Part shown: positions 1-64,000 of the stretch, piece by piece | Numbering within the stretch: the stretch's first letter is position 1 | How the letters are laid out: each line of letters starts with the position of its first letter | DNA from: an uncultured Planctomycetia bacterium | GTDB lineage: Bacteria; Omnitrophota; Gorgyraeia; JABMRN01; RBG-13-46-9 | DNA length: 64,000 nt | Assembly (NCBI GenBank): GCA_964440235.1 | Contig: CAYTQI010000003.1 | Coordinates: forward strand, 1,599 to 65,598 | Direction of reading: 5' to 3' | Notes under the pieces: generated by a model | The model's input: the letters and a program-made list of their open reading frames with translations, nothing else | Database searches by the model: none | What the model was told of the DNA's origin: nothing | Made by a program: the position numbers and the translations under genes

Positions 1-348
1 TTTCTGATGCCCTATAACGGCTATTTTCTTTCCGTCCACTTTCGCCAGCCCGCACACGATAGCTTTATCATCTCCGTAAAGCCTGTCCCCGTGAAGTTCC
101 ATGAAATCCGTCATGATCAGGTCTATATAATCCAGCGTATACAGCCTTTTAGGGTGCCGCGCTATCTGCACCCTCTGCCAGGGGGTAAGATTTTTAAACA
201 CTTCCTGTTTTACTTTTTTAAGCCTCTCCTCGAGTTTTTTTATCTCGCCGGAAAGGTCGATATCCTCCCTGGAGGTAAAACTCTTGAGCTCTTCTATCTT
301 TTTCTCAAGTTCCAGTATCGGTTTTTCGAAATCCAGTCCGTTCATGGC
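1..348 (-). CDS. accA: acetyl-CoA carboxylase carboxyltransferase alpha subunit, N-terminal about 116 aa; the gene runs off the window start
   Basis: Reverse-complement translation from ATG at 348 gives [21 protein letters not shown]...[20 protein letters not shown]...[30 protein letters not shown], colinear with the AccA N-terminus. Not in the ORF track because it is truncated by the window edge. Confidence 0.7.
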
Positions 349-352
349 CCGC

Positions 353-1183
353 TCACTCGATTATAGTGACCTCTGTTCCGCCGGGGACAATAGAATAAAG
401 TTCCTCGACGTCTTTATTTTTCATTCGGACACACCCTTTGGTAATATGCCTTCCTATGGAAGATTCGTCTCTGGTGCCATGTATGCCGTATCCGGACGCG
501 GAAAGCCCCATCCAGCGCGACCCAAGTTCGTATTCAGTGGCTCCCGGCTGAACGATAGCCCCTACCTTCTTGTACCAGGGGGGCTTTATGAGCTTTTCCT
601 CTATTTTAAACGTTCCGAGCGGTGTGGAAAAATTTTCTCCCGTGGAAACAACATATGTTTTCACGGTCTCGCCGCCGGGTTTCCTGAGCAGGAGAATATT
701 TTCCGACCTATCCACTAAAATATCGAATTTCGTTTTATTCACTTTTAAAAAATTTCCGGGCATTATAAGATTGCCTTTGATGCCGTTTGATTTTTTTAAC
801 AACTCGACAGTGGTATTGAACCTGGAAGCGATACCTGCCAGCGTGTCACCCCGTTTTATTTCGTAAGATAAGCTATCTTCGACGGGTATATTCGAGAAAA
901 GAATCTTTATATTTATCTTTTCCATGTCTTTACGCGCTTTCGCGGCTTCGGGCCTGTCCGGAAAACGCGAGATAAATTCCTTAAAAGCTTCTTTTGCCCT
1001 TAGGTAATCTTTTTTTTCCAGATAGGCGGCGCCTGCCGTGAAAAGAGTTTCCCTGTTTTCCAGGTCGGCGCGGCTCAGAAGCTCCACGCCCTTGTTGGAA
1101 ACGATTTTTTTCAGGCTGAAAGAAAAGAGAAGTATGACTGAGGCTATGACCGCTATGATTAAGATCAGAAGTTTATTATTCAT
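353..1183 (-). CDS. L,D-transpeptidase (YkuD domain) with N-terminal TM/TPR-like region and a LysM domain
   Basis: LysM-like [23 protein letters not shown]; catalytic L,D-TPase motif HGT...[13 protein letters not shown] near the C-terminus; N-terminal hydrophobic anchor. Confidence 0.8.
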
Positions 1184-1199
1184 TTATGTGCGCTCATCA

Positions 1200-1667
1200 T
1201 TATCCGAATAATTGCCAGAGTAAAAGCGCGCTTATGACGCCACAGGCAATACCGGCAAAAACTTGCACCGGGGTATGCCCAAGAAGTTCTTTAAGCCTGT
1301 CTTCCTGTATGCGTTTTTTCCAGTATATGTCATCCAGAATCTTGTTTAGAACCTCCGCCTGTTTTCCGGTAGCCCGCCTGAATCCCTGCGCGTCAACTAT
1401 AACTATAACCGTGAACGCCAGCGTAACAACGAATATGACGGAATCAAATCCGCACGATAGGCCCACCAGGGCCGCCAGAGCGCTTACCGTCGCCGAGTGT
1501 GAGCTTGGCATACCGCCGGTCCCGACAAACCAGCGAAAATTGAATTTCCTCTCCCGTATGGTACCTATAAGCACTTTTATGCTCTGGGCGATCATCCAGG
1601 AGTAAAGGGTAAACCAGAATATCCTGTTTCCCGCTACCTCAAGCAAGGCCTCTTTTGTGTTCAGCAT
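1200..1667 (-). CDS. divergent PAP2 / acid phosphatase-vanadium haloperoxidase-related membrane protein (DUF212, YuiD-like)
   Basis: Polytopic 155 aa protein with a PSSHSA motif typical of the DUF212 divergent PAP2 family. Confidence 0.55.
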   Translation of the reverse strand: MLNTKEALLEVAGNRIFWFTLYSWMIAQSIKVLIGTIRERKFNFRWFVGTGGMPSSHSATVSALAALVGLSCGFDSVIFVVTLAFTVIVIVDAQGFRRATGKQAEVLNKILDDIYWKKRIQEDRLKELLGHTPVQVFAGIACGVISALLLWQLFG

Positions 1668-1729
1668 ATGTTCTCCCGCTTTCTTTAACGTAAGGGAATA
1701 TTATATTATAGAATCATCTTCGGCGCAAC

Positions 1730-3172
1730 TTATTTTCCAATACAGAATTTTGAAAAAATTCTATCCAGCATGTCCGGGCCCGTCGCCTCGCCAAGAATGG
1801 AGCCGAGAAAAAATACGGCATCCCTCAGTGCCAAAGCGGTTATTTCCGGTTTGAAAAGAGAGCCCGGACGCAAGGTGTTTACGGCCATTTTTACGCGTTT
1901 ACGGGCGCGTTCAAGATCCTTTTTATGCCTCAGATTTGTTATAAACGCCGCTTCGGGATGCCTCAGGCGCCCCCTCCAGATTTCTCCCAGTATCGACTTT
2001 TCTATCATGTTCAGATTCTTTTTTTTCAGCACCGAAATTTCCATTATATCGTCTTTTCGCGTAACGCGTTTTACCTTCTTCAAATCAAGCCTTTTCGGAA
2101 GGTCGCTCTTATTGGCGATTACCATGAATTTTCCGCCCTTTATCTTGCTGAATATATCGCTGTCGGCTTTGGACCATGGCTTGCTCGAATCCAGCATGAA
2201 CAGGATAAGGTCGGCTGCCTTTATGTAGGACCTGGACTTTTGCATCCCGCGCCTCTGGACAATATTTCCGCCGGCGGAAATACCGGCGGTGTCAACAATT
2301 CTTATCGGTATACCGTCTAAACTTATTTCCTCCTCTATCGCGTCACGGGTCGTGCCCGGAACCGGGGTAACGATAACCCTGTTCCGCCTCAAAAAAGCGT
2401 TCATGAGCGATGACTTGCCCGCGTTGGGCCTGCCGCATATAACGCACATTATGCCTTCCCTGAGAATAATACCTTTATTCGCGCCGTCAATAAGTTTTCC
2501 CATCTCCCCGGAAATACGCGTTAAACCGCGCGAAAGCGATTTTTTGGGCGTGAACTCTATGTCATCTTCGGAAAAATCGATCCGCGCCTCTATTTCACTC
2601 AAAACGTTCAGAACTTCTTTTTTTAACCGGTTTATTTTCCCGGAAAGTTCCCCTTCCAGCTGGCATAGAGCCGCCTTCATGGAATCCTCTGTCTTTGAAC
2701 GGATAATATCCAGGACCGCCTCGGCCTGGGCGAGATCGATCCTTCCGTTCATAAAAGCCCTTCTTGTAAATTCACCCGGCTGCGCGAGCCGCGCACCCAG
2801 ACTTAAAATAAGCTCCAGCACTTTACGCAAAGGGACTATGCCCCCGTGGCAGTTTATCTCGACGATATCTTCTTTTGTGTAACTTTTTGGCGAGCGCATT
2901 ACGGTGAGTATGACTTCATCTATAACTTCCGCGTTTTTGTCATCGCGAAAAATCCTGCCGGGCCCGGGGCGGTATTTCGGGGCTCGGGGCGCCGCGAAGC
3001 AAATAATGTGGCCGTAGTGCGTAGTGTATGTTTTAGATTCAGAGGGCTTACGCCCGCTTTTCGGCCTGAATATTTTATCAGCCACCGAAAGCGCCCTTTG
3101 GCCGCTCATGCGCACTATGCCGATACCGCCCTCGCCTACAGGCGTTGATATCGCAACGATCGTGTCTTCCAT
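1730..3172 (-). CDS. mnmE: tRNA modification GTPase MnmE (TrmE)
   Basis: N-terminal MEDTIVAISTPVGEGGIGIVRMSG, G-domain GxPNAGKSSL and TRD motifs, C-terminal CIGK tetrapeptide. ATG confirmed at 3170-3172. Confidence 0.9.
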   Translation of the reverse strand: MEDTIVAISTPVGEGGIGIVRMSGQRALSVADKIFRPKSGRKPSESKTYTTHYGHIICFAAPRAPKYRPGPGRIFRDDKNAEVIDEVILTVMRSPKSYTKEDIVEINCHGGIVPLRKVLELILSLGARLAQPGEFTRRAFMNGRIDLAQAEAVLDIIRSKTEDSMKAALCQLEGELSGKINRLKKEVLNVLSEIEARIDFSEDDIEFTPKKSLSRGLTRISGEMGKLIDGANKGIILREGIMCVICGRPNAGKSSLMNAFLRRNRVIVTPVPGTTRDAIEEEISLDGIPIRIVDTAGISAGGNIVQRRGMQKSRSYIKAADLILFMLDSSKPWSKADSDIFSKIKGGKFMVIANKSDLPKRLDLKKVKRVTRKDDIMEISVLKKKNLNMIEKSILGEIWRGRLRHPEAAFITNLRHKKDLERARKRVKMAVNTLRPGSLFKPEITALALRDAVFFLGSILGEATGPDMLDRIFSKFCIGK

Positions 3173-4464
3173 GTCCGGTTTACTTTCATTTTTTTTATTT
3201 CACCCGCCACGTAAAAAGATCCCGCGGCCAGTATCATGTCGGGCTCTCCCGCCAGGGAACGCGCTTTTTTCATCGCCTCATTCACGGAGTTTGTTAAAGT
3301 TACATTTTTTTTCCCGGCAAAACGCGCGATAACGCGCGGGCTTTCGGCCCGTTTTGTCATCGCCCTTGTCAAAATAACATGGTCGGCCGCGGAAAAAAGC
3401 TCATCGCACACGCCTTTTATATCTTTTTCTTTCGAAATACCGAGTACTAAAATAAGGCGGCGATAACTAAAATTTCTTTTAATTGTTTCTTTTAAGGCCG
3501 CGGCGCTCGCCCTGTTTTGCGCTCCGTCAAGAACGATATAAGGTTTTCTCGCCATTACCTCGCACCTCGCGGGATTCCGGGCCTTCGCCAGCCCTTTTTT
3601 TATCGCCGGGACGGATATTTTTTTACCCAGGGCTTCTATCGCCCCGATTGCGCAGGCGGCGTTCGCTATCTGGTGGCGGCCGAGTAACCGGATAAGCAAC
3701 GGCCCGTAATTTCCGTTTTCGCCCGCAATGTCAAATACCTCGCGCCGCGTATCATGTGAAATTTCGCTGAATTTTATATCCTCTCCCGCCAGAATAAGCC
3801 GCGCGCCAAGGCGCCGGCACCTTTTCCTGATAATATCAATAACTTTTTCGTCCTGCGGCGCGCTTACCGCCGTGGATTTCTTTTTTATTATCGCGCTTTT
3901 TTCCACGGCTATGGACTTAACATCTTCCCCCAGGACACGCGTATGGTCGCGGCTTACCGGAGTTATGACCGAAACAAGCGGGCGCACTATATTCGTCGCG
4001 TCCAGCCGGCCGCCGAGGCCTGTTTCTATAACGCCAAAATCTATTTTTCGCGCCCTGAAATAATTAAACGCGAGAAGCGTGTAAATCTCAAAATATGTAG
4101 GGGTAAATCCAACGTTTTTTTTCGCGAGTTTCTTTTTTATTCCGCCGGCGTGAAAAGCGAGGGCGGCCTTACTTATCATTTCATTATTGACTTTTATTCT
4201 CTCGCGCGGAGTAACAAGATGCGGGGATGTGTAAAGCCCCGCGCGGAATCCCTCCTCCATCAGGACGGCGGATATAAAAGCGGCCACCGAGCCCTTGCCT
4301 TTTGTGCCCGCGATATGAATGGAACGAAAACTTTCCTGGGGTTTATCAAAAAGTTCCGCGAGGCGACGCATTCTCTCCAGGTCAAACGACAGGCTGGCCT
4401 TATGTCCTGTCTTCTCGTAATCTGCAAGAGAATTCAAATACCGGACGGCTTCGCGGTAACGCAT
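3136..4464 (-). CDS. folC: bifunctional folylpolyglutamate synthase / dihydrofolate synthase (Mur ligase family)
   Basis: P-loop HIAGTKGKGS and Mur ligase central and C-terminal motifs. The longest ORF begins at 4620, but it overlaps the upstream gene; the ATG at 4464 (MRYREAVRYLNSL) lies just after the upstream stop at 4469 and is the likely start. Confidence 0.8.
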   Translation of the reverse strand: MRYREAVRYLNSLADYEKTGHKASLSFDLERMRRLAELFDKPQESFRSIHIAGTKGKGSVAAFISAVLMEEGFRAGLYTSPHLVTPRERIKVNNEMISKAALAFHAGGIKKKLAKKNVGFTPTYFEIYTLLAFNYFRARKIDFGVIETGLGGRLDATNIVRPLVSVITPVSRDHTRVLGEDVKSIAVEKSAIIKKKSTAVSAPQDEKVIDIIRKRCRRLGARLILAGEDIKFSEISHDTRREVFDIAGENGNYGPLLIRLLGRHQIANAACAIGAIEALGKKISVPAIKKGLAKARNPARCEVMARKPYIVLDGAQNRASAAALKETIKRNFSYRRLILVLGISKEKDIKGVCDELFSAADHVILTRAMTKRAESPRVIARFAGKKNVTLTNSVNEAMKKARSLAGEPDMILAAGSFYVAGEIKKMKVNRTWKTRSLRYQRL

Positions 4465-4468
4465 GATC

Positions 4469-5026
4469 TCACTTTTCGAGAATGCGAATTTCGGTCCTGA
4501 TAAGGCGCATTTTCTCCCGGAGCCCGTCGAGTGTTTTGCGGAGAGTGGCGATCGTATTTTCAAGTTTTCGCACCCTGTCATTCCAGACGGAAAGCTCGTC
4601 TGAAGAAAGGGCGAGTTCATTTTTTTTCTCCAGAAGTTTTTGTATATTCGCCGCCTTAGCGAGGGAATTTTTTAATTCACCGTGCTTCAAAGCGTATTCG
4701 GAGCGTTTCTTCTCCAGATTCGCGCGCAGGGATTTTATATTCGGCTTCATACCGGCTTCCAGGCGGAGAATCTCGCGTTTAAGATCATTTTTTTTATCCC
4801 GCAAACTTATTTTAAGAGCGCGCATTTTTTTGGCGGTATCGCTTTTTTTCTTCCGGTAGGAATCTTTTAAATCCGATATTTTTAACGCTATCTCTTTTTT
4901 CTTTTTTAAATCCTTCTCGAAAGAAGGGTCTTTTTTAAGAATTTCATTGATCCTGTTTTCGTTTACCCCGCCGCATCCCGCGAGAAAAATAAAAGTTATC
5001 AAAAATATGAAACTTGCCAGTCGCAT
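4469..5026 (-). CDS. coiled-coil lipoprotein, function unknown
   Basis: From the internal ATG at 5026: MRLASFIFLITFIFLAGCGG has a lipobox (LAGC). The rest is K/E/R-rich heptad-like coiled coil. The ORF track gives a longer N-terminal extension (to 5110) that lacks a signal peptide. Confidence 0.5.
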   Translation of the reverse strand: MRLASFIFLITFIFLAGCGGVNENRINEILKKDPSFEKDLKKKKEIALKISDLKDSYRKKKSDTAKKMRALKISLRDKKNDLKREILRLEAGMKPNIKSLRANLEKKRSEYALKHGELKNSLAKAANIQKLLEKKNELALSSDELSVWNDRVRKLENTIATLRKTLDGLREKMRLIRTEIRILEK

Positions 5027-5087
5027 AACCAACCTATTCCGGATCCGGGATACGCTTGTTTCCCCCGCCGGGGCCTTCCGCGAATCT

Positions 5088-6107
5088 CTATACGCTGAAC
5101 CTGAAGTCAACTACATCCCCATCCCGTATTGTATACTCTTTCGGCTCTAATTTCAACAACCCTTTTTTCTTCGCGTTCTGCATCGATCCGCATGACACTA
5201 AATCATCAAAACCGATAATCTCGGCTTTTATGAATCCCTTCTGTATGTCCGAGTGTATTTTTCCGGCCGCCAAAAAAGCGGATGTGCCTGCTTTCAGGGG
5301 CCAGGCTTTTGCCTGACCCCCCTTAACCGTAAAAAATGTTATATATCCGAGTGAGTCGTAAGCGCGCCTGATTATCTTTTCAGGCGTTTTTTTCTCAAAA
5401 CCCATTTCCCCGAGAAACAGTTCTTTTTCTTTTTCGTCGAGATCGGCGATTTCGGATTCGAGCTTCGCGCAGAATTCGCTGTATTCAATTTTTTTTTCGC
5501 GGCAAAGTTTTTCTACTTTTTCCGTTAAGCGCCCGGATGCGCGATTTTCTTCTGTATTGGCGAGAATAAAAACGGGTTTTCTGCTTAAAAATTGAAAACC
5601 GCGAATTTCTTTTTCCGGGCCCGCTTTTAATTCCAGTTCCCTGAGCGGCTTATTTTTTTCAAGAAAATCCCTGCATAAAAGCAGTGTCTCGCGTTCCGCC
5701 AGGGCCTCCGCGGGCGGGTTGGGGACTTTTAGCTCCTTCTCCATGGTCCCCAGCCTGTTGTTGATTATTTCCAGGTCGCTCAGCATGAATTCTGTTTCCA
5801 CGTTTTCGATATCTTTGGCCGGGTCCCTGCCGGAAAAAAGGCCCAGAACCTCCATGACAGCGTCCGCTTTCTTGATCTGCGGAAGATAAAAACCGGGGAG
5901 ATCCTCAAAAGTAATTTCGGCGGGCGTGAGTTTTTTCGGGTTAAAAATAGATTTTAATTTTTCGAGCCTGGAATCGGGAATTTTTACGGCACCGAGGCGC
6001 GGTTTGGTGGGGTCGTGGTTTTGAGCCTCTTCTTTTTTCTTCCGCGTAATCGCTTTAAAACAGGTCGACTTACCGCATCCCGAAAAACCGATTATCGCGA
6101 TTTTCAT
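5088..6107 (-). CDS. ychF: ribosome-binding ATPase YchF (Obg-family GTPase with TGS domain)
   Basis: From the ATG at 6107: MKIAIIGFSGCGKST P-loop. C-terminal AAGKIHSDIQKGFIKAEIIGFDDL...EYTIRDGDVVDFRFSV matches the YchF TGS C-terminus (AAGKIHTDFEKGFIRAE...DYIVKDGDVMNFLFNV). The N-terminal half is divergent. Confidence 0.75.
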   Translation of the reverse strand: MKIAIIGFSGCGKSTCFKAITRKKKEEAQNHDPTKPRLGAVKIPDSRLEKLKSIFNPKKLTPAEITFEDLPGFYLPQIKKADAVMEVLGLFSGRDPAKDIENVETEFMLSDLEIINNRLGTMEKELKVPNPPAEALAERETLLLCRDFLEKNKPLRELELKAGPEKEIRGFQFLSRKPVFILANTEENRASGRLTEKVEKLCREKKIEYSEFCAKLESEIADLDEKEKELFLGEMGFEKKTPEKIIRRAYDSLGYITFFTVKGGQAKAWPLKAGTSAFLAAGKIHSDIQKGFIKAEIIGFDDLVSCGSMQNAKKKGLLKLEPKEYTIRDGDVVDFRFSV

Positions 6108-6129
6108 CTCGCCCGCAATGACAGGTTGC

Positions 6130-8412
6130 TTATCCGCACTTAGAATAACCGCAGGACCTGCAAACCATGCACCCCTCGACATGCCACAGCGCCCCTCCGC
6201 AATCCGGGCACACGCCGACAACACTCGCCATTTTCTTCTTTGCGGTTACACCGGCCGGGGCGGCCCCGAAAAGCGGCCCCGTAACCGAAGGCGGGCCATC
6301 TTTTTCTTCTCTCTTCGCCTTTACCAGGCGCCTTTCCATAACGCGCGCTATGGCGTCACTGCAGGAAAATATCCTTCCGCCCTTTTCCCAGCTCGGCGCC
6401 GGGCACCTTATCCCCTTTAACTGCTCGATGATAGAAAGTATTTCTATGCCGCTTCGCAGGGCGAGAGAAAGAAGCCTGCCGATAGCCTCGAGCTGGCTCA
6501 TCGCGCATCCGCCGGCTTTTCCCATCTGCATAAACACCTCAAAAGGCAACCCGTTCTCGTCCTCGTTTATGGTAACATAAAGATTGCCACAGCCTGTCGC
6601 GATTTTTGTGGTGGTCCCGTATATAACGTCGGGCCTCGGGCGGGGAACTATTTTCGAAACGGTCACGGCGGTTTCTTTCTCTTTCTCTTTCTCTTTCTCT
6701 TTCTCAATATTTAATACCTGTTCCTGCCGCGACTTGTCCCTGTAGACGGTAACGCCTTTGCATCCGGCCCTGTGCGCCAGCAGATAAGCCTGTTTTATGT
6801 CTTCCTCGGTGCTTTTGTTAGGAAAATTTATCGTCTTTGAAACAGCGTTATCCGTATGTTTTTGGAACGCGGCCTGTATTTTTATGTGCCATTCGGGGGA
6901 TATGTCATGGGACGTAACGAAAATTCTTTTTACATCATCGGGAATTTCTTTAAAATCCTGTATACTGCCTTTGACGGCTATTTTTTTGAGAAGCTCCTCG
7001 CTCCAGAATCCCCTTTCTTCGGCTATTTTTTTAAAAGCGCCGTTGATCTCGGGAAGCCTGTCTTTATCCATCACCTCTTTGTAGTAAACAAGGGCGAAAA
7101 TCGGCTCTATCCCGCTGGAGCAATCCGCGATAATACTCAAAGTTCCCGTCGGAGCGATAGTGGTTAATGTGGCGTTTCTCAGATTCGGTCCGTTCGGACT
7201 GTTATACACGCTTTTTTTGATATTCGGGAAAGCCCCTCTTTCCCGCGCCAGCTCGCAGGACGCTTTTTTTGCCTCGTTTAAAATAAAACTCATGACTTTA
7301 TCGGCCGTGAATACGGCCTCATCCGAGTTATAAGGTATGCCCAATTCGACAAGCATGTCCGCGAAACCCATAACGCCAAGCCCTATCTTGCGGTTGGCCT
7401 TTGTTATTTTCTCGATTTTCTTCAGCGGAAATTTGTTCATGTCAATAACATTATCGAGAAAATGAACGGCCGTTTTCACGATCCTGGCGAGTTTTTCCAT
7501 GTTGATTTTCCCGTTCGAGACTATCCGGGAAAGATTTATCGAAGCCAGGTTGCACGATTCATGGGGTAAAAGCACCTGCTCGCCGCAGGGATTTGTTGAT
7601 TCATATAATCCGACCTTCGGCGTCGGATTGAATTCATTCATCTTATCGATGAATATAATTCCCGGCTCACCGTTTTTCCACGCCATTTTTACTATGAGAT
7701 CGAAAACCTCGCGGGCGTTTAACCTTGTGACGGATTTTTTGCTGCGGGGATCCACAAGGTCATAATCTTCGCCCGACTCCACCTTTTCCATGAAGTCCTC
7801 GGTAACGGCTACCGAAATGTTGAAATTATTTATCGCTTTGTCGCTTTCCTTGCAGGTAATAAATTCCAGAATATCAGGGTGGTCAACGCGCAGTATACCC
7901 ATGTTGGCCCCGCGGCGGGTTCCCCCCTGCTTTACGGCTTGTGTTGCCGCGTCAAAAACTTTTAAAAATGATACCGGGCCGCTGGCCACGCCTCCGGTTG
8001 AACGCACCTGGCTGCTTTTGGATCGCAAACGTGAAAAGGAAAATCCTGTTCCGCCTCCCGACTTATGAATCATGGCCGTATCTTTGATGGTTTCAAATAT
8101 CGATTCCATCGAATCCTCTATCGGCAGCACAAAACAGGCGCTTAATTGCTGCAGGTCCCTGCCGGCGTTCATGAGAGTAGGCGAATTGGGTAAAAATTCC
8201 AGGGCGGTCATCGCGTTATAAAATTTTTCTCTTGTTTCCTGAAGGCCTTTTCCGGACGCGTACAATTTGTCCGCGAAAGCAATGTTTTCGGTCACTCGCA
8301 GGAACATTTCCTCCGGCGTCTCGGAGACTTCGCCTTTTTCGTTTTTCGCGAGATACCTTTTTCTGAGAACCTTTACGGCGTTTTCTGAAAGACGTAAATT
8401 TTTATTTTTCAT
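6130..8412 (-). CDS. nrdJ: adenosylcobalamin-dependent ribonucleoside-diphosphate/triphosphate reductase, class II
   Basis: 760 aa. N-terminal ATP-cone-less RNR II signature (LSENAVKVLRKRYL...ETPEEMFLRV), catalytic NPCGEQ, C-terminal CxxC...CxxC redox tail. Contains an internal (EK)5 low-complexity insert. ATG and GGAGGG SD confirmed at 8410-8430. Confidence 0.9.
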   Translation of the reverse strand: MKNKNLRLSENAVKVLRKRYLAKNEKGEVSETPEEMFLRVTENIAFADKLYASGKGLQETREKFYNAMTALEFLPNSPTLMNAGRDLQQLSACFVLPIEDSMESIFETIKDTAMIHKSGGGTGFSFSRLRSKSSQVRSTGGVASGPVSFLKVFDAATQAVKQGGTRRGANMGILRVDHPDILEFITCKESDKAINNFNISVAVTEDFMEKVESGEDYDLVDPRSKKSVTRLNAREVFDLIVKMAWKNGEPGIIFIDKMNEFNPTPKVGLYESTNPCGEQVLLPHESCNLASINLSRIVSNGKINMEKLARIVKTAVHFLDNVIDMNKFPLKKIEKITKANRKIGLGVMGFADMLVELGIPYNSDEAVFTADKVMSFILNEAKKASCELARERGAFPNIKKSVYNSPNGPNLRNATLTTIAPTGTLSIIADCSSGIEPIFALVYYKEVMDKDRLPEINGAFKKIAEERGFWSEELLKKIAVKGSIQDFKEIPDDVKRIFVTSHDISPEWHIKIQAAFQKHTDNAVSKTINFPNKSTEEDIKQAYLLAHRAGCKGVTVYRDKSRQEQVLNIEKEKEKEKEKETAVTVSKIVPRPRPDVIYGTTTKIATGCGNLYVTINEDENGLPFEVFMQMGKAGGCAMSQLEAIGRLLSLALRSGIEILSIIEQLKGIRCPAPSWEKGGRIFSCSDAIARVMERRLVKAKREEKDGPPSVTGPLFGAAPAGVTAKKKMASVVGVCPDCGGALWHVEGCMVCRSCGYSKCG
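6672..6705. repeat. hexanucleotide microsatellite (CTTTCT)n, about 5 units, in-frame inside nrdJ, encoding (EK)5
   Basis: tttctttctctttctctttctctttctctttctc; the minus-strand reading GAG AAA x5 gives EKEKEKEKEKE between the catalytic core and the C-terminal domain of NrdJ. Confidence 0.8.
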
Positions 8413-8472
8413 ATTTCATTCCCTCCGTTTGAAGGCAAGTATATCACAGAAAATAAATTTGTCAAGGGGAAA

Positions 8473-8520
8473 ACACAACATATCGTGGTTGTCGACATGA
8501 AAAACTACTATTTGTGGTGT
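8473..8520 (-). promoter_or_regulatory. candidate tandem NrdR boxes in the nrdJ promoter region
   Basis: ACACAACATATCGTGG (8473-8488) matches the NrdR-box consensus acaCwAtATaTwGtgt at 13 of 16 positions. A weaker second box CTACTATTTGTGGTGT (8505-8520) lies 32 bp away, the usual three-helical-turn spacing. They sit 60-110 bp upstream of the nrdJ ATG (8412). Confidence 0.35.
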
Positions 8521-8543
8521 TTATGAATGGAATTTTTAGCGGG

Positions 8544-8735
8544 CTATTTCCGGCTTTTCAGCGTATCTTTTAACTCGCTTAATCCGGCAAAAATCGCGAT
8601 AAGCCCGCCGGCTATAAGCAGGGCCGGTATGCCGGCTCTCAGCATAAAAAGAAATTCGTACCACCAGGCAATGAGCATAATAAGCCCCACAAAAACTGAC
8701 AGGGCGCCTATCGCGATACTTAAAGTCTTACCCAT
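8544..8735 (-). CDS. small membrane protein (63 aa, two predicted TM helices)
   Basis: Hydrophobic ORF MGKTLSIAIGALSVFVGLIMLIAWWYEFLFMLRAGIPALLIAGGLIAIF; no homology recognised. Confidence 0.4.
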   Translation of the reverse strand: MGKTLSIAIGALSVFVGLIMLIAWWYEFLFMLRAGIPALLIAGGLIAIFAGLSELKDTLKSRK

Positions 8736-8799
8736 TTTCTACCTCAACTTTCAAGCAATAAAAGTATACCACAATCCGCAAAAATGACAAGTTTTTTTA

Positions 8800-9180
8800 C
8801 TAATAATACTCGCTCATGAAACTGTTTATGATGTCCTCGCGCGTTACCGCCCCCACTACTTTTTTGTTTCGTGTGACGGGAATACGCCTGAAGGCATTTT
8901 CCGTGAAAATTTTTGAAACATATTCAAGCGAATCGTTTTCCTTTACCGAACAAACCATTTTTGTCATGATATCTTCGGCGGTAAGCTTCATGAAATTCTC
9001 CGATCCCATAGCCCTTATGATATCCTGCTCGGAAACAACGCCCAAAAGGGCGCCCCTGCTATCCGTGACGGGCATGTTACTTATCTTTTTTTCCGTGAGA
9101 ATTTTGCTGATATGCCGAATGGGCTCATGGATTTTAGCGACAATGATTTCCTTCTTCATGATGTCCCTTACGTAAGGCAT
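8800..9180 (-). CDS. CBS-pair domain protein
   Basis: Two CBS motifs (VRDIMKKEIIVAK...; EDIMTKMVCSVKEND...RRIPV). Confidence 0.75.
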   Translation of the reverse strand: MPYVRDIMKKEIIVAKIHEPIRHISKILTEKKISNMPVTDSRGALLGVVSEQDIIRAMGSENFMKLTAEDIMTKMVCSVKENDSLEYVSKIFTENAFRRIPVTRNKKVVGAVTREDIINSFMSEYY

Positions 9181-9184
9181 AATA

Positions 9185-11497
9185 TCACCCCCTTTCTTCT
9201 TTGCCGTAAAACGTATATGTTTTATTGAACGTTATTTTATGAACCGAATTAAAACATTTGATAAGCATGGCCCCTTTTTTCCGGCTTTCGGCGAAAATTT
9301 TTATTTTTTTATTTCTAACGGAGACCCTCAGGATAGACTGGCGCCAGTTAAGGCAGAATTTTATATTTTTCCAGTGCTCGGGAAGCCGCGGCTCGAATGA
9401 AGGCAGGTTATGCATATTCCTGAAACCGGCAAACCCCATTACCACCGCCTGCCATGTGCCGCCCAGTGAGGCGGCATGTATGCCGTCACCCGTATTTGAA
9501 TGGGTATTTTTAAGATCCGCGTAGAGTGAAAAAAGAAAATACAGGTAGCTTCTCGTGCGATCTTTGACCTCGGAAGCGATTATTGAATGAATGCTCGGGC
9601 TGAGAGAAGATTTGTGCAGGGTTCTTTTTACATAATATAAATAATTTTTCGCGATATCGTTTTCCCTGAAATTTTCCGGTAAAACGTATGTAAGCATCAC
9701 GACGTCGGCCTGCTTTACCAGCTGTGTCTTCTTTATACCGGCCAGGGAAATTTCGTGAGGGGTAATCGGCATGAAATAGCTGTTAAATTTTTTCGGAATG
9801 ACGTCTTTTTTTCTGAAATATCCGTCGAATTCCTCAATAATCCCTTTTGATTTTGAAAACGGGAATTTTATATTTTTCGCTATGTCCGCCCAGTGCCGGA
9901 TCTCGCCTTCCTTGAGCGATATTTTCCTCGCTACCCTTCTCAGGCCCCGTGGCCTTTGCCTGTAAAAACGCCCGTATAGGTCTTTCGCCATCAGAAGGTT
10001 CCACCTGGCCATCTGGTTGGTATAGGCGTTATTGTTGACATTTTCGTGAAATTCGTCCGGGCCGATAACGCCGTTTATGTCAAATTTTTTCTTCTTTCCT
10101 TTACGCGTCACGCGGCTGGCCCAGAATCTGGCCGCCTCAAATATCATCTCAAGGCCGGCCTTCAGCATGAAATCAATGTCAGCCGTAATATTAAAATAAT
10201 GCCAGATGCCGTAGGAGACATCGGAAACGATATGGTGTTCAAGATCTCCGGTATGAATTTCTATGATGGAACCGTCCAGATTTTTCGCGTAGGGCGGCGT
10301 TGTCTCACCCCCGGTATCGGCGGATTCCCAGGGGAAAAGCGCGCCCCTGTAGCCCTTGGATTTAGCTATTTCCCGGGCCTCATCAAGCCGGTGAAATCTA
10401 TACATCAAAAGGTTTCTGGCTATGGCCGGAGACGTATATATGAAAAACGGCAGAATAAAAATCTCCGTATCCCAGAAAATATGCCCCCTGTAGCCGTGCC
10501 CGCTCAATGTCTTCGCTCCTATACTTACATTGTCATCGCCTTCCTTGCCCGATATAAGCAGATGGTACATGTTGAAACGCAGGGCCTTCTGGGCTTCTTT
10601 GTCACCCGCTATTTTTATATCCGCGTCATTCCATCTATCCCGCCACTTTTCGGTATGCCTTTTTAAAAGTTCCTTAAATCCAGCCTGTTTCGCCCATCGC
10701 AGGTCATTTACGGTTATTTTTTTCAATTTTTCGCGGCTTATGTGCTTGGATGTGTGTATTGAGAAAATTTTTGTGAAACACAGCGTTTCATTTCTTTTTA
10801 ACGACATGTTGAAAATTTTATTCAGAGTCCCCATGCCCTCGCCAAGCCCCCTTCCGACCGCGAGAAATGAGGCGTAGGCAATCCAGATCTTGTTCGTAAA
10901 AGTCTTTACGCAGAGATAGTTCAGGTCTTCGGCGGCTGAAACATCCACTAGCTGGGTATGCCTTTTTCTTCCCTCGAGAATGTCGCCGGGATTTGTCACC
11001 GAATCATCCACGGTATCCTGTACGATTATCCTGGCAGGCTTATCCATAGCCTTCAGATAAACCTGCATCGCGCCTATATGCGTATCACGCATGCTGAAAA
11101 ATCGGAGCGATTCATACAAAAATCTCCTTTTTTTCGTATCGGAAAATATCGTTTTCCTGGCGAGAATACCGTTTTTCAGGTCAAGGACCCTTTTGTTTTC
11201 TATAATATCCATTCTGCCGATATCCAGCTTTTCGCCTTCTACCGCGATTCGAAAATTAATCGGGTTAGGGGCGTTTACCAGTTCCGGAACCATGGAAACC
11301 GCTTTATCGTAAATACCTGCTATGTATGTACCGGCTTCCGTACCCTCGGGTATTTCTTCGTAAATACCCCTTGAACCGAGATATCCGTTTCCCAGGGTAA
11401 AAATACTTTCTCCCGCATTTAAACCTCGGGAAGAATATCCGTTTTCCGCTATAAGCCAGCTTTTATCGGCCAGATATTTATAAAATCTGCTTTTCAT
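9185..11497 (-). CDS. glycoside hydrolase family 65 disaccharide phosphorylase (maltose/trehalose/kojibiose/nigerose phosphorylase family)
   Basis: 770 aa. GH65 central catalytic signature GHIFWDTEIFILPFF plus N-terminal beta-sandwich and C-terminal domains. Adjacent beta-phosphoglucomutase. Confidence 0.8.
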   Translation of the reverse strand: MKSRFYKYLADKSWLIAENGYSSRGLNAGESIFTLGNGYLGSRGIYEEIPEGTEAGTYIAGIYDKAVSMVPELVNAPNPINFRIAVEGEKLDIGRMDIIENKRVLDLKNGILARKTIFSDTKKRRFLYESLRFFSMRDTHIGAMQVYLKAMDKPARIIVQDTVDDSVTNPGDILEGRKRHTQLVDVSAAEDLNYLCVKTFTNKIWIAYASFLAVGRGLGEGMGTLNKIFNMSLKRNETLCFTKIFSIHTSKHISREKLKKITVNDLRWAKQAGFKELLKRHTEKWRDRWNDADIKIAGDKEAQKALRFNMYHLLISGKEGDDNVSIGAKTLSGHGYRGHIFWDTEIFILPFFIYTSPAIARNLLMYRFHRLDEAREIAKSKGYRGALFPWESADTGGETTPPYAKNLDGSIIEIHTGDLEHHIVSDVSYGIWHYFNITADIDFMLKAGLEMIFEAARFWASRVTRKGKKKKFDINGVIGPDEFHENVNNNAYTNQMARWNLLMAKDLYGRFYRQRPRGLRRVARKISLKEGEIRHWADIAKNIKFPFSKSKGIIEEFDGYFRKKDVIPKKFNSYFMPITPHEISLAGIKKTQLVKQADVVMLTYVLPENFRENDIAKNYLYYVKRTLHKSSLSPSIHSIIASEVKDRTRSYLYFLFSLYADLKNTHSNTGDGIHAASLGGTWQAVVMGFAGFRNMHNLPSFEPRLPEHWKNIKFCLNWRQSILRVSVRNKKIKIFAESRKKGAMLIKCFNSVHKITFNKTYTFYGKEERG

Positions 11498-12147
11498 TCC
11501 TTAAAAAGTCCTTTCAGTTTCGCGTAATCGACCTCCGCGAGATCCCTCACCACTATATCCGCTTTTTTAAGAAACCCTTTGCCTTCTTTTCTTTCGATGC
11601 CAACCGAAAGCATGAGTCCGTTTTTGGCGGCTTCCACCCCGAGTATCGCGTCTTCAAAAACCACTACTTCCGCCGGTGAAAGCCCGAGCCTCGAGGCGGC
11701 CGTGAGAAATATCTCGGGGTCCGGCTTTCCTTTTTTAAAATCTTTCCCGCTTACGATAACGTCAAAAAAAGCAACCAGCTTCGTTTTCTCCAGTATATAC
11801 CTGCAATTCCTGCTTGAAGACGCGGCGGCGATTTTTATACCGTTTTTCTTAAGCTCGTTTATCAGGTTCACCGTGGAGGGATAGGTTTCAATCTCCCCGG
11901 CGTCAACGAGTTCAAGATAATATCGCTGTTTTTTTAAGGCTGCCTTCTCAAGTTCCGCGGCATCCAGGCCGGTAAGAATAGCCCTCGCTCCGTCAAGACG
12001 CGGTATGCCGTCGACTTTCCGCTTATAATCCTCGTGGGTAAAATTCCTGCCGTATTCGGAAAACATTTTCTTCCATGCCTCGAAATGCAACGGCACTGTA
12101 TCCACAATAACGCCGTCCAGGTCGAATATAGCTCCTTTAAAACTCAT
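11494..12147 (-). CDS. pgmB: beta-phosphoglucomutase (HAD superfamily, subfamily IA)
   Basis: HAD motif I FDLDGVIVDT, motif III K...GKPDPEIF, motif IV FEDAILGVEAAKNGLM. Classic partner of GH65 phosphorylases. Confidence 0.8.
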   Translation of the reverse strand: MSFKGAIFDLDGVIVDTVPLHFEAWKKMFSEYGRNFTHEDYKRKVDGIPRLDGARAILTGLDAAELEKAALKKQRYYLELVDAGEIETYPSTVNLINELKKNGIKIAAASSSRNCRYILEKTKLVAFFDVIVSGKDFKKGKPDPEIFLTAASRLGLSPAEVVVFEDAILGVEAAKNGLMLSVGIERKEGKGFLKKADIVVRDLAEVDYAKLKGLFKE

Positions 12148-12566
12148 TTTCTCACCATCTTTCCCACCCTACCAAAAAATCCTATTACAAGAAAAATAAA
12201 AAGGGTGCCCACCAGAGAAATATAATACTTTCCGAGGCCGATGGCGAGGCCGATAGCGCCCATTACCCATATCCCGGCCGCGGTCGTAAGGCCTTTCACG
12301 GAAGCGCCTTCACGCATTATCACGCCCCCGCCGAGAAAGCCCATACCTATGAGGAGCCCCTGCGCGAGCCGCAATATGTCGGCCTCCGGATAACTCGCTG
12401 TCAGCTCAAGCCCGATCAGGGCAAACATACAGGAGCCCATGCAAACTAAAATATGCGTCCTCAGCCCGGCCGCCTTGTCGCTGATTTCCCGCTCCATACC
12501 TATTATTGACCCGCACACGATAGCCAAAAAAAGGCGCAGAACTAAGGTATTAACGGATATTATCAT
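12144..12566 (-). CDS. MgtC/SapB family membrane protein
   Basis: 140 aa polytopic protein with the MgtC-family signature (RLFLAIVCGSIIGMEREISDKAAGLRTHILVCMGSCMF). Confidence 0.75.
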   Translation of the reverse strand: MIISVNTLVLRLFLAIVCGSIIGMEREISDKAAGLRTHILVCMGSCMFALIGLELTASYPEADILRLAQGLLIGMGFLGGGVIMREGASVKGLTTAAGIWVMGAIGLAIGLGKYYISLVGTLFIFLVIGFFGRVGKMVRK

Positions 12567-12567
12567 T

Positions 12568-13590
12568 TTACCCTCCTGCTATAAAATTAAAATACGCGCT
12601 CAAAAGAAAAATAATGAAGATGACCGGAACGTACCAGCTTATATTAAGAAAACTTTTTTTTGGCTTCGTCGCCATACCGATAATCACAACGGCTGTCATG
12701 GCCATGACCGAGAAGGCCTGGCGAAGATGGCCCGGAGAAACAGCCCCGAGTATCGGGCCTTTCCGGTATAAAACGTCGTTTACGAAAATAATAGCGATAT
12801 TAAAAAGATTGCTTCCGAGCATGTTGGCCACGGCGATTTCCCGGGCCCCTATGATAAGCGCCGCCACGGAAACGGTGATTTCCGGAAGCGTGGTAGCCAA
12901 CCCCATGAAAAGGCTGCCCACGAAACTCTGGCTGAGCCCCATGATTTCCGATATCTCCTTACCTATATAAGCAAGCCAGATACCGCTTAATATGATCACG
13001 CCCGCGGAAATTCCGTAATGGATATAAGCTTTTTTTAGAGAAATATCGCCGTATCTGGCGGACGAATTTCCGGGCCGGTTAATATTCTCTTTTTTCGCGG
13101 ATTTTCTTTTTTCAAGATTATAAATAACTCTTGTGATGATACAATATGAAACAACGATAGCAATGCTGAAAAAACCTACATTTTCTACGCTCCATACGTG
13201 AAAACCGCTTTTCCATAATATTATCCCGAGCGTGGCCAGTAAAAGGGGTATCAGCGTAAAAACAGCCGTTAAAAGCTGGCCGGGCCCGAGAGAGGAAAGC
13301 AGCGGGCTTCCTTTCGCGAGCAGATCAAGAAATCCGATATTCAAAAGATTATATGAATTCGCCCCGAACAGGTTACCAACCGTAAGATCCGGCGCGTCTA
13401 TAAAAACAATGCTGCCGATACCGGTAAAAAGTTCCGGGAGGCTTGTCGCCACCGCCACGAGAATAAGGCCTATCCACAATCCACCGAGCCCGGTTTTCCA
13501 GGCTATGACATCGGCATATCTGGCGATGCGCTTGCCGGCGAAAAGGATAAGCAGCGCGCATATCCCGAATTTAACCCACATCATATACAT
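12568..13590 (-). CDS. Ca2+/cation antiporter, CaCA (Na+/Ca2+ exchanger, YrbG-like) family
   Basis: Two alpha-repeat regions with ATSLPELF and GSNLFNI motifs; about 10 TM helices. Confidence 0.8.
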   Translation of the reverse strand: MYMMWVKFGICALLILFAGKRIARYADVIAWKTGLGGLWIGLILVAVATSLPELFTGIGSIVFIDAPDLTVGNLFGANSYNLLNIGFLDLLAKGSPLLSSLGPGQLLTAVFTLIPLLLATLGIILWKSGFHVWSVENVGFFSIAIVVSYCIITRVIYNLEKRKSAKKENINRPGNSSARYGDISLKKAYIHYGISAGVIILSGIWLAYIGKEISEIMGLSQSFVGSLFMGLATTLPEITVSVAALIIGAREIAVANMLGSNLFNIAIIFVNDVLYRKGPILGAVSPGHLRQAFSVMAMTAVVIIGMATKPKKSFLNISWYVPVIFIIFLLSAYFNFIAGG

Positions 13591-13638
13591 TTTCTCACCC
13601 TTTTAACCCTCATCGGCCCTTGAGGTATCATCGCGGAA

Positions 13639-14643
13639 TTACCACACTCCCTCTACTGCCGTATTACACGCGGGACATTTTCCGTTTTTTATATTATTTT
13701 CTTCGACAGCATAACCTGCCCTGACAATAAGCTTATGGCCGCATTCATGGCATACTGTATCGATTTCTTCGGCAACGTTACCCGGATATATGTATTTGAG
13801 GCCCGCCGCCTTCCCTATTGATTCGGCTTTTCTAAGGCTCTCGAGCGGGGTTTCTTTCGTATCCGTAAATTGATAATCAGGGTGAAACCTGCTTACATGC
13901 CAGGGGATAGCCGCGTCAACGCTTTTTATAAACCCCGCGATACCTTTTAACTCCTTATCACTGTCGTTCAGCCCCGGCACTACAAGCGTCGTAATCTCAA
14001 CCCACATCCCAAGCTTCTTCATGAGCCGGATAGATTCAAGAACCGGTTTAAGAGAGGCCTCGCATATTCTTTTATACATTTTTTCATTAAAAAATTTTAG
14101 GTCCACGTTGCAGGCGTCAAGATATGGTTTTATTTTTTTAAGCGCTTTGCCTGTCATGTATCCGTTTGTCACGAAGGTATTAAAGATCCCCTCCTGCCCG
14201 GCGAGTTTAGAGGTATCATAAGCGTATTCAAAAAATACGGTCGGCTCCGTATAGGTGTAAGAAATACTTTTACATTTGTTTCTCTTCGCCTGCCTTACGA
14301 TTTCTTCGGGCGTAAGACCCACCCCGGCGGAAAAACCGTTTTTTTTCGACTGCTGCGATATCTGCCAGTTCTGGCAGAACGGGCAACGGAAATTACATCC
14401 GGCGGTCGCGACGGAAAACGCATTCGTGCCCGGAAGAAAATGGTAAAACGGTTTTTTCTCTATCGGGTCCACGTGCGCGGCGGCTGCCTCGGCATATACA
14501 CATGTATAAAGAACGCCTTTTTCGTTTTTGCGGACGCCGCAAAAACCGTATCGCGAATCGTCTATTTCGCAATTGTGGGCGCATAAGAGGCAGCGAACGC
14601 GATTATTTTCGAGTTTTTCGTAAAGTAATGCCTCTTTTTTCAT
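13639..14643 (-). CDS. AmmeMemoRadiSam-system radical SAM enzyme (PflA-like activase family)
   Basis: CNFRCPFCQNWQIS radical SAM Cx3Cx2C motif plus an upstream Cys cluster CLLCAHNCEI...FCGVR characteristic of the family. ATG at 14643 (MKKEALLYEKLENNRVRC) follows the upstream stop at 14646; the longer ORF to 14742 overlaps nth. Confidence 0.7.
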   Translation of the reverse strand: MKKEALLYEKLENNRVRCLLCAHNCEIDDSRYGFCGVRKNEKGVLYTCVYAEAAAAHVDPIEKKPFYHFLPGTNAFSVATAGCNFRCPFCQNWQISQQSKKNGFSAGVGLTPEEIVRQAKRNKCKSISYTYTEPTVFFEYAYDTSKLAGQEGIFNTFVTNGYMTGKALKKIKPYLDACNVDLKFFNEKMYKRICEASLKPVLESIRLMKKLGMWVEITTLVVPGLNDSDKELKGIAGFIKSVDAAIPWHVSRFHPDYQFTDTKETPLESLRKAESIGKAAGLKYIYPGNVAEEIDTVCHECGHKLIVRAGYAVEENNIKNGKCPACNTAVEGVW

Positions 14644-14645
14644 AA

Positions 14646-15308
14646 CTACCGTCCGGCCCGGTCCGGCCGGACGAATCGGCCCGCTGAAGGGCATAGACGC
14701 CTTATGGCGCATTCCGCGCAGAGGGCCTTTCGCGCGCCGCAAATCTTACGTCCATGACTGACAAGAAGATAATTAAAATCAAGCCAGTCGCCGCGCGGGA
14801 CTATTTTCATAAGATCTTTTTCGATCCTGACAGGGTCTTTCTCGGCACTCAAACCGATTCTTTGTGAAAGCCGCTTGAGGTGGGTATCAACCGCTATGCC
14901 CTCGGCTTTCCCGAAAGAACCGGAAAGCACGATATTGGCAGTTTTCCGCGCCACCCCCGGAAGGCTCGTAAGGGCACTCATTGTATCGGGAACCCTGCCG
15001 GCGAATTCCTTCACTATCTTTTTTGACGCGGCTATGATATTCCTCGCCTTGCTTTTGTAGAAACCGGCAGAGTGTATCTCTTTTTCCAGAATACTTTGTT
15101 TTAAACGGGAAAAGCTGCCCGGATCTTTGTATTTTTTGAAAAGCCCCGGCGTTATTTCATTGACGCGCTTATCGGTGCATTGCGCCGAAAGCATTGTAGA
15201 TACGAGAAGTTCGAAAGGCGACCTGTGGCGTAACGATGTTTTCGCATCAGGGTATTCTCTGCGGAGTATTTTTATAATACGTTTAATCCGTTTTTTCGCT
15301 GATTTCAT
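14646..15308 (-). CDS. nth: endonuclease III (DNA glycosylase/AP lyase, HhH-GPD with 4Fe-4S cluster)
   Basis: HhH-GPD motif LPGVARKTANIVL, catalytic Lys/Asp region, C-terminal CxxxxxxCxxCxxxxxC Fe-S cluster loop. Confidence 0.85.
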   Translation of the reverse strand: MKSAKKRIKRIIKILRREYPDAKTSLRHRSPFELLVSTMLSAQCTDKRVNEITPGLFKKYKDPGSFSRLKQSILEKEIHSAGFYKSKARNIIAASKKIVKEFAGRVPDTMSALTSLPGVARKTANIVLSGSFGKAEGIAVDTHLKRLSQRIGLSAEKDPVRIEKDLMKIVPRGDWLDFNYLLVSHGRKICGARKALCAECAIRRLCPSAGRFVRPDRAGR

Positions 15309-15341
15309 ACTATCCGGCCCCGCGGATCATGCAGGACTAAT

Positions 15342-15908
15342 TTACCTTTTAAACTTTCCCATGAGCTCGGCTTCCGCGATGACCCGTCCCTTTATAGCGT
15401 CCAAAAGAGCTTTTTTGGTAAGCCCGGGTTTCAAATTTAATTTCGTCCCGAGCGCGTAAAGTTTAAAAAAATACCTGTGCGCCGCGCCCGGCGGCGGATA
15501 TGGCCCTCCGTAACCTGTGCTCCCGAAACTGGTCATGCCCTGCATGGAACCGTCCGGTAAAAGGCCGTCTTTTTTTATTTTTTCCGGGAGGCCTTTTTTA
15601 TCCGCGGGAATATTATATAAAACCCAGTGAACCCACGTCCCCATGGGCGCGTCAGGATCGTCTGATATAAGCGCGAAGCTTTTTGTATCCGCCGGCGCCG
15701 AGCTCCATTCAAGCGGCGGTGAAATGTCCTCGCCTTCACCGGTATATTTATCCGGTATAAATTCCCCGTTTTTGAAAACCGGGCTCGTTAATTCAAGCGC
15801 CATAACACCACCCCCTGCCGTTACGGTAAAAATCAAAATATAAAATCCGAGTAAAAAACGAAATCCCGCGCCGCCGGGTATAAGCGGCGGGATAAACTTC
15901 AAAGTCAT
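15342..15908 (-). CDS. YbhB/YbcL family Raf-kinase-inhibitor-like protein (PEBP), probably periplasmic
   Basis: PEBP signature DPDAP...HWVLYNI...GPYPPPG..HRYFFKLYAL; N-terminal hydrophobic signal-like segment. Confidence 0.8.
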   Translation of the reverse strand: MTLKFIPPLIPGGAGFRFLLGFYILIFTVTAGGGVMALELTSPVFKNGEFIPDKYTGEGEDISPPLEWSSAPADTKSFALISDDPDAPMGTWVHWVLYNIPADKKGLPEKIKKDGLLPDGSMQGMTSFGSTGYGGPYPPPGAAHRYFFKLYALGTKLNLKPGLTKKALLDAIKGRVIAEAELMGKFKR

Positions 15909-15909
15909 A

Positions 15910-16917
15910 TCAAGGCCACCGGTGCTGATCGCCCTTTACATTACATTCAACATCGGTAATAGCGTCCCCTTTGAATATCATGGTATAATCCTTGCCTTTC
16001 CCGCTGCCCGAAGGGCAGCTATGCCACTTCTCGTTTCTAAGATACTTTCTTTCCGAAAGGGCATCCAGGCGTTCCTCATCGCTCATATCCGCCAGGGAAT
16101 CTGTTTCATTTAAAATATACCCCACCGCTGCGGCAAAAATCGCCTTCTGGTTGGCAAGGCACAACTCATTTTGCGTGCTTGAACGGGCTTTCATGTAATT
16201 CGGTATGGCTATCATCATCAAAAGTCCGACAATGGCGGTTATAACCAGTATTTCAAAAACAGTAAACCCCGACGCGGTATAAATTATATCCTTACCGAGC
16301 CGCCTTATGTTTTTTACACGCAACCCGAAGGCGTTTTTTATGCTCTTGATACCCATATCCCCTACGCTTTCCACCCCCTTGCCCATGATCTTTGGCGATA
16401 TAACAGCTATAACCTTATCGGCGAGGCGGGCCTTCAGAAAGGAAGCGATAACACGCGAACCGCCCTCCACAAGTATTTTTCTCATTCCTCTCTTATAAAG
16501 TATACGGATAATCGCGTTCAAGTCAATATGGCCGTTTTTCGCGGCCGGTAAAACAATAATTTCAATTCCGGCGTTTTCAAAGTACTTTATTTTACCGACC
16601 GGGGCCGCAGGTGTCGTGATAATCATTGTTTTCGCGAGATCGGTTTTTTTCACGACGCGCGCGCTCTCCGGCACGCGAAGCCTGCTGTCAATAATAACCC
16701 TGGCTGGATTTTTCCCCTTAGCAAGGCGGACGGTAAGAGACGGGTCGTCGTTCAGGACAGTTTCTATCCCCACGATAACGGCATCGTTTTTCGCGCGTAA
16801 GGCATGGGCGAATTTCCGTGAGCGCGGGGCGCTTATCCACTTTGACGAGCCGTCGGGAGCGGCTATTTTTCCGTCAAGCGTCTGAGCGAATTTTACCGTT
16901 ATGTAAGGCCTTTTCAT
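15910..16917 (-). CDS. chimeric ORF: RibD C-terminal-type reductase domain (aa 1-217) continuing in-frame into a type IV pilin/pseudopilin-like N-terminal methylation motif plus about 100 aa pilin-like C-region
   Basis: The N-terminal half looks like RibD_C/DHFR-like (VKFAQTLDGKIAAPDG...VEGGSRV). At aa 218 the classical prepilin signature GFTVFEILVITAIVGLLMMIAIPNY begins, with no in-frame ATG/GTG/TTG between the domains. ATG at 16915-16917 confirmed. Confidence 0.55.
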   Translation of the reverse strand: MKRPYITVKFAQTLDGKIAAPDGSSKWISAPRSRKFAHALRAKNDAVIVGIETVLNDDPSLTVRLAKGKNPARVIIDSRLRVPESARVVKKTDLAKTMIITTPAAPVGKIKYFENAGIEIIVLPAAKNGHIDLNAIIRILYKRGMRKILVEGGSRVIASFLKARLADKVIAVISPKIMGKGVESVGDMGIKSIKNAFGLRVKNIRRLGKDIIYTASGFTVFEILVITAIVGLLMMIAIPNYMKARSSTQNELCLANQKAIFAAAVGYILNETDSLADMSDEERLDALSERKYLRNEKWHSCPSGSGKGKDYTMIFKGDAITDVECNVKGDQHRWP

Positions 16918-17189
16918 TATTGAAAGCTATAGTGTTTTCTCACCGGATTCCTTATGTCCCATACACAGCTCAGGCCTTTCGGGAACGTAACAAAATCACC
17001 CGGGCCGAAGTTTACGTTTTTTCCGTCTTTCGTTTCGACGCTAACTTTTCCCTCCAGGATGTAACACATTTCCGTATCATCATAATGCCATTCAAAACGT
17101 GATATTTCTTTTTCCCATACCGGCCACGAAAAAACTCCCATTTCCTTAAGTTTTTTTTCGGATAATTTTTCAACCCTTATCTGTTCCAT
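16917..17189 (-). CDS. small cupin-fold protein (cupin_3/DUF861-like)
   Basis: 90 aa with the cupin beta-barrel motif (EWHYDDTEMCYILEGKVSV...GPGDFVTFPKG). Confidence 0.6.
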   Translation of the reverse strand: MEQIRVEKLSEKKLKEMGVFSWPVWEKEISRFEWHYDDTEMCYILEGKVSVETKDGKNVNFGPGDFVTFPKGLSCVWDIRNPVRKHYSFQ

Positions 17190-17192
17190 TTT

Positions 17193-18383
17193 TCACCTCG
17201 GGCCCAGCAGGACCCAGTAGTCGGTTTTTTTCTTAACTTTAAAAAGATAGAGCCGGCGGTTCAGGTTCGGCTGCCTCCCTAAAATACGGATATAAAAATC
17301 GTCAAAATAGTCCGGGGATTCAAGGTAATAGCCGTGGCGGGCGCTCGCGTTATTTACCGGGGTTACGTCAACCAGGGAAATCTTATCCGGCTGAAGCGAT
17401 TTGAGATACATCAAATTTTTCATCTCCTCGAACTGCTTGTGGCTTTTCACGCTTTCAGAGGGCTTTATTACCTGACGGCCCAGTTTCCTCTCGCCGTCTA
17501 TGATTCCGCTTAAAAGAAGCGCCTCGTCATCCGAAGAAACATACGCTGTCAGGAATCTGGTAAGAGAGGCTATTTCGTCTTTGAAGTCGCTGTCAAATTC
17601 ACCTTCTGCGACATCAGGCGCGGAAAGTATTACATGGTCTATTTCGAAATCCGAATCGGCGAAATCGGAACTTTTGCACATGCTCCCGAAGGCCGAGCAC
17701 ACGACCTGGGCGCCAAGGCTGGACGAGGCGAGCCAGAGTTTTTGCGGCCTCACCTCCCGCACGATCTTTCCCATAAGGTTGCACAGGTATGGGCCGGATT
17801 TCTCGGCCAGTTTCCTCGCTTTTCCGTAACCCTCCAGGGATACCGGCTGGTTGCCCGGCCAGTCAAAAAGAAGAACCGGCGTATTGACATCAAGCAGATA
17901 GGCGAAATAGGCCGCTTTTATCGCCGTAACCTCAAAATCATCCTTGTAACCGAAGGTAAGCACGAGCAGGGAATTATGCGGTGAATTTTTAACCGCCTCC
18001 TGCAGCTCTGAAATAAAATCATCTGTTTTCATTTTCTCAAGATCATCCATTTTTATCATGCCCCTTCGCTTAAGGGCGGCGGGACGCATTCTTCCTATCT
18101 TGAGGCCCGGATCCACCTTGATATCCATTTTCCCGTATGATATGTCCTCACCGATTTTCGGCAGGAAACATGACGAAAAATTCTTTCCCTCCCCGATATC
18201 CCGGCATGTCGCGTAGAAAATATTTATTACCCTGTAGCGGCCGTCAAGTTTATAGGGAATGCGCCTGTACAGGTCTTTTACATAAGGCGCGGCCGTTTGT
18301 ATGGGGAAATAGGAACAGCCCTGTAAGAATACGCCCAGGAACGTGATCAGCAGGGTTGAAAATAAAAACCGATTTTTTTTCAT
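17193..18383 (-). CDS. lipoprotein with alpha/beta-hydrolase fold domain of the DUF900 family (putative esterase)
   Basis: Signal peptide plus lipobox (FLQGCS); central region with the nucleophile-elbow-like LASSSLGAQVV typical of PF05990. Confidence 0.6.
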   Translation of the reverse strand: MKKNRFLFSTLLITFLGVFLQGCSYFPIQTAAPYVKDLYRRIPYKLDGRYRVINIFYATCRDIGEGKNFSSCFLPKIGEDISYGKMDIKVDPGLKIGRMRPAALKRRGMIKMDDLEKMKTDDFISELQEAVKNSPHNSLLVLTFGYKDDFEVTAIKAAYFAYLLDVNTPVLLFDWPGNQPVSLEGYGKARKLAEKSGPYLCNLMGKIVREVRPQKLWLASSSLGAQVVCSAFGSMCKSSDFADSDFEIDHVILSAPDVAEGEFDSDFKDEIASLTRFLTAYVSSDDEALLLSGIIDGERKLGRQVIKPSESVKSHKQFEEMKNLMYLKSLQPDKISLVDVTPVNNASARHGYYLESPDYFDDFYIRILGRQPNLNRRLYLFKVKKKTDYWVLLGPR

Positions 18384-18522
18384 ACTACCCCCTTTTATCC
18401 GCGGTTTTGATCATGCCTCTTTTCAATTATACCTTTAGAGATGAAAAGCCTCAAGTTTTATTTACGCGTAAAAATTATCCGCAACGTCAGGAAAGGCCTA
18501 AAACCGCCCTTCGGCTTTAACT

Positions 18523-19509
18523 TTACCATCCAAAAACCGCCCCGGCGTAAACGGCGGCCTCCTTCCTTGATTTAAGCCCCTTCACGTAAGCCTGGCCATT
18601 TCCTTTCATTATTCCGCGGGAAAGTTTTACATTAGCGCTTAAATCCCTGCCGCTTTCGCTTCTGAGCCGGAATAATACCGTATCCCCGGACGTTAGTTTC
18701 ATGTCCGCGCTGAAAACGATTGCGTGAATTTTTCCGTTTTTATATTTTATTTCAAACGCAAGCTCTTTGCCCCGCCTGACTTTCCAGCTGCCGAAAAGGG
18801 TGACTGTCCGACCAACCGGCGGGGCCTTTCGCGAAAGGCCTATGCCTATTTTGTATTTTATGTAATTTTTTCGGAAAATGCGAGCGCTTGTTTTAAAAGA
18901 AAATTTTGATTTCGTATTTCCGTCAAAAACATATGAAATTCCGGCATCGTCCGTAATGTTCCAGTGCCCTTTAAAAACCAGCGTGTGTATTTTTTTCGAT
19001 TTTCGGATAAGATGGGCTTTTTCATAGCGGTATATGACCTGATGATGCCTGTTTACTTCCCATATGCCGTCAAGGATAAGGATGTCATGCCTTCCGTGTT
19101 CTTTTTTTACCCTGAAGGTAAGGCGGTTATGGCGGTCGGCGCGCCAGGAACCTTTGAGTTTCAGGCAATAAGTCGAGCGGGTGGATTTTTTTGTCTGAGT
19201 GGAAACGGCAAAAAAAAGCGTGTCTTTATCTACGCGTACTATGTCACCTGTAAGCGTCAGTTTGTCGCCGGAGGCCCGCCTTCCCCGTTTGTCAAGCGTC
19301 AATGTTAGACGGCGGCGGCCTGAAAGCGACCACTTTCCCCTTAATTTTACCTGATGCGGGATTTTCGCTCCGCGCGGAAAGGGATCGTTTACGCTGTAGA
19401 TCAGCGTGTTATTTTTGCCTGTTTTGAATTTGCCGCTCAGAACCCTTCTGAAGTTGTGAAGGCGAACCAGTCTGTTATGCGGGTCGATCTCATACTTTGA
19501 CTTATGCAT
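18523..19509 (-). CDS. hypothetical very basic protein with four internal beta-rich repeats, no signal peptide
   Basis: 328 aa, K/R-rich. The repeat module h-x-h-x-G-x-W...L-x-F occurs four times (VKLRGKWSL / LKLKGSWRA / LVFKGHWNI / VTLFGSWKV). No recognisable family. Confidence 0.5.
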   Translation of the reverse strand: MHKSKYEIDPHNRLVRLHNFRRVLSGKFKTGKNNTLIYSVNDPFPRGAKIPHQVKLRGKWSLSGRRRLTLTLDKRGRRASGDKLTLTGDIVRVDKDTLFFAVSTQTKKSTRSTYCLKLKGSWRADRHNRLTFRVKKEHGRHDILILDGIWEVNRHHQVIYRYEKAHLIRKSKKIHTLVFKGHWNITDDAGISYVFDGNTKSKFSFKTSARIFRKNYIKYKIGIGLSRKAPPVGRTVTLFGSWKVRRGKELAFEIKYKNGKIHAIVFSADMKLTSGDTVLFRLRSESGRDLSANVKLSRGIMKGNGQAYVKGLKSRKEAAVYAGAVFGW

Positions 19510-19523
19510 CTATCCCCGCGGAA

Positions 19524-20285
19524 TTATTTTATTTCCAGGTCGTTTTTATAGGTTCTCTGTTTGGCCAGCTCCCAGGAATATTCGTAAAGGTGGAGCCCCT
19601 TGGAGCAGGCCACGATCTCCCCGTTTTCCACCCCTATTTCGTCCGCCATATATTGTTTCACGAGTTCAAGCCCGCCGAGATTTGACGGAAATCCTCCCCA
19701 AAGGTCCCATGAGCGAAAATACAGAAAAAAGTGCAGTTTTCCATATCGCACACGTGTGTCTATTATACGCAGGCACGGCGGGTCCTCGAGCATTATGTCT
19801 GAGGGCATGCCTATTTCCATGACCGCCTGGTTTGTCCCGAACCCCTGTGCCTTGTAGATTTTTATGACTTCCTCAACCTGGTTGCATTGAAGGGGCATTT
19901 CTTTAATCATTTTTTTCCCGTTAATTTTTGTTTCGATTTTCGCCTTCGGGTCCACCAGCCTCTCTCCATAGGTATAATCCTCGGTACTGGTCTTCTGGCT
20001 CGTGAGAAGGTAGGACAGGTACTGTTGTATATAATTCATGTCGGTAGGGGCGGGTATCGCGGAACCTTCCGGCATGAGCGGGATTATCTGATGGGACGGA
20101 TTTTTGACCCGTACGGTAATGAAATCAAATTCAAGCCGCTTTTGTCCCGCGTAACTTCCTCGGTCGATCCTGTAAACAAAACCGTGCTGCAGTATTTCCG
20201 ACAGGCACCTGAACCAGGCGTCATCAAGGTCAATCGCCTCTATATAAACCGGATTCAGGGCTTTTTCGCTTTTACTTTTTTTCAT
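19524..20285 (-). CDS. divergent thymidylate synthase (ThyA-fold) family protein, possibly archaeal/methanogen-type thymidylate synthase or a pyrimidine hydroxymethylase
   Basis: 253 aa. The ThyA catalytic core is conserved in position: PPCLRIIDTRVRYGKLHFFLYFRSWDLWGGFPSNL matches the canonical PCH...QFYV..GKLSCQLYQRSxDxxLGxPFNI (nucleophile Cys, RSxD). The rest is strongly divergent from bacterial ThyA. ATG at 20283-20285 confirmed. Confidence 0.6.
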   Translation of the reverse strand: MKKSKSEKALNPVYIEAIDLDDAWFRCLSEILQHGFVYRIDRGSYAGQKRLEFDFITVRVKNPSHQIIPLMPEGSAIPAPTDMNYIQQYLSYLLTSQKTSTEDYTYGERLVDPKAKIETKINGKKMIKEMPLQCNQVEEVIKIYKAQGFGTNQAVMEIGMPSDIMLEDPPCLRIIDTRVRYGKLHFFLYFRSWDLWGGFPSNLGGLELVKQYMADEIGVENGEIVACSKGLHLYEYSWELAKQRTYKNDLEIK

Positions 20286-20313
20286 TTATATTCGTCACCC
20301 TTTTTTCCGCGCC

Positions 20314-20679
20314 TCATGCAAAGTAAATAATCAATAAGCCGAAAATAATAGGAATAAAGCTCGCCAGGCGCAGCGTTTTAAGCGGCTTGCCCCGCCATTT
20401 TTTAACCATATTTTTACATTTTTCGATACCGAGAATAAAAATAACGATGCCCCCGGTTAATGGAAAAATACCCAGCGCCACTATAACCCATATCACCCTG
20501 CACTGTGAGGCGGCCATGAGCAGTATAAGGCCGACAATGATCCTCGCAGCGCCTATTCCATAGATTCTCTTGCGCTTCAGGGCGTAAGAAAAAACACCTT
20601 TCATTGTTTCCGGATTCATGAGAAAGATAAGCCCCGCGCCCACAGAAATAACACCTATAAGCCTGGTCAGTAAAAACAT
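20314..20679 (-). CDS. membrane protein, four predicted TM helices, unknown function
   Basis: 121 aa hydrophobic ORF. Sits in an operon between the Maf gene and the ThyA-like gene. Confidence 0.5.
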   Translation of the reverse strand: MFLLTRLIGVISVGAGLIFLMNPETMKGVFSYALKRKRIYGIGAARIIVGLILLMAASQCRVIWVIVALGIFPLTGGIVIFILGIEKCKNMVKKWRGKPLKTLRLASFIPIIFGLLIIYFA

Positions 20680-20682
20680 GCT

Positions 20683-21339
20683 TCACTCCTCCTTTCGCGG
20701 CCCCGGCAACTTATTAACAGTATACCTGCGGAAAGAATAATTTGCAAGCGGAACGATTATTTCGCAGAGATCCGCGCCTAATTTTCCGAAAAGGCCGTAA
20801 AGCTTCGTAAGCGGCAGGCCCAATATATTATAGAACGAACCCTCTATGTTATCGAATATAAACGCGCCGGGGCCTTCTATGGAAAAACCGCCCGCTTTAT
20901 CGTGAGAAAGCGCAATTTTTACGAATTTATCTATTTTTTTACGTGAAAGTTTTTTAACATGAATTTTGGATACGTCTACCGCGCTTACTGATTTTTTTTT
21001 GGCGGCGTCTATCACGCATATTCCGGTATAAACAAGAATCGTTTTCGCCGAAAATGCTTTAAGAAAGCGCCTTGTCTCTTTTTTTGTTTTGGGTTTTCCG
21101 ATAAGGCGCCTGCCCATTAAGACGACGGTGTCGGCGCCGATTACAAAACCCTCCTTTCGCCCTTTCGCTATTTTCCCGGCCTTGGCGCGGGCATTATAGA
21201 GAACGCTGAACCCGGCGCCTCTTTTATGGTCCATTTTTTCCGGCACGCGGCTTATAGCGACTCTATGGGGTATGCCGCACTCCTTAAGTATTTTTGAGCG
21301 CCGTTTCGAAGCGGACGCCAGTATTATTTTAACCTTCAT
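20683..21339 (-). CDS. maf: Maf-like nucleoside triphosphate pyrophosphatase
   Basis: From the ATG at 21339: MKVKIILASASKRRSKILKECGIP...GKP, the Maf family N-terminal signature; conserved acidic/Lys catalytic residues are present. Confidence 0.8.
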   Translation of the reverse strand: MKVKIILASASKRRSKILKECGIPHRVAISRVPEKMDHKRGAGFSVLYNARAKAGKIAKGRKEGFVIGADTVVLMGRRLIGKPKTKKETRRFLKAFSAKTILVYTGICVIDAAKKKSVSAVDVSKIHVKKLSRKKIDKFVKIALSHDKAGGFSIEGPGAFIFDNIEGSFYNILGLPLTKLYGLFGKLGADLCEIIVPLANYSFRRYTVNKLPGPRKEE

Positions 21340-22571
21340 ACGTTGTCTCCGCAAACCCACCCCGTGGAAAATGCGGCCTGCATATTATAACCGCCGGTGG
21401 CGGCATCCACGTCAATCACCTCGCCGGCGAAAAAAAGGCCTTTCACAATCCTTGACTCCATGGTCATTGGATTTATTTCCCTTGTGCTGACGCCCCCCCT
21501 TGTAATAATACCGTTTTTGACCGGCATTACGCCGGAGGCGGTTATTCTAAAGTCAAATAATCCGTTTATAAGTTTTTTTCTTTCCGCTAACGTAACCCCG
21601 CACGCGGGTTTTTTGCCGTCAACACCGCAATATATAAAAAACTTTTCCGTTATACGCCCGGGAAGAAGATTTTTAAATACATTTTTTACGCTTTTTCGCG
21701 GGGACGCCTTAAATTCACGTAAAATCCTCGCGTTCAGTTTTTTATAGTCCAGGGCGGGTTTAAAATTGATAGAGATCGCCGCGCCGGGTTTTTCTTTCAA
21801 CTCGTCATACACGGACGCGCTCATGTCAAGTATAACCGGGCCCGACAAGCCAAAGTGAGTGAACAGCATTTCGCCGAATCTTTCTCCTATTTTTTTGCCG
21901 CCGGAAAAAAGCGAAATCCTAACGTTTTTAAGCGATACGCCCGCCCACTCTTTTGTAAATTTTTCCCTGGTGAGGACGCCGGAGAGCGCCGGTCTCAACG
22001 GAATAATTTTGTGTTTCAGTTTTTCGGCAAGCGCATACCCGTCTCCCGTGGAACCCGTCCCGGGATAGGAAAGCCCTCCCGTGGCAATAACCGCGCTTGT
22101 TGACGGAAAATATTTTCCCGAATACGTTAGAACACCTTCTATTTTTTTGTTTTTCGCGATGATTTCGCGCGCGCGCGTCCCGCGCCGGATTTCAACATTC
22201 ATCTTTTTAAGTTTTAATTTCAGGGCGCCGAGAATATCCCCTGCCGCGCCGCTCGCCGGAAATACGCGGCCGCCCCGCTCTGTTTTGAGCCTGACCCCGG
22301 CGGTTTCGAAAAAAGATATGAGCTCGATGTTGAAAAACTTCGCGAAAGCGTTCCTTAAAAATTTACCAGAAGGCGAAAATTTCCCTATAAAGTCCCCGAT
22401 ATCGCGGGAATTCGTAAGGTTGCACCGGCCTTTTCCGGAAATTAAAAGTTTTCTGCCAAGACAATCATTACGTTCAAAAAGAAGAATTTTCTTTTTTCTT
22501 TCCGCGGCGCGTATAGCGGCCATCATTCCGGCCGGGCCCGCTCCGATTATGATCGTGTCAGATTTTCTCAT
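21336..22571 (-). CDS. HI0933/BaiN-family FAD-dependent flavoprotein (NAD(P)/FAD oxidoreductase)
   Basis: From the ATG at 22571: MRKSDTIIIGAGPAGMMAAIRAAE Rossmann GxGxxG, HI0933-like central and C-terminal motifs (GKGRCNLTN, GEVIDVDAATGGYNMQ). The 64-codon N-terminal extension in the ORF track overlaps the divergent promoter and is probably not translated. Confidence 0.8.
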   Translation of the reverse strand: MRKSDTIIIGAGPAGMMAAIRAAERKKKILLFERNDCLGRKLLISGKGRCNLTNSRDIGDFIGKFSPSGKFLRNAFAKFFNIELISFFETAGVRLKTERGGRVFPASGAAGDILGALKLKLKKMNVEIRRGTRAREIIAKNKKIEGVLTYSGKYFPSTSAVIATGGLSYPGTGSTGDGYALAEKLKHKIIPLRPALSGVLTREKFTKEWAGVSLKNVRISLFSGGKKIGERFGEMLFTHFGLSGPVILDMSASVYDELKEKPGAAISINFKPALDYKKLNARILREFKASPRKSVKNVFKNLLPGRITEKFFIYCGVDGKKPACGVTLAERKKLINGLFDFRITASGVMPVKNGIITRGGVSTREINPMTMESRIVKGLFFAGEVIDVDAATGGYNMQAAFSTGWVCGDNV

Positions 22572-22716
22572 GGAGAAACATATAATACCAGAAACCCTCT
22601 TTTCTATCAACGAAATTAATAGTATAATAACCCGAGCGGGCGGAGGGGCGTGGTTTCGGACAAGGGTTGAGGGCCGCTTCCTGTAATAGCGCGCCTCTTC
22701 CGCGGTAACCCATACA

Positions 22717-23727
22717 TTGATGATGATATACGCGATAAAACCAAAAATATACCTCGCTCCCATGTCGGGAATAACGGACCTCTCGTTCCGGCTTGTTAGC
22801 CGCTCTTTCGGCGCCGCTCATTGTTTTTTTGAAATGCTTGACGCGAGAGCCCTGATCTATGAGCACCCGAAAAACAGGCGCCTGTTAAAAACCATTAAAA
22901 AAGATTCACCTCTGTCCGCGCAGCTTCTCGGGCGGGATCCTTCCGTGATGCTTGATGCCGCCGAAAAGCTGCTGAGTTTCGCCGACATATCCTTTCTGGA
23001 TATAAACAGCGCCTGCCCGGCGAAAAAAGTACTAAAAAAAGGCGCCGGCGCCGCTCTTTTGCGGAATCCGCCGGAACTGGGTAAAATCATTAAAAAATTG
23101 GCTTCCGGGCTCCGGGTACCGGTCACGGTTAAAATACGAAGCGGTTTTCACAAAAGAGATGCGGCCGAATGTATCAGGACCGCAAAATTGTGCCGGGACA
23201 ACGGCGCCTCGTGTATTTTTATACACGGCAGGACAATGTCGCAGGGGTACAGCGGCGATATCGATTATGAGATAATAAAAAAAGTGAAGGGCGCGCTGAA
23301 AATACCTGTCTTCGGAAGCGGTAATATATTCACTCCTTTCATGGCCAAAAAAATGCTGGATGAAACCGGCTGCGACGGGATACTGGTGGCGAGGGGGGCG
23401 CTCGGTAATCCATGGATATTCGGGAATATTGAAAAATACCTGAAAAGCGGGGCCGCCCCCGAAATTCCGGGCCTGGCCGTGAGGAAAAAGGTCCTTAAAA
23501 CACACCTCGCCTGCGTAGAAAAATATAAAGACATAGCGGCATCCAACAAGACGGGCTTTATGGGCAAGATAGCGATGTGGTATCTTAAAGGCATTCCGGA
23601 AGCCGCGAAAATCCGCAACCTCATCTCGAAAGCCGGCTCTTATCGTGATTTAATACGCCTTATCAATCGTATTCCGGCTAAAGCGGGCGGGCCTTCTAAA
23701 GCGTTTCCGCGAACCAATCGAGAATAA
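22717..23727 (+). CDS. dus: tRNA-dihydrouridine synthase (DusB-like, TIM barrel)
   Basis: LAPMSGITDLSFR, catalytic Cys in INSACPAKKV, and the FMN-binding KIRSG...HGRT motifs. One of only three plus-strand genes. Confidence 0.85.
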   Translation: MMMIYAIKPKIYLAPMSGITDLSFRLVSRSFGAAHCFFEMLDARALIYEHPKNRRLLKTIKKDSPLSAQLLGRDPSVMLDAAEKLLSFADISFLDINSACPAKKVLKKGAGAALLRNPPELGKIIKKLASGLRVPVTVKIRSGFHKRDAAECIRTAKLCRDNGASCIFIHGRTMSQGYSGDIDYEIIKKVKGALKIPVFGSGNIFTPFMAKKMLDETGCDGILVARGALGNPWIFGNIEKYLKSGAAPEIPGLAVRKKVLKTHLACVEKYKDIAASNKTGFMGKIAMWYLKGIPEAAKIRNLISKAGSYRDLIRLINRIPAKAGGPSKAFPRTNRE

Positions 23728-24532
23728 GTTTCTCGATCCTATCCGGATTGAACTGAATTATTCTTTCGGCGTGAAGCCCCCCTTTTACTATTTCTATCTT
23801 TTTGCGGACCCGTGCCGCCTCATAGAGCTTTCTGGAATGGCTGTCTTTGACAAGCCAATCCCTGTCGCCGTGTATGAAAAGTATCGGGGTGTCTTTTATA
23901 AGGCCTATCATGTCTATCGGCTTTTTTTTCGGCTCGAATATACTGCCGCACCTCGCGCCCTTGCCTTCCCACCCGCACTCTATATTATCTTTTAAATCCG
24001 AAAACATCCCGGGTTCCCAAAAATGAAAATTTACCATTTTAAAGCTTGACGGCGCGCTTATAAGCACCATACTGCCGACATCGCCCCTCTCCGAGGCGAC
24101 GTTAATGGCGGAAGCGGCCCCGAGAGAAAAAGCGACCAATCCCACGCCATCATACCCCTCGGCCCTGGCGTAATCGATAACGACATTCAGGTCATGGTGC
24201 TCTCTGGCTGACCAGGTAAACTTTCCGCCGCTTTCGCCGTGGCCCCTCGGATCGAAAATTATAACGTCATACCCGGAAGATATAAAATCCGCCGTTTTAC
24301 GCATCCACCTGTTTTTCTTGCTGTTGTAAAAACCCGGGCATATTATTACCACTTTTTTAAATCCGTTTTTGTACCGCTCGTACGCTATCGAAACGCCGTC
24401 TTCTGTCATAAGCGCGCCCTTCAGGCATTCCGCGAGCGGCCGCGAATTAACGGCTCCGGCGCAAAAACAAACTATCGCGTAAAAAAACAGGATAAAATAT
24501 AGATACTTCCTCACGTACGCTCTTTTATCCAT
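23696..24532 (-). CDS. alpha/beta hydrolase with N-terminal membrane anchor/signal
   Basis: Nucleophile-elbow region VAFSLGAASA, acid/His region LFIHGDRD...GGLH; N-terminal hydrophobic segment. Confidence 0.7.
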   Translation of the reverse strand: MDKRAYVRKYLYFILFFYAIVCFCAGAVNSRPLAECLKGALMTEDGVSIAYERYKNGFKKVVIICPGFYNSKKNRWMRKTADFISSGYDVIIFDPRGHGESGGKFTWSAREHHDLNVVIDYARAEGYDGVGLVAFSLGAASAINVASERGDVGSMVLISAPSSFKMVNFHFWEPGMFSDLKDNIECGWEGKGARCGSIFEPKKKPIDMIGLIKDTPILFIHGDRDWLVKDSHSRKLYEAARVRKKIEIVKGGLHAERIIQFNPDRIEKLILDWFAETL

Positions 24533-25323
24533 TTAAAAACATCCTCAAAAACCTTCCCTCGCCCCAGCTCGACGTTCAGGGCGTGATACATGCCGGGATA
24601 CTCTATGAGCGTTTTATCTTTTATTTTCATTCCATTAAATACTTTTCTGCAGGATCCGGAAGAGACCAGCGCGTCCTCGCCCGCCAGAAGAAAAAGCACG
24701 GGGGATTTGATCCTGTTTTTTAAAATCACCCCCTGTAATCCCGCCAGAAATATTGACACGAGAAGATTTGACGTCGCGAACCTTATCTCAAGTTCGTCGG
24801 AATCCATGGATTTTTGATAATCAGTGTCCCTCGTGCACATTTCCGCGGAAAAAGGCAACTTGAAATTTTTCTTTCCGTTGTAAAAAAATGACGCGAAAAT
24901 ATCCGCGTACTCAAAAATTTTAAATTTAAGTTTTGGCTTAAAAGCCGGAGCCACGCAAATAACGCCGCTGAAAAGATTCGGATACAGCGCCGAGGCGGTA
25001 AAAACGATCACGCCTCCCATGCTTTGTCCGGTAAGAAAAATCTTTATATCACCGTTTTCCCTTATTATTATCTCGCGCAGCGCCTTTATATCATCATAAT
25101 AGGCGCTGAAAGAATCTACATAACCTTTAGTTCCCGCGGTTCTGCCGAATCCCCTTAATTCTATGGCGTATGACGATATATTTCTTTTAAGAAAAAAATC
25201 CCCCATGAATTTCCAGGAATCACCGTACGTGCCAAGGCCGTGCACCAGCAAAAACGCCGCCCTGGGCGAGGCGGCGGCCCATTTCCTGTAAATAACGCCT
25301 GTTTTTTTGTCTTTTTTTATCAT
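24511..25323 (-). CDS. alpha/beta hydrolase, lysophospholipase/monoacylglycerol-lipase-like (paralog A)
   Basis: LLVHGLGTYGDSW oxyanion region, GQSMGG nucleophile elbow, C-terminal YPGMYH His region. Confidence 0.7.
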   Translation of the reverse strand: MIKKDKKTGVIYRKWAAASPRAAFLLVHGLGTYGDSWKFMGDFFLKRNISSYAIELRGFGRTAGTKGYVDSFSAYYDDIKALREIIIRENGDIKIFLTGQSMGGVIVFTASALYPNLFSGVICVAPAFKPKLKFKIFEYADIFASFFYNGKKNFKLPFSAEMCTRDTDYQKSMDSDELEIRFATSNLLVSIFLAGLQGVILKNRIKSPVLFLLAGEDALVSSGSCRKVFNGMKIKDKTLIEYPGMYHALNVELGRGKVFEDVFKWIKERT

Positions 25324-25397
25324 TGTGCCTTATTTTAATATACTTGTAAAAGCGGATTTTTGCAAGCGGGAAAGAGATTTTAGAGGCAGGAAATCAG

Positions 25398-27110
25398 TCA
25401 GGCGCTTACCATTTCACTAACGGCTTTTCTTTTTATTTTCCTGGTCACCGTTTTCGGCAGTTCCTCAAGCCGCACCTGAAAACCCGTTATCCTTTTATAT
25501 TCGGCCAAATTCCTGCCCAGGCGCGTGAGTTCCGATGATATCTTCTTTCTGATGTTCTCCATGTCAGGGGTTTCGCCTTCGCCGAATATCTCAAGATTTG
25601 GCACGATAACGGCGTAAATTTCCTCATGCCCTTTCCGGATGCCGCGGGAGGCGATCCTGCCGAGAACCGCTATTTCTTTTATGTAAGGGCTCTTCTCCAT
25701 TACGCCTTCTACTTCTTCCGGAAAAACTTTTTTGCCGGTGCCCATGGCGATCAGGTTCCTGGTCCGGCCGGATATATGCAGGAAATTGTCGTTGTCAAAA
25801 TAACCTATGTCACCGGTGTGAAGCCATCCGCCTCTTATTATTTCGGCGGTCTTTTCCGGATTATTATAATAGCCCTTCATCACATGCGGGCCGCGCGTTA
25901 TGATCTCGCCTTCCCGGGAAAATTTTTTCTTTTTAAGGATTTTTACCTCAACCCCCGGCAACGGCTTTCCCACAGAAGCGATTTTGTTATCATTAAAAGT
26001 ATTTACCGATATAACCGGCGCGGTTTCGGTGAGGCCGTAACCCTGCAGCACCCTGAACCCCAACGCGTTCAGATCTTTCTCCACGCCGGTGTCAAGCGGC
26101 GCCCCGCCGCTTATAAATCCGCGAAAATGCCCTCCGAATTCATCGTGAATCGCGGCGAAAAGCCTCTTTCCTATCCTTATGTTAAATTTAAGCAGGCCCC
26201 TGGAAAGCGCGAGGCTTGCCCTGAATACCTTTTGCCTGGAATGTGGGAATTTGGCGATTTTTTTCATGATACCGCCGTGTATCAATTTGAGCACAAGGGG
26301 CACGCAAATCATCGCCGTGGTTTTTGTTTCCTTCATAAGCCGCAAAAGCGCGCCCGATTTAAGGCTGCCGGAATAGGTAATACACGAACCGCTATACAGG
26401 GGAACCATAAGTCCGCCTGTAATCTCAAGCATATGGTTTAACGGCAAAACTGAAAGGAGATTATCGCTGGGGCAGGAATGGATTATCTCGCTGAAAGCCA
26501 GCACCTGAAATAAAAGGTTCCTGTAGCTTATCTCGACACCTTTGGCGACGCCGGTTGTGCCGGATGTATAAACAATCAATGAAGTGTCTTCGGGGTACAC
26601 GGGGCGCCCCCTTTGTTTTCCCCTGTGACGGCTCATGTTTTTAAGGAGTATCGCTCCGGCCGTAGCGGACCCGTCCAAAAGAATGATATGTTCGAGCCCG
26701 GGAAGGACTGTTTTTAAATTATTTATGACCGGAAGATATTTTTCGCTGACAAACACGCATTTTACCCGGCTGTCATTCATTATGAATTGTATTTCCTTTT
26801 CGCTTAACTTGGCGTCAATCGGGACCACTATGCCGGCGCAGGATATTATGCCAAAATACGCAAGCGCCCATTCAGGCCTGTTCTCGGAGAGGATAGCTAT
26901 TTTATCACTTTTTTTTACGCCAAGCTCCATGAGCGCGGAAGAAATCGTCACCACCCGGCGCCCCAGCTTTACATATGAAATATCTTTTAAGCGCCCGTCT
27001 TTCGCTTTTATCCTGAGAGCCGGTTTTTGGCCATATTTTTTATTTATCGCCTCAAGTATATCTCTAATGGTGATATTACGTAAAACCGTTTTTACCATTG
27101 AGTTTATCAT
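25398..27110 (-). CDS. long-chain fatty-acid--CoA ligase (AMP-dependent synthetase/ligase)
   Basis: AMP-binding motif VYTSGTTGVAKGVEISYRNL, central GYGLTE, C-terminal PKTVTRKIKR. Confidence 0.85.
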   Translation of the reverse strand: MINSMVKTVLRNITIRDILEAINKKYGQKPALRIKAKDGRLKDISYVKLGRRVVTISSALMELGVKKSDKIAILSENRPEWALAYFGIISCAGIVVPIDAKLSEKEIQFIMNDSRVKCVFVSEKYLPVINNLKTVLPGLEHIILLDGSATAGAILLKNMSRHRGKQRGRPVYPEDTSLIVYTSGTTGVAKGVEISYRNLLFQVLAFSEIIHSCPSDNLLSVLPLNHMLEITGGLMVPLYSGSCITYSGSLKSGALLRLMKETKTTAMICVPLVLKLIHGGIMKKIAKFPHSRQKVFRASLALSRGLLKFNIRIGKRLFAAIHDEFGGHFRGFISGGAPLDTGVEKDLNALGFRVLQGYGLTETAPVISVNTFNDNKIASVGKPLPGVEVKILKKKKFSREGEIITRGPHVMKGYYNNPEKTAEIIRGGWLHTGDIGYFDNDNFLHISGRTRNLIAMGTGKKVFPEEVEGVMEKSPYIKEIAVLGRIASRGIRKGHEEIYAVIVPNLEIFGEGETPDMENIRKKISSELTRLGRNLAEYKRITGFQVRLEELPKTVTRKIKRKAVSEMVSA

Positions 27111-27111
27111 T

Positions 27112-27927
27112 TTATACCCTTTTCTTAATCCATTTTGCTACGTCAGCAAAAACTTTTTCCCTGCCGAGTTCCGCGGTGAGGGTATGGCGCATACCCGGGT
27201 ACCTGATCAATTTCTTGTCTTTTGTTTTCAGGCCCTTGAAGATTTTACGGCTCGCGCGGCCGCATACAAAAGTGTCTTTTCCGCCAAGAAGAAAAAGCGT
27301 TCGCATTTTCACCTTTCGTTTCAGGATTTTTGAGTACATCTGGCCGATCAATATGTTTAAAAGAAGCCCCGGGGTGGCAAACCTGTGCTCAAGGGGATCC
27401 GAATCCATTTGTTTTCGGCAGGCCTCGTCCCGCGTACACATCTCGGAATTGAAAGGCATGTAAAATTGTTTTTTCGGATTATAAAGCCAGGCCAGCGTCA
27501 TTTTTACATAATCCATGATAGAAAATTTCAATAGGCTTCCGAAACCGGGCGATATGCATATGAGCCCGCTGAAAAGGTCCGGCTTTTTTATCGCAGCTAT
27601 GAAAGCGATGAGCCCTCCCATGCTTTCGCCGGCCACAAAAACCTTCTTTCCCCTGTGTTCTCTTTTTATAATATGATGCAGGCGCCGGACATCTTTTACA
27701 TAAGTGTCAAGCGAATCTATATGCCCTTTTACCCTGCCCGCCACATCCTCGCCAAAACCCTTCAGTTCCAACGCATAACAAGCGATATTCTCGCGAATCA
27801 AATAATCTGAAAAATATTCCCAGTTATTACTGTGGCCGCCGAGGCCGTGGACCAGGAGGATAATGGCTTTCGGCGAGGAGCATCCCCATTGTCTGTAAAA
27901 TATGTTTCTTTTACCGCATTTTCTCAT
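27112..27927 (-). CDS. alpha/beta hydrolase, lysophospholipase/monoacylglycerol-lipase-like (paralog B of 24511-25323)
   Basis: Collinear with paralog A (LLVHGLGGHSNNW, GESMGG, YPGMRH). The two flank the acyl-CoA ligase. Confidence 0.7.
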   Translation of the reverse strand: MRKCGKRNIFYRQWGCSSPKAIILLVHGLGGHSNNWEYFSDYLIRENIACYALELKGFGEDVAGRVKGHIDSLDTYVKDVRRLHHIIKREHRGKKVFVAGESMGGLIAFIAAIKKPDLFSGLICISPGFGSLLKFSIMDYVKMTLAWLYNPKKQFYMPFNSEMCTRDEACRKQMDSDPLEHRFATPGLLLNILIGQMYSKILKRKVKMRTLFLLGGKDTFVCGRASRKIFKGLKTKDKKLIRYPGMRHTLTAELGREKVFADVAKWIKKRV

Positions 27928-28080
27928 CAGTATAACAAGAATACCATATGGAATTAGTTAAGTCAATAAAAATCCAGCTTCCTTTTTCATCACTAACTCT
28001 TTAAGAAACCATGCCTCGCATTTTCGTTTCTTCCCTTTTTCCTCAATAAAATAGCGAATACAAAGGCCTGAACCCTTATT

Positions 28081-28344
28081 CTACGCGCCTATTAACTGAC
28101 GCAATTCCTGTATCCGGCCCAAACATAAACCGTATAAATCCATTGATATTTTTATAAGCCATATGTTTACGGCAACAACCAGTAATGTTATGCCGATTTT
28201 GAGTTTTTTACTAAAAGCCGGGCTTATCCATAAAAGCGGCAACGCTAACGCCCCCACGCAAAGAATTGCCGTAAACACGGCAACCGGCCTGTGGTACCAC
28301 TTGACCTGCCTGATTACCGTGTTTCCTGAATCCATTTTTAACAT
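28081..28344 (-). CDS. small membrane protein (87 aa, two TM helices)
   Basis: ATG at 28344 preceded by GGGAG SD. The ORF-track version (to 28572) runs through the zinc-ribbon gene in another frame and is therefore over-extended. Confidence 0.45.
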   Translation of the reverse strand: MLKMDSGNTVIRQVKWYHRPVAVFTAILCVGALALPLLWISPAFSKKLKIGITLLVVAVNIWLIKISMDLYGLCLGRIQELRQLIGA

Positions 28345-28351
28345 ATTTCTC

Positions 28352-28379
28352 CCTAAATAATAGTAGGGCACTCCAAAAT
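28352..28379. other. perfect 10-bp stem hairpin (AGTAGGGCAC, 8-nt loop, GTGCCCTACT) between the zinc-ribbon ORF and the small membrane protein gene
   Basis: Seen directly. Flanked by A-rich and T-rich runs, so it could be a bidirectional intrinsic terminator or attenuator. Confidence 0.4.
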
Positions 28380-28432
28380 GTGCCCTACTATTTCTTTTTA
28401 AACTACCTCTATTTTTGATTTGTCCGGTGCTT

Positions 28433-28600
28433 TTACCGGCCTTCGTTCCTGCGTCTTGAAAAACACTCTCTGCAATATACCGGGCGGTCTCCGCTCGGCT
28501 TGAAAGGAACTTCACATTCTTTCTTGCAGTCAGCGCAAATCGCTTTGTGCATTTCGCGCGGGGGCCTGTCAAATCCTCCGCCGCTTTTGTAATCTGCCAT
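28433..28600 (-). CDS. small zinc-ribbon protein, 55 aa (CxxC...17...CxxC, basic C-terminus); missed by the ORF track because it is under 60 aa
   Basis: Hand translation: MADYKSGGGFDRPPREMHKAICADCKKECEVPFKPSGDRPVYCRECFSRRRNEGR. Strong SD AAAGGAGGT 3-4 nt upstream of the ATG; the CxxC-x17-CxxC spacing is typical of small bacterial zinc-ribbon proteins. Confidence 0.55.
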   Translation of the reverse strand: MADYKSGGGFDRPPREMHKAICADCKKECEVPFKPSGDRPVYCRECFSRRRNEGR

Positions 28601-28697
28601 GATACCTCCTTTTTACCGCTTTAATTATATAACTTTTCCGTCGTAACTTCAAGACCTTTTTTATGAGATAAAAAATTTCCGCGCGGGGCGGCCTGCG

Positions 28698-29369
28698 TTA
28701 AAACGACCAGTTGATAAGAACCATGAACTCCAGCGGTTTCTTGTCGCCGTTGTAATTGGCGAGGCCTATTTGAAGGCCATCGAGAGATTCGGTATAATTA
28801 ACCAGCCCCAGCTGGAATCCATGCATTTCCGCGGCGTAATTAATAAACCCTCCCTGAAAGCCCCTGAACGATCCGCTGTTATAATTCACTATTCCTAAAT
28901 TTCCGCCTACAGTCCGGCTTTTTGAAATATTTACAAGGGCGCATTGCGCTCCGTGCATGAAACCCTCGGCCCAGTTCACAAAACTCCACTGCAACCCGGT
29001 AAAATCACCCTCTACCACATTCACCGCGCCGTATTGCAGGCCGACAAAACGCTTTCCGACATGATTAAGAACGGCAAGCTGCCCGCCGTATGAAGAACCC
29101 TCAACCCAGTTTCCGAGCCCGATCTCAAACCCTTCCACGTTTCCAAGGGCCCTATTAACGCCGGCCCATACAATACTTAATCCCGCGACATCTTCATTAA
29201 CGGTATAAAACAGGCTTAAACGCAGGCCTTTAATGGAATCTTCCTCGGGAACGAGCTGGACAGGATTAAAAACCGCCAGCTGCAAGGGCCCGGTGGTTTC
29301 CGCTTCGGCGAATTGAATTGTCGTAATTAAAATTATTAAAATTAAAAAAAATTTTTTTACGCCTTCCAT
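28698..29369 (-). CDS. secreted repeat protein, putative outer-membrane beta-barrel (GxQxGxVN-type 14-19 aa repeats, C-terminal Phe)
   Basis: From the ATG at 29369: signal peptide MEGVKKFFLILIILITTIQFAEA, then about 11 tandem amphipathic repeats (GLQYGAVNVVEGDFT / GLQWSFVNWAEGFMH / GFQLGLVNYTESLD / GLQIGLANYNGD...) ending in ...INWSF, the typical OMP C-terminal aromatic. Confidence 0.5.
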   Translation of the reverse strand: MEGVKKFFLILIILITTIQFAEAETTGPLQLAVFNPVQLVPEEDSIKGLRLSLFYTVNEDVAGLSIVWAGVNRALGNVEGFEIGLGNWVEGSSYGGQLAVLNHVGKRFVGLQYGAVNVVEGDFTGLQWSFVNWAEGFMHGAQCALVNISKSRTVGGNLGIVNYNSGSFRGFQGGFINYAAEMHGFQLGLVNYTESLDGLQIGLANYNGDKKPLEFMVLINWSF

Positions 29370-29413
29370 GTATCGCCTCCTCACATTAAATGCGGTTTTG
29401 TTTGGCTTCAACG

Positions 29414-29659
29414 TTAACCCTCTTTCACCATTAAAAGCAACGCTATCGCGATAAGAAGATAAGCGATTGTCCTGGCAATGATTAAAATATTTACAAGCGC
29501 CGAGTCAAGGCCGATAATTGTCAGGATGTGGGAAAAGCCGAAGATCCCAAAAGATATCCCGATAAATAGAGTGGGCAATCCTTTGTTTTTGCCATAAGCC
29601 AGGTAACTCAAGAGAACTATCACGATACACAAAACTGTATTTATCACGGTCAAAACCAT
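29414..29659 (-). CDS. small membrane protein (81 aa, three TM helices)
   Basis: Entirely hydrophobic ORF at the head of the minus-strand transcription unit. Confidence 0.45.
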   Translation of the reverse strand: MVLTVINTVLCIVIVLLSYLAYGKNKGLPTLFIGISFGIFGFSHILTIIGLDSALVNILIIARTIAYLLIAIALLLMVKEG

Positions 29660-29844
29660 TTTTCGCCTCCCATTTTCTTCCTATACGGCTTAAGTTTCCG
29701 GCAAACTTGCGAATTCTGACGCGCCGGACAAAAAGCGGCCGGCAAGAACATCCTTAACGGCAGGATACGCGTTTCTCCCGATTAATACCACTTATTTCGT
29801 AAAATTATACCTCTAAAACCGGCTGCCCTCAAGGTTTATTTGCC

Positions 29845-29930
29845 GCCCGCGGAATAAATCCATTTCAGGTGTGTCCAAATAAATAATTTTTATTCCGCCC
29901 ATGGAATAGATTCATTTTTTCGGCTTGCAC
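29845..29930. promoter_or_regulatory. repeated GCGGAATAAA-type motifs (two direct copies about 44 bp apart plus one inverted copy) in the divergent promoter region upstream of the patatin gene
   Basis: ccgcccgcGGAATAAATCCATTT ... (inverted) aaataatttttattccgcc ... ccgcccatGGAATAGATTCATTT. Confidence 0.3.
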
Positions 29931-29959
29931 TTTGCGGGGGCAGCAGGTATACTTTGACT

Positions 29960-30892
29960 ATGAAAGAAGAAAAGCGGTACCGGATTCTATCGCTTGACGG
30001 CGGAGGGGCGAAAGGTATTTATACGCTCGGGGTTCTAGCCGGGATAGAAAAAAAGCTTGGCTCGGCGCTTGTTAATCATTTCGACGGCTTTTACGGCTGC
30101 TCAACAGGGGCGCTGATAATCGCCGACATGGCACTCGGCAGGACGGTAGGCCACGCCACAGAGATGTATCTTGAGAATATTCCCCGTATCATGGGCTGCT
30201 ACAGGGCCTGCTCCAGGACAAAAGCCCTCAGAAAAGTCCTTGAAAAAGAATTCGGAAACGGCGATTTTATGAATTTTAAGAAAGAGGTCACGATATTCGC
30301 CACCTCCGCCAGTAAACATCTCCCGCTTATTTTTAAATCGCGTCATTATAAAAATTACACGAATCTAAACATTATCGAGCCGGGGGCATATCACACAATC
30401 ACGGAAGCGCTCATGGCTTCGTGTTCAGCGGTACCTTTTTTCGAGAAAGCTGTTATTAAAAAATCTTTCGCGAGCGAGAAAGAAGCGGTAATGGACGGTA
30501 CGTTCGCCGCGGAAAACCCGATACTGGCCGCCATGATAGACATGGTAAAAAAATACAAAAAATCCAAAGAGGAAATAATCGCCGTAAGCGTCGGAACGGG
30601 TGAATTTCCCGTCGGGATAAACACGCAATTTTTGCTTTCTACGATAATCCGGCTCGATAAGCTGCTGCTTTTGGATCGGCTGATGCACCTGAACACCAAT
30701 ACCCTGCAAATCATCACACAGGCCTTTTTTAACGATTACAACATCATACGCATCAATGATAAATTTACCGACCCGTCGCTGAAAACAAATCTTCTCGAAC
30801 ATAATGTCAAAAAACTCAAGCTTCTTTATGAAAAAGGCAGGGAATCGTTTGCCCGCGCCGAAAAAAAATTCGAAAAGACGTATTTCAAGTAA
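29960..30892 (+). CDS. patatin-like phospholipase
   Basis: Oxyanion-hole ILSLDGGGAKGIY, nucleophile GCSTG (GxSxG), catalytic Asp in VMDGTFAAENP (DGA/G). The ORF track starts at TTG 29954; the ATG at 29960 is more likely. Confidence 0.8.
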   Translation: MKEEKRYRILSLDGGGAKGIYTLGVLAGIEKKLGSALVNHFDGFYGCSTGALIIADMALGRTVGHATEMYLENIPRIMGCYRACSRTKALRKVLEKEFGNGDFMNFKKEVTIFATSASKHLPLIFKSRHYKNYTNLNIIEPGAYHTITEALMASCSAVPFFEKAVIKKSFASEKEAVMDGTFAAENPILAAMIDMVKKYKKSKEEIIAVSVGTGEFPVGINTQFLLSTIIRLDKLLLLDRLMHLNTNTLQIITQAFFNDYNIIRINDKFTDPSLKTNLLEHNVKKLKLLYEKGRESFARAEKKFEKTYFK

Positions 30893-30913
30893 AAAAATAA
30901 ACCGGGGGTTTAA

Positions 30914-32128
30914 ATGAGCGGTATTCTGATAGCAGGCCTTGTGCTTTTCATAGGCTTCGTTTTTGGGCAGGAGCTAAAAAGGTTCAAATTTCCGAAAATA
31001 GTCGGGTATATCCTGGCGGGGGTTCTATTGAATCCCGGAATATGCCGTTTTGTACCGGAAAATATCATTTCGCAAACCGATATAATCGAAAATATCGCGA
31101 TCGCCTTTATCGCATTCGCGATAGGGGGTACAATAGTATTCTCCGAGATAAAAAAACTCGGCAAGGGGATTGTTTACATCACGCTATTTGAGGCCGAGGT
31201 TACTTTTTTAGTTATCATGGCCGGATTTCTCATTATCCTTCCTTTTGTCACGCGGATACCCGGAGCTACATGGTTTACTACTTTCATACCCATAGCGCTG
31301 ATGCTCGGGTGCCTGGGGTCTCCGACAGACCCTTCGGCGGCTTTGGCGGTTAGCCATGAATATAAAGCAAAGGGCGAAGTCACCTCGACAATGTTGAGCG
31401 TCGCCGCTTTTGACGACGTGCTTGGCATAATAAACTTCAGCGTCTCCATGGTTCTGGCAAGGGCGCTGCTGACAAAAGCGTCTTTTAACGCCTTTGATAC
31501 TGTGCTTACTCCGTTTCTTATCATTCTTGAATCGGTTGTTCTTGGCTCGATAATGGGTTTCATTTTTAATTTCATAACCGGTAGATTGAAAGAAAAAACG
31601 CCCGGGCCGCTTTTTGTGCTGATACTTAGCTTCATCACCCTTTGCTGGGGGCTCGCCTCCCTTATCCGCGCGGAAGAAATCCTTTCCATCATGATAATGG
31701 CCATGGTTGTCACAAATTTCAATCCCCATTCTAAAGCCATTTTTTCCATGCTTGAAAGATATTCCGAAGAACTTATTTTTCTGATATTTTTCACGTTAAG
31801 CGGCATGCATTTGAGTTTCAGCGGAGCGGGGATCGCGATAGCGCTGCTCGTGTTCTTCACCATATTCAGGATAATCGGAAAATTTACCGGGACCATGATC
31901 GGCGCCTCGATAGCGCGTTCCTCCCCCAAAATAAGGAAGTATACGGCAAGCGGCCTTATACCCTACGGCGGCATCGTCATAGGCCTGGCGCTTATTATGC
32001 AACAAGATCCCGCTTTCAGTGAAATCGGCACGCTTGTGGTAAATATCATCGTAGGCGCCACTATCGTAAACGAGTTTATCGGCCCTATTCTTATAAAGAA
32101 AACGCTTAAAAATTCGGGTGAGATTTAA
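30914..32128 (+). CDS. monovalent cation:proton antiporter (CPA1/CPA2, Na+/H+ exchanger family)
   Basis: 404 aa, about 12 TM helices, Na_H_Exchanger-like segments (GYILAGVLLNP, LGSPTDPSAALAV). Confidence 0.8.
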   Translation: MSGILIAGLVLFIGFVFGQELKRFKFPKIVGYILAGVLLNPGICRFVPENIISQTDIIENIAIAFIAFAIGGTIVFSEIKKLGKGIVYITLFEAEVTFLVIMAGFLIILPFVTRIPGATWFTTFIPIALMLGCLGSPTDPSAALAVSHEYKAKGEVTSTMLSVAAFDDVLGIINFSVSMVLARALLTKASFNAFDTVLTPFLIILESVVLGSIMGFIFNFITGRLKEKTPGPLFVLILSFITLCWGLASLIRAEEILSIMIMAMVVTNFNPHSKAIFSMLERYSEELIFLIFFTLSGMHLSFSGAGIAIALLVFFTIFRIIGKFTGTMIGASIARSSPKIRKYTASGLIPYGGIVIGLALIMQQDPAFSEIGTLVVNIIVGATIVNEFIGPILIKKTLKNSGEI

Positions 32129-32790
32129 GGGGAAGGCTGAACGGGAAGCGAAATATCCGCCACTGTCATTTCGCCTGTTTTGTTCGGGCCGTCGTTTTTG
32201 ATAAAACCCGTCTTAGGGAAGGCGAATGTAACTGTCCTGACAGCCTTTATGCAGCTCCCGAGCGCTTTTCCGTTAGTGGCATCCAGGCCCGAAGGCACGT
32301 CTACGGACAAAATGGGTTTTCCGGATTGATTCATCGATTCTATCGCGCCCGCGAGAGGCCGCCTCACTTCTCCGGAAACACCTATTCCCAGTATGGCGTC
32401 TATCAAGAGATCCGATGCTTGCAGGCTATTTTTAAAACTATCAAATTCCCCGCCGGTTTCCGTTGATTTAATCTTTATCCCCATTTCGCGAAGTATATTG
32501 TAATTTATTTTAGCGTCGCCTTTCAAATTCGCGGGATTGGCAAGTAAAAAAATTTCCACGTCAAATCCGTTATTTACGAGATGCCTGGCCGCGACAAATC
32601 CGTCGCCGCCGTTATTACCCCTGCCGCAAACGCAAAATATCTTTTTCTCTTTCGCGCCCGAAAGTATCCCGCGCGCTGCCGCGTACACGGCGCGGCCGGC
32701 GTTTTCCATCAGAATAATGGACGGTATGCCGAATTTCTCCATGGCCTCTTTATCCAGACTGCGCATCTCCCGGGAAGTCACGTATCGCAT
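32125..32790 (-). CDS. NAD(P)H-hydrate epimerase (YjeF N-terminal domain)
   Basis: VCGRGNNGGDGFVAARHL signature of the YjeF_N/Nnr1 family. Confidence 0.75.
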   Translation of the reverse strand: MRYVTSREMRSLDKEAMEKFGIPSIILMENAGRAVYAAARGILSGAKEKKIFCVCGRGNNGGDGFVAARHLVNNGFDVEIFLLANPANLKGDAKINYNILREMGIKIKSTETGGEFDSFKNSLQASDLLIDAILGIGVSGEVRRPLAGAIESMNQSGKPILSVDVPSGLDATNGKALGSCIKAVRTVTFAFPKTGFIKNDGPNKTGEMTVADISLPVQPSP

Positions 32791-33689
32791 TAATTAACGT
32801 ATCCTCCGAACTGCAAAAAAACCTCCGTGAGGCCTTTTACCACTTCCGCGATATTTTCATAATTAAGCGTCTCATAAGTATCCGATTTCCTATGATAATT
32901 GGGATTCCTGTAAAATGCGGTATCTGTAATCATTACCGCGCGATAACCCTCTTTCCAGAAAGACCAGTTATCGGAAAAATCGATTCCGGGAACAATAGCG
33001 GGAAGCACGAACAACTCCACGGGAAAACGGCTTTTATTTTTAAAAATGGAAACAATTTTCCGCGCGAGATTACCCGAAACCGGATTTCCAACGACACCGA
33101 TATAATCGCCTCTGTTCGGGTGAAAAAAACGCATTATCGGCAAATATTTCTGGGACCACGGCCTATCCGTATAGTAGCCGATTGACTCCAGGATAATGGC
33201 GGCTTTAATGTCTTCCCCTCTTGTCCTGGCGTCTCTGGCATAAACGTAACTGCCCATTTTTTCCGTTTTAAAAAACGGTGGCTCTTCGTTGACAAAAGCG
33301 ATGAATTTCACGGTGCGCTCGGTTTGTTTATCAAACATAAATTTCGCCAGTTCCAAAAGCCCCGCCACGGCGCTTGCGTTATCGTCCGCTCCGGGGTTGA
33401 AATAGCTGTCATAGTGGGCTCCGGCAACGATCACCTCTTCCGGGTACTTCACGCCGGTTTTCGAGACGATTATATTTTTGGCCGCCTTTCCCCGGGCCTC
33501 ATATTCCTGAAATTTAACCTCATACCCGAAAGAAGAAAATGTTTCGGTTATGTACTGAGCCGCTTCGCAAAGTTTATCATATTTAGAAATGCTGCGGTCG
33601 CCAATCTCGTGGGAAAGCCTGTAAACATGCGATTCTAATTTTTTAACCAATTCCGTATCCTCCTTAATGTCAGGGCCGTTTGGGTTCAT
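32790..33689 (-). CDS. M28 family zinc peptidase (aminopeptidase)
   Basis: Metal ligand blocks AGAHYDS and GADDNASAVAGLLELA, and EEPPFF (the NEE glutamates). Confidence 0.75.
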   Translation of the reverse strand: MNPNGPDIKEDTELVKKLESHVYRLSHEIGDRSISKYDKLCEAAQYITETFSSFGYEVKFQEYEARGKAAKNIIVSKTGVKYPEEVIVAGAHYDSYFNPGADDNASAVAGLLELAKFMFDKQTERTVKFIAFVNEEPPFFKTEKMGSYVYARDARTRGEDIKAAIILESIGYYTDRPWSQKYLPIMRFFHPNRGDYIGVVGNPVSGNLARKIVSIFKNKSRFPVELFVLPAIVPGIDFSDNWSFWKEGYRAVMITDTAFYRNPNYHRKSDTYETLNYENIAEVVKGLTEVFLQFGGYVN

Positions 33690-33804
33690 TTTTTTATTAT
33701 ACCTTTTATAGCGTTAAATCCCAAGGGAAATATAAAACGCCGGGGGCCGGGCATTCGTATTCGCCATTTAGCAAGAAAAGTTAGAAACGGTAAACGAGGA
33801 GGCC

Positions 33805-35058
33805 CTATTTGTTTTGGGGTTCGTAATTTCGGGATTCGAAATTGTGTGTCCAGTAGTTCACGCCCCGCTTGAGCACTGAAAGGCCCATTTCCTGCCCGGT
33901 TTTAAATATCAGGATAAACCAGAAAAGGACAAGCGCCGGCGCCGCCAATAGCAGTCGTTTCAGCAGTGAGCGCATGCTCCTTATGGCGAGTATGCAGGGA
34001 AAAATTCCGAAAAGTATGACCTTGCCGGTTCCTCCCACAAAATCGAGAGCACTAAGAAAAATATTCGGATATAAAAGCGATATAATGAGCGGCGGCGCGA
34101 AAGACAGCGCGAAACTAAGGAATCCGCTCGAGGGCATTCTGGTATGATTCGTGATTATGTCATCAATAAAATCAATTTGCGTCCGCCCGATCGATATATA
34201 CGAGGTTATGATGGCCGTAAGGGTAAACATCAGGGCGGCCTGCATGAAAAGCGGGCTTTTTATCGCGTTCGCGAGGGGTACGGTCGCCGGAAGGTTTTTT
34301 TGAAGGGCGTTTAAAATACCTCCGGCCCCCTCAAGATTCAAAACCCCTATTCCCACCTGTATCCATATCACATTCATGATAAAACCTATTACGGCACCGA
34401 AGGTAAAAGCCAGCAATATGTCCCTGATGTTCCAGTTAAGTTTTTTACATATGGTGGGTATTATATTGTGAAAATTTGCCGCCATTACTATGATTGGGAG
34501 AGCGGCCGGAAGCATTTTCCAATCCCTGTAAGCGAAACGCGAGGCATCCACGTATTTCTCTCCCATGATTACAAGAACGCCGAACGAAATCCATAAAAAC
34601 ACCACAAATAAAGTACTGCACCATAGAAGCAGTTTAGGCCTGAAAAATGTTATACCCGTAAAAATCGTGAAAAATATAAGCATGATCGCCGATTTCGGGA
34701 CCGGAACATTGAGGAGCCGCGCTATAACCGTGGTTGAACCGGTAAGATATACGGTAAGAAGCCCGTAAAGTATGATAAGGTTCGCCAGTGTAGCTATCCA
34801 TTTTCCGGCGGTACCGAAATACTCCTGATATAAACTGGGATAGTGAAAATTTTCCCGGCGATTTTTTATTGATTCCTTCGCGAGCACGACCGCCGTGAAA
34901 AAAAGCGCCGCGCTAAGCGCGAGCAGCCCTGCCATCGATGGCCAGAAACCGGCCATGCCGGTTTTTATCGGCAACCCCAGGATCCCGGCGCCTATCATGT
35001 TACCGGTAATAAAACACCCGACCATAAAAATAAGTGAAAACGGTATTTTTTTATTCAT
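33805..35058 (-). CDS. aromatic amino-acid (Trp/Tyr) permease, HAAAP family (paralog 1)
   Basis: N-terminal NMIGAGILGLP signature of Mtr/TnaB/TyrP transporters; 11 TM helices. Confidence 0.75.
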   Translation of the reverse strand: MNKKIPFSLIFMVGCFITGNMIGAGILGLPIKTGMAGFWPSMAGLLALSAALFFTAVVLAKESIKNRRENFHYPSLYQEYFGTAGKWIATLANLIILYGLLTVYLTGSTTVIARLLNVPVPKSAIMLIFFTIFTGITFFRPKLLLWCSTLFVVFLWISFGVLVIMGEKYVDASRFAYRDWKMLPAALPIIVMAANFHNIIPTICKKLNWNIRDILLAFTFGAVIGFIMNVIWIQVGIGVLNLEGAGGILNALQKNLPATVPLANAIKSPLFMQAALMFTLTAIITSYISIGRTQIDFIDDIITNHTRMPSSGFLSFALSFAPPLIISLLYPNIFLSALDFVGGTGKVILFGIFPCILAIRSMRSLLKRLLLAAPALVLFWFILIFKTGQEMGLSVLKRGVNYWTHNFESRNYEPQNK

Positions 35059-36242
35059 TTCAGATGTCTCATTTGTTTTTCCGCGGTGGTTTTACGAAAT
35101 ATGTAATACGCGCAAAGAAGAACGCTGAAAAAAGTAAAAATCGCGGAAGAATAAAACACGGAATCAATTCCGAGCCGGTCCATTATAATACCCGCGGCTA
35201 TCGGCGCGATAACGATCCCCGCGCTCATTACCGCCCAGAACACGCCCATCCACATCCCCATACCGACCTGTTTGCCTATTTCCAGGGAAAGGCTCGTTAC
35301 TGCCGGCACGCATATAGCGATTCCGAGTCCCATAAAACACCCCGCGGTAAAAAGAGCCCAGTAATTCGGGCAAAGCGGCAAGACAAATATGGCCAGCATC
35401 GAAACAGAGATCCCCATGCTTGACTGAAGCAGTTTACCAAGCCGTCCAAGGCGCTGCGCGAGTTCGCCGAAAGGAATCTGCAGGAGGCCCGCTATAAATA
35501 TAGACACGGATATAATAAGGCCCGTGTGGGCGATGTCCACAAAATCCCTTATAGCCATTGACGGAAGAAATGACATGAATACAGCCGAAAGAGCGGTTGA
35601 TATAAGCGTCATTATCAAAACCGCTTTTACGTAATTGTACTTAAGCAATATGTTAAACGGCGCGATGCCGGGCGCCTTGCGCCTTGTTGTGCCTTTCGCC
35701 TCCGGAAGTAAAAACATCACAAAAAGAAGCGTTATGCCTCCGAGAACAGCCATCGTGTAAAAAACAGCGTCGAAACCGCGCCGTTCGGCAAGTTCTCCGC
35801 CGATCAGCGGGCCCGCCGCTATTCCCAGGTATAATACCGTATTCAGCCCGCCTACCGTTAAGCCTTCTGTGCCCTGTCTCGCAAGTTCACCGACGTACGC
35901 CATCACAATAGGTAATATCATGCCGGCCGACAGCCCGTGAATAAGGCGGACCGCTGTCAACAGGTAAACGTTGTCGGCTTCCGTGTAAAGGAGAGAGGCA
36001 AGGGAATAAAGTACAAGCCCCGCCACGACAAATATTTTACGCCCTATCCTGTCGGAGATTTTTCCTATGAATGGCGTCACAATGCCTCTCGATATGGCAA
36101 AACCGGCGAATATCATACCTATCCAGAAGCCGTTAGCGCCGTGGCTTTGGGCAAGTTCCGGCAGAAAAGGAGATATTACCGCAAGTCCCAGCGACGCGGA
36201 AAAAGCGGCCATCATCAAAAGGCAAAAAGTACGTACATTCAT
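35055..36242 (-). CDS. MFS transporter
   Basis: 12 TM helices, MFS motif A-like GKISDRIGRK between TM2 and TM3. Confidence 0.8.
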   Translation of the reverse strand: MNVRTFCLLMMAAFSASLGLAVISPFLPELAQSHGANGFWIGMIFAGFAISRGIVTPFIGKISDRIGRKIFVVAGLVLYSLASLLYTEADNVYLLTAVRLIHGLSAGMILPIVMAYVGELARQGTEGLTVGGLNTVLYLGIAAGPLIGGELAERRGFDAVFYTMAVLGGITLLFVMFLLPEAKGTTRRKAPGIAPFNILLKYNYVKAVLIMTLISTALSAVFMSFLPSMAIRDFVDIAHTGLIISVSIFIAGLLQIPFGELAQRLGRLGKLLQSSMGISVSMLAIFVLPLCPNYWALFTAGCFMGLGIAICVPAVTSLSLEIGKQVGMGMWMGVFWAVMSAGIVIAPIAAGIIMDRLGIDSVFYSSAIFTFFSVLLCAYYIFRKTTAEKQMRHLK

Positions 36243-36302
36243 ATAATCAGAATATATCCTTAAAAATACAAGACATTAAACAGGGACACGGGTTAAAAAT
36301 TT

Positions 36303-37574
36303 TCACTTTTCTACGGAAAACGTTTTGTGTTTCCAGTGTTCTTTTGACGCGTCTAATTTTAGCATCCCGGATTCCTGGGCTACTTCGCACAATAAGAATG
36401 TTGAAAACGCCGCTATCATTACAATAGCGGCCACTTTAAACAACTTTCCCCTTTCACGCGCCATTTTGAGCATGATAAAGCTCGGCAATAACCCAAAAAC
36501 TATCAGTATCCCAAGGCCGCCGGCCAGGTCTATGGCCTTTAAAAAAAGTCCGGGATAGATCATCGCCACCAGAAAAGGCGGGCCGAATGAAAGCAGCACT
36601 ATGGCGTATTTGCTGGGTTTTTTGAAATAAAGCGATAAAATCCCCTTCATAAACCCTCTGAGGGCTATACCCGTAGGGATATACGAAGTGGCCATGGCGG
36701 TAAGCGCGAAAAACATTCCGGTAACCGTAATCACCCTGGAATGCAAAGCCAAAGCGAGCGGAATAGTGGCGGGATAATCATTTTGCAGGGCACTGAGTAT
36801 ATTTGTTTTTCCGGGGCCGCTGACCGGAAGAGCCCCTATCACCACTGTCATCCACAATATATTCATAACCAGCGCCATAAAGCTTCCCAATAATACCGCC
36901 TTCAAAGCGGCCCATGGGTTTCCGTCGAGATTGCTGCATATAAAAGGAACGACATTGTGAAAAGAAAACGCGACGATTATTATGGGTATTACGGAAGGTA
37001 TCAAGCCCCACTTTCTGTAGCTGAAACGGCTGGCATCAACATGCTGTCCGGTTTTGAACAGAAGAATCGAAAAAGACACAAGCAGGACTGCCATGATTAT
37101 CGCGTTCGCGTTTTTGGCTTTGTCAGCGCCAAGAAGGACAAGGCCTGTAAAAATTACAAAAAAGGCGGCCATCCATACATGGCTCCCTGCGTTAAGAGGC
37201 ACCAGGTTCACAAGTATAGCGGCTGAACCCGTTAAATACGCCACAAGAATACCGTAATAATTCACCAGATAACCAAAGACACTGATCCACTTGCCCTTGG
37301 GCCCCAATTCGCTTTGAAAAAGTGTCGGATAATCGCGGGATCTTTCTTTCGGGTGGGTAAATTTGTAAATAAATACGATTGCCGTACACAGCATAAGAAC
37401 CCAGACTGAAAACATGCTTAAGAGCGAAGGCAGCATACCCGCGAGCCCGGTTTTTACGGGTAGGCCCAGAATGCCCGCGCCTATGGTCATGCCCATGACA
37501 AGCAGGCTGTTAATAAATATTTTTACGAAAGTTATTTTTTTTTCCAACTTGTAAACCATAAAGGGGACGGGCAT
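36303..37574 (-). CDS. aromatic amino-acid (Trp/Tyr) permease, HAAAP family (paralog 2)
   Basis: MTIGAGILGLP signature, collinear with paralog 1. The start is either ATG 37574 or ATG 37559. Confidence 0.75.
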   Translation of the reverse strand: MPVPFMVYKLEKKITFVKIFINSLLVMGMTIGAGILGLPVKTGLAGMLPSLLSMFSVWVLMLCTAIVFIYKFTHPKERSRDYPTLFQSELGPKGKWISVFGYLVNYYGILVAYLTGSAAILVNLVPLNAGSHVWMAAFFVIFTGLVLLGADKAKNANAIIMAVLLVSFSILLFKTGQHVDASRFSYRKWGLIPSVIPIIIVAFSFHNVVPFICSNLDGNPWAALKAVLLGSFMALVMNILWMTVVIGALPVSGPGKTNILSALQNDYPATIPLALALHSRVITVTGMFFALTAMATSYIPTGIALRGFMKGILSLYFKKPSKYAIVLLSFGPPFLVAMIYPGLFLKAIDLAGGLGILIVFGLLPSFIMLKMARERGKLFKVAAIVMIAAFSTFLLCEVAQESGMLKLDASKEHWKHKTFSVEK

Positions 37575-37630
37575 TCACATCCGGCGAAAATGTCAAATGT
37601 GAAGACCTGACCCCTTTCACCTGACTTGGA

Positions 37631-38377
37631 TTACCTTTTACGGGCGCGGGCTTTAGGGCCCGGCTGATTAACTTTTTTAAATTTTGGCCTTGTTCCTCGG
37701 ACTTTTTTATGCCCGGGCGGATTTTTTAGTTTTTTCGGCGGAAGCGGCTTTTGCCCGGCTTCCTTGTCTTTTAAATGTTTACGTCCGTGGGGACTTTTTT
37801 TCGGGGGTAATTTGCGGGGAGGCCGTTTTCGAGGAGGCCTTCTGTGTTTCGGAGGAAGTTGGCCCTCCGCGTCTTCTACGGATTCCGCGGAGTCTTTATG
37901 CCCCATATAACCACCCTCACCCTCGCCACGATGAACCTTTTTCGGTTTTCGTTCACCGCGCGGGCGCTTTCGCGGCGGCCGTTTTCGAGGGGGTAATTTG
38001 CGCGGCGGCCGTTTTCGAGGAGGCCTTCTGTGTTTCGGAGGAAGTTGGCCCTCCGCGTCTTCTACGGATTCCGCGGAGTCTTTATGCCCCATATAACCAC
38101 CCTCACCCTCGCCACGATGAACCTTTTTCGGTTTTCGTTCACCGCGCGGGCGCTTTCGCGGCGGCCGTTTTCGAGGGGGTAATTTGCGGGGCGATTTACC
38201 CGGGCCCCCTTTAGGGCCGGGCGGATTACCTTTTTTCATTGCCGGTGACTTACCCGGGCCCCCTTTAGGGCCGGGCGGATTACCTTTTCGTTGCGCGTAA
38301 GATAATGACGTTGATAGTGTAAAAATCAACATCGTAAAAAGGACTATTGTATTGAACACTACAATTTTTTTCCGCAT
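37631..38377 (-). CDS. secreted, extremely basic Pro/Lys/Arg-rich tandem-repeat protein
   Basis: ATG at 38377 with a perfect SD AAAGGAGGAACAGGT; signal peptide MRKKIVVFNTIVLFTMLIFTLSTSLSYAQ. Two 18-aa repeats (KKGNPPGPKGGPGKSP), then two identical 62-aa repeats (RKLPPRKRPPRKRPRGERKPKKVHRGEGEGGYMGHKDSAESVEDAEGQLPPKHRRPPRKRPP) encoded by a roughly 186-bp tandem duplication that is 100% identical. Confidence 0.6.
   Translation of the reverse strand: MRKKIVVFNTIVLFTMLIFTLSTSLSYAQRKGNPPGPKGGPGKSPAMKKGNPPGPKGGPGKSPRKLPPRKRPPRKRPRGERKPKKVHRGEGEGGYMGHKDSAESVEDAEGQLPPKHRRPPRKRPPRKLPPRKRPPRKRPRGERKPKKVHRGEGEGGYMGHKDSAESVEDAEGQLPPKHRRPPRKRPPRKLPPKKSPHGRKHLKDKEAGQKPLPPKKLKNPPGHKKVRGTRPKFKKVNQPGPKARARKR
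37790..38300. repeat. nested tandem repeats inside the basic secreted protein gene: two copies of a roughly 186-bp unit (100% identical over about 180 bp), two copies of a 54-bp unit, and short CGGCCGTTTTCGAGG(G/A)GG sub-repeats
   Basis: Unit copies start near 37822 and 38008; the 54-bp unit (ttacccgggccccctttagggccgggcggattacctttt) starts near 38196 and 38250. Confidence 0.8.
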
Positions 38378-38460
38378 TTTACCTGTTCCTCCTTTCGCTA
38401 ATTCGCGTCCAAGGAAGTATACCACATAAAATGGTGAGGGTCAAATGCCCGCTCAAAAAA

Positions 38461-39333
38461 TCAAAAAGGCCCTTTTTCGCGGTCTTTATTTATAAAATGT
38501 TTGTTTATCTGTTCCTTCAGATAATAGAATGTTTCATCCACATTGTCGAATATTTTAAAAAATTTCAAATCCCCCGCTGAAATTGTCCCCCATTTGCGCA
38601 TTTCGTCAAAATTGATTACTCTCTGCCAGTAATCCCGGCCGAACAAAATGACCGGCAGGGGCCTTTTATGTTTGCCTGTCTGCGCAAGAGTAAGCAGCTC
38701 AAAAAGTTCATCCATCGTACCAAAACCGCCCGGAAAGACAACAAGCGCCTTTGATAAATAAAAAAACCAGAATTTACGTATGAAAAAATAATGGAATTCA
38801 AACGCGAGATCCCTGGTCTGGTAAGGATTCGGGGGCTGCTCCACCGGAATGCTGATATTTAACCCCACGGACTTACCGCCGGCCATTTTCGCGCCCTGGT
38901 TCCCGGCGGCCATTATGCCGGGCCCGCCTCCGGAACAAATCATAAAATTCTTGCCTTTTTTTCTTAACCCCTTGAAATAATGAGTAAGGCGCCTCGCGAG
39001 AAGGCGGGCGTCATCGTAGTAACGCGACATCGCCGCTTCCCGTTTTGCCTGTTCGTAACGGCTCTTGAGGGCGGGCGTGGGTTTCTTTATCTCTTTCATT
39101 TCTTTCTTTATTTTTTTGAGCTTAAGGGATGTAACGCCCCTGGGGAAAATTCTGGATGATCCAAAAAATACAACGGTATCCTTTACGCTATATTTACGAA
39201 AACGCGCGGCAGGTTCGATCATCTCGGACAGAATCCTTATGAGGCGCGCCGGCGAACTGTTTAAAAAATCCTTATTTTTGTAGGCTTTTACCGGCCAGCC
39301 GCGCGCGGTTTTCTTTTTACTTTTTGATCTCAT
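38461..39333 (-). CDS. LOG family protein (TIGR00730 lysine-decarboxylase-like / nucleotide 5'-monophosphate nucleosidase family)
   Basis: PGGFGTMDELFELLTLAQTGKH and GGGPGIMAAGNQGA motifs. Confidence 0.75.
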   Translation of the reverse strand: MRSKSKKKTARGWPVKAYKNKDFLNSSPARLIRILSEMIEPAARFRKYSVKDTVVFFGSSRIFPRGVTSLKLKKIKKEMKEIKKPTPALKSRYEQAKREAAMSRYYDDARLLARRLTHYFKGLRKKGKNFMICSGGGPGIMAAGNQGAKMAGGKSVGLNISIPVEQPPNPYQTRDLAFEFHYFFIRKFWFFYLSKALVVFPGGFGTMDELFELLTLAQTGKHKRPLPVILFGRDYWQRVINFDEMRKWGTISAGDLKFFKIFDNVDETFYYLKEQINKHFINKDREKGPF

Positions 39334-39337
39334 GCCC

Positions 39338-39751
39338 TCAATACTCCTCGGAGGGGGTTTTACGCAGTTTTTTCTTTTCGGAACGCGCCTTTTTGGCTTT
39401 AAGCATTTTCTCTTTGGCCCTTTTGGAACGTTTTCGTTTCTGGCGCTTTATTTTTTCTATTTTTTTTTGCCGCTCGGCCTCTCTGCCCAAAAAAAGCGAT
39501 TCAACTTTCTCAACAAGTATTCTTCTCGCGAAAAAACGGTTCAAGGCCTGGGAACGTTCCCGCTGGCACTTGACCTCGATACCGGTAGGGCCATGTTTGA
39601 TGTAAACACGCGAAGAGGTTTTGTTCACTTTTTGTCCGCCAGATTTGCTCGCGCGTATAAATTTTTCGTATAAATCGGCCTCTTTTATCCCTAGCAAAGC
39701 CATCTTCGCCTTCAGGGCTTCTTCTTTACGGCCGCTTACATTAAACTTCAT
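39338..39751 (-). CDS. RF-1 domain peptidyl-tRNA hydrolase, ArfB (YaeJ)-like ribosome rescue factor
   Basis: 137 aa. GGQ motif (SKSGGQKVNKTSS) followed by YIKHGPTGIEVKCQRERSQALNR (the RF domain-3 core) and a long K/R-rich C-terminal tail, as in ArfB. Confidence 0.7.
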   Translation of the reverse strand: MKFNVSGRKEEALKAKMALLGIKEADLYEKFIRASKSGGQKVNKTSSRVYIKHGPTGIEVKCQRERSQALNRFFARRILVEKVESLFLGREAERQKKIEKIKRQKRKRSKRAKEKMLKAKKARSEKKKLRKTPSEEY

Positions 39752-39953
39752 CCCGCCCCTTAAAAACTTTCTTTTTCCCCGTTCAGGGCCTGCTCTTCGC
39801 TTTCTTTTTCCCGCATGTTTTTTCTATCTAACTTCCGCTGTAGTTTTTTTTCTTTTTTTTTCTTTTTCGCGAATTCTTTTTGGCGCTTTCGGAACGAATA
39901 ATTATCTCTTGCCAATATGCCCTCCTTCTTTACCCAGCCATACCTTTTGTTTG

Positions 39954-39982
39954 ATTATATCACTTTTACCCCAAAATAACAA
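39954..39982 (-). promoter_or_regulatory. sigma70-like promoter for the ArfB-like/LOG/repeat-protein transcription unit: TTGTTA, 17 bp spacer, then TGaTATAAT (extended -10)
   Basis: The minus strand reads ...TTGTTAttttggggtaaaagTGATATAAT.... It lies about 200 nt upstream of the ArfB-like start, implying a long leader. Confidence 0.35.
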
Positions 39983-40040
39983 AACAAAAGCCTTCCAATG
40001 CGCGGATTTTCAATACCGCGGTCCGCAAAATTCCAGTTTT

Positions 40041-41063
40041 TTAAGTTGTCAGCAATTTTTCGGCGGAGGCAAGAACTTCAGCGGGTGTAATCGCCTCAAG
40101 GCACTTAAAACCGATCCTGCAATTATGGGCAAGGCAAATCCCGCAACCGGCATCTTTGTGAAAAACAACGCTTTTCCTGCCGGTGGGCCCCCATCGCTTC
40201 GGAGACAACCCGGGATCCTTTCTTCCAAAAATAGAGATTACCGGCGTACCTACGGCACAGGCGATATGGACAGGCCCGGAATCGTTGGATATAAACAATT
40301 TGCACCTCGAAAAAAGAGCGGCAATTTCACCGACACCGGTTTTTCCCGCAAGATTCACCGGTTCGTATTTCATTGATTTCGCAACAGCGTCGGCGAATTT
40401 CTTATTCGCCCCGTCCGATACGATTAATATTCTTGCTTTGTGCTTCGCGGAAAGGGCATCGCACAAAACGGCGAAGTTTTCCGGTTTCCACCGTTTGGAC
40501 GGGCAGCTGGCGCCGGGATTTACGGCAACAAGCGGGACGCCAGTGCCGACATGGTATTCATTGAGTAATTTTCTGATTTTTTTCATGTCATTTTCGCGCA
40601 CGGGAACAAAAAGTTCCCTTTCTTTCGCCGTTATTCCGATACTGCGAAGAAGGTCAAGAGTATATTCGATTTCGTGTTTTTTCCCTTCCTGCTTAAGATG
40701 CGGTACTTTTTTCGTAAGAAGAAACGGGATCTTTCTGTCATATCCTACTCTTTTCGGGATGCCCGCGAGATACGCTATCAAATGCGCGCGGTTTGTCGGG
40801 TGAAGCATGACCGCCAGATCGAATTTCTTTTTCCTCAAAAACAAGGCAAACATAATCGTGCTTAATAAGCTTTTTTGTTTGCCGTATTTATCATAAATTA
40901 TCACCTCGTCCAGATAAGGATTGCCCTCAACTATGTCTTTCGCGTACGGGCGTACCATAAAAGCGATATAAGCCCCGGGATATTTATCGCGGGCCGCTTT
41001 TATGGCCGGCGTGGATAAAACAACATCGCCGAGCCTGTCTGTTCGTGTCATTAGTATACGCAT
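40041..41063 (-). CDS. glycosyltransferase family 9 (ADP-heptose:LPS heptosyltransferase family)
   Basis: N-terminal RLGDVVLSTPA, GT9 central and C-terminal blocks (NPGASCPSKRW, SNDSGPVHIA). Confidence 0.8.
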   Translation of the reverse strand: MRILMTRTDRLGDVVLSTPAIKAARDKYPGAYIAFMVRPYAKDIVEGNPYLDEVIIYDKYGKQKSLLSTIMFALFLRKKKFDLAVMLHPTNRAHLIAYLAGIPKRVGYDRKIPFLLTKKVPHLKQEGKKHEIEYTLDLLRSIGITAKERELFVPVRENDMKKIRKLLNEYHVGTGVPLVAVNPGASCPSKRWKPENFAVLCDALSAKHKARILIVSDGANKKFADAVAKSMKYEPVNLAGKTGVGEIAALFSRCKLFISNDSGPVHIACAVGTPVISIFGRKDPGLSPKRWGPTGRKSVVFHKDAGCGICLAHNCRIGFKCLEAITPAEVLASAEKLLTT

Positions 41064-41099
41064 TGCAACCTGTCCGGCCGCGCCGGCCGTTATTGTTTG

Positions 41100-42101
41100 T
41101 TAGCGGCTGTCGAGAAGCTTTTTCACCGCCTCGAACGCCTCTTCCACCGAAATTGATTTAAGACACTCGTACTTATTCCCCTCATTTACGCACTGGGGAG
41201 CCTCGCAGGGAGAACACTTTATGTTTTTCCTTAATACCCTACTCGCGGCTTTCGTGAACGGGCCGTATTTGTTCTCGTCCGTAGGGCCAAAAAAAGCGAG
41301 TATCCGCGCGTCGACCGCGCTTCCGAGGTGAAGCGGCGCGCTGTCGTTTGTTATTAGAAGCGCGCTTTTTTCGATAAGGCAGGCGAGCTGGCTGATATTC
41401 GTTTTCTCGATAAGGTTAAGGGGTTCTGTCTTCATATAAAAAAGCATTCTTTCAACAACAACCCTGTCATATTCATCGCCTATCAAAACAACACCGCAGG
41501 CGAGTTCTTTCTTTATCCTGTCGCAAAGTTTCGCGAAATTTTTCAGGGGCCATCTTTTTACGTGGCTCTTCGCGCCGGGGCTTACCACGACGAACGGCTT
41601 TCCGGTCAGGCCATTCAAAAGATTTTCCGCGCGTTTTCTGTCGTTATCCCCCGTCGGGACATAGGCGCGGGCCCGGGGCGCGTCAATACCTATTTCCTTA
41701 AGTCTTAAAAGATAGGCGTCTTTCTTGTGCATCCTTCCCCTTCGCCGGTATCGAAACGGATTGGTGGCGAACCGTGCCCCGAGTATAAACGGAAAAATGG
41801 TGTTGCGTAAATCCACTACGAGATCGTAATTTTTTCTTCTAAGTTTGAGGAAAAGAGTGAGTTTCGAGAAGAAAGGGCTTCTCTTATCGTATACTATCAC
41901 TTCGCGCACTTTTTTGTGGGCCTCGAAAATTTCCTTTCCGCCCGGGCCTACCATTATATCAAGCTCCGCTGAGGGAAATTCCGCGATAAGGGCTTCCGTG
42001 ACAGGCGTAGTTAGTATAACATCGCCTGTGTTGGTTAAGGTTATTACCAGCATGCGTTTTACGCGAGCGGGGGCGGGCGCCTCTATACGGTTTTTCTTCA
42101 T
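41100..42101 (-). CDS. glycosyltransferase family 9 (heptosyltransferase family), second tandem paralog
   Basis: TGDVILTTPV, SPGAKSHVKRW, TNDSAPLHLG. Confidence 0.8.
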   Translation of the reverse strand: MKKNRIEAPAPARVKRMLVITLTNTGDVILTTPVTEALIAEFPSAELDIMVGPGGKEIFEAHKKVREVIVYDKRSPFFSKLTLFLKLRRKNYDLVVDLRNTIFPFILGARFATNPFRYRRRGRMHKKDAYLLRLKEIGIDAPRARAYVPTGDNDRKRAENLLNGLTGKPFVVVSPGAKSHVKRWPLKNFAKLCDRIKKELACGVVLIGDEYDRVVVERMLFYMKTEPLNLIEKTNISQLACLIEKSALLITNDSAPLHLGSAVDARILAFFGPTDENKYGPFTKAASRVLRKNIKCSPCEAPQCVNEGNKYECLKSISVEEAFEAVKKLLDSR

Positions 42102-43183
42102 TAAAACACCTGTCGGGTGCGATACATTTCACCGAACACTTCTAAAACGTCATCAACCTTTATCGCGTCCATGCACCTGTAATTATCGCATGTAAGGTCG
42201 TAGCACGGGATTTCGCAGCCCACATTCTTTTGTATCACCCTGTAATCACCGCCCCCGTAAGGGCCTGTAAAGGATGGGGATGTCGGTCCGAAAAGCGCTA
42301 TTACCTTTGACTTCACCGCCGCGGCCATGTGCATGGGTCCGGTATCCCCGGATATAACGAAATTCGCCCTTTCCATTAACGCGCCGAGTTTATCCAAATC
42401 GGTCCTGCCGGCAAAGATTATAAGAGGATTTTTCATTTTCTCTTTTATGCGTCTTGAACGTTCCAGATCCTTTTTTGCTCCGGCGGCAACCATTTTAACC
42501 CCGTATTTTGTTACAAGCTCATCGGCTAAAAGCGCGAAGTTTGTCTCGCTCCAGCGTTTCGGGGGCCAGTTCGCCCCGGTGTTAATAACGACAACAGTGT
42601 CTTCTTCCTTAACGCCTTCTCCGGCGAGCTCCTCCCTTATGTACTTACGCGCTTTATCCGTTACGAAAAATTCATAATTTTTATCGGAAGTATCGCATCC
42701 GAGAGCGTCCGCGATTTTTAAAAAATATTCCACTTTGTGAAGCGGCTCGGAAAAGGCGTCGACCGGGCGCGTAAGAATAAATTTTCGTTTTTTTGTCGCG
42801 TAACCGGCGCGTTCGCCGATTCCCGCTAAATATGTCATGAGCGCTTTTGTAAAGGACCTGTGTAAAAGTACGGCGAGATCAAAATTTTTTTTTCTGATCA
42901 ACGATACAAGGCGCGCCTTTCCGAGAAACCCCCTGTGCCTGTTTTCTTCATCATAAATTATTATCTCGTCTATCCGGGGGTTGCCGGTCAGCATTTTTTT
43001 CGCGCGGGGCGCGACCATGCAGGCGATATGAGCGGTTTTGAATTTTTTGCGAAGCGCCTTTATAAATGGGGTTGAAAACAAAACGTCCCCGAGCCAGTTT
43101 ACCTCAACTATGAGTATGCGCTTATACAACCTATCACTGCCGTAGGAGAAGGCCTCGGCCTTTACCTGTCGCGCCGCTTTCAT
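42101..43183 (-). CDS. glycosyltransferase family 9 (heptosyltransferase family), third tandem paralog
   Basis: LGDVLFSTPF, NTGANWPPKRW, SGDTGPMHMA. Confidence 0.8.
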   Translation of the reverse strand: MKAARQVKAEAFSYGSDRLYKRILIVEVNWLGDVLFSTPFIKALRKKFKTAHIACMVAPRAKKMLTGNPRIDEIIIYDEENRHRGFLGKARLVSLIRKKNFDLAVLLHRSFTKALMTYLAGIGERAGYATKKRKFILTRPVDAFSEPLHKVEYFLKIADALGCDTSDKNYEFFVTDKARKYIREELAGEGVKEEDTVVVINTGANWPPKRWSETNFALLADELVTKYGVKMVAAGAKKDLERSRRIKEKMKNPLIIFAGRTDLDKLGALMERANFVISGDTGPMHMAAAVKSKVIALFGPTSPSFTGPYGGGDYRVIQKNVGCEIPCYDLTCDNYRCMDAIKVDDVLEVFGEMYRTRQVF

Positions 43184-43186
43184 CCG

Positions 43187-43984
43187 TCAATCCTCATCCC
43201 TGTGCTCTTTGATAAACGTATAATATCCGCTTGTTTCTATCCAGAATACCAGCATGTTATTCGATGTCATGGAAATTCTGATTCTTTTAAGGGCGTAAGA
43301 ATCCGCGGCTGAATACTTTTTTCCGGGATTTGTCGCCACAGCACCTGTATACCCGGTTTCTTTGGCGATTTTTTTTACCCTTTCATCAAAAGCGCCCACC
43401 GGGTATGATAAAATTTTTACCGGTTTGCCCGTGGCCCGCTCTATCGCGTTTTTTGAACCGGCCAGCTCTTCACGAATACCCTTTTCGTTCAATGACGGCA
43501 GCCATGACTGGGTAACGGTATGGCTGCCGATAGATATATTATTTTTCCGCATTGCCCGTATATCATCCCAATTCATATAGCCTTCCTTTCCGACGGCGCC
43601 TGACGGCACGAACATTATCGCCGGAAAATTATATTTTTTTAAAACGGGATAAGCGTACAAAAAATTGTTTTTAAGCCCGTCGTCAAAAGTTATGGCCACG
43701 GTTTTATGCGGGATTTTTTCGCCTTTTTTTATTCTTTCGACAAAATCGGCAAGGCCTATAACTTTGTAATTGTTGTCATGCAAAAACTTCATTTGCCTTT
43801 CGAACGCGGCGGGAAGCACGTTAAGTTTTGACCGATAACCCCGCGGAGTTTCGCGGGCGGGGCAAACGGAATGATACATGAGAATAGCCGGAACATATAC
43901 GGAGTCGAGAAAAAATTTTCCCGCCGCGAATAATATTGAAACTGCTATTATGGATATAACGGTGATTTTTTTATATGATTTCAT
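43187..43984 (-). CDS. polysaccharide deacetylase (NodB homology domain) with N-terminal TM anchor
   Basis: NodB motifs VAITFDDG and HTVTQ; N-terminal hydrophobic helix. Confidence 0.75.
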   Translation of the reverse strand: MKSYKKITVISIIAVSILFAAGKFFLDSVYVPAILMYHSVCPARETPRGYRSKLNVLPAAFERQMKFLHDNNYKVIGLADFVERIKKGEKIPHKTVAITFDDGLKNNFLYAYPVLKKYNFPAIMFVPSGAVGKEGYMNWDDIRAMRKNNISIGSHTVTQSWLPSLNEKGIREELAGSKNAIERATGKPVKILSYPVGAFDERVKKIAKETGYTGAVATNPGKKYSAADSYALKRIRISMTSNNMLVFWIETSGYYTFIKEHRDED

Positions 43985-44093
43985 TTTTTTATTCCATTTG
44001 TTAAAGTAAATTGTTTTAAAACATCAGGCGCCTTTGCGTGCCACAAACCTTCCGGCCGATACCCTTACAACCGGGTATCCCCGCCCGGGCGGA

Positions 44094-45200
44094 TCAAACA
44101 GAGCGCGCGGTCTTATAAATTTTAATAACTTTGTCGGCCATGCCGTCCAGCGAAAATTTCTCTTTTACCAGGGCTCTTCCGTTTTTTGCCAGCGAAACAC
44201 CGAGCCTGGTGTCGCCGAGCACTCTCATTATGGCCGCTTTCAGCGCGCGCTTATCCTTGGGGGGAACAAGAATACCCGTTACGCCGTTTTCAACGACAGA
44301 AGAAACCCCGCCTACATCAGAAGCGACACACGGCTTGCCGGCGGCCAGGGCTTCAAGAAGCGAAAGCCCAAGCCCTTCTTCCAGTGAATAAAACACAAAA
44401 ACATCAATAATTGACAAAAATCGCTGCGTTCTGGTGGTATTCATGGCGAAAAAAACATTTGCCTCGATACCGAGTTTTTCCGCGAGCTGCATAAGGTAAG
44501 CTTTCGACGGGCCCTCACCCACGAGAAGAAGTTTTGACTCGGGCATTTCCCTCAATATATCCTTCATGGCCAATAAAAGATATTTAAGCCCCTTGACCGG
44601 GGAAAGCCTCGATACCGAACCGATAACGGGTGAGCGCTCAAAACCCAGCTTTATCTTAAGGGATTTTTTCTCATCTTCCTCCGTACCGGCGGGGGAAAAA
44701 GCGCCTGTGTCCACCCCGTTATATATCAGGAAAACATTTTTTTCGTCAATACCCAAATCTTTTGTCAAATGCCTCTTCACAGCATCGCTTATGGCGATAA
44801 CATGGTTTCCCCAGGCCCTGAATAATCTTCTCGAAATCCTTTTTCCCCTGAAAAAACCATGGCATGTACTGATATAAGACACCGGGCTCAATTTTGAAAG
44901 CAGGTACGCGAGCACTTGCGTAACCCTCGTCTGAGCGTGTATCACATCGATTTTTTCTTGCTTTATGAATCTGTTTAATTTTAGAAGCGTGAAAAAAAGT
45001 TTTGGGTGAAATTCAAATTTTGTTTTTACGGAAACCGGTAAATGCGTTATGCCGTTTTTTGCGAGCGACCCTTCAAGCTCTCCGCCGGCTGAGGCGACAT
45101 ACACTCGTATACCCTTTTTTTTCAGGGCTTCCGCGAGGGTCACCGTATAAACCGCGACTCCTCCTATATTGAGATGAGTGGTGAAAAGCAATACCCGCAT
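44094..45200 (-). CDS. glycosyltransferase family 4 (GT-B, retaining)
   Basis: 368 aa, Glyco_trans_4-like N-domain plus Glycos_transf_1 C-domain (EGLGLSLLEALAAGKPCVAS). Confidence 0.8.
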   Translation of the reverse strand: MRVLLFTTHLNIGGVAVYTVTLAEALKKKGIRVYVASAGGELEGSLAKNGITHLPVSVKTKFEFHPKLFFTLLKLNRFIKQEKIDVIHAQTRVTQVLAYLLSKLSPVSYISTCHGFFRGKRISRRLFRAWGNHVIAISDAVKRHLTKDLGIDEKNVFLIYNGVDTGAFSPAGTEEDEKKSLKIKLGFERSPVIGSVSRLSPVKGLKYLLLAMKDILREMPESKLLLVGEGPSKAYLMQLAEKLGIEANVFFAMNTTRTQRFLSIIDVFVFYSLEEGLGLSLLEALAAGKPCVASDVGGVSSVVENGVTGILVPPKDKRALKAAIMRVLGDTRLGVSLAKNGRALVKEKFSLDGMADKVIKIYKTARSV

Positions 45201-45279
45201 CTTTTGTGCCTTTTAACGCTTACGCGCGCCGTATCCTTCCTGATATAATATATTTCCCGTTTGTAAACATGATTTACGG

Positions 45280-47427
45280 TTATTTTTCCTTTAATCCCAT
45301 CAAAACCGCTATCTCCTCATACACCTCTTCGGGTTTAATTGCCTTCATACAACTGTTGCGCTTGGCGCAACGGCTGTGATAGCACGGGCCGCACTTGAAT
45401 TTTTTTCTTAAAACTACGTGTTTTTTTTCGAACGGCGGCAGGTGCCTTTTCGGGTCGGTCGGCCCGAAAAGCGCGACAAAAGGAGTACCGACGCCCGCGG
45501 CCACGTGCAGCGGAGCGCTATCAACACACAGGACAAGATCGCACCTTTTTACCAGGGCCGCAAAATAAAGTATGTTCGTCCTGCCAATGGCGTCTATAGG
45601 TTTACACCTGGCGCGTGCCAAAAATTTATTCGCGAGAGGGCGTTCTTTTTCGAGGCCTGTCAGCAGGACTCGAATACCGAAGTTCAATGCGAGTTTGTTG
45701 CAAACCTCGGCAAAATATTCCGCCGGCCACAGTTTTGTATTCCAGCCGGCGCTCGCGCCGAGGCTAATGGCTATAATTTTTTGCCCGTCTTTCACCCAAT
45801 GGGACTTCAGGAAATTATCCGCCCATTCCTGATCTTCTTTTGAAAGGCAAATTTCCGGGCGCTTATCCATTCTGTATATACCCAGAAGATTCAGCACCTT
45901 TAGCTGGTGTTCCACCGGGTCAACGGGAAAACCTGAATCCCTGATTTTCCTGTTTAACAAAAAACTCATTTTCCCGTTGTCGTAACCGTACCTCTTCGGC
46001 ACGCACGCCATAAACGCGAGCATGTGGCTTTTTTTGTTGTTCTGAAAATCGATTGATATGTCAAAATTTTCGGCGTGAAGTTTTTTCAGGACACGCAGGA
46101 AACCCGCCGGGGAAGCGTCCCTGCCCTTGAAATCGCATATGATTATGTCGTCTATAAAATTGAGATTCGCGAGAACCCCCCTGTTTTCCACGCCAAGCAG
46201 AACTTTTATCTTCGCTTTCGGAAACTTCTTTCTTATGGCTCGAAGCGACGGAACAGCCAGGATAACGTCCCCCAGCGCCCCTATCTTTATGACAAGTATA
46301 TTCATACTCGAGGACGCTTCTTCATAAAGATCCAGTGTAGATTCCATTATGCTTTTTGTGCCGTATTCCTGTTTTAAAAGTTTTTCTGATTCGTTTTTGA
46401 TGTCGCTTTTTAAATTTTCATTTCTGTACAAACCGATTATCGCTTTCGCCGCCTCGCCCGGTTCTTCGCCTGAAATCAGGAAAGCTTTCTTGTTATCCCG
46501 CGCGTAATCTTTTATCCATTCAGCGCGCGTCGTAAACACCGGCACCCCTCCGGCCCAGGCACGCAAAAAAAGTTTCGGGGATGTGTACGCATCCGCGTTA
46601 AAATGCATGAACAAATCCAGGCCGGATATGGATTCCGATACTTTCTCGCCGGGCAAAAGAGTGACAACGCCTTCGAGCGAATACCGCCTTACGAGAAGCC
46701 TGAATTTTTCCAATTCCCTTTTTTGGCTTGTCAGCGCGCTATTAATCAAAAAAACCCTCATATTATATATTGTCCTGGAAATAATCGAAATTGTTTTTAC
46801 AAAATTTTCCGCCGCTTCCTGCGATGTAAGCGGCAAATTCACCCCAATATCAAAATACTTACCTCGTTCCACTGCGTCAGTGGAAAGAGGGGTACTCTTT
46901 CCACTGACGCAGTGGAACGAGGGGTTTTTCATGGAATTGAACTCCTGCGTGCCGGCAAACGGTGGTATAACGCGTATTTTGCCTCTGTGAATAAGGCCTT
47001 TTTCCATAAAGTACCTGGCAAAGCTTTCACAAGAACAGATTACGCGTTTTGCCCAAAATTGAGCCCTTGATCCCAACCCCCTTCCGCAAAAACCGTATAC
47101 CGTAGAAACAAATGTGCGTTCGGTAATGCGGCTTGCAAAAAATGATATGAGAGCCGAAGCGGGGCATCTCGCGTGTACAATGCGTATATCTTCTTTTCGA
47201 ATAATTTGTGACAGCTTAAAAATTGCCGCAGGAATCAGGAAAATATTCGCCGGAACCCCGAGAGCGTAATGACGCGCCCCGACTTCATCGATTTTTTTCA
47301 CGAGTTCACTTTTTGGGGAAGCCACGACAATCTTATGCCCGTTGAGAGCGAGAAAACGCGTGGAAACAATGACGTCGTCGGCGGCATCGCTCGAATCTAA
47401 CTTCGATATTACCTGTAGTATATTCAT
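45280..47427 (-). CDS. two-domain protein: N-terminal GT4-like glycosyltransferase fused to a C-terminal GT9 heptosyltransferase-like domain
   Basis: 715 aa continuous ORF. aa 1-370 are GT-B/GT4-like; aa 375-715 are GT9 (GALGDVILAVPS, SLGASAGWNTKLW, VDSAPLHVAAG). It contains a 61-bp perfect palindrome inserted in-frame (encoding SFHCVSGKSTPLSTDAVERG). Confidence 0.7.
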   Translation of the reverse strand: MNILQVISKLDSSDAADDVIVSTRFLALNGHKIVVASPKSELVKKIDEVGARHYALGVPANIFLIPAAIFKLSQIIRKEDIRIVHARCPASALISFFASRITERTFVSTVYGFCGRGLGSRAQFWAKRVICSCESFARYFMEKGLIHRGKIRVIPPFAGTQEFNSMKNPSFHCVSGKSTPLSTDAVERGKYFDIGVNLPLTSQEAAENFVKTISIISRTIYNMRVFLINSALTSQKRELEKFRLLVRRYSLEGVVTLLPGEKVSESISGLDLFMHFNADAYTSPKLFLRAWAGGVPVFTTRAEWIKDYARDNKKAFLISGEEPGEAAKAIIGLYRNENLKSDIKNESEKLLKQEYGTKSIMESTLDLYEEASSSMNILVIKIGALGDVILAVPSLRAIRKKFPKAKIKVLLGVENRGVLANLNFIDDIIICDFKGRDASPAGFLRVLKKLHAENFDISIDFQNNKKSHMLAFMACVPKRYGYDNGKMSFLLNRKIRDSGFPVDPVEHQLKVLNLLGIYRMDKRPEICLSKEDQEWADNFLKSHWVKDGQKIIAISLGASAGWNTKLWPAEYFAEVCNKLALNFGIRVLLTGLEKERPLANKFLARARCKPIDAIGRTNILYFAALVKRCDLVLCVDSAPLHVAAGVGTPFVALFGPTDPKRHLPPFEKKHVVLRKKFKCGPCYHSRCAKRNSCMKAIKPEEVYEEIAVLMGLKEK
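46862..46922. repeat. 61-bp perfect palindromic element, copy 1: 28-nt arms CCTCGTTCCACTGCGTCAGTGGAAAGAG around a 5-nt centre, inside the GT4-GT9 fusion gene
   Basis: Seen directly: cctcgttccactgcgtcagtggaaagag-gggta-ctctttccactgacgcagtggaacgagg. Shares the 19-nt core TTCCACTGCGTCAGTGGAA and its reverse complement with copy 2. The host ORF reads through it in-frame. Confidence 0.85.
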
Positions 47428-47492
47428 TATGCCTCTGCGGGCTTACATCTGTAGTTTTCTTCGCGCATTCTTCATGCTCAAGCGCTGGCTAA

Positions 47493-49493
47493 TTAAACGC
47501 CCAGCCGCCACATGTGCATGTATACATCGTGCATGTGTCTTTGTGGCGGGCGTTTCCCGAGTTTTTCTAAATTTTCGCATATCGCTTTCGAAATTTCATC
47601 GGGTTCGACAATCGTTATGTATCCTTTTTTTTCTAAACCATTCAGCATTCTTTCAAATTTTCCAGCCTTTGCCGGGATTTTGAAAAATTTCTTTTTGAAA
47701 TTCTGTATTCGGGACGGATTTTTTTTTCTGGAATTCAAACGAAAAACAATAACTGATTTTCCGCTCTGTACGGCTTCGGAAACCATGGAAGCGCTCTCGC
47801 CGGAAACAACCACCGCGTCACAGAGGCCTAAAATTCCGTCCACCGCGCGAGGAATGTTTTTTTCATTCGCTATAACTAAAAACCCGCAACGCTTTTCCGA
47901 TAATAACCGCTCCTTTACCGCTTTTTCCGCTTGAGCCGGAGTTCTCCGCGAAGTTGTAAATAAAATATCCGCGTCCGCTATTTCGGAAGCATTGATAACA
48001 CCGTTCAGAACTTTTTCCGTTATTTCCGGTGTTAAAGTAAAATCTGAATTATCTCCACCTAAGAGAACTCCGATTCTTTGCGGGTTTTTTAGACGCGCTA
48101 AATCGGAAATTTTCCCCGCGGCTGAATTCATTCGCTCCTCGTCTATCAGGTTTGGCACGATTTCCGTTCTTATCACATGGTCCCGGGCTCGCCCGATTAT
48201 TCGGTCGTGGCGCGGCAGGACAACCATGTCAAACTTGTCGAATCCCGGTATTGAGGGATTCATTATCGCGGCGCTTTTGGCATTATTTTCCACGGAAAAA
48301 AATCTGTTAACAGCCGCCGTGCCCGAACCGCAACTGATTACTATATCAGCGTATTTTCCCATCAATTCATTGTAACAACTTTCCGTAAGGCAGAACTTGA
48401 GGCAACGCATGCAACCCTGGCAGCGTTTTCCGGAAAAAATAGAACAAAATTTAAGCAACGCTTTGGTTGTTTCATTTTTGAACCTGATATCCACCACTTC
48501 CACCCGCGTGTCTTCTTCCCTGTAATCATCTTTTTTCCTGTACCGCTTCAGCTCCCGGCAAACAGCCAGGGACTGGTTAAGATGGCCGGCTTTCCCGTCA
48601 TTCAATACTACAACCTTTTTAAGCGACGACGCTTTCCATCTCTTGTGGAGCCATAACCACTGATCGGGATACATTGTAACGTATTTTTCCAGGAGTTTAT
48701 TGTATTTTTCCAGATACGGCTTTATGTCCTCGCCCTTTTTAATTCTGATAGGTTCGCCTACCATTAACCTGTGATAAGGCCCTTTTACGCGCGCCATAAA
48801 AGCAGGCAATATAAGGGCGCCTGTTTTTGCGGCTATTCTCACTGTCCCGGGCGCCGTGGCGGCCGGCCTTCCGAAAAACTCAATTTGCTCGCCCGTTTTA
48901 CCGGCGTTTTGATCGCCCAGCATTCCTATTATTTTGCCCTCATGCAACGCCTTCACGATATACTTTATCGTGATCCCTTTTGTAACAACGGTAAGGCCCT
49001 TTGACCGGCGAAGCCTGTTCAAAAGATTATCCAGCCTTTTCATGTTTTGTTCCCGTGCCAGGACAATCAGCGGCAAGCCTATCAGGGCGCTTACCACGCC
49101 GGAAAGTTCCCAGTTTCCAAAATGCGCCGTCAAAAATATCACTCCATCTGGATGTCCCTCGATTTTATAGAAATTTTCGCCGCCCACTATTTCAACATGC
49201 TTATCTATATACTTTTTGTCTACTTTTGTGAGCGAAATAATTTCAAAAAAAACCTGGGTGAGCCCCTGGTATACTTTCCTGGTAAGTTTTTTAAGCTCAG
49301 CCGGGGATTTATTGCCGGAAAAAGCGGCTCTCAGGTTCGCATAGGCAATAATTCTTCTCGGCCTGTTCAAAAAATACACGATTATCGAACAACGCCTCGC
49401 CAGCCATAACGTAAATTTCATGGGCAGCAGATAAAAAATCAGGCCAAGCGCCGTAACCAGGCACGCGCATATGTAATCAAGCAAGGATCGCAT
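47493..49493 (-). CDS. lpxL: lipid A biosynthesis lauroyl/myristoyl acyltransferase (LpxL/HtrB family) fused to an ELM1/DUF1022 domain
   Basis: N-terminal TM plus LPLAT HFGNWE motif; the C-terminal roughly 370 aa match the mitochondrial-fission ELM1-like family (VVVLNDGKAGHLNQSLAV...). Confidence 0.7.
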   Translation of the reverse strand: MRSLLDYICACLVTALGLIFYLLPMKFTLWLARRCSIIVYFLNRPRRIIAYANLRAAFSGNKSPAELKKLTRKVYQGLTQVFFEIISLTKVDKKYIDKHVEIVGGENFYKIEGHPDGVIFLTAHFGNWELSGVVSALIGLPLIVLAREQNMKRLDNLLNRLRRSKGLTVVTKGITIKYIVKALHEGKIIGMLGDQNAGKTGEQIEFFGRPAATAPGTVRIAAKTGALILPAFMARVKGPYHRLMVGEPIRIKKGEDIKPYLEKYNKLLEKYVTMYPDQWLWLHKRWKASSLKKVVVLNDGKAGHLNQSLAVCRELKRYRKKDDYREEDTRVEVVDIRFKNETTKALLKFCSIFSGKRCQGCMRCLKFCLTESCYNELMGKYADIVISCGSGTAAVNRFFSVENNAKSAAIMNPSIPGFDKFDMVVLPRHDRIIGRARDHVIRTEIVPNLIDEERMNSAAGKISDLARLKNPQRIGVLLGGDNSDFTLTPEITEKVLNGVINASEIADADILFTTSRRTPAQAEKAVKERLLSEKRCGFLVIANEKNIPRAVDGILGLCDAVVVSGESASMVSEAVQSGKSVIVFRLNSRKKNPSRIQNFKKKFFKIPAKAGKFERMLNGLEKKGYITIVEPDEISKAICENLEKLGKRPPQRHMHDVYMHMWRLGV

Positions 49494-50508
49494 CTATTTC
49501 TTCTTTTCCCCGGATTAATTCAAGTTTTACTGAAAGCGCGAATATTTGCGGCGTAGATTTTTCCGGCTTCAGTTTTTTAAGTTTCACGGCATCCTTTTCC
49601 GTGGTGATAATAGTATCTATGTTTTTCTTTTTACATTCCCTGAAAATGCGGGCAAGTTCCGAAGCCCTGTATAAATGATGGTCCGGAAAAACAAATTCAA
49701 GCGCGACCTGCGCGCCGATTTTTTCTAATGTGTATTTGAAATATGCTCCGTCGCAAATACCGGAAAGCGCAGAAACTATTTTACCTTTTATAAACGTCAT
49801 CTCAAAAGTATTTTCTTTATATATTTCGAAAAGTTGTACGGGCCTGTGTTCGGCTTCCAGTATAGGTTTCCCCGGAATAATGTTTTTTAAGTTCCTCTTT
49901 ATGGCCTCGATGCTTTCTTTCCCCTTATCGGCCTTGGTAAGAACGATAACATCCGTTCTATTGAGATTTTTTATTGGTTCCCGTAAAATTCCGCGCGGAA
50001 AAAGATGCCTGTTGCCGAAAGGATTCGTTGAATCGAGAAGCGCTATGTCAACATCCCTCTTCAGGCGGCGATGCTGAAAGCCATCGTCAAGAATCAAGAC
50101 GTCCATACCTGATTTTTCGGCCGCTCCGGCGGACTTTATCCTGTCTTTTCCGACAAAAACCCTTACACCGCGCTTTCCAAGCTTTTCTTCCAGCATACCC
50201 CATTCGTCTTCGCCGTAACCGCGAATAAGAATGGCTGTTTTTTTGCCTTTTACAATTAACTTTTCGGCGAGCATCATCACGAACGGCGTCTTTCCCGTAC
50301 CACCGAGAGTTATATTGCCAACGCTTATGGTGGTAATGCCGGACTTATAGCTTTTTAGTAGATTAACTTTATAAAAAAAATTATGGGCAGCGGCAAAAAA
50401 ACCGTACACATAGGACGCTATCAACAAAAAAGGTTTGACGGCCCGTGATAGAAAAACATTTCGTTTGCCGTACATTATGTCCCGTATATAAGATTTCAAA
50501 ATTTCCAT
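49477..50508 (-). CDS. lpxK: tetraacyldisaccharide 4'-kinase
   Basis: P-loop GNITLGGTGKTP and LpxK central region ILIRGYG...LDDGFQH. Confidence 0.85.
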   Translation of the reverse strand: MEILKSYIRDIMYGKRNVFLSRAVKPFLLIASYVYGFFAAAHNFFYKVNLLKSYKSGITTISVGNITLGGTGKTPFVMMLAEKLIVKGKKTAILIRGYGEDEWGMLEEKLGKRGVRVFVGKDRIKSAGAAEKSGMDVLILDDGFQHRRLKRDVDIALLDSTNPFGNRHLFPRGILREPIKNLNRTDVIVLTKADKGKESIEAIKRNLKNIIPGKPILEAEHRPVQLFEIYKENTFEMTFIKGKIVSALSGICDGAYFKYTLEKIGAQVALEFVFPDHHLYRASELARIFRECKKKNIDTIITTEKDAVKLKKLKPEKSTPQIFALSVKLELIRGKEEIDAILA

Positions 50509-50528
50509 CCGCCCATAATAAATTTGTA

Positions 50529-51800
50529 CTATATCATCCCTATAAGCAACGTGACAAATAGTATCGTAATCAGCATAACAACTGTAGCGGTTTTAAGCCA
50601 TATTTTTATATCGATCGGCGCGTGGGTTTTTTCGCTCATGGAAAGCCCCACCACTCCGACAATAGAACCGATAGGCGTCCCGTTTCCGCCAAATCCTACG
50701 CCAAGGGCAAGAATCCACCATAGCGAATCAATGTTTAACCCCATCTCGCCAACGCGTTTTATTATAGGTATCATGGCGGTCGTAAAGGGAATGCGGTCCA
50801 CAAGGGAAGCGAACCCCGCCGACACCCAGAGAATAGAAACTTTCGCAAGATTATAATTGACCGACGCGAGCGCGACTACCCTTTCGGCGATTATGTTTAA
50901 AATTCCTGTTTTCTCGAGGCCGCCTATCAGTATAAAGAGCGACCCGAAAAAAACAAGTATGGGCCATTCTATGTCTTTTAACACTTCCTCTATGTTCGGC
51001 CTTACCAGTGTAAGTACTATTCCCGCGCCGAGCAACGCTATAAAAGCGTGGTGGAAATTGTGACTTTTCTGGAAAAAGAAAAGCAGGAGAACGATCCCCA
51101 GTGCCATGGCCACGTTGCGCAAAGCTTTTTCATCTTTTATGGCAGCTTTTTCGTTTATTGCCAATATGGGGCTAAAATCCCGGGGCTTCTTTTTCAGGTC
51201 CCCCCTGAAAACTATCGATAGCGTGACAATGGTGATCACGATGCCGCCGAGCGTAACCGGCAAAAGATGTATTATAAAATCATCAAAGGAAAATCCGCTC
51301 GCCGAGGCGATCATCATGTTGGGCGGATCGCCGATCATTGTCCCGACACCGCCTATATTGGAAAGCACTATTTCCGCCATTATAATCGGCAATGGGCTTA
51401 TATCAAGAATATCGCATATGAGTATCGTTATGGGAATGGTAAGAATTATTGTCGTGACATTATCCAATAGCATCGAAAGAAGCGCCGAAATACAACCCAT
51501 CATAATCATGAGGCGAAGCGGCGAACCGCGAGAGGCCTTTGCCGCCTTCACCGCCATATATGAAAAAAAACCTGTTTTTTTACACACGCTTACAATGACC
51601 ATCATTCCGACAAGGAGCCCTATCATGTTAAAGTCTATCGCGCGAAACGCTTCTTCCTGAGAGTAAAAACCCAGTATAACACCCGACGTAACCATCACAA
51701 TCGCGCCAACGAAACTCGCTATGGCCCTATTAAGTTTTCCGGAAAAAATGAAATAAAACGTCGCGATAAATATGGATACGGCAATAATGCAATTTATCAT
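50529..51800 (-). CDS. ArsB/NhaD superfamily ion permease
   Basis: 423 aa, about 12 TM helices, LLDNVTT signature of the ArsB/NhaD/CitMHS-like transporters. Confidence 0.7.
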   Translation of the reverse strand: MINCIIAVSIFIATFYFIFSGKLNRAIASFVGAIVMVTSGVILGFYSQEEAFRAIDFNMIGLLVGMMVIVSVCKKTGFFSYMAVKAAKASRGSPLRLMIMMGCISALLSMLLDNVTTIILTIPITILICDILDISPLPIIMAEIVLSNIGGVGTMIGDPPNMMIASASGFSFDDFIIHLLPVTLGGIVITIVTLSIVFRGDLKKKPRDFSPILAINEKAAIKDEKALRNVAMALGIVLLLFFFQKSHNFHHAFIALLGAGIVLTLVRPNIEEVLKDIEWPILVFFGSLFILIGGLEKTGILNIIAERVVALASVNYNLAKVSILWVSAGFASLVDRIPFTTAMIPIIKRVGEMGLNIDSLWWILALGVGFGGNGTPIGSIVGVVGLSMSEKTHAPIDIKIWLKTATVVMLITILFVTLLIGMI

Positions 51801-52264
51801 TTCTGTTTTGTTTCTCCGTTAAAAAGCGCCTTGCATATATCCATTCGCGTAATAATTCCCGCCAATTTATTATCATCGCCGGTCACGACAGGTAGCCTTC
51901 GTATATTATACTTATTCATTAAAACGGGGGCTTTCATTAAAGACGCGTTTTCCTTTATACTGATAACATTCGCGACCATGAGGTCTTCGGCAATAAAAAG
52001 CTCGAGTGACGGCATGAATTCAAGTTTTTCCTCAAGGGCGCCAAGGTCATCAATGAATAAAAAATCGCCTATCATTTCAAAATAATCGGGAATCAGAACA
52101 TCTATGAGTTCTGTTTTTGTAACCATTCCAAGGAGCCTGCCTTCGCCATCGGTAACGGGTACGCCGCCTATGTTTTTTTCGCAAAAAATTCTATATATCT
52201 GCCGAAGTCCTGTCGAAAGTCCGACTGTAGCAACATTTCTTGTCATTACATCTTTAACTTTCAT
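51797..52264 (-). CDS. CBS-pair domain protein
   Basis: Two CBS motifs (VKDVMTRNVATV...; EDLMVANVISIKENAS...RRLPVV). Confidence 0.7.
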   Translation of the reverse strand: MKVKDVMTRNVATVGLSTGLRQIYRIFCEKNIGGVPVTDGEGRLLGMVTKTELIDVLIPDYFEMIGDFLFIDDLGALEEKLEFMPSLELFIAEDLMVANVISIKENASLMKAPVLMNKYNIRRLPVVTGDDNKLAGIITRMDICKALFNGETKQK

Positions 52265-53549
52265 GCCGCCGGTGGCCTCCTATAAAATGCGTTATTTCCT
52301 CAACATTTTTAATCGTAGCCCCTTTTTGCCTGTCCAGCAATTTTTTCGCATTCTGCCCCAACACCTCGGCTGTACTTTTATCCAGGAGCAATCTTCGAAG
52401 CGCCCCGGTTAACCCATCTTTGTCCGCAACCTCAAGGGCGGCTTTTTTTTCCAGAAAAATTCTCGCCATGTCCCTAAAATTAAACATATAAGGCCCGAAA
52501 ATAATGGGTTTCCCGAACATTGCCGGCTCCACCATGTTATGCCCGCCCCTTTTGACAAGGCTTCCGCCCATAAAAACAATTTCCGCAAGACCAAAAATCC
52601 ATTTAAGATCCCCTAAAGTATCAAGTATAAGAATTGTTTTTTCGGAAATATTTTTTTTTGCCGTTTTTTTGAAATATGATACAAATTCCCCTTTAAAACC
52701 CATTTTGTCGGTCATTTTTTTTATCGCGGCCGAACGCCCTATGTGACGGGGTGCTATGAGAAGACGCAAATTCCGGAATTCACTTGTTAGCTCAGCATAA
52801 ACCTGGAGGATTATTTCTTCCTCACCGCCGTGTGTGGATCCGGCCACGAACAACCGCCCGCCCGCCAATTCCACTGCGTCAGTGGAACCGGTATCCCACT
52901 GACGCAGTGGAATTGGTTGTTCGGCATCGAATTTCATGTTTCCCGTTACTTTAACGCATCTTGCCGGAGCGCCGAGGGATTTTATGTTGTATGCGTCCGT
53001 TTCCGTCTGCATGCAAAAAAGGCTGATTTTTTTCAATATACCTTCAAAAAAAATCTTTATTTTCCGGTATCCCCGTAAAGACCTATTTGAAATACGTCCG
53101 TTTATAAGTATCACCGGTATCTTTTTTTTCGACAGTTCCAAAATAAAATTCGGCCAGATTTCCGTTTCCATGATAAACACAGCCGAAGGATTAATAATGT
53201 TTATCACATGCCTCACCACAAAACTAAAATCTACCGGAAAATAAAATTTCCTGATTTCATTTCCGAATAACTTTTCGGCAACGGTATTACCGGTACGCGT
53301 CGTCGTTGAAAGAACGATTTTTTTATCCGGAAATTTGTTGGATAATTTTTTTACGAAATTTTTTACGGCCAGGACTTCGCCCACGCTTACAGCGTGTATC
53401 CATACCGGGCGCAGGGCACCTATTTCTCTGAATGCTGCCGGCAGGCGCCCGAAACGCTGCGTAAAATCACGGTGCGCCTTTCCCTTTATGACAAGATAGG
53501 GAAGATATGCAAGCGCGAATACGAAAAAGAATACATCGTAGATTGTCAT
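52254..53549 (-). CDS. waaA: 3-deoxy-D-manno-octulosonic acid (Kdo) transferase
   Basis: KdtA signature PVWIHAVSVGEVLA and the C-terminal GT-B domain. It contains the second copy of the palindromic element in-frame (encoding IPLRQWDTGSTDAVELAG). Confidence 0.85.
   Translation of the reverse strand: MTIYDVFFFVFALAYLPYLVIKGKAHRDFTQRFGRLPAAFREIGALRPVWIHAVSVGEVLAVKNFVKKLSNKFPDKKIVLSTTTRTGNTVAEKLFGNEIRKFYFPVDFSFVVRHVINIINPSAVFIMETEIWPNFILELSKKKIPVILINGRISNRSLRGYRKIKIFFEGILKKISLFCMQTETDAYNIKSLGAPARCVKVTGNMKFDAEQPIPLRQWDTGSTDAVELAGGRLFVAGSTHGGEEEIILQVYAELTSEFRNLRLLIAPRHIGRSAAIKKMTDKMGFKGEFVSYFKKTAKKNISEKTILILDTLGDLKWIFGLAEIVFMGGSLVKRGGHNMVEPAMFGKPIIFGPYMFNFRDMARIFLEKKAALEVADKDGLTGALRRLLLDKSTAEVLGQNAKKLLDRQKGATIKNVEEITHFIGGHRRHES
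52865..52916. repeat. 52-bp palindromic element, copy 2: arms CCAATTCCACTGCGTCAGTGG / CCACTGACGCAGTGGAATTGG around a 10-nt spacer containing ACCGGT, inside waaA
   Basis: Seen directly: ccaattccactgcgtcagtgg-aaccggtatc-ccactgacgcagtggaattgg. Same core as copy 1 with different flanks and spacer; in-frame in the host gene. Confidence 0.85.
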
Positions 53550-53702
53550 GGGGACGTTTCGCTCTGTCTTAACCCTTTACGCAGCAATAAGATACATTCG
53601 GTCATGGTACACTTTTATGCCTTTACGTGTTCTGCTAATATGCACAAGTACGTGTTGTAACTTCTTTATTGGCGGCTAGTTAGGGAAAAGTGAAACGTCC
53701 CC
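53550..53702. repeat. inverted repeat pair (GGGGACGTTTC and GAAACGTCCCC, 11 bp perfect, 14 of 15 extended) bracketing the whole xerC-waaA intergenic region
   Basis: Left arm 53550-53560 abuts the waaA start codon; right arm 53692-53702 abuts the xerC stop; about 130 bp lie in between. Confidence 0.6.
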
Positions 53703-53703
53703 T

Positions 53704-54573
53704 TTAGGCCCGGGGATGAGCTTTATCGTATATTGTCTTAAGCCGCTCTGTCGTAACGTGAGTGTAAATTTGTGTTGTCGAAAGATTCTTATGGCCCAGA
53801 AGCTCCTGCACGCTCCTTAAATCAGCGCCCCTGTTTAAAAGATGCGTCGCGAAAGAATGGCGCAGCGTGTGCGGAGAAATACGCTCCTTCACGCTTAATT
53901 GCTTTATGTATTTATTCACTACGCGCCTCACGCTCCTCTGGTTCAGGCGCTTGCCTGCCCTGTTCAGAAAAAGTGCCTTCCCATCATTTTTCTTTCTGTT
54001 CCTGAACTCGAGGTATTCCCGGATAGCGTTTACGGCCTTGTCGCCTATTGGCGCGAGGCGTTCCTTTTTGCCTTTTCCGAGCACTTTCACGACACCCGAT
54101 ATAAAATCCACATCGGAAATATCAATGCCGACAAGTTCGCCAACCCTTATACCGGTACTGTAAAGCGTCTCAAGAAGGGCCTTATCCAGCAAACCGGGCA
54201 TGGTTTTTAAGTCAGGCGCTGAGACAAGTTTCTCTACGGTTTTCTCATCCAGAAATGCCGGCAGTTTCCTGTCCAACCTTGGCGCGGATATGCTTAAAAC
54301 CGGGTTATTTTTTATATAACCGTCTCTCTGAAGAAATCTGAAAAACATTCTCAGAGATGAAATTTTTCGCGCCACCGATCGCTTAGAGATGTTTTTGGAA
54401 CGCAGGTATCCCAAAAATTTTCTTACGGCCAGATAATCCACTTCTATCGCGGTAACGCCCCTCAAAAAACCGGAAAATTCAAGGAGATCGGACACGTAGC
54501 TTTTAACCGTATATGCGGAGTAATTTTTTTCAACAGTTAAGTAATTTTTAAATTTTTCTATGTAGCGTTTCAT
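53704..54573 (-). CDS. xerC: site-specific tyrosine recombinase XerC/XerD family
   Basis: R..HxxR..Y catalytic set (HTLRHSFATHLL...LLGHKNLSTTQIYTHV); the topA-xerC synteny suggests the chromosomal dimer-resolution Xer recombinase. Confidence 0.8.
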   Translation of the reverse strand: MKRYIEKFKNYLTVEKNYSAYTVKSYVSDLLEFSGFLRGVTAIEVDYLAVRKFLGYLRSKNISKRSVARKISSLRMFFRFLQRDGYIKNNPVLSISAPRLDRKLPAFLDEKTVEKLVSAPDLKTMPGLLDKALLETLYSTGIRVGELVGIDISDVDFISGVVKVLGKGKKERLAPIGDKAVNAIREYLEFRNRKKNDGKALFLNRAGKRLNQRSVRRVVNKYIKQLSVKERISPHTLRHSFATHLLNRGADLRSVQELLGHKNLSTTQIYTHVTTERLKTIYDKAHPRA

Positions 54574-54645
54574 ATTTATAGCGTATAGCGGATAGACAAA
54601 CAGAAGAAAATTTGAACGATATACGCAAAAACTTATGCGAGTTTT

Positions 54646-56643
54646 TCATGTATTTTCTTCCTTGGGCAACGACCTCGATGTATATTTGCACTCGGGAAAC
54701 TTCGTGCACCCGTAAAAAAACCCGCGTTTTGAGCGCCTTTCTATAAGTTCCCCGTCGCATCCGGGATTGGGGCATTTCACGCCTGTCGTAATGGATTTGG
54801 CAAATTTGCATTTTGGAAAATCGGAACAGCTTAAAAATTTTCCGCGCCTGCCCCATTTAATGATCATGGGCTTACCGCACAATTCACAAATCTCGTCGGT
54901 TTTTATGCCTTCTTTTTTTATGCTTTTCATATTTTTCTTGGCCATATCCACGCTGTGCATAAAAGGGCTGTAAAAGCCTTTTAACACTACGAGAGAATCG
55001 ATTTTCCCTTCTTCGATGCCATCAAGCTCTTCTTCCATTTTCGCCGTGAATTTAACATCCATTATTTTAGGGAAATGCTTTACAAGAAGGCTGTTCGTAA
55101 TTTCGCCTAATTCCGTGGGTGAAAGGTAACCCCTCATTCGTTTTACGTAATTACGCATTATGATAGTGTAAATAATCGGCGCGTAAGTGGATGGACGGCC
55201 TATCCCGTTTTCCTCCAACGCCTTTACCAGCGTGGCGTCGGAATAACGTGCCGGGGGTTTTGTAAAATGCTGGGATGGAACGAGTTTTAAAAGATTCAGG
55301 TGTTCCCCGACTTTTAATAGCGGCATCTTCCATTCGGACAGGCGCCTTTCCCCTTCTTTCTGTGTTTCAGAAGGGGTATATAAAATCGTGAAACCGTCAA
55401 AAACCACTCTTGTCCCGGATGTTTTAAAAAGGTAGGGGCCTGATTCTATAAAAACGGTATTTACCGAATATACCGCTTTCACCATCTGACTCGAGACAAA
55501 CCTCTTCCATATGAGTTCATATAACTTTAGTTGCTCCGGCGTTAAAAAATCTTTCAGTGTTTCCGGATTTCTTAAAGGTACTGTCGGCCTGATGCATTCA
55601 TGGGCCTCCTGGGCACTTTTTCGCGATTTATACACATTCGGTTTTGCGGGATAATACTTTTCGCCGTAAGTCTTTAATATATACTTTTTTGCTGCTTCCT
55701 GCGCGTCGCGCGAGACCCTTACGGAATCCGTTCTCATATACGTTATGAGACCCACACCCTCTTTATCTTCTAATTCCACGCCCTCATACAGGGATTGCGC
55801 TATGCGCATGGTTTTATTTACGGAAAAACGCAATTTGTTAAAAGCGTCCTGCTGCATTTTTGAAGTCGTGAAAGGCGCCTGTGGTGAACGTCTTTTTTTG
55901 CCTTCTTTTGTGTTTGATACAATAAATTCATTCTTTTTTATATTGTCCAGCGCGGAAGCGGCCTCTTTTTCGCTTGTAATGCGAAAATCTTTACCGTCAA
56001 TTTTGTCCAGGCTGGCCGTAAAACTGCGTTTCTCGTCAACCTTTTTTCTCAAATGCGCTTCTATTTCCCAGTATTCCTGCGGTTTGAATTTCCGTATCTC
56101 CGCCTCTTTTTCCACAACAAGCCGCACGGCTACGGATTGCACCCTGCCCGCGGAAAGGCCCCTGGTAATTTTTTTCCAGAGAAGAGGGCTCAAGCTGTAA
56201 CCCACAATTCTGTCCAGGATCCGGCGCGCCTGCTGGGCGCTTACAAGATTTTTATCAATGTCATGCGGGCGCTCAAAAGCTTTTGTTACAGCGGCGTGAG
56301 TGATTTCATCAAAAGTTACCCTGTATACTTTTTTTCCCCTGCCAAGTTCTCTTTTGAGGTGCCAGCTTATCGCCTCGCCTTCCCTGTCAGGATCAGCGGC
56401 GAGATATATGGCATCGCTATTTTTTATTTCTTTTTTTAGCTTTGCCAGGTATTTTCTTCTTTCGGGAATAACTATATACTCCGGCCTGAAATTATCTTCG
56501 ACATCGATTCCCATTTTGCTTTTCGGCAGGTCTATCATGTGGCCCATGCTCGAAAGCACTACATATCCCGAACCAAGTATCTTGTTGATCGTTTTGGATT
56601 TTGCGGGTGACTCCACTATGACAATTGCTTTTCTTTTAGGCAT
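54646..56643 (-). CDS. topA: DNA topoisomerase I
   Basis: TOPRIM N-terminus (IVIVESPAKSKTI, DPDREGEAISWHL), catalytic Tyr region, C-terminal Cx2C zinc-ribbon repeats. Confidence 0.9.
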   Translation of the reverse strand: MPKRKAIVIVESPAKSKTINKILGSGYVVLSSMGHMIDLPKSKMGIDVEDNFRPEYIVIPERRKYLAKLKKEIKNSDAIYLAADPDREGEAISWHLKRELGRGKKVYRVTFDEITHAAVTKAFERPHDIDKNLVSAQQARRILDRIVGYSLSPLLWKKITRGLSAGRVQSVAVRLVVEKEAEIRKFKPQEYWEIEAHLRKKVDEKRSFTASLDKIDGKDFRITSEKEAASALDNIKKNEFIVSNTKEGKKRRSPQAPFTTSKMQQDAFNKLRFSVNKTMRIAQSLYEGVELEDKEGVGLITYMRTDSVRVSRDAQEAAKKYILKTYGEKYYPAKPNVYKSRKSAQEAHECIRPTVPLRNPETLKDFLTPEQLKLYELIWKRFVSSQMVKAVYSVNTVFIESGPYLFKTSGTRVVFDGFTILYTPSETQKEGERRLSEWKMPLLKVGEHLNLLKLVPSQHFTKPPARYSDATLVKALEENGIGRPSTYAPIIYTIIMRNYVKRMRGYLSPTELGEITNSLLVKHFPKIMDVKFTAKMEEELDGIEEGKIDSLVVLKGFYSPFMHSVDMAKKNMKSIKKEGIKTDEICELCGKPMIIKWGRRGKFLSCSDFPKCKFAKSITTGVKCPNPGCDGELIERRSKRGFFYGCTKFPECKYTSRSLPKEENT

Positions 56644-57535
56644 ATTCCTCTTTTATAAAATTTTCGCCCGGCAAAGTTTTAATCAGCTTCTTAAGCTCAA
56701 GCCTAAGCAGCGTTTCCGATATTTTATTTACCGGTATGTTTATTATTTTCGATATTTCATCGATTGACCTGGGCTCGTTTCCCAAAATTTCGAATATTTT
56801 CGCCTCATCCGCCGACATGGACCTTACAATACCGGGTTTTGGTAAACCCGGTATTGTAAGGTTATTGCTGGTTTTCTTAATGTTAATGACGTAGCTGAGT
56901 TCCTCGAGTATATCCCCGACGTTTTCGACAAGCTTGGCGCCTTCCTTTATGAGGCGGTTTGTGCCGCTTGATTTGGCAGAGCTTACATTGCCGGGCATAG
57001 CGAAAACCTCTCTTCCCTGTTCAAGGGCAAAATTGGCCGTTATTAAAGCGCCGCTTTTTTGAGGGGCTTCTATCACAATTACGCCTTTTGACATGCCGCT
57101 TACTATCCTGTTTCTCCTTGGAAAATTCAGTTTAAGCGGCGGCGTCTCCGGCGAATATTCCGATATGACCGCCCCGTTTCTCACAATTTCGCGGTAAAGC
57201 TTGGCGTTTTCCGGAGGATATATATTATCGTGCCCGCTTCCCAGAACCGCTATCGTTCTCCCGCCGGCCTTTATAGCGCCTCTATGCGAGGCGGTATCGA
57301 TACCAAGAGCCATTCCGCTGACAATGGTTATTCCCCGCGCGGCCAGGTCAAATGAAAGTTTTTCGCACTGCCGGAGCCCGTAATCCGTGGCGCGCCTGGT
57401 GCCAACGATGGCTATCGCGTTTGAATCAGAGGCAAGGATTTCACCGTTAACAAAAAGCGCTTCCGGTGCGTTGTATATATGCCTCAAGATATCGGGATAT
57501 TCCCCGTTTTCCTTTTCTATTCTTCTTACAGCCAT
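56636..57535 (-). CDS. dprA: DNA processing protein DprA (Smf)
   Basis: Rossmann-like DprA core (IVGTRRATDYG...IVSGMALGIDTASH...IAVLGSGHD) plus a C-terminal winged-helix-like segment. Confidence 0.85.
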   Translation of the reverse strand: MAVRRIEKENGEYPDILRHIYNAPEALFVNGEILASDSNAIAIVGTRRATDYGLRQCEKLSFDLAARGITIVSGMALGIDTASHRGAIKAGGRTIAVLGSGHDNIYPPENAKLYREIVRNGAVISEYSPETPPLKLNFPRRNRIVSGMSKGVIVIEAPQKSGALITANFALEQGREVFAMPGNVSSAKSSGTNRLIKEGAKLVENVGDILEELSYVINIKKTSNNLTIPGLPKPGIVRSMSADEAKIFEILGNEPRSIDEISKIINIPVNKISETLLRLELKKLIKTLPGENFIKEEYA

Positions 57536-57541
57536 TCCGTC

Positions 57542-58180
57542 CTAACCCTTTCCGGCACGGTGCAGGCAATCCATGAATCTCTCCAGAAGCGCAGGGTCAA
57601 ACTTTCTGCCGGACTCTTTTTTCATGATACTCTTTGCCTTTTCGACAGAATACGCGCCGCGGTAAGCCCTTTTGCTTGTAAGGGCATCATACGCGTCAGC
57701 TATAGCCAAAATACGTGAAGCCAACGGTATATCCTCGCCTTTTAATCCGTCGGGATAGCCGGTACCGTTATAATTTTCATGATGATGCCTTACCGTGGAA
57801 ACAATAGGGCCAAAAAACTTGAGCGGTTTTATTATTTGAGCGCCGAGATCGGCATGTTTCTGGACCTCCTTATATTCCTTACTGTCAAGCGAACCGTTCT
57901 TAAGTAGTATACTTTCCTTTATTCCTACTTTGCCGATGTCATGCAGTATCGCCGCGAGCCTTATGTATTCCACTTCTTTTTTATAAAGCCCCAGAGATTT
58001 AGCCAGCATTACAGCGTAGTTTGAAACTTTTACCGAATGCCTTTTTGTATAAGGGTCCCTTGATTCCGTGAGATTGATAAGAGTGTGAATTGATTGCATA
58101 TACGCCCTGTGAACGGGTTTTGTGGAATTGGAAAACCTGCTGTAAAGCTGCTTGAGGTGTTTATCAGTTTCAGCGTACAT
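57542..58180 (-). CDS. HD-GYP domain protein (c-di-GMP phosphodiesterase family)
   Basis: HD motif AAILHDIGK, HHENYNGTGYP (GYP motif), IADAYDALTSKRAYR. Confidence 0.75.
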   Translation of the reverse strand: MYAETDKHLKQLYSRFSNSTKPVHRAYMQSIHTLINLTESRDPYTKRHSVKVSNYAVMLAKSLGLYKKEVEYIRLAAILHDIGKVGIKESILLKNGSLDSKEYKEVQKHADLGAQIIKPLKFFGPIVSTVRHHHENYNGTGYPDGLKGEDIPLASRILAIADAYDALTSKRAYRGAYSVEKAKSIMKKESGRKFDPALLERFMDCLHRAGKG

Positions 58181-58679
58181 TTTTTAAAATCCCTTCTACT
58201 TCATCGGCAACTTTTCCCACGGACATCGCGGAAGTATCTAAATGAAAATCGGCCGGCTCATAAAAATGCTTCCTGGATTCCAGAAGTTTTTTAATTTTTT
58301 CCAACGGGTCCCGAACGTTCAGAAGCGGTCTGTGAACGTATTTTTTTGTCCTTTCCAGAATAATCCCCGGTTCCGCCCGGAGGCAAAAAACCAGCCCCTT
58401 CTTTTTAAGATTCTTCAGGTTTTCCGGATCTATGACAACCCCTCCGCCGGCGTCAATCACGGCGTTTTCCATGAGCGAGACCTCCTTAACAACCTGTTTT
58501 TCCAGCTTCCTGAAATACGCCTCGCCTTTTCCGGAAAATATCTCACGTATAGAAATACCTTCTTTTTTTTCGATAAGCCGGTCGGTGCTCGCGTATCTCA
58601 TGTTGAGCCGCGCGGATAATACCTTCGCAACTTCCGTTTTGCCAACGCCCATAAAACCGACTAACACTATGTTTCGCAT
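58170..58679 (-). CDS. aroK: shikimate kinase
   Basis: P-loop VGFMGVGKT and shikimate-binding ISTGGGVV-like region (DAGGGVV). Confidence 0.85.
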   Translation of the reverse strand: MRNIVLVGFMGVGKTEVAKVLSARLNMRYASTDRLIEKKEGISIREIFSGKGEAYFRKLEKQVVKEVSLMENAVIDAGGGVVIDPENLKNLKKKGLVFCLRAEPGIILERTKKYVHRPLLNVRDPLEKIKKLLESRKHFYEPADFHLDTSAMSVGKVADEVEGILKNVR

Positions 58680-58731
58680 GATAATATTCAGCGGATAACG
58701 AATAGTTTTTTTATGCGCTAAACGCTACACG

Positions 58732-59859
58732 TTAGAATTTTTTTAAACTTTTTTTATACCCTTCGTAATTCCGCTTCATTTCCGTCAGTGAATCGCCGCC
58801 GAATTTTTCCGTAAACGCGCGCGCCACTTCCATGGCCGCGGCGCTTTCGGCTATAACGCCGGCCGAGGGCACAACGCACACGTCGGAACGTTCCACCTGG
58901 GCTTTGGCCTTTTTTTTGGTCCTGATATGAACCGAATCAAGCGCTTTCATGAGCGTTGCTATCGGTTTCATGGCCGCGCGAAAAACGATATCCTCGCCAT
59001 TCGTAATACCGCCCTCTATCCCGCCGGCAGCGTTGGTTTTCCTGTAAAACTTCCCGGATTTCGCGCTGAAAAATATTTCGTCATGCACGGCGCTTCCACG
59101 CTCGCGGGCCGCGGCAAAACCCCTTCCTATTTCGACGCCTTTTATCCCGGGAATCGACATGACTGCCCCGGCCAGCGCGCCGTCAAGCCGGCGATCATGC
59201 TGCGTGTAACTTCCAAGGCCTGACGGGGCCCCTTTTACGATTACCTCAAAAATACCTCCCAGGGTATCGCCGGAACTGCGCGCCTTTTCGATTTCGAGGC
59301 ACATGAGGCGCGAGGCCTCTTTTTCGGCGCATCTGACAGGTGAATTTTCGGCGCGTTTTTTTATTATATCAAATGAAAATCTTTTATCCGAGGTAACGCG
59401 CCCTATCGAGACAACATGGCTTAAAAACTTTATGCCGAATTCCCTTAAAAGAATTTTGCCGACGGCCCCCGCGGCAACCTTAGAGGCGGTTTCGCGCGCC
59501 GAGGCCCTCTCTAAAATATTCCTTATATCTTTAGCTCCGAACTTAAGCGCGCCGGCTAAATCAGCGTGGCCGGGCCGCGGCCTGCTTATAGACGGAAGAT
59601 CCTCTATCTTAAAATCTTTATTGGCGACAAAAAGCGCTATCGGGCTCCCTATGGTCATTCCTTTCCGGGTGCCGGAAAGGACCTCTACCCTGTCTTTTTC
59701 CATACGCATCCTCATTCCCCGGCCGAAACCTTTCATGCGCCGGGAAAGTTCGTTATTAATGAACTTGGCATCAAGCTTAAGCCCGGCGGGAACACCTTCC
59801 ACGATTGAGACGAGCGCTTTCCCGTGCGACTCTCCCGCGGTCAGGTAACGTATACTCAT
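58732..59859 (-). CDS. aroC: chorismate synthase
   Basis: N-terminal YLTAGESHG, three chorismate-synthase signature blocks (GRSSARETA-like RASARETA, GGISNG-like GGITNG). Confidence 0.9.
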   Translation of the reverse strand: MSIRYLTAGESHGKALVSIVEGVPAGLKLDAKFINNELSRRMKGFGRGMRMRMEKDRVEVLSGTRKGMTIGSPIALFVANKDFKIEDLPSISRPRPGHADLAGALKFGAKDIRNILERASARETASKVAAGAVGKILLREFGIKFLSHVVSIGRVTSDKRFSFDIIKKRAENSPVRCAEKEASRLMCLEIEKARSSGDTLGGIFEVIVKGAPSGLGSYTQHDRRLDGALAGAVMSIPGIKGVEIGRGFAAARERGSAVHDEIFFSAKSGKFYRKTNAAGGIEGGITNGEDIVFRAAMKPIATLMKALDSVHIRTKKKAKAQVERSDVCVVPSAGVIAESAAAMEVARAFTEKFGGDSLTEMKRNYEGYKKSLKKF

Positions 59860-59929
59860 GTCCGGCTCCTTTCTGCGTACTCTAACGAATAACGCATGTA
59901 TCGGCGCTTGAACGCAACTGCCCCCTGCG

Positions 59930-60703
59930 TTAATATACTAAAAACAACCTATTTAGTATTTTTTCCCCGAAAAAAATCGCCACTACGGCCGCCAGCGAAA
60001 GATACGGGCCATAGGGAATAATATCTTTTCCTTCTTTTAATTTCAAAATAACGCCCGCGAAAGACCCGAAAAATGGCGCCAAAAAAAATGTGAAAATCGC
60101 GAGTTTCCATCCCAGAAACGCGCCTATCATCGCGAGCAGCTTAACATCCCCTCCGCCCATTGCTTCTTTTTTAAAAATAAATTCTCCGATATAACCCAGA
60201 ATATAAATACTCCCCCCGCCGGCGACGACCCCAAGGGCCGAGTTTAGAAGGGACGAAAAAACACCTGTTTTATTCATAAGCGGCGGATATAAAGCCGATA
60301 AAAAAAGCCCAAGAACTATTCCCGAAAGCGTTATTTCATCGGGTATCTCGTGAATCTTGAGATCCACGAACGATACAACGATAAGGGCGCCCGTAAAATA
60401 AAACAAAATTAGGTATTTAGGCGTAAATCCGAAATGTAAAAAAAGTAAAGCGCACATAATCCCCGAAAGAATCTCCACCGCGACGTATCGCGGTGAAATC
60501 CTGCCGCCGCATGAACGGCACTTTCCCCTGAGGAAAATGTAGCTCAATACAGGTATATTGTCAAACCAGCGTATGGCAGTGCCGCACAGCGGGCACCTCG
60601 AACGCGGGAATACGATCGATTCCTTTCTGGGAAGTCTGTAAATACACACATTCATGAAACTTCCGAAAATCGCCCCAATGATAAACAGAAAAATTATAAT
60701 CAT
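59930..60703 (-). CDS. pilD: type IV prepilin peptidase (A24 family, PilD-like)
   Basis: N-terminal Cys tetrad (CPLCGTAI...CRSCGGRI), catalytic Asp-containing TM segments, polytopic. Confidence 0.85.
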   Translation of the reverse strand: MIIIFLFIIGAIFGSFMNVCIYRLPRKESIVFPRSRCPLCGTAIRWFDNIPVLSYIFLRGKCRSCGGRISPRYVAVEILSGIMCALLFLHFGFTPKYLILFYFTGALIVVSFVDLKIHEIPDEITLSGIVLGLFLSALYPPLMNKTGVFSSLLNSALGVVAGGGSIYILGYIGEFIFKKEAMGGGDVKLLAMIGAFLGWKLAIFTFFLAPFFGSFAGVILKLKEGKDIIPYGPYLSLAAVVAIFFGEKILNRLFLVY

Positions 60704-61551
60704 TTTTTAATGTTCGCCAGCAGTACTTTACGCATGATTCCGAGAGGGGCGTCTTTTTTTGTCCAATGCTCGAAAGAGCGGCCCGCCTGGTAAAGAAGCA
60801 TGTTTAATCCGTCGGAAGCGTTCGCGTTCCGGGCACGGGCCTCTTTTATGAGAGCGGTCTCTCTCGCATAAATCAAATCCAAAACAAAGTGCTTCCTATC
60901 AATATACTTGTAATTAAAAAGCCATTCGTCGGCGCTTTTGGCGCCGCATGGCGTGGCATTAACAATAAGGTCCGTTTTTGATATAAAATCATCGTACTGC
61001 GTTTTGTCCTGCGCGATGGTTATCACGGCATCGCCCCACTGTTTCCGGGAAAAGACATCCGCCAGCTTCACCGCCTTTTTAGTGTCAATGTCCGCGATAA
61101 CGATCCTTTTCGCGCCCAAAGTTATAAGCCCGTAGATAACGGCCCTGGCCGCTCCGCCGGCGCCGAAGACAAAAGCGCTTTTTCCCTCAATATTAAAATT
61201 CAGATCCCCTTCGTTAAATCCGCAAAGGACCTTTATGAAGCCCTGGTAGTCCGTGTTGTAACCCCTGAGAATGCCGCCGTCATGCAATACGGTATTCAGC
61301 GCGCCTATGGCTTTCGCGGCCGCAGTCGGCTCTTCGGTAAATTTTAACGCTTTTTCCTTATAAGGCACCGTAATGTTACAGCCGGAGATTTCGCCTTTTC
61401 GTAATTTCGCGAAAAAATCCTTCAGCCCTTCCCCGGAAATGTCAAAAAGAAGATACTCCGCGTCAATGCCAAGCGCCTTAAAAGCAGCATTGTGCATCGC
61501 GGGCGAGAGCGAATAGCTTATATCCCTGCCGAGAAGCCCGTATTTTTTCAT
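60700..61551 (-). CDS. aroE: shikimate dehydrogenase
   Basis: LLGRDISYSLSPAMHNAAF substrate-binding N-terminus, GAGGAARAV NADP Rossmann motif. Confidence 0.85.
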   Translation of the reverse strand: MKKYGLLGRDISYSLSPAMHNAAFKALGIDAEYLLFDISGEGLKDFFAKLRKGEISGCNITVPYKEKALKFTEEPTAAAKAIGALNTVLHDGGILRGYNTDYQGFIKVLCGFNEGDLNFNIEGKSAFVFGAGGAARAVIYGLITLGAKRIVIADIDTKKAVKLADVFSRKQWGDAVITIAQDKTQYDDFISKTDLIVNATPCGAKSADEWLFNYKYIDRKHFVLDLIYARETALIKEARARNANASDGLNMLLYQAGRSFEHWTKKDAPLGIMRKVLLANIKK

Positions 61552-61557
61552 ATAAAT

Positions 61558-63069
61558 TTATTTTCTGCCCGGCGCCTTTATTTTATTCAGCGCGTTAAGA
61601 TACGCTTTTATGCTCGCCTCGATAACGTCCGTCGAGGCTCCCCGTCCGGTCATTTCTTTTTTTCCGATTTTCATTTTTACCGACACCTCTCCGAGAGCGT
61701 CCTTGCCCGCGGTTACGGCATTCAGGTTGTAACCGAGAAGCCTGGGTTTACTCCCGACAATCTTTTCGATAGCTTTGTAGCAGGCGTCCACGGGGCCGTC
61801 CCCGGTTGAGTTCGCGACAAGATTTTTGTTCCTATATTTTATCGTAACTGTCGCGCTTGGCGTAATTTTGTTGCCGCTTAAAACATAAAAATTTACCAGG
61901 GCGTAAATAGGCTTTATGGACCCGATTTCATCTTCAACGATTGCGGCCAGGTCCTCGTCAAAAATTTCTTTTTTCTTATCGGCGAGTTTTTTGAATCTCC
62001 TGAACGCCGATTCGATTTCATCGCGTGAAAGGGTATAACCCATCTTTTTAAAACGCGCCTGGAGGGCATGCCTGCCGGAATGTTTACCGAGAACGAGTTT
62101 TGTATCGCCAAAACCTACATCCTCCGGACGCATGATTTCGTACGTCCGGGGCTCCTTTAAAAACCCGTCCTGATGAATGCCGGCTTCGTGCGCGAAAGCG
62201 TTGCCCCCCACGATGGCCTTGTTCGGCTGGACCGATATCCCGGTAAGCTTGCTTACAAGACGGGATGTTTTATATATGTCTCTCGTTTTTATATCTGTTC
62301 TGAGTTTAAATATATCCTTTCTCGTCGAAATAGCCATTACAATCTCTTCCAGCGAGGCATTGCCCGCCCTCTCGCCGAGCCCGTTAATCGTGCATTCGGC
62401 CTGCCGGGCGCCGTTTAACACCGCAGCTAACGTGTTGCTTACCGCAAGCCCGAGGTCATTATGGCAGTGGACGCTTATAACCGCCTTATGGATATTGGGC
62501 ACGTTTGCCCTTATCCCTTTTATTACATCACCAAACTCATACGGAGTCGCGTAACCAACCGTATCCGGAATATTTATTGTTTCGGCGCCGGCGTCAATAA
62601 CGGCTTCCAGGACCTCATACAGGAATCCCTTATCGGTACGCGAGGCATCTTCCGGGGAAAACTCTATATCTTTTATTTTGCGCTTCGCGTACTTCACGGC
62701 CCACACAGATGCCTTTAAAATCTGGCCTTTGGCCTTTTTCAATTTGTATTTCATATGTATCCGTGAAGTGGCCAAGAAAACGTGTACGCGCGGTTTTTTC
62801 GCGCGTTTAACCGCCAGGCAAGCGGCATCTATATCCGTTTTCACGGCGCGCGCCAGGGCGCATACTTTTGATTTTTTTATTTCTTTCGCGACGCCGGAAA
62901 CCGCCTGAAAATCTCCCGGGCTTGACGCCGGAAAACCGGCCTCTATGATGTCAACGCCCAGCGCCTCAAGCTGCCTGGCAACCTCTAACTTTTTCTTATT
63001 GTTCAGGCTCGCGCCGGGTGACTGTTCACCGTCCCTAAGCGTTGTGTCGAAAATAATTAATTTCTCCAT
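61558..63069 (-). CDS. leuA: 2-isopropylmalate synthase (LeuA family; a citramalate-synthase function cannot be excluded)
   Basis: [33 protein letters not shown] and a LeuA dimerisation C-terminal domain; next to ilvC. Confidence 0.8.
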
Positions 63070-63146
63070 CTTTTTACCTTAACCTGTTCAGGTTCAGGCG
63101 ACTTTTTTGTGGGTAACGCCGGGCGGGCGCCCACAAAAAATTCGTC

Positions 63147-64000
63147 TTACTCTTCCATCCAAGGCATCATTTTTCGAAGTTTTTTTCCCACTTCCTCAAT
63201 AACGTGCTTATCCTGCTCTTTGCGCAATTTATTAAAAAGAGGCCGTCCTTTTTTATTTTCTTCCATCCACTCTTCGGCGAATTTGCCTGTCCGTATGTCG
63301 TCAAGCATTTCTTTCATTATCCTTCTCGTATCATTATTAATTACGACCTTGCCTCTTGTGAGATCGCCGTATTCGGCCGTATCCGAAACTCTCTTGCGCA
63401 TTCCCTGTATACCGGATTTATAAATCAGGTCTGTTATAAGCTTCAGCTCATGAAGGCATTCAAAATAGGCTATTTCAGGCTGGTATCCCGCCTCCACCAG
63501 TGTGTCAAAACCCGCTTTTATAAGTTCTGATACACCGCCGCAAAGAACAGCCTGTTCCCCGAAAAGATCGGTCTCTGTTTCTTCCTTAAAAGTAGTCTCA
63601 ATAACGCCTGCACGGGTTCCGCCTATCGCTTTCGCGTATGCCAGAGCGAGTTTTAAAGCGTTCCCGGAAGAATCCTGAAAAATCGCCACAAGGCACGGCA
63701 CGCCTTTGCCTTCCTGATACTGTTGCCTGACAAGCGCGCCCGGCCCTTTCGGCGCAACCATAAAAACGTCAACATTTTTCGGCGGTTCTATCTGCCTGAA
63801 ATGTATGTTGAAACCGTGTGAGAAAACAAGCGCTTTATCTTTCTGTAAATTCGGCTCTATGGCTTCATTATAAACCTTGGATTGAACGTGATCCTGGGTA
63901 AGTATCTGAATTACGTCAGCGTTTTTCGCCGCTTCGGCTGATTTGACAGGCTTGAATCCGTCTTTCACGGCAGTCCTGTAATTCTCGGTACCTTCCAATT
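63147..64000 (-). CDS. ilvC: ketol-acid reductoisomerase, C-terminal roughly 285 aa; the gene continues beyond the window end
   Basis: KARI knotted C-domain motifs ([28 protein letters not shown]). The Rossmann N-terminus lies past position 64000. Confidence 0.8.

What the first reader, a model, noticed from the sequence alone, without database searches (positions are those of the whole stretch)
15910..16917. RibD_C-type reductase fused in-frame to a type IV pilin-like methylation motif and pilin-like C-domain
Residues 1-217 look like a complete RibD C-terminal/DHFR-like reductase domain. With no stop and no ATG/GTG/TTG in between, the ORF continues into SGFTVFEILVITAIVGLLMMIAIPNY (the canonical prepilin G-F-T-x-x-E hydrophobic segment) followed by about 100 aa resembling a small pseudopilin. 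A prepilin peptidase is encoded at 59930-60703, but it cleaves short leader peptides, not a 217-aa domain. As sequenced, this is either a novel membrane-anchored architecture (cytoplasmic reductase domain, TM helix, periplasmic pilin-like domain) or a frameshift or assembly join that hides a separate pilin gene.
Basis: partly seen in the sequence, partly recalled or inferred. Interest (0 to 1): 0.55.

Follow-up and report, generated by a model that had tools for sequence, protein, structure and literature searches.

The report
Riboflavin reductase fused onto a pilin
In one lineage of uncultivated Omnitrophota bacteria, a small deletion joined a riboflavin-pathway reductase gene to the pilin gene next to it, so a whole 217-residue enzyme now sits where a pilin normally has a leader peptide of 6-30 residues; the fusion is real and kept by selection, and if the prepilin peptidase still cuts it, this is by far the longest pilin "leader" known.

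Summary
A complete RibD_C reductase (residues 1-215) runs with no linker into a class III prepilin signal (G217|F218, E222) and a small pilin head.

It is not a sequencing or assembly artefact:
- The identical protein is on 10 independently assembled contigs.
- Five diverged orthologues (67-76% identity) keep the same in-frame junction and synteny.
- The fused forms are monophyletic (96/100 bootstrap).
- Both halves are under purifying selection (dN/dS 0.10-0.19 and 0.13-0.33).

Sister Omnitrophota carry the ancestral state: separate ribD_C and pilin genes, adjacent or overlapping, with normal 4-12 aa leaders. One ~42-nt in-frame deletion explains the fusion.

Gly-1, Phe+1, Thr+2, Glu+5 and every residue invariant across the pilin family are retained. 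A bifunctional prepilin peptidase is encoded at 59930-60703.

Most likely mechanism (inferred, not shown): the protein inserts N-in, and the peptidase cuts at G217|F218, releasing a soluble reductase and a normal pilin.

Rivals: an uncleaved membrane-tethered enzyme, or a prepilin made separately from an internal ATG (M188) that is enriched in the fused clade.

Verdict: a new variant of a known kind, of moderate interest.

The parts
15910..16917 (-). Whole fused ORF, 335 aa (RibD_C reductase, class III signal, pilin head); stop codon at 15910-15912
   Evidence: 100% identical to P0001, which is found on 10 contigs
16273..16917 (-). Residues 1-215: complete stand-alone RibD_C-type pyrimidine reductase domain (cytoplasmic)
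   Evidence: Pfam PF01872 E=1.6e-54 over the full profile; TIGR00227 201.8 bits, above cutoff. Closest solved structures are 2AZN (E=1.4e-36) and 2B3Z. dN/dS 0.10-0.19
16267..16272 (-). Junction residues S216-G217. G217 is the -1 Gly of the prepilin cleavage site; the predicted scissile bond lies between 16267 and 16266
   Evidence: Gly-1 is invariant in all 6 fused orthologues while its codon varies synonymously (GGG/GGC/GGA). The fused loci lack the ~20-45 nt that encode the reductase tail, stop, start and leader in split loci
16195..16266 (-). Residues F218-Y241: hydrophobic alpha1N / transmembrane segment, with Glu+5 (E222) at 16252-16254
   Evidence: Only hydrophobic segment in the protein, KD 2.74. 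F+1, T+2 and E+5 are invariant. Helix 5-55 in the pLDDT-91 model
15913..16194 (-). Residues 242-335: alpha1C plus a small periplasmic pilin head, with three family-invariant cysteines (C253, C301, C325) and the C-terminal H-x-W-P
16354..16356 (-). In-frame ATG (M188), 29 codons before Gly-1: a candidate internal start that would give a prepilin with a basic 30-aa leader
   Evidence: Met occurs within residues 186-195 in 6/6 fused proteins, against 4/51 stand-alone and 9/61 bifunctional relatives. There is no SD at a proper spacing and no suppression of synonymous variation
59930..60703 (-). Bifunctional prepilin peptidase / N-methyltransferase (PilD type), the presumed processing enzyme
   Evidence: PF06750 E=1.7e-36 and PF01478 E=1.1e-21; CxxC...CxxC cysteines and GGGDVKL motif
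16917..17189 (-). Upstream cupin gene (90 aa); its TAA stop overlaps the ATG of the fusion (TAATG), indicating operon context and translational coupling
15342..15908 (-). Downstream PEBP-family gene, starting 1 nt after the stop of the fusion; the same neighbour follows the separate pilin gene in split relatives

Best explanation
This is a genuine, old gene fusion, not an error. In the ancestor, as in sister Omnitrophota today, a stand-alone riboflavin-pathway pyrimidine reductase gene (ribD_C) was followed immediately by a small type IV pilin gene with a normal 4-12 aa leader. A deletion of about 42 nt removed the last 4-5 codons of the reductase, the stop codon(s), the pilin ATG and the leader, but kept the -1 Gly. 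The reductase therefore now occupies the position of the leader peptide. Proposed mechanism (inferred): the reductase folds in the cytoplasm. The hydrophobic alpha1N (residues 218-241) acts as an internal signal-anchor that SRP/Sec inserts N-in/C-out, placing the pilin head in the periplasm; this is the normal prepilin topology. The genome's PilD-type prepilin peptidase then cuts at G217|F218 on the cytoplasmic face. That releases a soluble reductase ending in ...YTASG and a normal 118-aa mature pilin that can be N-methylated and assembled. On this view the fusion persists because the peptidase regenerates the two original proteins; stoichiometric co-production may be a side benefit. Shown: the fusion is real, arose once, and both halves and the cleavage and assembly residues are under purifying selection. 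Inferred: the topology, and the cleavage of a precursor whose 'leader' is 217 aa. The confidence of 0.55 applies to the full mechanism including cleavage of the full-length protein; that the fusion is real and selectively maintained is about 0.95.
For: Not an artefact:
- The identical protein is on 10 contigs from independent samples and assemblers.
- Five orthologue clusters at 67-76% identity sit on 12 more contigs with conserved synteny, DUF900-cupin-fusion-PEBP-Nth-rSAM.

Single origin: the fused proteins form one clade, 96/100 bootstrap, nested in stand-alone Omnitrophota RibD_C.

Ancestral state:
- L009, L010, L011, L017 and L023 have ribD_C followed by an orthologous pilin gene with short leaders (MKEG|FT, MNSRA|FT, MHTLNCKRG|FT, MRIRSGKG|FS, MNRGLSIKTNRG|LT). 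The genes overlap or lie 3 nt apart.
- In L023 the two genes are in the same frame, so one ~42-nt deletion suffices.

Selection:
- dN/dS is 0.10-0.19 for the reductase and 0.13-0.33 for the pilin, with dS 0.6-1.9.
- The pilin/reductase divergence ratio is similar in fused (1.48) and split (1.28) lineages, so constraint was not relaxed.

Processing and assembly residues:
- G-1, F+1, T+2 and E+5 are invariant in all six despite synonymous codon turnover.
- Every residue invariant across the fused and stand-alone pilins of alignment A2 is retained.
- Literature: Gly-1 is 'absolutely critical' for cleavage; Glu5 is dispensable for cleavage but needed for filament assembly; alpha1N is buried in the filament core, so an uncleaved fusion could not assemble (PMC4471445).

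Other support:
- The pilin fold is confirmed.
- A PilD with both domains is encoded in the window.
- Topology fits: one transmembrane segment, no N-terminal signal peptide, basic residues on the N-terminal side.
- Prepilins are inserted by SRP/Sec with the leader in the cytoplasm, where the peptidase active site lies (PMC10191384).
Against: No prepilin peptidase is known to remove anything longer than about 26-30 residues (PMC4471445), and my literature searches found no precedent for a folded N-terminal domain. Only one or two residues (S216, G217) separate the last beta-strand of the reductase (210-216 in the low-confidence model) from the scissile bond, so access to the membrane-embedded active site may be sterically hindered. 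Positions -2 to -5 lack the usual charged residues. The fused clade is enriched for an internal in-frame ATG, which hints that the functional prepilin might be made another way. No pilus assembly genes (PilB/C/M/N/O/Q) lie in the window, so whether the genome has them could not be checked. There are no protein-level data.
Confidence: 0.55

Rival explanations
1. Permanent membrane-anchored bitopic protein. The junction is not cleaved; the reductase works tethered to the inner face of the membrane, and the periplasmic pilin-like head has a new, non-filament role (for example docking to the pilus/T2SS platform, or sensing). This would be a true 'Rosetta-stone' functional link between the two halves.
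For: The architecture and topology fit. There is almost no linker between the folded domain and the scissile bond. No long-leader precedent exists. The ribD_C-pilin adjacency is itself conserved across Omnitrophota, which could reflect a functional link.
Against: Gly-1 and the membrane-buried Glu+5 are invariant through dS ~1, and both matter specifically for cleavage and for filament assembly. All pilin-family invariant residues are kept, and the relative rate of the pilin half is unchanged compared with split lineages, so there is no sign of neofunctionalisation. No rationale is known for tethering a riboflavin-pathway reductase. Adjacent unrelated genes commonly overlap in compact genomes.
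Confidence: 0.2
2. Two products from one ORF. The functional prepilin is translated separately from an internal in-frame ATG (M188; M193 in one orthologue). This gives a basic 25-30 aa leader within the known range for prepilin peptidases. The full-length protein mainly supplies the reductase, whether tethered or also cleaved.
For: All 6 fused proteins have a Met within residues 186-195 (5 at position 188; the one with L188 has M193). Only 4/51 stand-alone and 9/61 bifunctional relatives do, and position 188 is Leu in 41/51 and 61/61 of them. The resulting leader, MGIKSIKNAFGLRVKNIRRLGKDIIYTASG, is basic and resembles a type IVb leader in length.
Against: No Shine-Dalgarno-like motif sits at a workable spacing in any orthologue. 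This is a weak argument, because only 1 of 7 real genes checked in the window has one. Synonymous variation is not suppressed upstream of M188 (pS 0.65-0.76 against a gene-wide 0.59). The Met enrichment amounts to one or two substitution events in a small clade and was noticed post hoc. The full-length fusion is still made in any case, because there is no stop codon.
Confidence: 0.2
3. Sequencing or assembly artefact, or a decaying pseudogene, that hides two separate genes.
For: Related genomes do have two separate genes. Fusions called in metagenome assemblies are often frameshift errors; other long hits in the pilin search (P0182, P0266) look like that.
Against: In total 22 contigs from many samples and assemblers carry the fusion. 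Six orthologues at 67-76% identity have the same in-frame junction and a monophyletic origin. dN/dS is well below 1 in both halves. No alternative frame carries a leader or a start codon.
Confidence: 0.02

Closest known systems
Stand-alone Omnitrophota prepilins encoded directly downstream of ribD_C (e.g. L023 3667-4053, L011 6040-6414, L010 6657-7028; relatives P0121-P0128, P0270)
   Same: Orthologous mature sequence (43-51% identity). Same invariant residues: E5, three Cys, N-Q, C-P, H-x-W-P. Same genomic position between ribD_C and PEBP/Nth.
   Different: They have their own ATG and a 4-12 aa hydrophilic leader and are separate genes. In the window the leader is replaced by the whole reductase.
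Prepilins with long leader peptides (type IVb pilins, Flp1, S. sanguinis PilE1/2)
   Same: Class III signal with Gly-1 followed by a hydrophobic alpha1N; the leader stays cytoplasmic and is removed by a PilD/TadV-type aspartic peptidase (PMC4471445, PMC10191384).
   Different: Known leaders are 6-26 aa (up to about 30), hydrophilic and unstructured. Here the N-terminal part is a 217-aa folded enzyme, roughly seven times longer, with only 1-2 linker residues.
Modular type IV pilins (e.g. S. sanguinis PilB/PilC, CofB; Raynaud et al. 2021, PMC8179133)
   Same: A pilin module fused to a functional non-pilin domain, arising by evolutionary 'grafting'.
   Different: In modular pilins the pilin module is N-terminal and the extra module is C-terminal, exported and displayed on the filament. 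[quoted passage not shown]
Stand-alone RibD_C / Rib7-type pyrimidine reductases (M. jannaschii 2AZN; reductase domain of B. subtilis RibG 2B3Z)
   Same: Full-length, high-scoring match to the reductase domain. Same ~215-219 aa stand-alone format as in other Omnitrophota.
   Different: The short non-conserved C-terminal tail and the stop are replaced by a prepilin signal and a pilin. There is no deaminase domain, so the public name 'bifunctional RibD' given to orthologue P0005 is wrong.

Membership tests
Type IV pilin / class III signal peptide protein (IPR012902, PF07963) | Gly (or Ala) at -1, then ~21 mostly hydrophobic residues interrupted by Glu5 | tested here: met
   G217|F218-T-V-F-E222, hydrophobic through Y241. 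Invariant in 6 orthologues. NCBIfam pilin models align from residue 216.
Type IV pilin / class III signal peptide protein (IPR012902, PF07963) | The signal is N-terminal, preceded only by a short (6-26/30 aa) hydrophilic leader | tested here: not met
   It is preceded by a complete 215-aa RibD_C domain plus 2 residues. The known range comes from PMC4471445.
Type IV pilin / class III signal peptide protein (IPR012902, PF07963) | Curated model score above threshold | tested here: not met
   PF07963 scores 10.2 bits against a cutoff of 21.2 on the C-terminal half, and gives no hit on the full protein. NCBIfam pilin models are all below cutoff. The stand-alone orthologues do carry precomputed PF07963 hits.
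Type IV pilin / class III signal peptide protein (IPR012902, PF07963) | Lollipop fold: a long alpha1 helix packed against a small beta-sheet head | tested here: met
Type IV pilin / class III signal peptide protein (IPR012902, PF07963) | Cleaved (and N-methylated) by a prepilin peptidase and polymerised into a filament | not testable with these tools
   Only indirect evidence: PilD is encoded in the window, and Gly-1 and Glu5 are under purifying selection.
RibD_C pyrimidine reductase (PF01872 / TIGR00227) | Full-length match above the curated cutoffs | tested here: met
   PF01872 185.2 bits (cutoff 24.1), profile positions 1-196 of 197. TIGR00227 201.8 bits (cutoff 150.15).
RibD_C pyrimidine reductase (PF01872 / TIGR00227) | NADPH-dependent reduction of the ribosylamino-pyrimidine intermediate of riboflavin synthesis | not testable with these tools
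   Inferred from homology to 2AZN and 2B3Z and from columns conserved among relatives. Activity and substrate were not tested.
Bifunctional RibD (deaminase + reductase; TIGR00326) | N-terminal cytidine/deoxycytidylate-type deaminase domain (PF00383) preceding RibD_C | tested here: not met
   No deaminase domain. The TIGR00326 match covers only profile positions 140-342. The public name of P0005 is therefore inaccurate.
Modular pilins (sensu Raynaud et al. 2021) | N-terminal pilin module with extra module(s) grafted C-terminally and exported | tested here: not met
   The extra domain is N-terminal and cytoplasmic. Definition from PMC8179133.

The most novel reading that the evidence does not exclude
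The prepilin peptidase processes a natural precursor whose 'leader peptide' is a complete, functional 24-kDa enzyme. In that case it acts as a polyprotein-maturation protease that releases both a cytoplasmic riboflavin-pathway reductase and a pilin from one translation product. This would stretch the class III signal-peptide concept from about 30 to 217 residues. It would also show that PilD-type enzymes tolerate bulky folded cargo directly next to the scissile bond, and give a natural template for engineering PilD-releasable fusions. A bolder version is that the conserved ribD_C-pilin pairing and fusion reflect a real functional coupling between flavin/pterin metabolism and this pilin.
Probability: 0.45. 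Interest if true: 0.65.

Novelty: new variant of a known kind. Interest (0 to 1): 0.5.

Why it matters
Class III (prepilin) signal peptides are defined as N-terminal, with short unstructured leaders, and surveys of unusual pilin architectures have looked only for domains added after the pilin module. Here a folded enzyme has sat in the leader position through substantial divergence (dS ~1), while the residues needed for cleavage (Gly-1) and filament assembly (Glu5) stay invariant. This offers a natural, directly testable case for how much N-terminal cargo a prepilin peptidase and the SRP/Sec insertion route can handle. If it is cleaved, it is the longest known prepilin leader by about sevenfold and a rare bacterial example of two unrelated proteins matured from one precursor by a signal peptidase. 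If it is not cleaved, it is a new membrane-anchored reductase architecture. It also corrects public annotation: the orthologues are labelled 'bifunctional RibD' or carry only a RibD_C hit, so the pilin half goes unnoticed. The impact is limited by the narrow distribution (a single 50%-identity cluster in uncultivated Omnitrophota) and by the real possibility that the fusion is a tolerated accident.

Tried and rejected
1. The word-indexed homologue search with the pilin half alone returned nothing, although P0001 contains that sequence. I replaced it with the exhaustive HMMER scan and a profile search.
The single-protein scan of GTDB genomes worked.
3. The full-length AlphaFold run with 14 sequences was poor (pLDDT 55), so I used only its secondary structure. 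A composite alignment of reductases plus pilins misaligned the pilins and was discarded (A3).
5. Frameshift-hidden leader: the two other frames across the junction contain stops and no leader-like sequence. Rejected.
6. Conserved internal canonical start close to the junction: the codons at position 211 are ATA, ATA, ATA, GTA, ATG and GTG, so there is no conserved start. Rejected.
7. I looked for an SD motif or suppressed synonymous rate that would support initiation at M188. Neither was found, so that idea is kept only as a minor rival.
8. Other hits whose pilin part lies far from the N-terminus (P0129, P0137, P0144, P0156, P0182, P0266, P0146, P0181, P0212, P0249) were inspected for independent enzyme-pilin fusions. 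None qualifies: they are miscalled starts, read-through of tandem pilins, or a different repeat-module family.
9. Literature searches found no RibD-pilin fusion, no giant leader and no internal class III signal.

Full report
**What is in the sequence**

- The finding's coordinates hold one ORF on the minus strand, 15910-16917: 335 aa, ATG start, TGA stop.
- Residues 1-215 are a complete RibD C-terminal-type pyrimidine reductase. Pfam PF01872 gives E=1.6e-54 over profile positions 1-196 of 197. NCBIfam TIGR00227 gives 201.8 bits against a cutoff of 150.15.
- The nearest solved relatives are the M. jannaschii reductase 2AZN and the reductase domain of B. subtilis RibG, 2B3Z. There is no deaminase domain.
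- From residue 216 the pilin/pseudopilin models (ComGC, Myxococcus PilA, GspG) take over.
- The sequence there is S216-G217|F218-T-V-F-E222, followed by the only hydrophobic segment of the protein (218-241). There is no N-terminal signal peptide.
- No other frame across the junction encodes a leader or a start.
One detail needs adjusting: in-frame ATG (M188) and TTG (L199) codons do exist within the last strands of the reductase.

**It is not an artefact**

- The identical protein (P0001) is on 10 contigs from independent samples and assemblers.
- Five further clusters at 67-76% identity (336-343 aa) cover the whole query. They sit on 12 more contigs with the same neighbours: DUF900, cupin, fusion, PEBP, Nth, radical SAM, Na/Ca exchanger, MgtC, HAD, GH65.
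- One of these contigs is titled Candidatus Omnitrophota.
- The junction reads ...G(K/R)D(I/V/M)(I/V)YT(A/S/T)(S/A/G)-G|FT(V/L/I)FEI... in all six. The codons change synonymously: GGG/GGC/GGA for Gly-1, ACT/ACC for Thr+2.

**Where it came from**

- The next closest reductases are ~219-aa stand-alone proteins from Omnitrophota.
- In five of the six such loci examined, ribD_C is followed at once by an orthologous small pilin gene (123-131 aa). Their leaders are ordinary: MKEG|FT, MNSRA|FT, MNRGLSIKTNRG|LT, MRIRSGKG|FS, MHTLNCKRG|FT.
- These gene pairs overlap by 4 or 34 nt, or lie 3 nt apart. One locus (L020) has no pilin gene.
- The closest unfused sister (L023) has exactly the window's synteny. 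Its two genes are in the same frame, separated by TAATAA, so one ~42-nt deletion produces the fused junction.
- A neighbour-joining tree of the reductase part puts the six fused proteins in a single clade (96/100 bootstrap) nested among unfused ones. The fusion therefore happened once.
- In an exhaustive scan of 1.84 billion representative proteins, the pilin half found 2139 relatives. Only one representative (P0003) is a RibD_C fusion.
- The few other N-terminally extended hits are miscalled starts, read-through of tandem pilins, or a different repeat family.

**Both halves are maintained**

- Pairwise Nei-Gojobori estimates among the six give dN/dS of 0.10-0.19 for the reductase and 0.13-0.33 for the pilin half, with dS of 0.6-1.9.
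- The pilin-to-reductase divergence ratio is similar within the fused clade (1.48), within split lineages (1.28) and between them (1.45). Constraint on the pilin did not relax after the fusion.
- All residues invariant in the 16-sequence alignment of fused and stand-alone pilins are retained: Glu5, three Cys, N-Q, C-P and H-x-W-P. In the wider 86-sequence alignment A4 only T4, E7, C38 and C110 are strictly invariant, and the fusion keeps all four.
- A deeper alignment gave a confident model of the C-terminal 120 residues (pLDDT 91.3): a 51-residue alpha1 helix, two short helices and a beta-hairpin.

**How it most likely works**

- Established knowledge (PMC10191384; PMC4471445): prepilins are inserted by SRP/Sec with the leader in the cytoplasm. 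The peptidase cuts after Gly-1 at the cytoplasmic face. Gly-1 is critical for cleavage. Glu5 is not needed for cleavage but is needed for assembly. alpha1N is buried in the filament core.
- A cytoplasmic N-terminal domain is therefore topologically compatible with a prepilin.
- An uncleaved fusion could not enter a filament.
- Gly-1 and Glu5 are invariant through dS ~1, and the pilin head evolves as it does in split lineages.
- The window encodes a complete two-domain prepilin peptidase at 59930-60703, with CxxC...CxxC cysteines and a GGGDVKL motif.
- The LPS genes at 40-53 kb indicate a diderm cell with a periplasm.
- The best-supported model is therefore as follows. The full-length protein inserts N-in. 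The peptidase cuts at G217|F218. A soluble reductase and an ordinary mature pilin result, and the fusion is tolerated because processing regenerates the two ancestral proteins.
- The fusion, its single origin and the selection on it are shown. The topology and the cleavage are inferred.

**Reasons for caution, and the rivals**

- Known leaders are 6-26 aa, at most about 30. No precedent for a folded N-terminal domain turned up.
- Only one or two residues separate the last beta-strand of the reductase from the scissile bond, so access to the active site may be hindered.
- One rival is a permanently tethered reductase with a repurposed periplasmic domain.
- A second rival emerged from the data. 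All six fused proteins have an in-frame Met 24-29 codons before Gly-1. It is M188 in five; the sixth has L188 but M193.
- Among relatives, position 188 is Leu in 41/51 stand-alone and 61/61 bifunctional proteins. Any Met in residues 186-195 occurs in only 13/112 of them.
- Initiation at that Met would give a prepilin with a basic leader of about 30 aa, within the known range.
- Against this, there is no SD-like motif at a usable spacing, although real genes in this window mostly lack one too. Synonymous variation is not suppressed there either.
- The two routes are not mutually exclusive. The full-length protein is made in any case, because there is no stop codon.

**Comparison with what is known, and verdict**

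- The C-terminal half works like, and descends from, an ordinary type IV pilin. The whole protein fails the defining 'N-terminal signal with short leader' criterion and falls below the curated model thresholds.
- It is not a 'modular pilin' in the published sense, because those carry their extra modules C-terminally and export them.
- The N-terminal half is a bona fide stand-alone RibD_C reductase, not the 'bifunctional RibD' named in one public record.
- I rate it a new variant of a known kind.
- It is surprising to a pilus specialist and directly testable, but it is narrowly distributed and may be a tolerated accident. Interest is about 0.5.

Noticed in passing
window ~8544-8735 (-); L001 18183-18374: A 63-aa membrane ORF (MGKTLSIAIGALSVFVGLIMLIAWWYEF...) carries a precomputed Pfam hit to PF26391 (MamI, a magnetosome protein family). 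It is conserved next to the CBS and ribonucleotide reductase genes in fused and unfused Omnitrophota loci. Some Omnitrophota are magnetotactic, but no other mam genes were seen nearby.
   Followed up: no
proteins P0146, P0181, P0212, P0249 (not in the window): These large (528-614 aa) proteins carry 2-3 copies of the same pilin-head module (Cx[AS]N[QMK]RVL.GA.EMY.MD...CPDGG.Y...C..HG). The last copy is preceded by an internal 'AIAIPNF' hydrophobic helix but has no G|FTxxE cleavage motif. This is a pilin head reused in a non-pilin, multi-domain context.
   Followed up: partly
P0005 / L008 10001-11011 (GCA_049642705.1) and the other fused orthologues: Public annotation misses the fusion. NCBI names P0005 'bifunctional diaminohydroxyphosphoribosylaminopyrimidine deaminase/...reductase RibD', although it has no deaminase domain. 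Precomputed Pfam lists only RibD_C for all six fused clusters.
   Followed up: yes
window 19524-20285 (-) thyA; same relation in L005, L008, L009, L010, L011, L013, L014: A thymidylate synthase (ThyA) gene lies a few genes upstream of the RibD_C-type (DHFR-fold) reductase in every fused or split locus whose upstream flank was long enough to check. No folA was seen in these stretches. Whether this reductase also serves folate reduction is an open speculation.
   Followed up: no
window 47493-49493 (-): A 666-aa protein combines a lipid A biosynthesis acyltransferase domain (PF03279) with an ELM1/Mito_fiss_Elm1-like domain (PF06258). It sits inside an LPS-core cluster with LpxK, KdtA, several GT9 heptosyltransferases and a 715-aa GT4+GT9 fusion at 45280-47427.
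   Followed up: no
window 58170-61551 (-): The prepilin peptidase gene (59930-60703) is embedded among shikimate-pathway genes: aroE at 60700-61551 (overlapping it by 4 nt), aroC at 58732-59859 and aroK at 58170-58679. It is not next to any pilus assembly gene, and DprA lies at 56636-57535.
   Followed up: no
window codons 73-90, 127-141, 145-159 of the fusion ORF (about 16648-16701, 16495-16539, 16441-16485): Synonymous divergence among the six orthologues dips locally to 0.24-0.41 against a gene-wide 0.59. The cause is unknown; codon bias, RNA structure or an antisense element are possibilities. The dips are not near the junction or M188.
   Followed up: no
L012 2955-3986, L013 3809-4840; L020 3001-3660: Locus variants exist. 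One fused orthologue (P0002) lacks both the upstream cupin and the downstream PEBP gene, and its called start is probably too far upstream (343 aa). One unfused Omnitrophota relative (L020) has ribD_C with no pilin gene after it.
   Followed up: partly

Follow-up and report, generated by a model that had tools for sequence, protein, structure and literature searches.

A probable housekeeping thymidylate synthase of a divergent ThyA clade in Omnitrophota and the basic repeat protein encoded beside it

We consider it likely that the ThyA-fold enzyme described here is the housekeeping dTMP synthase of Omnitrophota, belonging to a divergent clade of ThyA, and that the basic protein encoded beside it is an unrelated orphan neighbour. 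For the enzyme the most likely explanation is an ordinary function, within a clade of which no member has been characterised, while hydroxymethylation or another non-classical chemistry is left with a small chance.

The enzyme gene was analysed within a 64-kb window, by which we mean the whole stretch of DNA under study; protein searches and a genome scan place this window in Omnitrophota. It is the third of four genes on the minus strand, in the order Maf, membrane protein, enzyme, basic protein (Table 1). Both open reading frames on which the original prediction was built (253 and 328 aa) are present on the same strand, and the membrane protein and Maf that it had placed upstream were found there as well, Maf with a clear family match. 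The gaps amount to 3 nt between the Maf and membrane-protein genes, 28 nt between the membrane-protein and enzyme genes, and 14 nt between the enzyme and basic-protein genes. Judged from this spacing, the four genes are probably co-transcribed, an arrangement with which such short gaps are compatible; the basic protein, the membrane protein and Maf probably share a transcript with the enzyme in the lineage of the window only. A promoter-like site lies in the 139 nt that follow the basic-protein gene and probably starts the next transcription unit, that of a DUF900 gene. A search of the window bore out the statement that it holds neither ThyX nor a second ThyA. With a validated ThyX query, FolA, ThyX and a second ThyA were found neither in the window nor in 88 short loci; a look through the literature for thymidylate synthase or ThyX in Omnitrophota yielded nothing of use.

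Table 1. Features of the enzyme locus: coordinates in the window and correspondence of enzyme residues to E. coli ThyA
Feature	Position	Strand	Description
Promoter-like site	18426..18454	-	TTGAGG, 17 nt, TATAAT; consensus match only
Basic protein	18523..19509	-	328 aa; all-beta repeats; restricted to Omnitrophota; pI 10.9; five (L/F)xGxW motifs
ThyA-fold enzyme	19524..20285	-	253 aa; probable thymidylate synthase of divergent clade; signature N152-Q153 + D168-P-P-C171-L
Asn202	19680..19682	-	Asn177, selects uracil over cytosine (rule: PMC13326640); Asn in 91/96; retained
RSWD motif, residues 191-194	19704..19715	-	Arg166, Ser167, Asp169; Arg 96/96, Ser 94/96, Asp 90/96
PPCLR motif, residues 169-173	19767..19781	-	Cys171 = catalytic Cys146; Cys in 95/96 representatives
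Asn152-Gln153	19827..19832	-	replaces Arg126-Arg127; clade signature; Asn 92/96, Gln 81/96
Insertion, residues 111-133	19887..19955	-	modelled beta-hairpin at ThyA variable small-domain position
Membrane protein	20314..20679	-	hydrophobic, 121 aa, no family assignment; maximum Kyte-Doolittle over 19 residues = 2.65
Maf nucleotide pyrophosphatase	20683..21360	-	PF02545 E 3e-46; TIGR00172 149 bits, above cut-off
Tyr106			Tyr94; retained
Cys171			Cys146; retained
Arg191			Arg166; retained
Ser192			Ser167; retained
Asp194			Asp169; retained
His232			His207; retained
Tyr234			Tyr209; retained
Asn152			at Arg126 position; replaced
Gln153			at Arg127 position; replaced
Asp168			at Leu143 position, just before PPCLR; replaced
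Leu172			at His147 position; replaced

Family, fold and genomic context of the enzyme

Profile searches agreed with the original view of a divergent ThyA-fold enzyme and placed it closest to the methanogen type. The best family match was the methanogen-type thymidylate synthase model of NCBIfam (TIGR03283), with 99.2 bits (E 2e-28) and thus far short of its cut-off of 174.55; it was also the sole family match over the full length, aligning enzyme residues 15-239 with model positions 3-199 of 201. The Pfam family PF00303 was recognised with 37.3 bits against a cut-off of 24.3, in residues 130-244 of the C-terminal half only. TIGR03284, the model for classical ThyA, gave 33.5 bits against a cut-off of 108.35, classical ThyA equivalogs scored 27-35 bits, and the enzyme falls below every thymidylate-synthase cut-off of NCBIfam. 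Ten further clade members also scored low with TIGR03283 (52-105 bits), which sets the clade apart from both annotated types.

The AF2 model of the enzyme had a pLDDT of 96.1. The Foldseek matches were thymidylate synthases and MilA, whose TM scores, normalised to the query, were about 0.62-0.72, and the enzyme has the ThyA fold of the superfamily (PF00303). Pyrimidine hydroxymethylases and hydroxylases are among the solved structures nearest to it, in keeping with the likeness to phage-type pyrimidine enzymes that had been proposed from the sequence. The N-terminal 149 residues, the pterin-binding half, gave no sequence match in the PDB, and there is no solved structure for any close relative. 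Literature searches on MJ0757 and PDB 9iqc returned no papers.

The likeness to methanogen-type thymidylate synthases (TIGR03283) extends over a full-length alignment, as seen for ORF59 of Methanobacterium virus PhiF1, which aligned over clade-profile positions 16-217 with 88 bits. Both share an N-terminal DAW, YTYG, P-C-L at the nucleophile, R-S-x-D, Asn177 and H-x-Y; in either case the residue at the Leu143 position is acidic and the C-terminus is short. They differ in that the enzyme's clade shows Asn-Gln in place of the Arg-Arg retained by the methanogen type, carries a G43-S44 ... R50 motif that PhiF1 lacks, and is found not in methanogens but in bacteria and bacterial viruses. The distance to classical ThyA (PF00303, TIGR03284; E. 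coli, L. casei) is larger: sequence similarity can be detected in the C-terminal half alone, Arg126/Arg127, His147 and Leu143 are replaced, and the segment with the folate-binding Trp80/Trp83, like the C-terminal tail, is either absent or rebuilt.

A search for homologues of the enzyme returned 6015 proteins, of which the best 120 are 74-87% identical and mostly from Omnitrophota; all sources that name these 120 call them thymidylate synthase. At least 453 GTDB species genomes contain a relative, nearly all of them Omnitrophota among those listed. An exhaustive search of 50%-identity representatives yielded 1316 clusters at E<=0.001 and 166 at E<=1e-30, and the named members beyond Omnitrophota belong to Nitrospirota (Dissulfurispiraceae), Thermodesulfobacteriota and Pseudomonadota MAGs. 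Relatives were also present on 245 uncultured viral contigs of IMG/VR (the best 80 of the 245 being 43-57% identical), where, as read from sequence, they belong to phage replication modules that also contain genes for DNA polymerase and for DnaB-like and RecA-like proteins. Among the cultured phages of INPHARED, those of known DNA chemistry included, no close clade member was found, the matches being partial and 24-35% identical.

For the usual genomic context we sampled 80 species loci with the enzyme (73-91% identical), clustered all ORFs within 5 kb and read the gene identities from the sequences. The most frequent companions were gpsA (36/80), a PilZ protein gene just downstream of the enzyme (31/80), an NYN/YacP-like gene just upstream (23/80) and a dihydropteroate-synthase-like gene nearby (16/80); apparent hom, thrC, nnr, pdxJ and acpS genes were also seen around the enzyme in Omnitrophota loci. 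By these predicted identities the context elsewhere in the phylum is that of a housekeeping gene, which has moved in the lineage of the window. The identity of the enzyme, 73-91%, compares with about 50% for the basic protein and is far higher than would be expected of a modification gene of sporadic occurrence. One member of the clade, P0366, is a fusion with thymidine kinase, which provides dTMP by salvage, and five long members contain intein and LAGLIDADG domains; inteins typically lodge in essential genes of replication or nucleotide metabolism.

Active site and probable reaction

Residue correspondences were taken from an HMM alignment between E. coli ThyA and the profile of the clade, and conservation was counted over 96 family representatives. 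The catalytic core described in the original prediction is indeed kept, with PPCLR at residue 169, GKL at 182 and RSWD at 191, and at least 90 of the 96 representatives share each of the retained active-site residues. The suggested comparison of folate- and dUMP-binding residues found Asn177, Arg166, Ser167 and Asp169 kept and Arg126/Arg127 lost. In classical ThyA these two arginines come from the partner subunit and bind the phosphate of dUMP. PhiF1 keeps T-R-R in this region and SPO1 gp29 keeps T-R-Q, so the Asn-Gln pair is a signature of the enzyme's clade.

In the N-terminal half, which cannot be aligned to ThyA, Gly43, Ser44, Arg50, Tyr89 and Tyr104 are near-invariant in the clade. Glu58 and the Trp80/Trp83 region of classical ThyA are not alignable to the enzyme, whose C-terminus lies about 35 residues earlier. 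The insertion of residues 111-133 comprises two strands in the model (114-121 and 124-131); it corresponds to more than 50% gaps in the family alignment and is missing in most members outside Omnitrophota.

We propose that Cys171 would add to C6 of dUMP, whose uracil ring would be read by Asn202, whose phosphate would be held by Arg191 and Ser192, and whose deoxyribose 3'-OH would be held by His232 and Tyr234. A pterin one-carbon donor would be bound by Asp194 and the Tyr104/Tyr106 region, and its methylene group would be transferred and then reduced, so that the predicted product is dTMP. In the place of the partner-subunit arginines of classical ThyA the enzyme has Asn152 and Gln153, and the clade-invariant Arg50 together with the Gly43-Ser44 loop probably takes over phosphate binding.

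Asp169 of ThyA binds the pterin ring, and position 143 of classical ThyA is occupied by a bulky hydrophobic residue that excludes water. Following Lee et al. (PMC13326640), Asn at 177 goes with a uracil substrate and Asp with a cytosine substrate, the exchange of Asp169 for Asn marks flavin-dependent 5-hydroxy-dCMP synthases, and position 143 is hydrophobic with a methyl product and acidic with a hydroxymethyl product. The first two rules suggest a dUMP-using, pterin-dependent enzyme. At 177 it has Asn, not the Asp of T4 dCMP hydroxymethylase and MilA, which speaks against a cytosine enzyme; at 169 it has Asp, not the Asn of the flavin 5-hydroxy-dCMP synthases (including PDB 9iqc), which speaks against that type as well.

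It is possible, though unlikely, that the enzyme is a thymidylate synthase of non-classical mechanism, using another one-carbon carrier or reductant or a single-subunit active site. Such a mechanism would fit a pterin-binding N-terminal half with no detectable similarity to any solved ThyA, the loss of the inter-subunit arginines together with an invariant Arg50, and the proximity to the methanogen type, whose own cofactor is not settled (PMC9012536; PMC9931769). It would also fit that no DHFR was seen near the enzyme gene in the window and the 88 short loci; among the common neighbour clusters of the viral relatives there was none, a result that carries no weight either way. However, the pterin-ring-binding Asp169 is conserved, the dihydropteroate-synthase-like gene is linked to the enzyme in the loci counted above, and the cofactor cannot be read from sequence. 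For the clade as a whole, found in Omnitrophota, Nitrospirota, Thermodesulfobacteriota and many uncultured phages, we hold a departure from classical folate dependence to be similarly doubtful; its members may then form 5-hydroxymethyl-dUMP or some other product modified at C5, or arrive at dTMP through a different one-carbon carrier or reductant, with the partner subunit unneeded.

We regard as less likely still a role as dUMP hydroxymethylase, or in some other modification of pyrimidines at C5, by which the enzyme would supply a modified DNA nucleotide instead of dTMP. The position-143 rule would point to hydroxymethylation, as Asp168 stands at this position, acidic in hydroxymethylases (PMC13326640), and SPO1 gp29, a known dUMP hydroxymethylase, reads KDRPCN where the enzyme has KDPPC. 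The combination of Asn177 and an acidic 143 in gp29-type enzymes is thus found in ours, but the same pair occurs in the PhiF1 ORF59 thymidylate synthase of the methanogen type (KEIPCL). As this thymidylate synthase is also acidic (Glu), the rule fails to separate the two kinds of enzyme in this branch, provided that the methanogen type is truly a thymidylate synthase; that assignment rests on genome context and partial biochemistry, according to references cited in PMC9931769. Across the 96 representatives, Asp occupies the position in 66, and the others have mainly His, Ser or Asn. The close relatives on viral contigs, some of which adjoin genes resembling enzymes of the 7-deazaguanine pathway, would also suit a modifying enzyme. 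Yet, unlike the phage hydroxymethylases, the enzyme is cellular, phylum-wide and highly conserved, and it is found in a housekeeping context (in the window and the 80 loci) rather than in a phage hypermodification cluster. No glycosyltransferase, kinase or other hypermodification gene lies nearby in the window, and the fusion of one clade member to thymidine kinase also argues against this reading.

The basic repeat protein as a neighbour

The 328-aa protein had been described as K/R-rich, without a signal peptide and with four repeats. The first two points stand, with 73 Lys and Arg residues in 328, a pI of 10.86 and no hydrophobic N-terminus; the number of repeats does not, as there are five (L/F)xGxW motifs, at residues 56, 118, 146, 179 and 238. 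HHalign of alignment segments detected internal repeats at 50-89% probability. Values of pI between 10.0 and 10.9 were also obtained for other proteins encoded nearby (Maf, the membrane protein, HI0933-like and Dus), and among homologues of the basic protein the pI varies between 5.5 and 11.2, so that its basicity is less remarkable than first claimed. We found 299 homologues, about 50% identical and with no Pfam domain; those named by organism are nearly all from Omnitrophota. For the protein itself Pfam gave sub-threshold lipocalin-like and nuclease-like matches only, NCBIfam, PADLOC and PHROGs gave no match, and a PDB profile search and a scan of viral contigs were empty. A role in nucleic-acid binding, which had been thought plausible, finds no support, as the protein matches no nucleic-acid-binding fold or family and its basic charge is not conserved.

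Conservation of the pair was checked in the 80 enzyme loci, and 78 of them lack the basic protein next to the enzyme. The two that have it (L009 and L010) are the closest relatives, with the enzyme 91% and 88% identical and the basic protein 69% and 56% identical, respectively; both contain extra DNA between the membrane-protein gene and the enzyme. Besides the window, Maf adjoins the enzyme in one locus (L009). In seven further genomes with the basic protein, no ThyA-like gene was present within 4-8 kb (7/7). There its neighbours were a GH3-family gene and HTH_17 in the first, TPR and peptidase C1 in the second, a MazG-like pyrophosphatase and Tex in the third (L008), peptidase C1 and DUF2130 in the fourth, a response regulator and HTH_17 in the fifth, an SduA_C-domain (Shedu-like) gene and peptidase C1 in the sixth, and fatty-acid synthesis genes in the seventh. 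As a recurring neighbour of the basic protein we noted a papain-family peptidase (peptidase C1) only, in three genomes.

A single module for modifying nucleotides or DNA bases, made up of the enzyme, the basic protein, the membrane protein and Maf as the original prediction suggested, is very improbable: the shared strand of the genes and their gaps of 3-28 nt, and the MazG-like pyrophosphatase beside the basic protein in one other genome, would favour it, but the adjacency is confined to the closest species (two of 80 for the basic protein, one for Maf), and elsewhere the basic protein, whose charge varies and which shows no nucleic-acid-binding fold, adjoins unrelated genes, among them restriction genes. 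Of the outcomes named in advance as speaking against that prediction, an unconserved neighbour is what we observed; clear orthology of the enzyme to bacterial ThyA does not hold, as it is no orthologue of the classical type. The basic protein is most likely a neighbour particular to this lineage and no functional partner of the enzyme, and it, the membrane protein and Maf are probably not functionally tied to the enzyme.

Implications

For the window, our results mean that the enzyme is what public annotation already calls it, a thymidylate synthase, and that the proposed modification module fails. Thymidylate synthase is a model enzyme, a drug target and a recurring source of phage DNA-modification enzymes. 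The clade represents a large bacterial and viral branch of ThyA, with no solved structure and no biochemistry, in which the sites for the dUMP phosphate and the cofactor have been rebuilt. It bears on how far residue-based rules for predicting the product can be trusted, notably the rule for position 143.

Gene neighborhood of the ThyA-like gene in Omnitrophota

Many of the loci L011–L088, drawn from other Omnitrophota, have parts of one common arrangement around the ThyA-like gene. A NYN/YacP-like gene lies upstream in 23 of them and a dihydropteroate-synthase-like gene, carrying an additional N-terminal domain of ~130 aa, in 16; downstream, PilZ is found in 31 loci and gpsA in 36, followed by hom and thrC. 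This arrangement is lost from the lineage of the window.

In the window, a 335-aa ORF combines a riboflavin-pathway reductase domain (residues 2–215; TIGR00227, 202 bits) with an in-frame type IV pilin/pseudopilin N-terminal segment (residues 216–290; GFTVFEILVITAIVGLL). This ORF represents either a genuine fusion or a pilin gene whose start is unrecognized. It was matched over its full length in the loci of the two closest relatives (L009 and L010). For L011, L012, and L015 the match was confined to the reductase part, and the matching gene lies 3–5 kb away from the ThyA-like gene.

Charge and neighbors of the basic repeat protein

Strongly basic proteins are numerous across positions 14000–24000 of the window, with pI values of 10.5 for Maf, 10.2 for the HI0933-like protein, 10.0 for Dus, 10.9 for the membrane protein, and 9.9 for the RibD-like protein. 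In this genome, high pI by itself is thus weak evidence that a protein binds nucleic acid. A papain-family peptidase (Peptidase_C1) directly adjoins the basic repeat protein in three further genomes of Omnitrophota (L007, L171, and L173), and is the sole recurring neighbor observed for this orphan protein. Type I restriction genes or a gene with an SduA_C domain (Shedu-like) occur nearby in these loci.

Coordinates of the reductase-pilin ORF and of the peptidase pairings
Feature	Locus	Position	Strand	Models
335-aa ORF, riboflavin-pathway reductase + pilin segment	window	15910-16917	-	TIGR00227; ComGC, PilA, GspG
Basic repeat protein + Peptidase_C1	L007	9127-9915		
Basic repeat protein + Peptidase_C1	L171	3209-3991		
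Basic repeat protein + Peptidase_C1	L173	5188-5970		

Fusions, inteins and viral members of the ThyA clade

In one clade member (P0366, 422 aa) the ThyA-like domain is fused to thymidine kinase (PF00265, E 3e-39), and several others (P0383, P0250, P0245, P0292, and P0380) are broken by inteins bearing LAGLIDADG homing endonuclease domains. Members 43–57% identical are carried by IMG/VR contigs from uncultured viruses (L089–L168), as long as 277 kb, where the genes are placed within replication modules. Two kinds of neighbor, each in ~20 loci and identified by eye only, are a radical-SAM protein resembling QueE and a protein of 468 aa whose family is unknown; they hint at 7-deazaguanine DNA modification.

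Follow-up and report, generated by a model that had tools for sequence, protein, structure and literature searches.

A predicted exported polycationic repeat protein of an uncultured Omnitrophota bacterium, derived from a widespread uncurated family and variable in repeat number

The Legionella collagen-like protein Lcl is an envelope protein with tandem repeats whose copy number varies. TonB carries a proline-rich spacer of Glu-Pro and Lys-Pro repeats. PrAMPs are defined by a proline content of at least 25%, a net charge of at least +1, and antimicrobial activity with an intracellular target, either the 70S ribosome or DnaK, the PRP motif being indicative and not essential (PMC7736402, Box 1). 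Omnitrophota, for their part, have been described as ultra-small bacteria with predatory lifestyles (bioRxiv 10.1101/2023.11.21.568195). Here we describe a locus in a 64-kb stretch of DNA (64,000 nt, hereafter the window) from an uncultured bacterium whose product recalls these systems.

The open reading frame can be regarded as a real gene of an uncultured Omnitrophota bacterium (Table 1). It is intact in three assemblies, the identical protein (P0001) is present in a public protein collection, and the best named matches of TopA all belong to Candidatus Omnitrophota, with 64-87% identity among the matches listed and at most 85% for the named ones. Relatives start at the same point as the ATG at 38377, which we prefer over a longer GTG start at 38425 because the latter would overlap the promoter-like site. 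This site lies in the 83-bp gap upstream of the gene, with 10 of 12 consensus matches and a TG ahead of the -10 hexamer (extended -10). The Shine-Dalgarno sequence mentioned in the preliminary description is present.

Table 1. Features of the locus, in window coordinates
Feature	Position	Strand	Remarks
Promoter-like site	38416..38444	-	TTGACC (38444-38439), 17-nt spacer, TATACT (38421-38416); consensus match alone
Shine-Dalgarno AAGGAGG	38388..38394	-	Spacer to ATG 10 nt
Coding sequence	37631..38377	-	248 aa + stop; sole open frame across the region; predicted exported polycationic repeat protein
Signal peptide (predicted)	38294..38377	-	Residues 1-28: MRKK, hydrophobic core, SYA|Q; read from sequence and homologue conservation
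Two 18-aa units NPPGPKGGPGKSP	38186..38293	-	54-nt period, family hallmark; 96% identity over 45 nt
62-aa unit, copy 1	38006..38191	-	Residues 63-124: basic PPRK arm, acidic patch, basic arm
62-aa unit, copy 2	37820..38005	-	Residues 125-186; missing from one-copy allele L001, 2 SNPs in L002
17-nt direct repeat, middle junction	37989..38005	-	Reads CCGCGCAAATTACCCCC; diagnostic of the two-copy allele
Decayed C-terminal NPPGP pair KNPPGHKKVRGTRPKFKKVNQPGPKARARKR	37632..37730	-	Same frame and 54-nt spacing as the N-terminal pair; 71% and 62% copies

Even though no family had been recognised for this protein in the preliminary description, its N-terminal 65 residues or so, and its decayed C-terminal repeats, assign it by sequence to a large, widespread and uncurated family of small exported proteins. 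An hhalign comparison with a 23-sequence family profile gave a probability of 98.9% (E = 1.3e-17) over residues ~1-65, with 4-65 covered, and phmmer against 5.8 billion proteins found relatives at E-values from 1e-16 to 1e-9. The exhaustive phmmer search returned 60 matches, 58 of them relatives that align only at residues ~1-94 (best stretch). The other two were P0002, which is the near-identical one-copy allele, and P0044, a chance match of the low-complexity core to an unrelated repeat protein, rejected as a core homologue. Thus, similar repeat proteins do exist as far as the NPPGPxGGPG ends are concerned, whereas the basic core has no homologue in the exhaustive phmmer search. A search with the core only (residues 63-156-like) returned nothing and also missed the protein itself, so that it is uninformative.

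The pattern NP[PLR]GPxGGPG has at least 599 sites in GTDB species genomes, and 20 motif loci were confirmed, in MAGs of Omnitrophota, Alpha-, Gamma- and Deltaproteobacteria, Acidobacteriota and Planctomycetia. The family plan consists of a signal peptide, NPPGPxGGPG repeats (as a double repeat of the form D[RK]DNNPPGPxGGPGTNWENPPGPxGGPGASPDR), a variable core, NPPGPxGGPG repeats again, and a basic C-terminal end; members have signal peptides or lipoboxes, Cys pairs, EF-hand-like loops and LTPEQ motifs. Examples are the proteins P0003-P0029, including KKE64_07875 of a Ca. Omnitrophica MAG (P0006) and QF877_17975 of a Gammaproteobacteria MAG (P0015), and the loci L003-L022. Neither the protein nor the NPPGP repeat has a match in Pfam, NCBIfam, PADLOC, PDB sequences or Rfam; the single match in PHROGs, phrog_36616 (E = 0.063), is not significant; and literature searches with NPPGP motif strings gave irrelevant matches alone. 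In some relatives it is the core that matches EF-hand-type models, from Pfam and from NCBIfam (XopAW).

No conserved neighbourhood was found among family members, whose neighbours include phosphoglycerate mutase, rubrerythrin, RNase HII and a GT87 glycosyltransferase. Together with the promoter-like site in the upstream gap, this makes it unlikely that the gene depends on co-transcription with the LOG and ArfB-like genes. On the other side, a permease gene lies at 37574. An LPS-core gene cluster lies near the gene, with the unrelated ArfB-like and LOG genes interrupting the adjacency, and such a proximity is not seen for other family members. The metagenome relatives listed for the upstream LOG (45-56% identical) gave no case near an NPPGP gene or another window neighbour, and no orthologue was recovered from a sister species.

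Two NPPGPKGGPG motifs follow the signal peptide, at residues 33-42 and 51-60, in keeping with the two or more looked for in a family member. The earlier count of two 18-aa units stands, their period being 54 nt; the unit then quoted, however, comprises 16 residues of the 18-aa period. At the other end, the motif copies and the basic terminus are found in a degenerate state, as NPPGHKKVRG (219-228) and NQPGPKARAR (237-246), where glycines are replaced by Lys or Arg. A BLASTP comparison of the C-terminal 38 aa with P0023 gave no significant match, and a register test at the DNA level was used for these repeats in place of short-peptide BLASTP. The C-terminal and N-terminal pairs are identical at 62 of 99 nt, in register, compared to a codon-shuffle maximum of 39.5 +/- 2.5 (~9 SD). 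The C-terminus is best read as a decayed copy of the N-terminal-type repeats. A polyproline-II/polyglycine-II bundle clasping both ends, considered in view of the glycine at every third residue (PPG-PKG-GPG), was unsupported: in an AF2 model of a typical family member, built from a shallow alignment of 23 sequences, pLDDT stays below 50 on all NPPGP repeats, and only the EF-hand-like hairpin is confident.

The core is what sets this protein apart. The mature chain (220 aa) contains 20.5% Pro, 19.1% Lys, 14.5% Arg and 13.2% Gly, without Cys or Trp, and has a net charge of +56, 34% K+R and a pI of ~11.8, so that its description as an extremely cationic Pro/Lys/Arg repeat protein holds. Its net charge per residue is 0.25, whereas the family averages 0.057 +/- 0.057 and the member ranking second reaches 0.21 (99 members examined). 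Each 62-aa unit is a block polyampholyte, in which basic PPRK(R/L) arms enclose a short acidic patch, HRGEGEGGYMGHKDSAESVEDAEGQ, of net charge -5. A basic arm of 37 aa, LPPKHRRPPRKRPPRKLPPRKRPPRKRPRGERKPKKV, carries a net charge of +18 and 32% Pro; the PPRK motif occurs eight times in the protein and PRP not once. Outside the signal peptide, AF2 assigns no secondary structure, and the mature protein is, according to this model, probably intrinsically disordered. A frameshift origin of the core was rejected, as the two remaining frames on the coding strand have stops throughout and no family motifs. An EF-hand identity was also rejected: the ligand pattern is missing from the acidic patch DSAESVEDAEGQ, there is no predicted helix, and P0001 matches no Pfam model at E <= 1, whereas its relatives P0003, P0006 and P0011 do.

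From this composition, the most likely function would be to bind polyanions electrostatically, in the envelope or outside the cell; the affinity for LPS, DNA or polyphosphate suggested earlier would likewise follow from composition. The same composition would also suit an effector used offensively by a predatory or host-dependent Omnitrophota bacterium, acting on prey as a PrAMP-like peptide or as an LPS or membrane disruptor, possibly after proteolytic release. Besides the basic arms, with their proline content and charge, this possibility can draw on the description of Omnitrophota as predatory (bioRxiv 10.1101/2023.11.21.568195) and on the variation in repeat number, which fits an arms race. 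However, the mature protein remains under the 25% Pro threshold of PrAMPs (PMC7736402, Box 1), lacks the PRP motif, and is 220 aa long with acidic patches in between; its relatives resemble housekeeping envelope proteins of many free-living phyla; and no secretion-system or lytic gene is linked to it in the 64-kb window. We therefore consider this role unlikely.

The product is predicted to be exported through a cleavable Sec signal peptide. Its hydrophobic stretch of 17 residues after MRKK leads to SYA|Q, its alignment with those of the relatives is good enough to be part of the family match, and the ending SLSYAQ is common to P0003, P0004, P0005 and P0007 in a MAFFT alignment; the single helix predicted by AF2 covers residues 3-30. 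The signal peptide proposed previously is thus retained. Basic residues at the mature positions +2/+3 and a highly positive passenger are unfavourable for Sec translocation against the membrane potential, and because this protein has both (its passenger being +56), the export of this particular member is not certain. Alternatively, the N-terminal segment could be an uncleaved inner-membrane anchor, with the polycationic body left in the cytoplasm by the positive-inside rule, where its ligands would be nucleic acids, polyphosphate or anionic lipids. Over the first 15 mature residues the charge amounts to +4, compared to +3 for the residues that precede the hydrophobic core, and both this early mature region and the passenger disfavour Sec export. 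Even so, SYA|Q and its flanks are conserved with relatives whose cores are typical of the periplasm (Cys pairs, EF-hand-like loops, lipobox variants), and the Omnitrophota relative L003 has RK at +2/+3 as well, which leaves a retained anchor quite unlikely.

The core is also duplicated. TRF identifies a period of 186 with 2.1 copies, 98% matches and a score of 768; no other long tandem repeat occurs in the 64-kb window, where the runner-up scores 96. Positions 37821-38002 are identical to 38007-38188 over 182 bp, the duplication keeps the reading frame (186 = 62 x 3), and the two 62-aa units do not differ in protein sequence, in agreement with the two identical units and ~180 bp of identical DNA first reported. 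The outer copies of a 17-nt direct repeat (38175-38191 and 37803-37819) read CCCCGCAAATTACCCCC. The junction bases in the middle are CGGCCGCCGCGC, as opposed to CGGCCTCCCCGC and AAATCGCCCCGC at the outer junctions, which yields the diagnostic string ...AAACGGCCGCCGCGCAAATTACCCCCTCG...

The number of units differs among assemblies of essentially one genome, in line with one of the two readings first offered, an actively variable locus. L001 is shorter than the window by exactly 186 bp, its single unit is bounded by the 17-nt direct repeats, and its flanks are 100% identical over 20 kb. L002 was obtained from another sample and carries both copies, told apart by SNPs at gene positions 443 and 471 that are confined to copy 2; the JGI samples concerned are 3300029267, for L001, and 3300017989. 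Flank identity across L001, L002 and the window is 99.96-100%. This in-frame variation among near-identical genomes is that of a VNTR-type locus, as seen in assemblies rather than in reads.

A tandem duplication produced by the assembly itself, with a single 186-bp unit as the true state or a loop treated differently by the assemblers, would explain the one unit of L001 within otherwise identical flanks, and the exact 182-bp repeat is longer than usual k-mers and than a 150-nt read. It appears improbable, however, given that the copies of L002 are told apart by their two SNPs and are easily resolvable, because the exact runs between them measure only 67, 27 and 86 bp. Moreover, the middle junction has its own bases, which the window shares with L002 and which an assembler looping through one unit could not invent. 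With both copies in an independent assembly, we take the duplication to be real. As for the one-copy state, it could be an assembly collapse instead of a real allele: the reverse artefact, two copies merged into one in L001, is conceivable because the 182-bp exact repeat exceeds common k-mer sizes.

Taken together, we propose that the protein would be an exported, disordered, polycationic derivative of the family, with its own promoter, a 186-bp unit that varies between one and two copies, and a polyanion-binding role suggested by its composition, a proposal whose chances we would put at roughly even. This lineage-specific derivative would have had the usual family core, often with EF-hand-like calcium loops, replaced by the 62-aa block polyampholyte. 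The 186-bp unit, bounded by the 17-nt direct repeats, would expand and contract by slipped-strand events or unequal recombination, within one near-clonal population. The mature protein may then bind polyanions through multivalent electrostatics, with LPS core and lipid A phosphates, anionic polysaccharide and extracellular DNA as candidate ligands, and the repeat number would set its length and valency, since the two-copy allele creates the 37-aa, +18 arm.

If the protein were instead a decaying, functionless member of the family, a neutral low-complexity ORF drifting since the loss of its core, this could account for the degenerate C-terminal repeats, for a core with no homologue anywhere searched, and for the lack of a recovered orthologue in sister species. 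Against such a drift, three assemblies carry an unbroken frame, which the duplication preserves, the Shine-Dalgarno sequence and promoter-like site are strong, and the N-terminal 65 residues are well conserved, and we consider it very unlikely. Equally little credence is given to a combined scheme, in which the NPPGPxGGPG ends would be the conserved display or anchoring module of an undescribed envelope class, and this member would have turned into a prey- or host-directed polycationic effector (PrAMP-like, or disrupting LPS or membranes), its valency tuned as 62-aa units are rapidly gained and lost.

What the locus brings to light is a family of small exported proteins, widespread and present in several Gram-negative phyla, with no Pfam or NCBIfam model or literature found, in which conserved Pro/Gly end-repeats bracket interchangeable cores. 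The protein is its cationic extreme, and would combine a complete core replacement with a live repeat-number polymorphism in one population. If polyanion binding is true, it would represent an envelope protein with slippage-tuned valency in a phylum without a cultured model; if not, a hypothetical disordered protein of modest interest.

As to the known systems, the protein resembles TonB in its repeats of Pro and charged residues, which would favour an extended polyproline-II conformation, and in its predicted periplasmic location. A rigid periplasm-spanning spacer with its length set by the repeat number would fit the alternation of Pro with basic residues, the eight PPRK motifs and the absence of predicted secondary structure, yet it is highly improbable: TonB N- and C-terminal Pfam models remain unmatched at E <= 1, a SPase I site takes the place of the uncleaved N-terminal anchor, neither end has a folded domain to space (AF2 predicts none at the C-terminus), and acidic Gly-rich patches break the rods. 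With PrAMPs (Bac7, PR-39, apidaecin, oncocin) it shares cationic Pro/Arg-rich stretches, the lack of predicted secondary structure, the proline content of the basic arms and a net charge above the required value; it differs in overall Pro content, the missing PRP motif, size, acidic patches and bacterial origin. Unlike bacterial collagen-like proteins, it has three consecutive Gly-X-Y triplets per NPPGPKGGPG motif only, with no long repeat, and no match to Pfam Collagen. With Lcl it has in common an in-frame tandem repeat in a Pro/Gly-rich, exported protein whose unit number differs among close genomes, although here there are only one or two copies of a long 186-bp unit, without continuous Gly-X-Y. 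Its closest relatives are thus those of the NPPGPxGGPG family, with which it shares SLSYAQ (in the closest members), two N-terminal NPPGPKGGPG units, C-terminal repeat copies, basic last residues (..RKR here, ..GGGKR or ..RR in others), small size and a stand-alone gene. Contrary to them, it has C-terminal repeats that have lost their glycines and a core without DxNxDGxVDxxE loops, LTPEQ motifs or Cys/Tyr/Trp domains, replaced by a homologue-less, tandem-duplicated Pro/Arg/Lys block polyampholyte, and its net charge per residue is the highest among the 99 members examined.

The repeat gene is the sole open frame across its region, with stops throughout the two other frames of the minus strand, and lies 83 bp from a LOG-family gene, with start signals in the gap (see table). 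The protein begins with MRKKIVVFNTIVLFTMLIFTLSTSLSYA/QRKG, which reads as a typical Sec/SPase I signal. The gene is real, its export-type N-terminus being common to a family of exported proteins, and the re-analysis upheld the essentials of the preliminary description, namely a basic repeat protein with a perfect Shine-Dalgarno sequence and a signal peptide. The window derives from the chromosome of an Omnitrophota bacterium; the topoisomerase I encoded there is 64-87% identical to the matches listed (named ones up to 85%), and the best named matches among these are exclusively Candidatus Omnitrophota/Omnitrophica.

Features of the repeat gene and its surroundings (window coordinates)
Feature	Position	Strand	Remark
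Repeat gene, 248 aa	37631-38377	-	ORF analysis
AAGGAGG	38394-38388	-	10 nt 5' of ATG, in 83-bp gap
Promoter-like site, TTGACC-17 nt-TATACT	38444-38416	-	TG extended -10, in 83-bp gap
51-aa Lys/Glu-rich ORF, MARDNYSFRKRQKEFAKKKKKEKKLQRKLDRKNMREKESEEQALNGEKESF	39760-39915	-	directly upstream of ArfB-like gene
LPS-core/lipid A cluster	40041-53549	-	long, same-strand, upstream of repeat gene
Two Trp/Tyr permease paralogues (423 and 417 aa) around MFS transporter	33805-37574	-	immediately downstream

Apart from the 186-bp period (Tandem Repeats Finder: 2.1 copies, 98% matches, score 768), the 64-kb window has no long tandem repeat. The complete DNA identity described earlier over about 180 bp corresponds to an exact run of 182 bp (37821-38002 and 38007-38188), and both encoded 62-aa units are identical. 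They are preceded by two 18-aa units with NPPGPKGGPGKSP (54-nt period, 96% DNA identity). The remaining tandem repeats of the window are an imperfect duplicated 32-bp unit inside the gene of a GT4-GT9 fusion (46863-46925) and a (TCTTTC)5 run inside a ribonucleotide reductase gene (6674-6705).

The mature protein of 220 aa contains 20.5% Pro, 19% Lys, 14.5% Arg and 13% Gly, lacks Cys and Trp, and has a net charge of +56 and a pI of about 11.8. Each 62-aa unit is a block polyampholyte, in which a PPRK(R/L) basic arm is followed by the acidic patch HRGEGEGGYMGHKDSAESVEDAEGQ (net -5) and then another basic arm. Where two copies are present, neighbouring arms join into 37 aa that contain 32% Pro and have a net charge of +18. 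From the fraction of charged residues (0.42) and the net charge per residue (0.25), an extended polyelectrolyte chain is expected. AF2 on the single sequence (mean pLDDT 59.5) gave the signal-peptide helix (residues 3-30) and no other secondary structure. The protein is a disordered, extreme polycation with a block charge pattern.

Three versions of the protein are present in the public protein collection: the identical 248-aa protein, on an NCBI contig of 87,915 bp (P0001); a 248-aa variant with Val changed to Ala in the second unit (P0030); and a 186-aa version that lacks one 62-aa unit and is otherwise the same (P0002). Two contigs were compared with the window over 20 kb. L001 (JGI 3300029267) carries one unit and differs only by the missing 186 bp, and L002 (JGI 3300017989) carries two and differs by about 10 SNPs. 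Since two of these (gene positions 443 and 471) fall in copy 2 only, the exact runs between the L002 copies are just 67, 27 and 86 bp, and an assembler resolves both unambiguously. The middle junction, CGG CCG CCG CGC, common to the window and L002, differs from the outer ones (CGG CCT CCC CGC and AAA TCG CCC CGC), and an assembly loop through a single unit could not have created its bases. An assembly expansion, the artefact that would have undone the duplication, is therefore largely excluded and the two-copy state is real; the one-copy state may still be an artefact, since L001, compared at the level of assemblies, could be a genuine single-unit allele or the result of assembly collapse. 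To that extent the actively copy-number-variable locus proposed earlier holds: unit number differs between near-identical genomes. The unit of the one-copy allele is bordered by a perfect 17-nt direct repeat, CCCCGCAAATTACCCCC, which offers slipped-strand or unequal recombination an obvious substrate. As a separate observation, 10 SNP positions are listed for L002 against the window, one of them at the end of the locus, and six are packed in 150 bp (window ~29594-29743, L002 18635-18784). This local hotspot amid otherwise 99.96% identical DNA lies partly just upstream of an 81-aa ORF with no Pfam match and partly in its 5' end.

The protein had been regarded as belonging to no recognisable family, and it has no match among Pfam, NCBIfam and PADLOC models or PDB sequences, and a single non-significant one in PHROGs (phrog_36616, E = 0.063). 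It is nevertheless not an orphan. Homology search added 27 proteins (E from 1e-16 to 6e-4), and residues 4-65 were matched by a profile of 23 relatives (probability 98.9%, E = 1.3e-17). Exhaustive phmmer over 1.84 billion representatives gave 60 matches, whose best stretches are restricted to residues ~1-94 (signal peptide, NPPGPKGGPG units and a few residues more) except in P0002, the near-identical one-copy allele, and P0044, a chance low-complexity match rejected as a core homologue.

Relatives share a plan of signal peptide, NPPGP repeats, variable core, further repeats and basic C-terminal end, where the repeats take the form of at least one D(R/K)DNNPPGPxGGPGTNWENPPGPxGGPGASPDR or the shorter KGNPPGPKGGPGAGP. 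Four kinds of core are found: EF-hand-like WEKxADxNxDGxVDxxE loops, with weak-to-moderate Pfam EF-hand matches and, in one member, a confident AF2 helix-loop-helix; LTPEQ-type motifs (P0039, L022, P0056), which with their LSPEQ forms presumably recall Spy/CpxP-type periplasmic stress proteins; a Cys/Tyr/Trp-rich module (P0015, P0026, L015, L017, L020); and charged RED repeats (L003). A lipobox (LGAC/LTAC) replaces the SPase I site in L017, L020 and P0015, so the family includes lipoproteins, and one locus (L005) holds adjacent paralogous genes (7529-7975 and 8001-8828). A polyproline-II bundle, considered for the Gly-every-third-residue motif, is unsupported, as the repeats of a typical member also stay below pLDDT 50 in AF2 with a shallow 23-sequence alignment. 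Scanning one-genome-per-species GTDB contigs for NP[PLR]GPxGGPG gave at least 599 sites, and 20 loci were confirmed in MAGs of Omnitrophota, Alpha-, Gamma- and Deltaproteobacteria, Acidobacteriota and Planctomycetia. Literature string searches for the NPPGP motif found nothing, and recognition of the NPPGPxGGPG family itself is the most useful by-product of this analysis.

The C-terminal KNPPGHKKVRGTRPKFKKVNQPGPKARARKR is identical to the N-terminal repeat pair at 62 of 99 nt (maximum for codon-shuffled tails, 39.5 +/- 2.5), and the two agree in frame and in their 54-nt spacing. The ..NPPGPKGGPGAGPKFKKGNPPG.. ends of P0023 and P0008 align with it too. It is a decayed NPPGP repeat pair, so the C-terminus is part of the family plan and, judged by its signal peptide and both sets of repeats, the protein is a family member. 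All elements of the family architecture are present in the gene, but two have changed: Lys/Arg have taken the place of the glycines in the C-terminal repeats, and the calcium-binding or other module is replaced by a homologue-less Pro/Arg/Lys core. Its net charge per residue is the highest among 99 family sequences (next 0.21; mean 0.057 +/- 0.057), which makes it the extreme of a mildly basic family.

All neighbours lie on the same strand. The LPS-core cluster includes three consecutive GT9 heptosyltransferases, GT4s, a polysaccharide deacetylase, a Kdo transferase and two fusions (715-aa GT4-GT9; 666-aa lipid-A-acyltransferase/Elm1-like), and is separated from the repeat gene by the 51-aa ORF (no Pfam match; also called in both JGI contigs, 8463-8618), an ArfB-like RF-1-domain gene and the LOG-family gene. 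As no convincing terminator was found 3' of the repeat gene, transcription may run on into the permease gene, and the repeat gene may head the downstream transporter operon. Family members elsewhere lie in contexts unrelated to one another, and the LOG relatives examined have no such repeat-gene neighbour, so genomic context carries little functional information.

We propose that SPase I would cleave the protein, which would then act in the periplasm, on the outer membrane or outside the cell, binding polyanions multivalently (LPS phosphates/Kdo, anionic polysaccharide or extracellular DNA), and that gain or loss of a 62-aa unit would alter its reach and valency. To this whole account, a real, exported, copy-variable polycation acting as a multivalent polyanion binder, we give roughly even chances, with much greater confidence in its identity and architecture than in the ligand. 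A prey-directed, PrAMP-like or membrane-active effector is attractive because Omnitrophota have been described as predatory (10.1101/2023.11.21.568195), but is unlikely, the Pro content being under the PrAMP criterion of at least 25% (PMC7736402). The PRP motif is absent as well. The positive-inside argument would favour a membrane-anchored polycation facing the cytoplasm, a distinctly unlikely arrangement given a cleavage motif conserved with clearly periplasmic relatives. That the ORF is drifting and functionless seems very improbable, and a TonB-like spacer, with no anchor, terminal domain or Pfam match, is scarcely credible.

Compared with known systems, the polyanion binder proposed here differs from other NPPGPxGGPG family members in lacking their known cores, and does not show the defining features of EF-hand, collagen-like, TonB or PrAMP proteins. 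At most, it would work like exported low-complexity polycations and copy-number-variable repeat proteins of the envelope.
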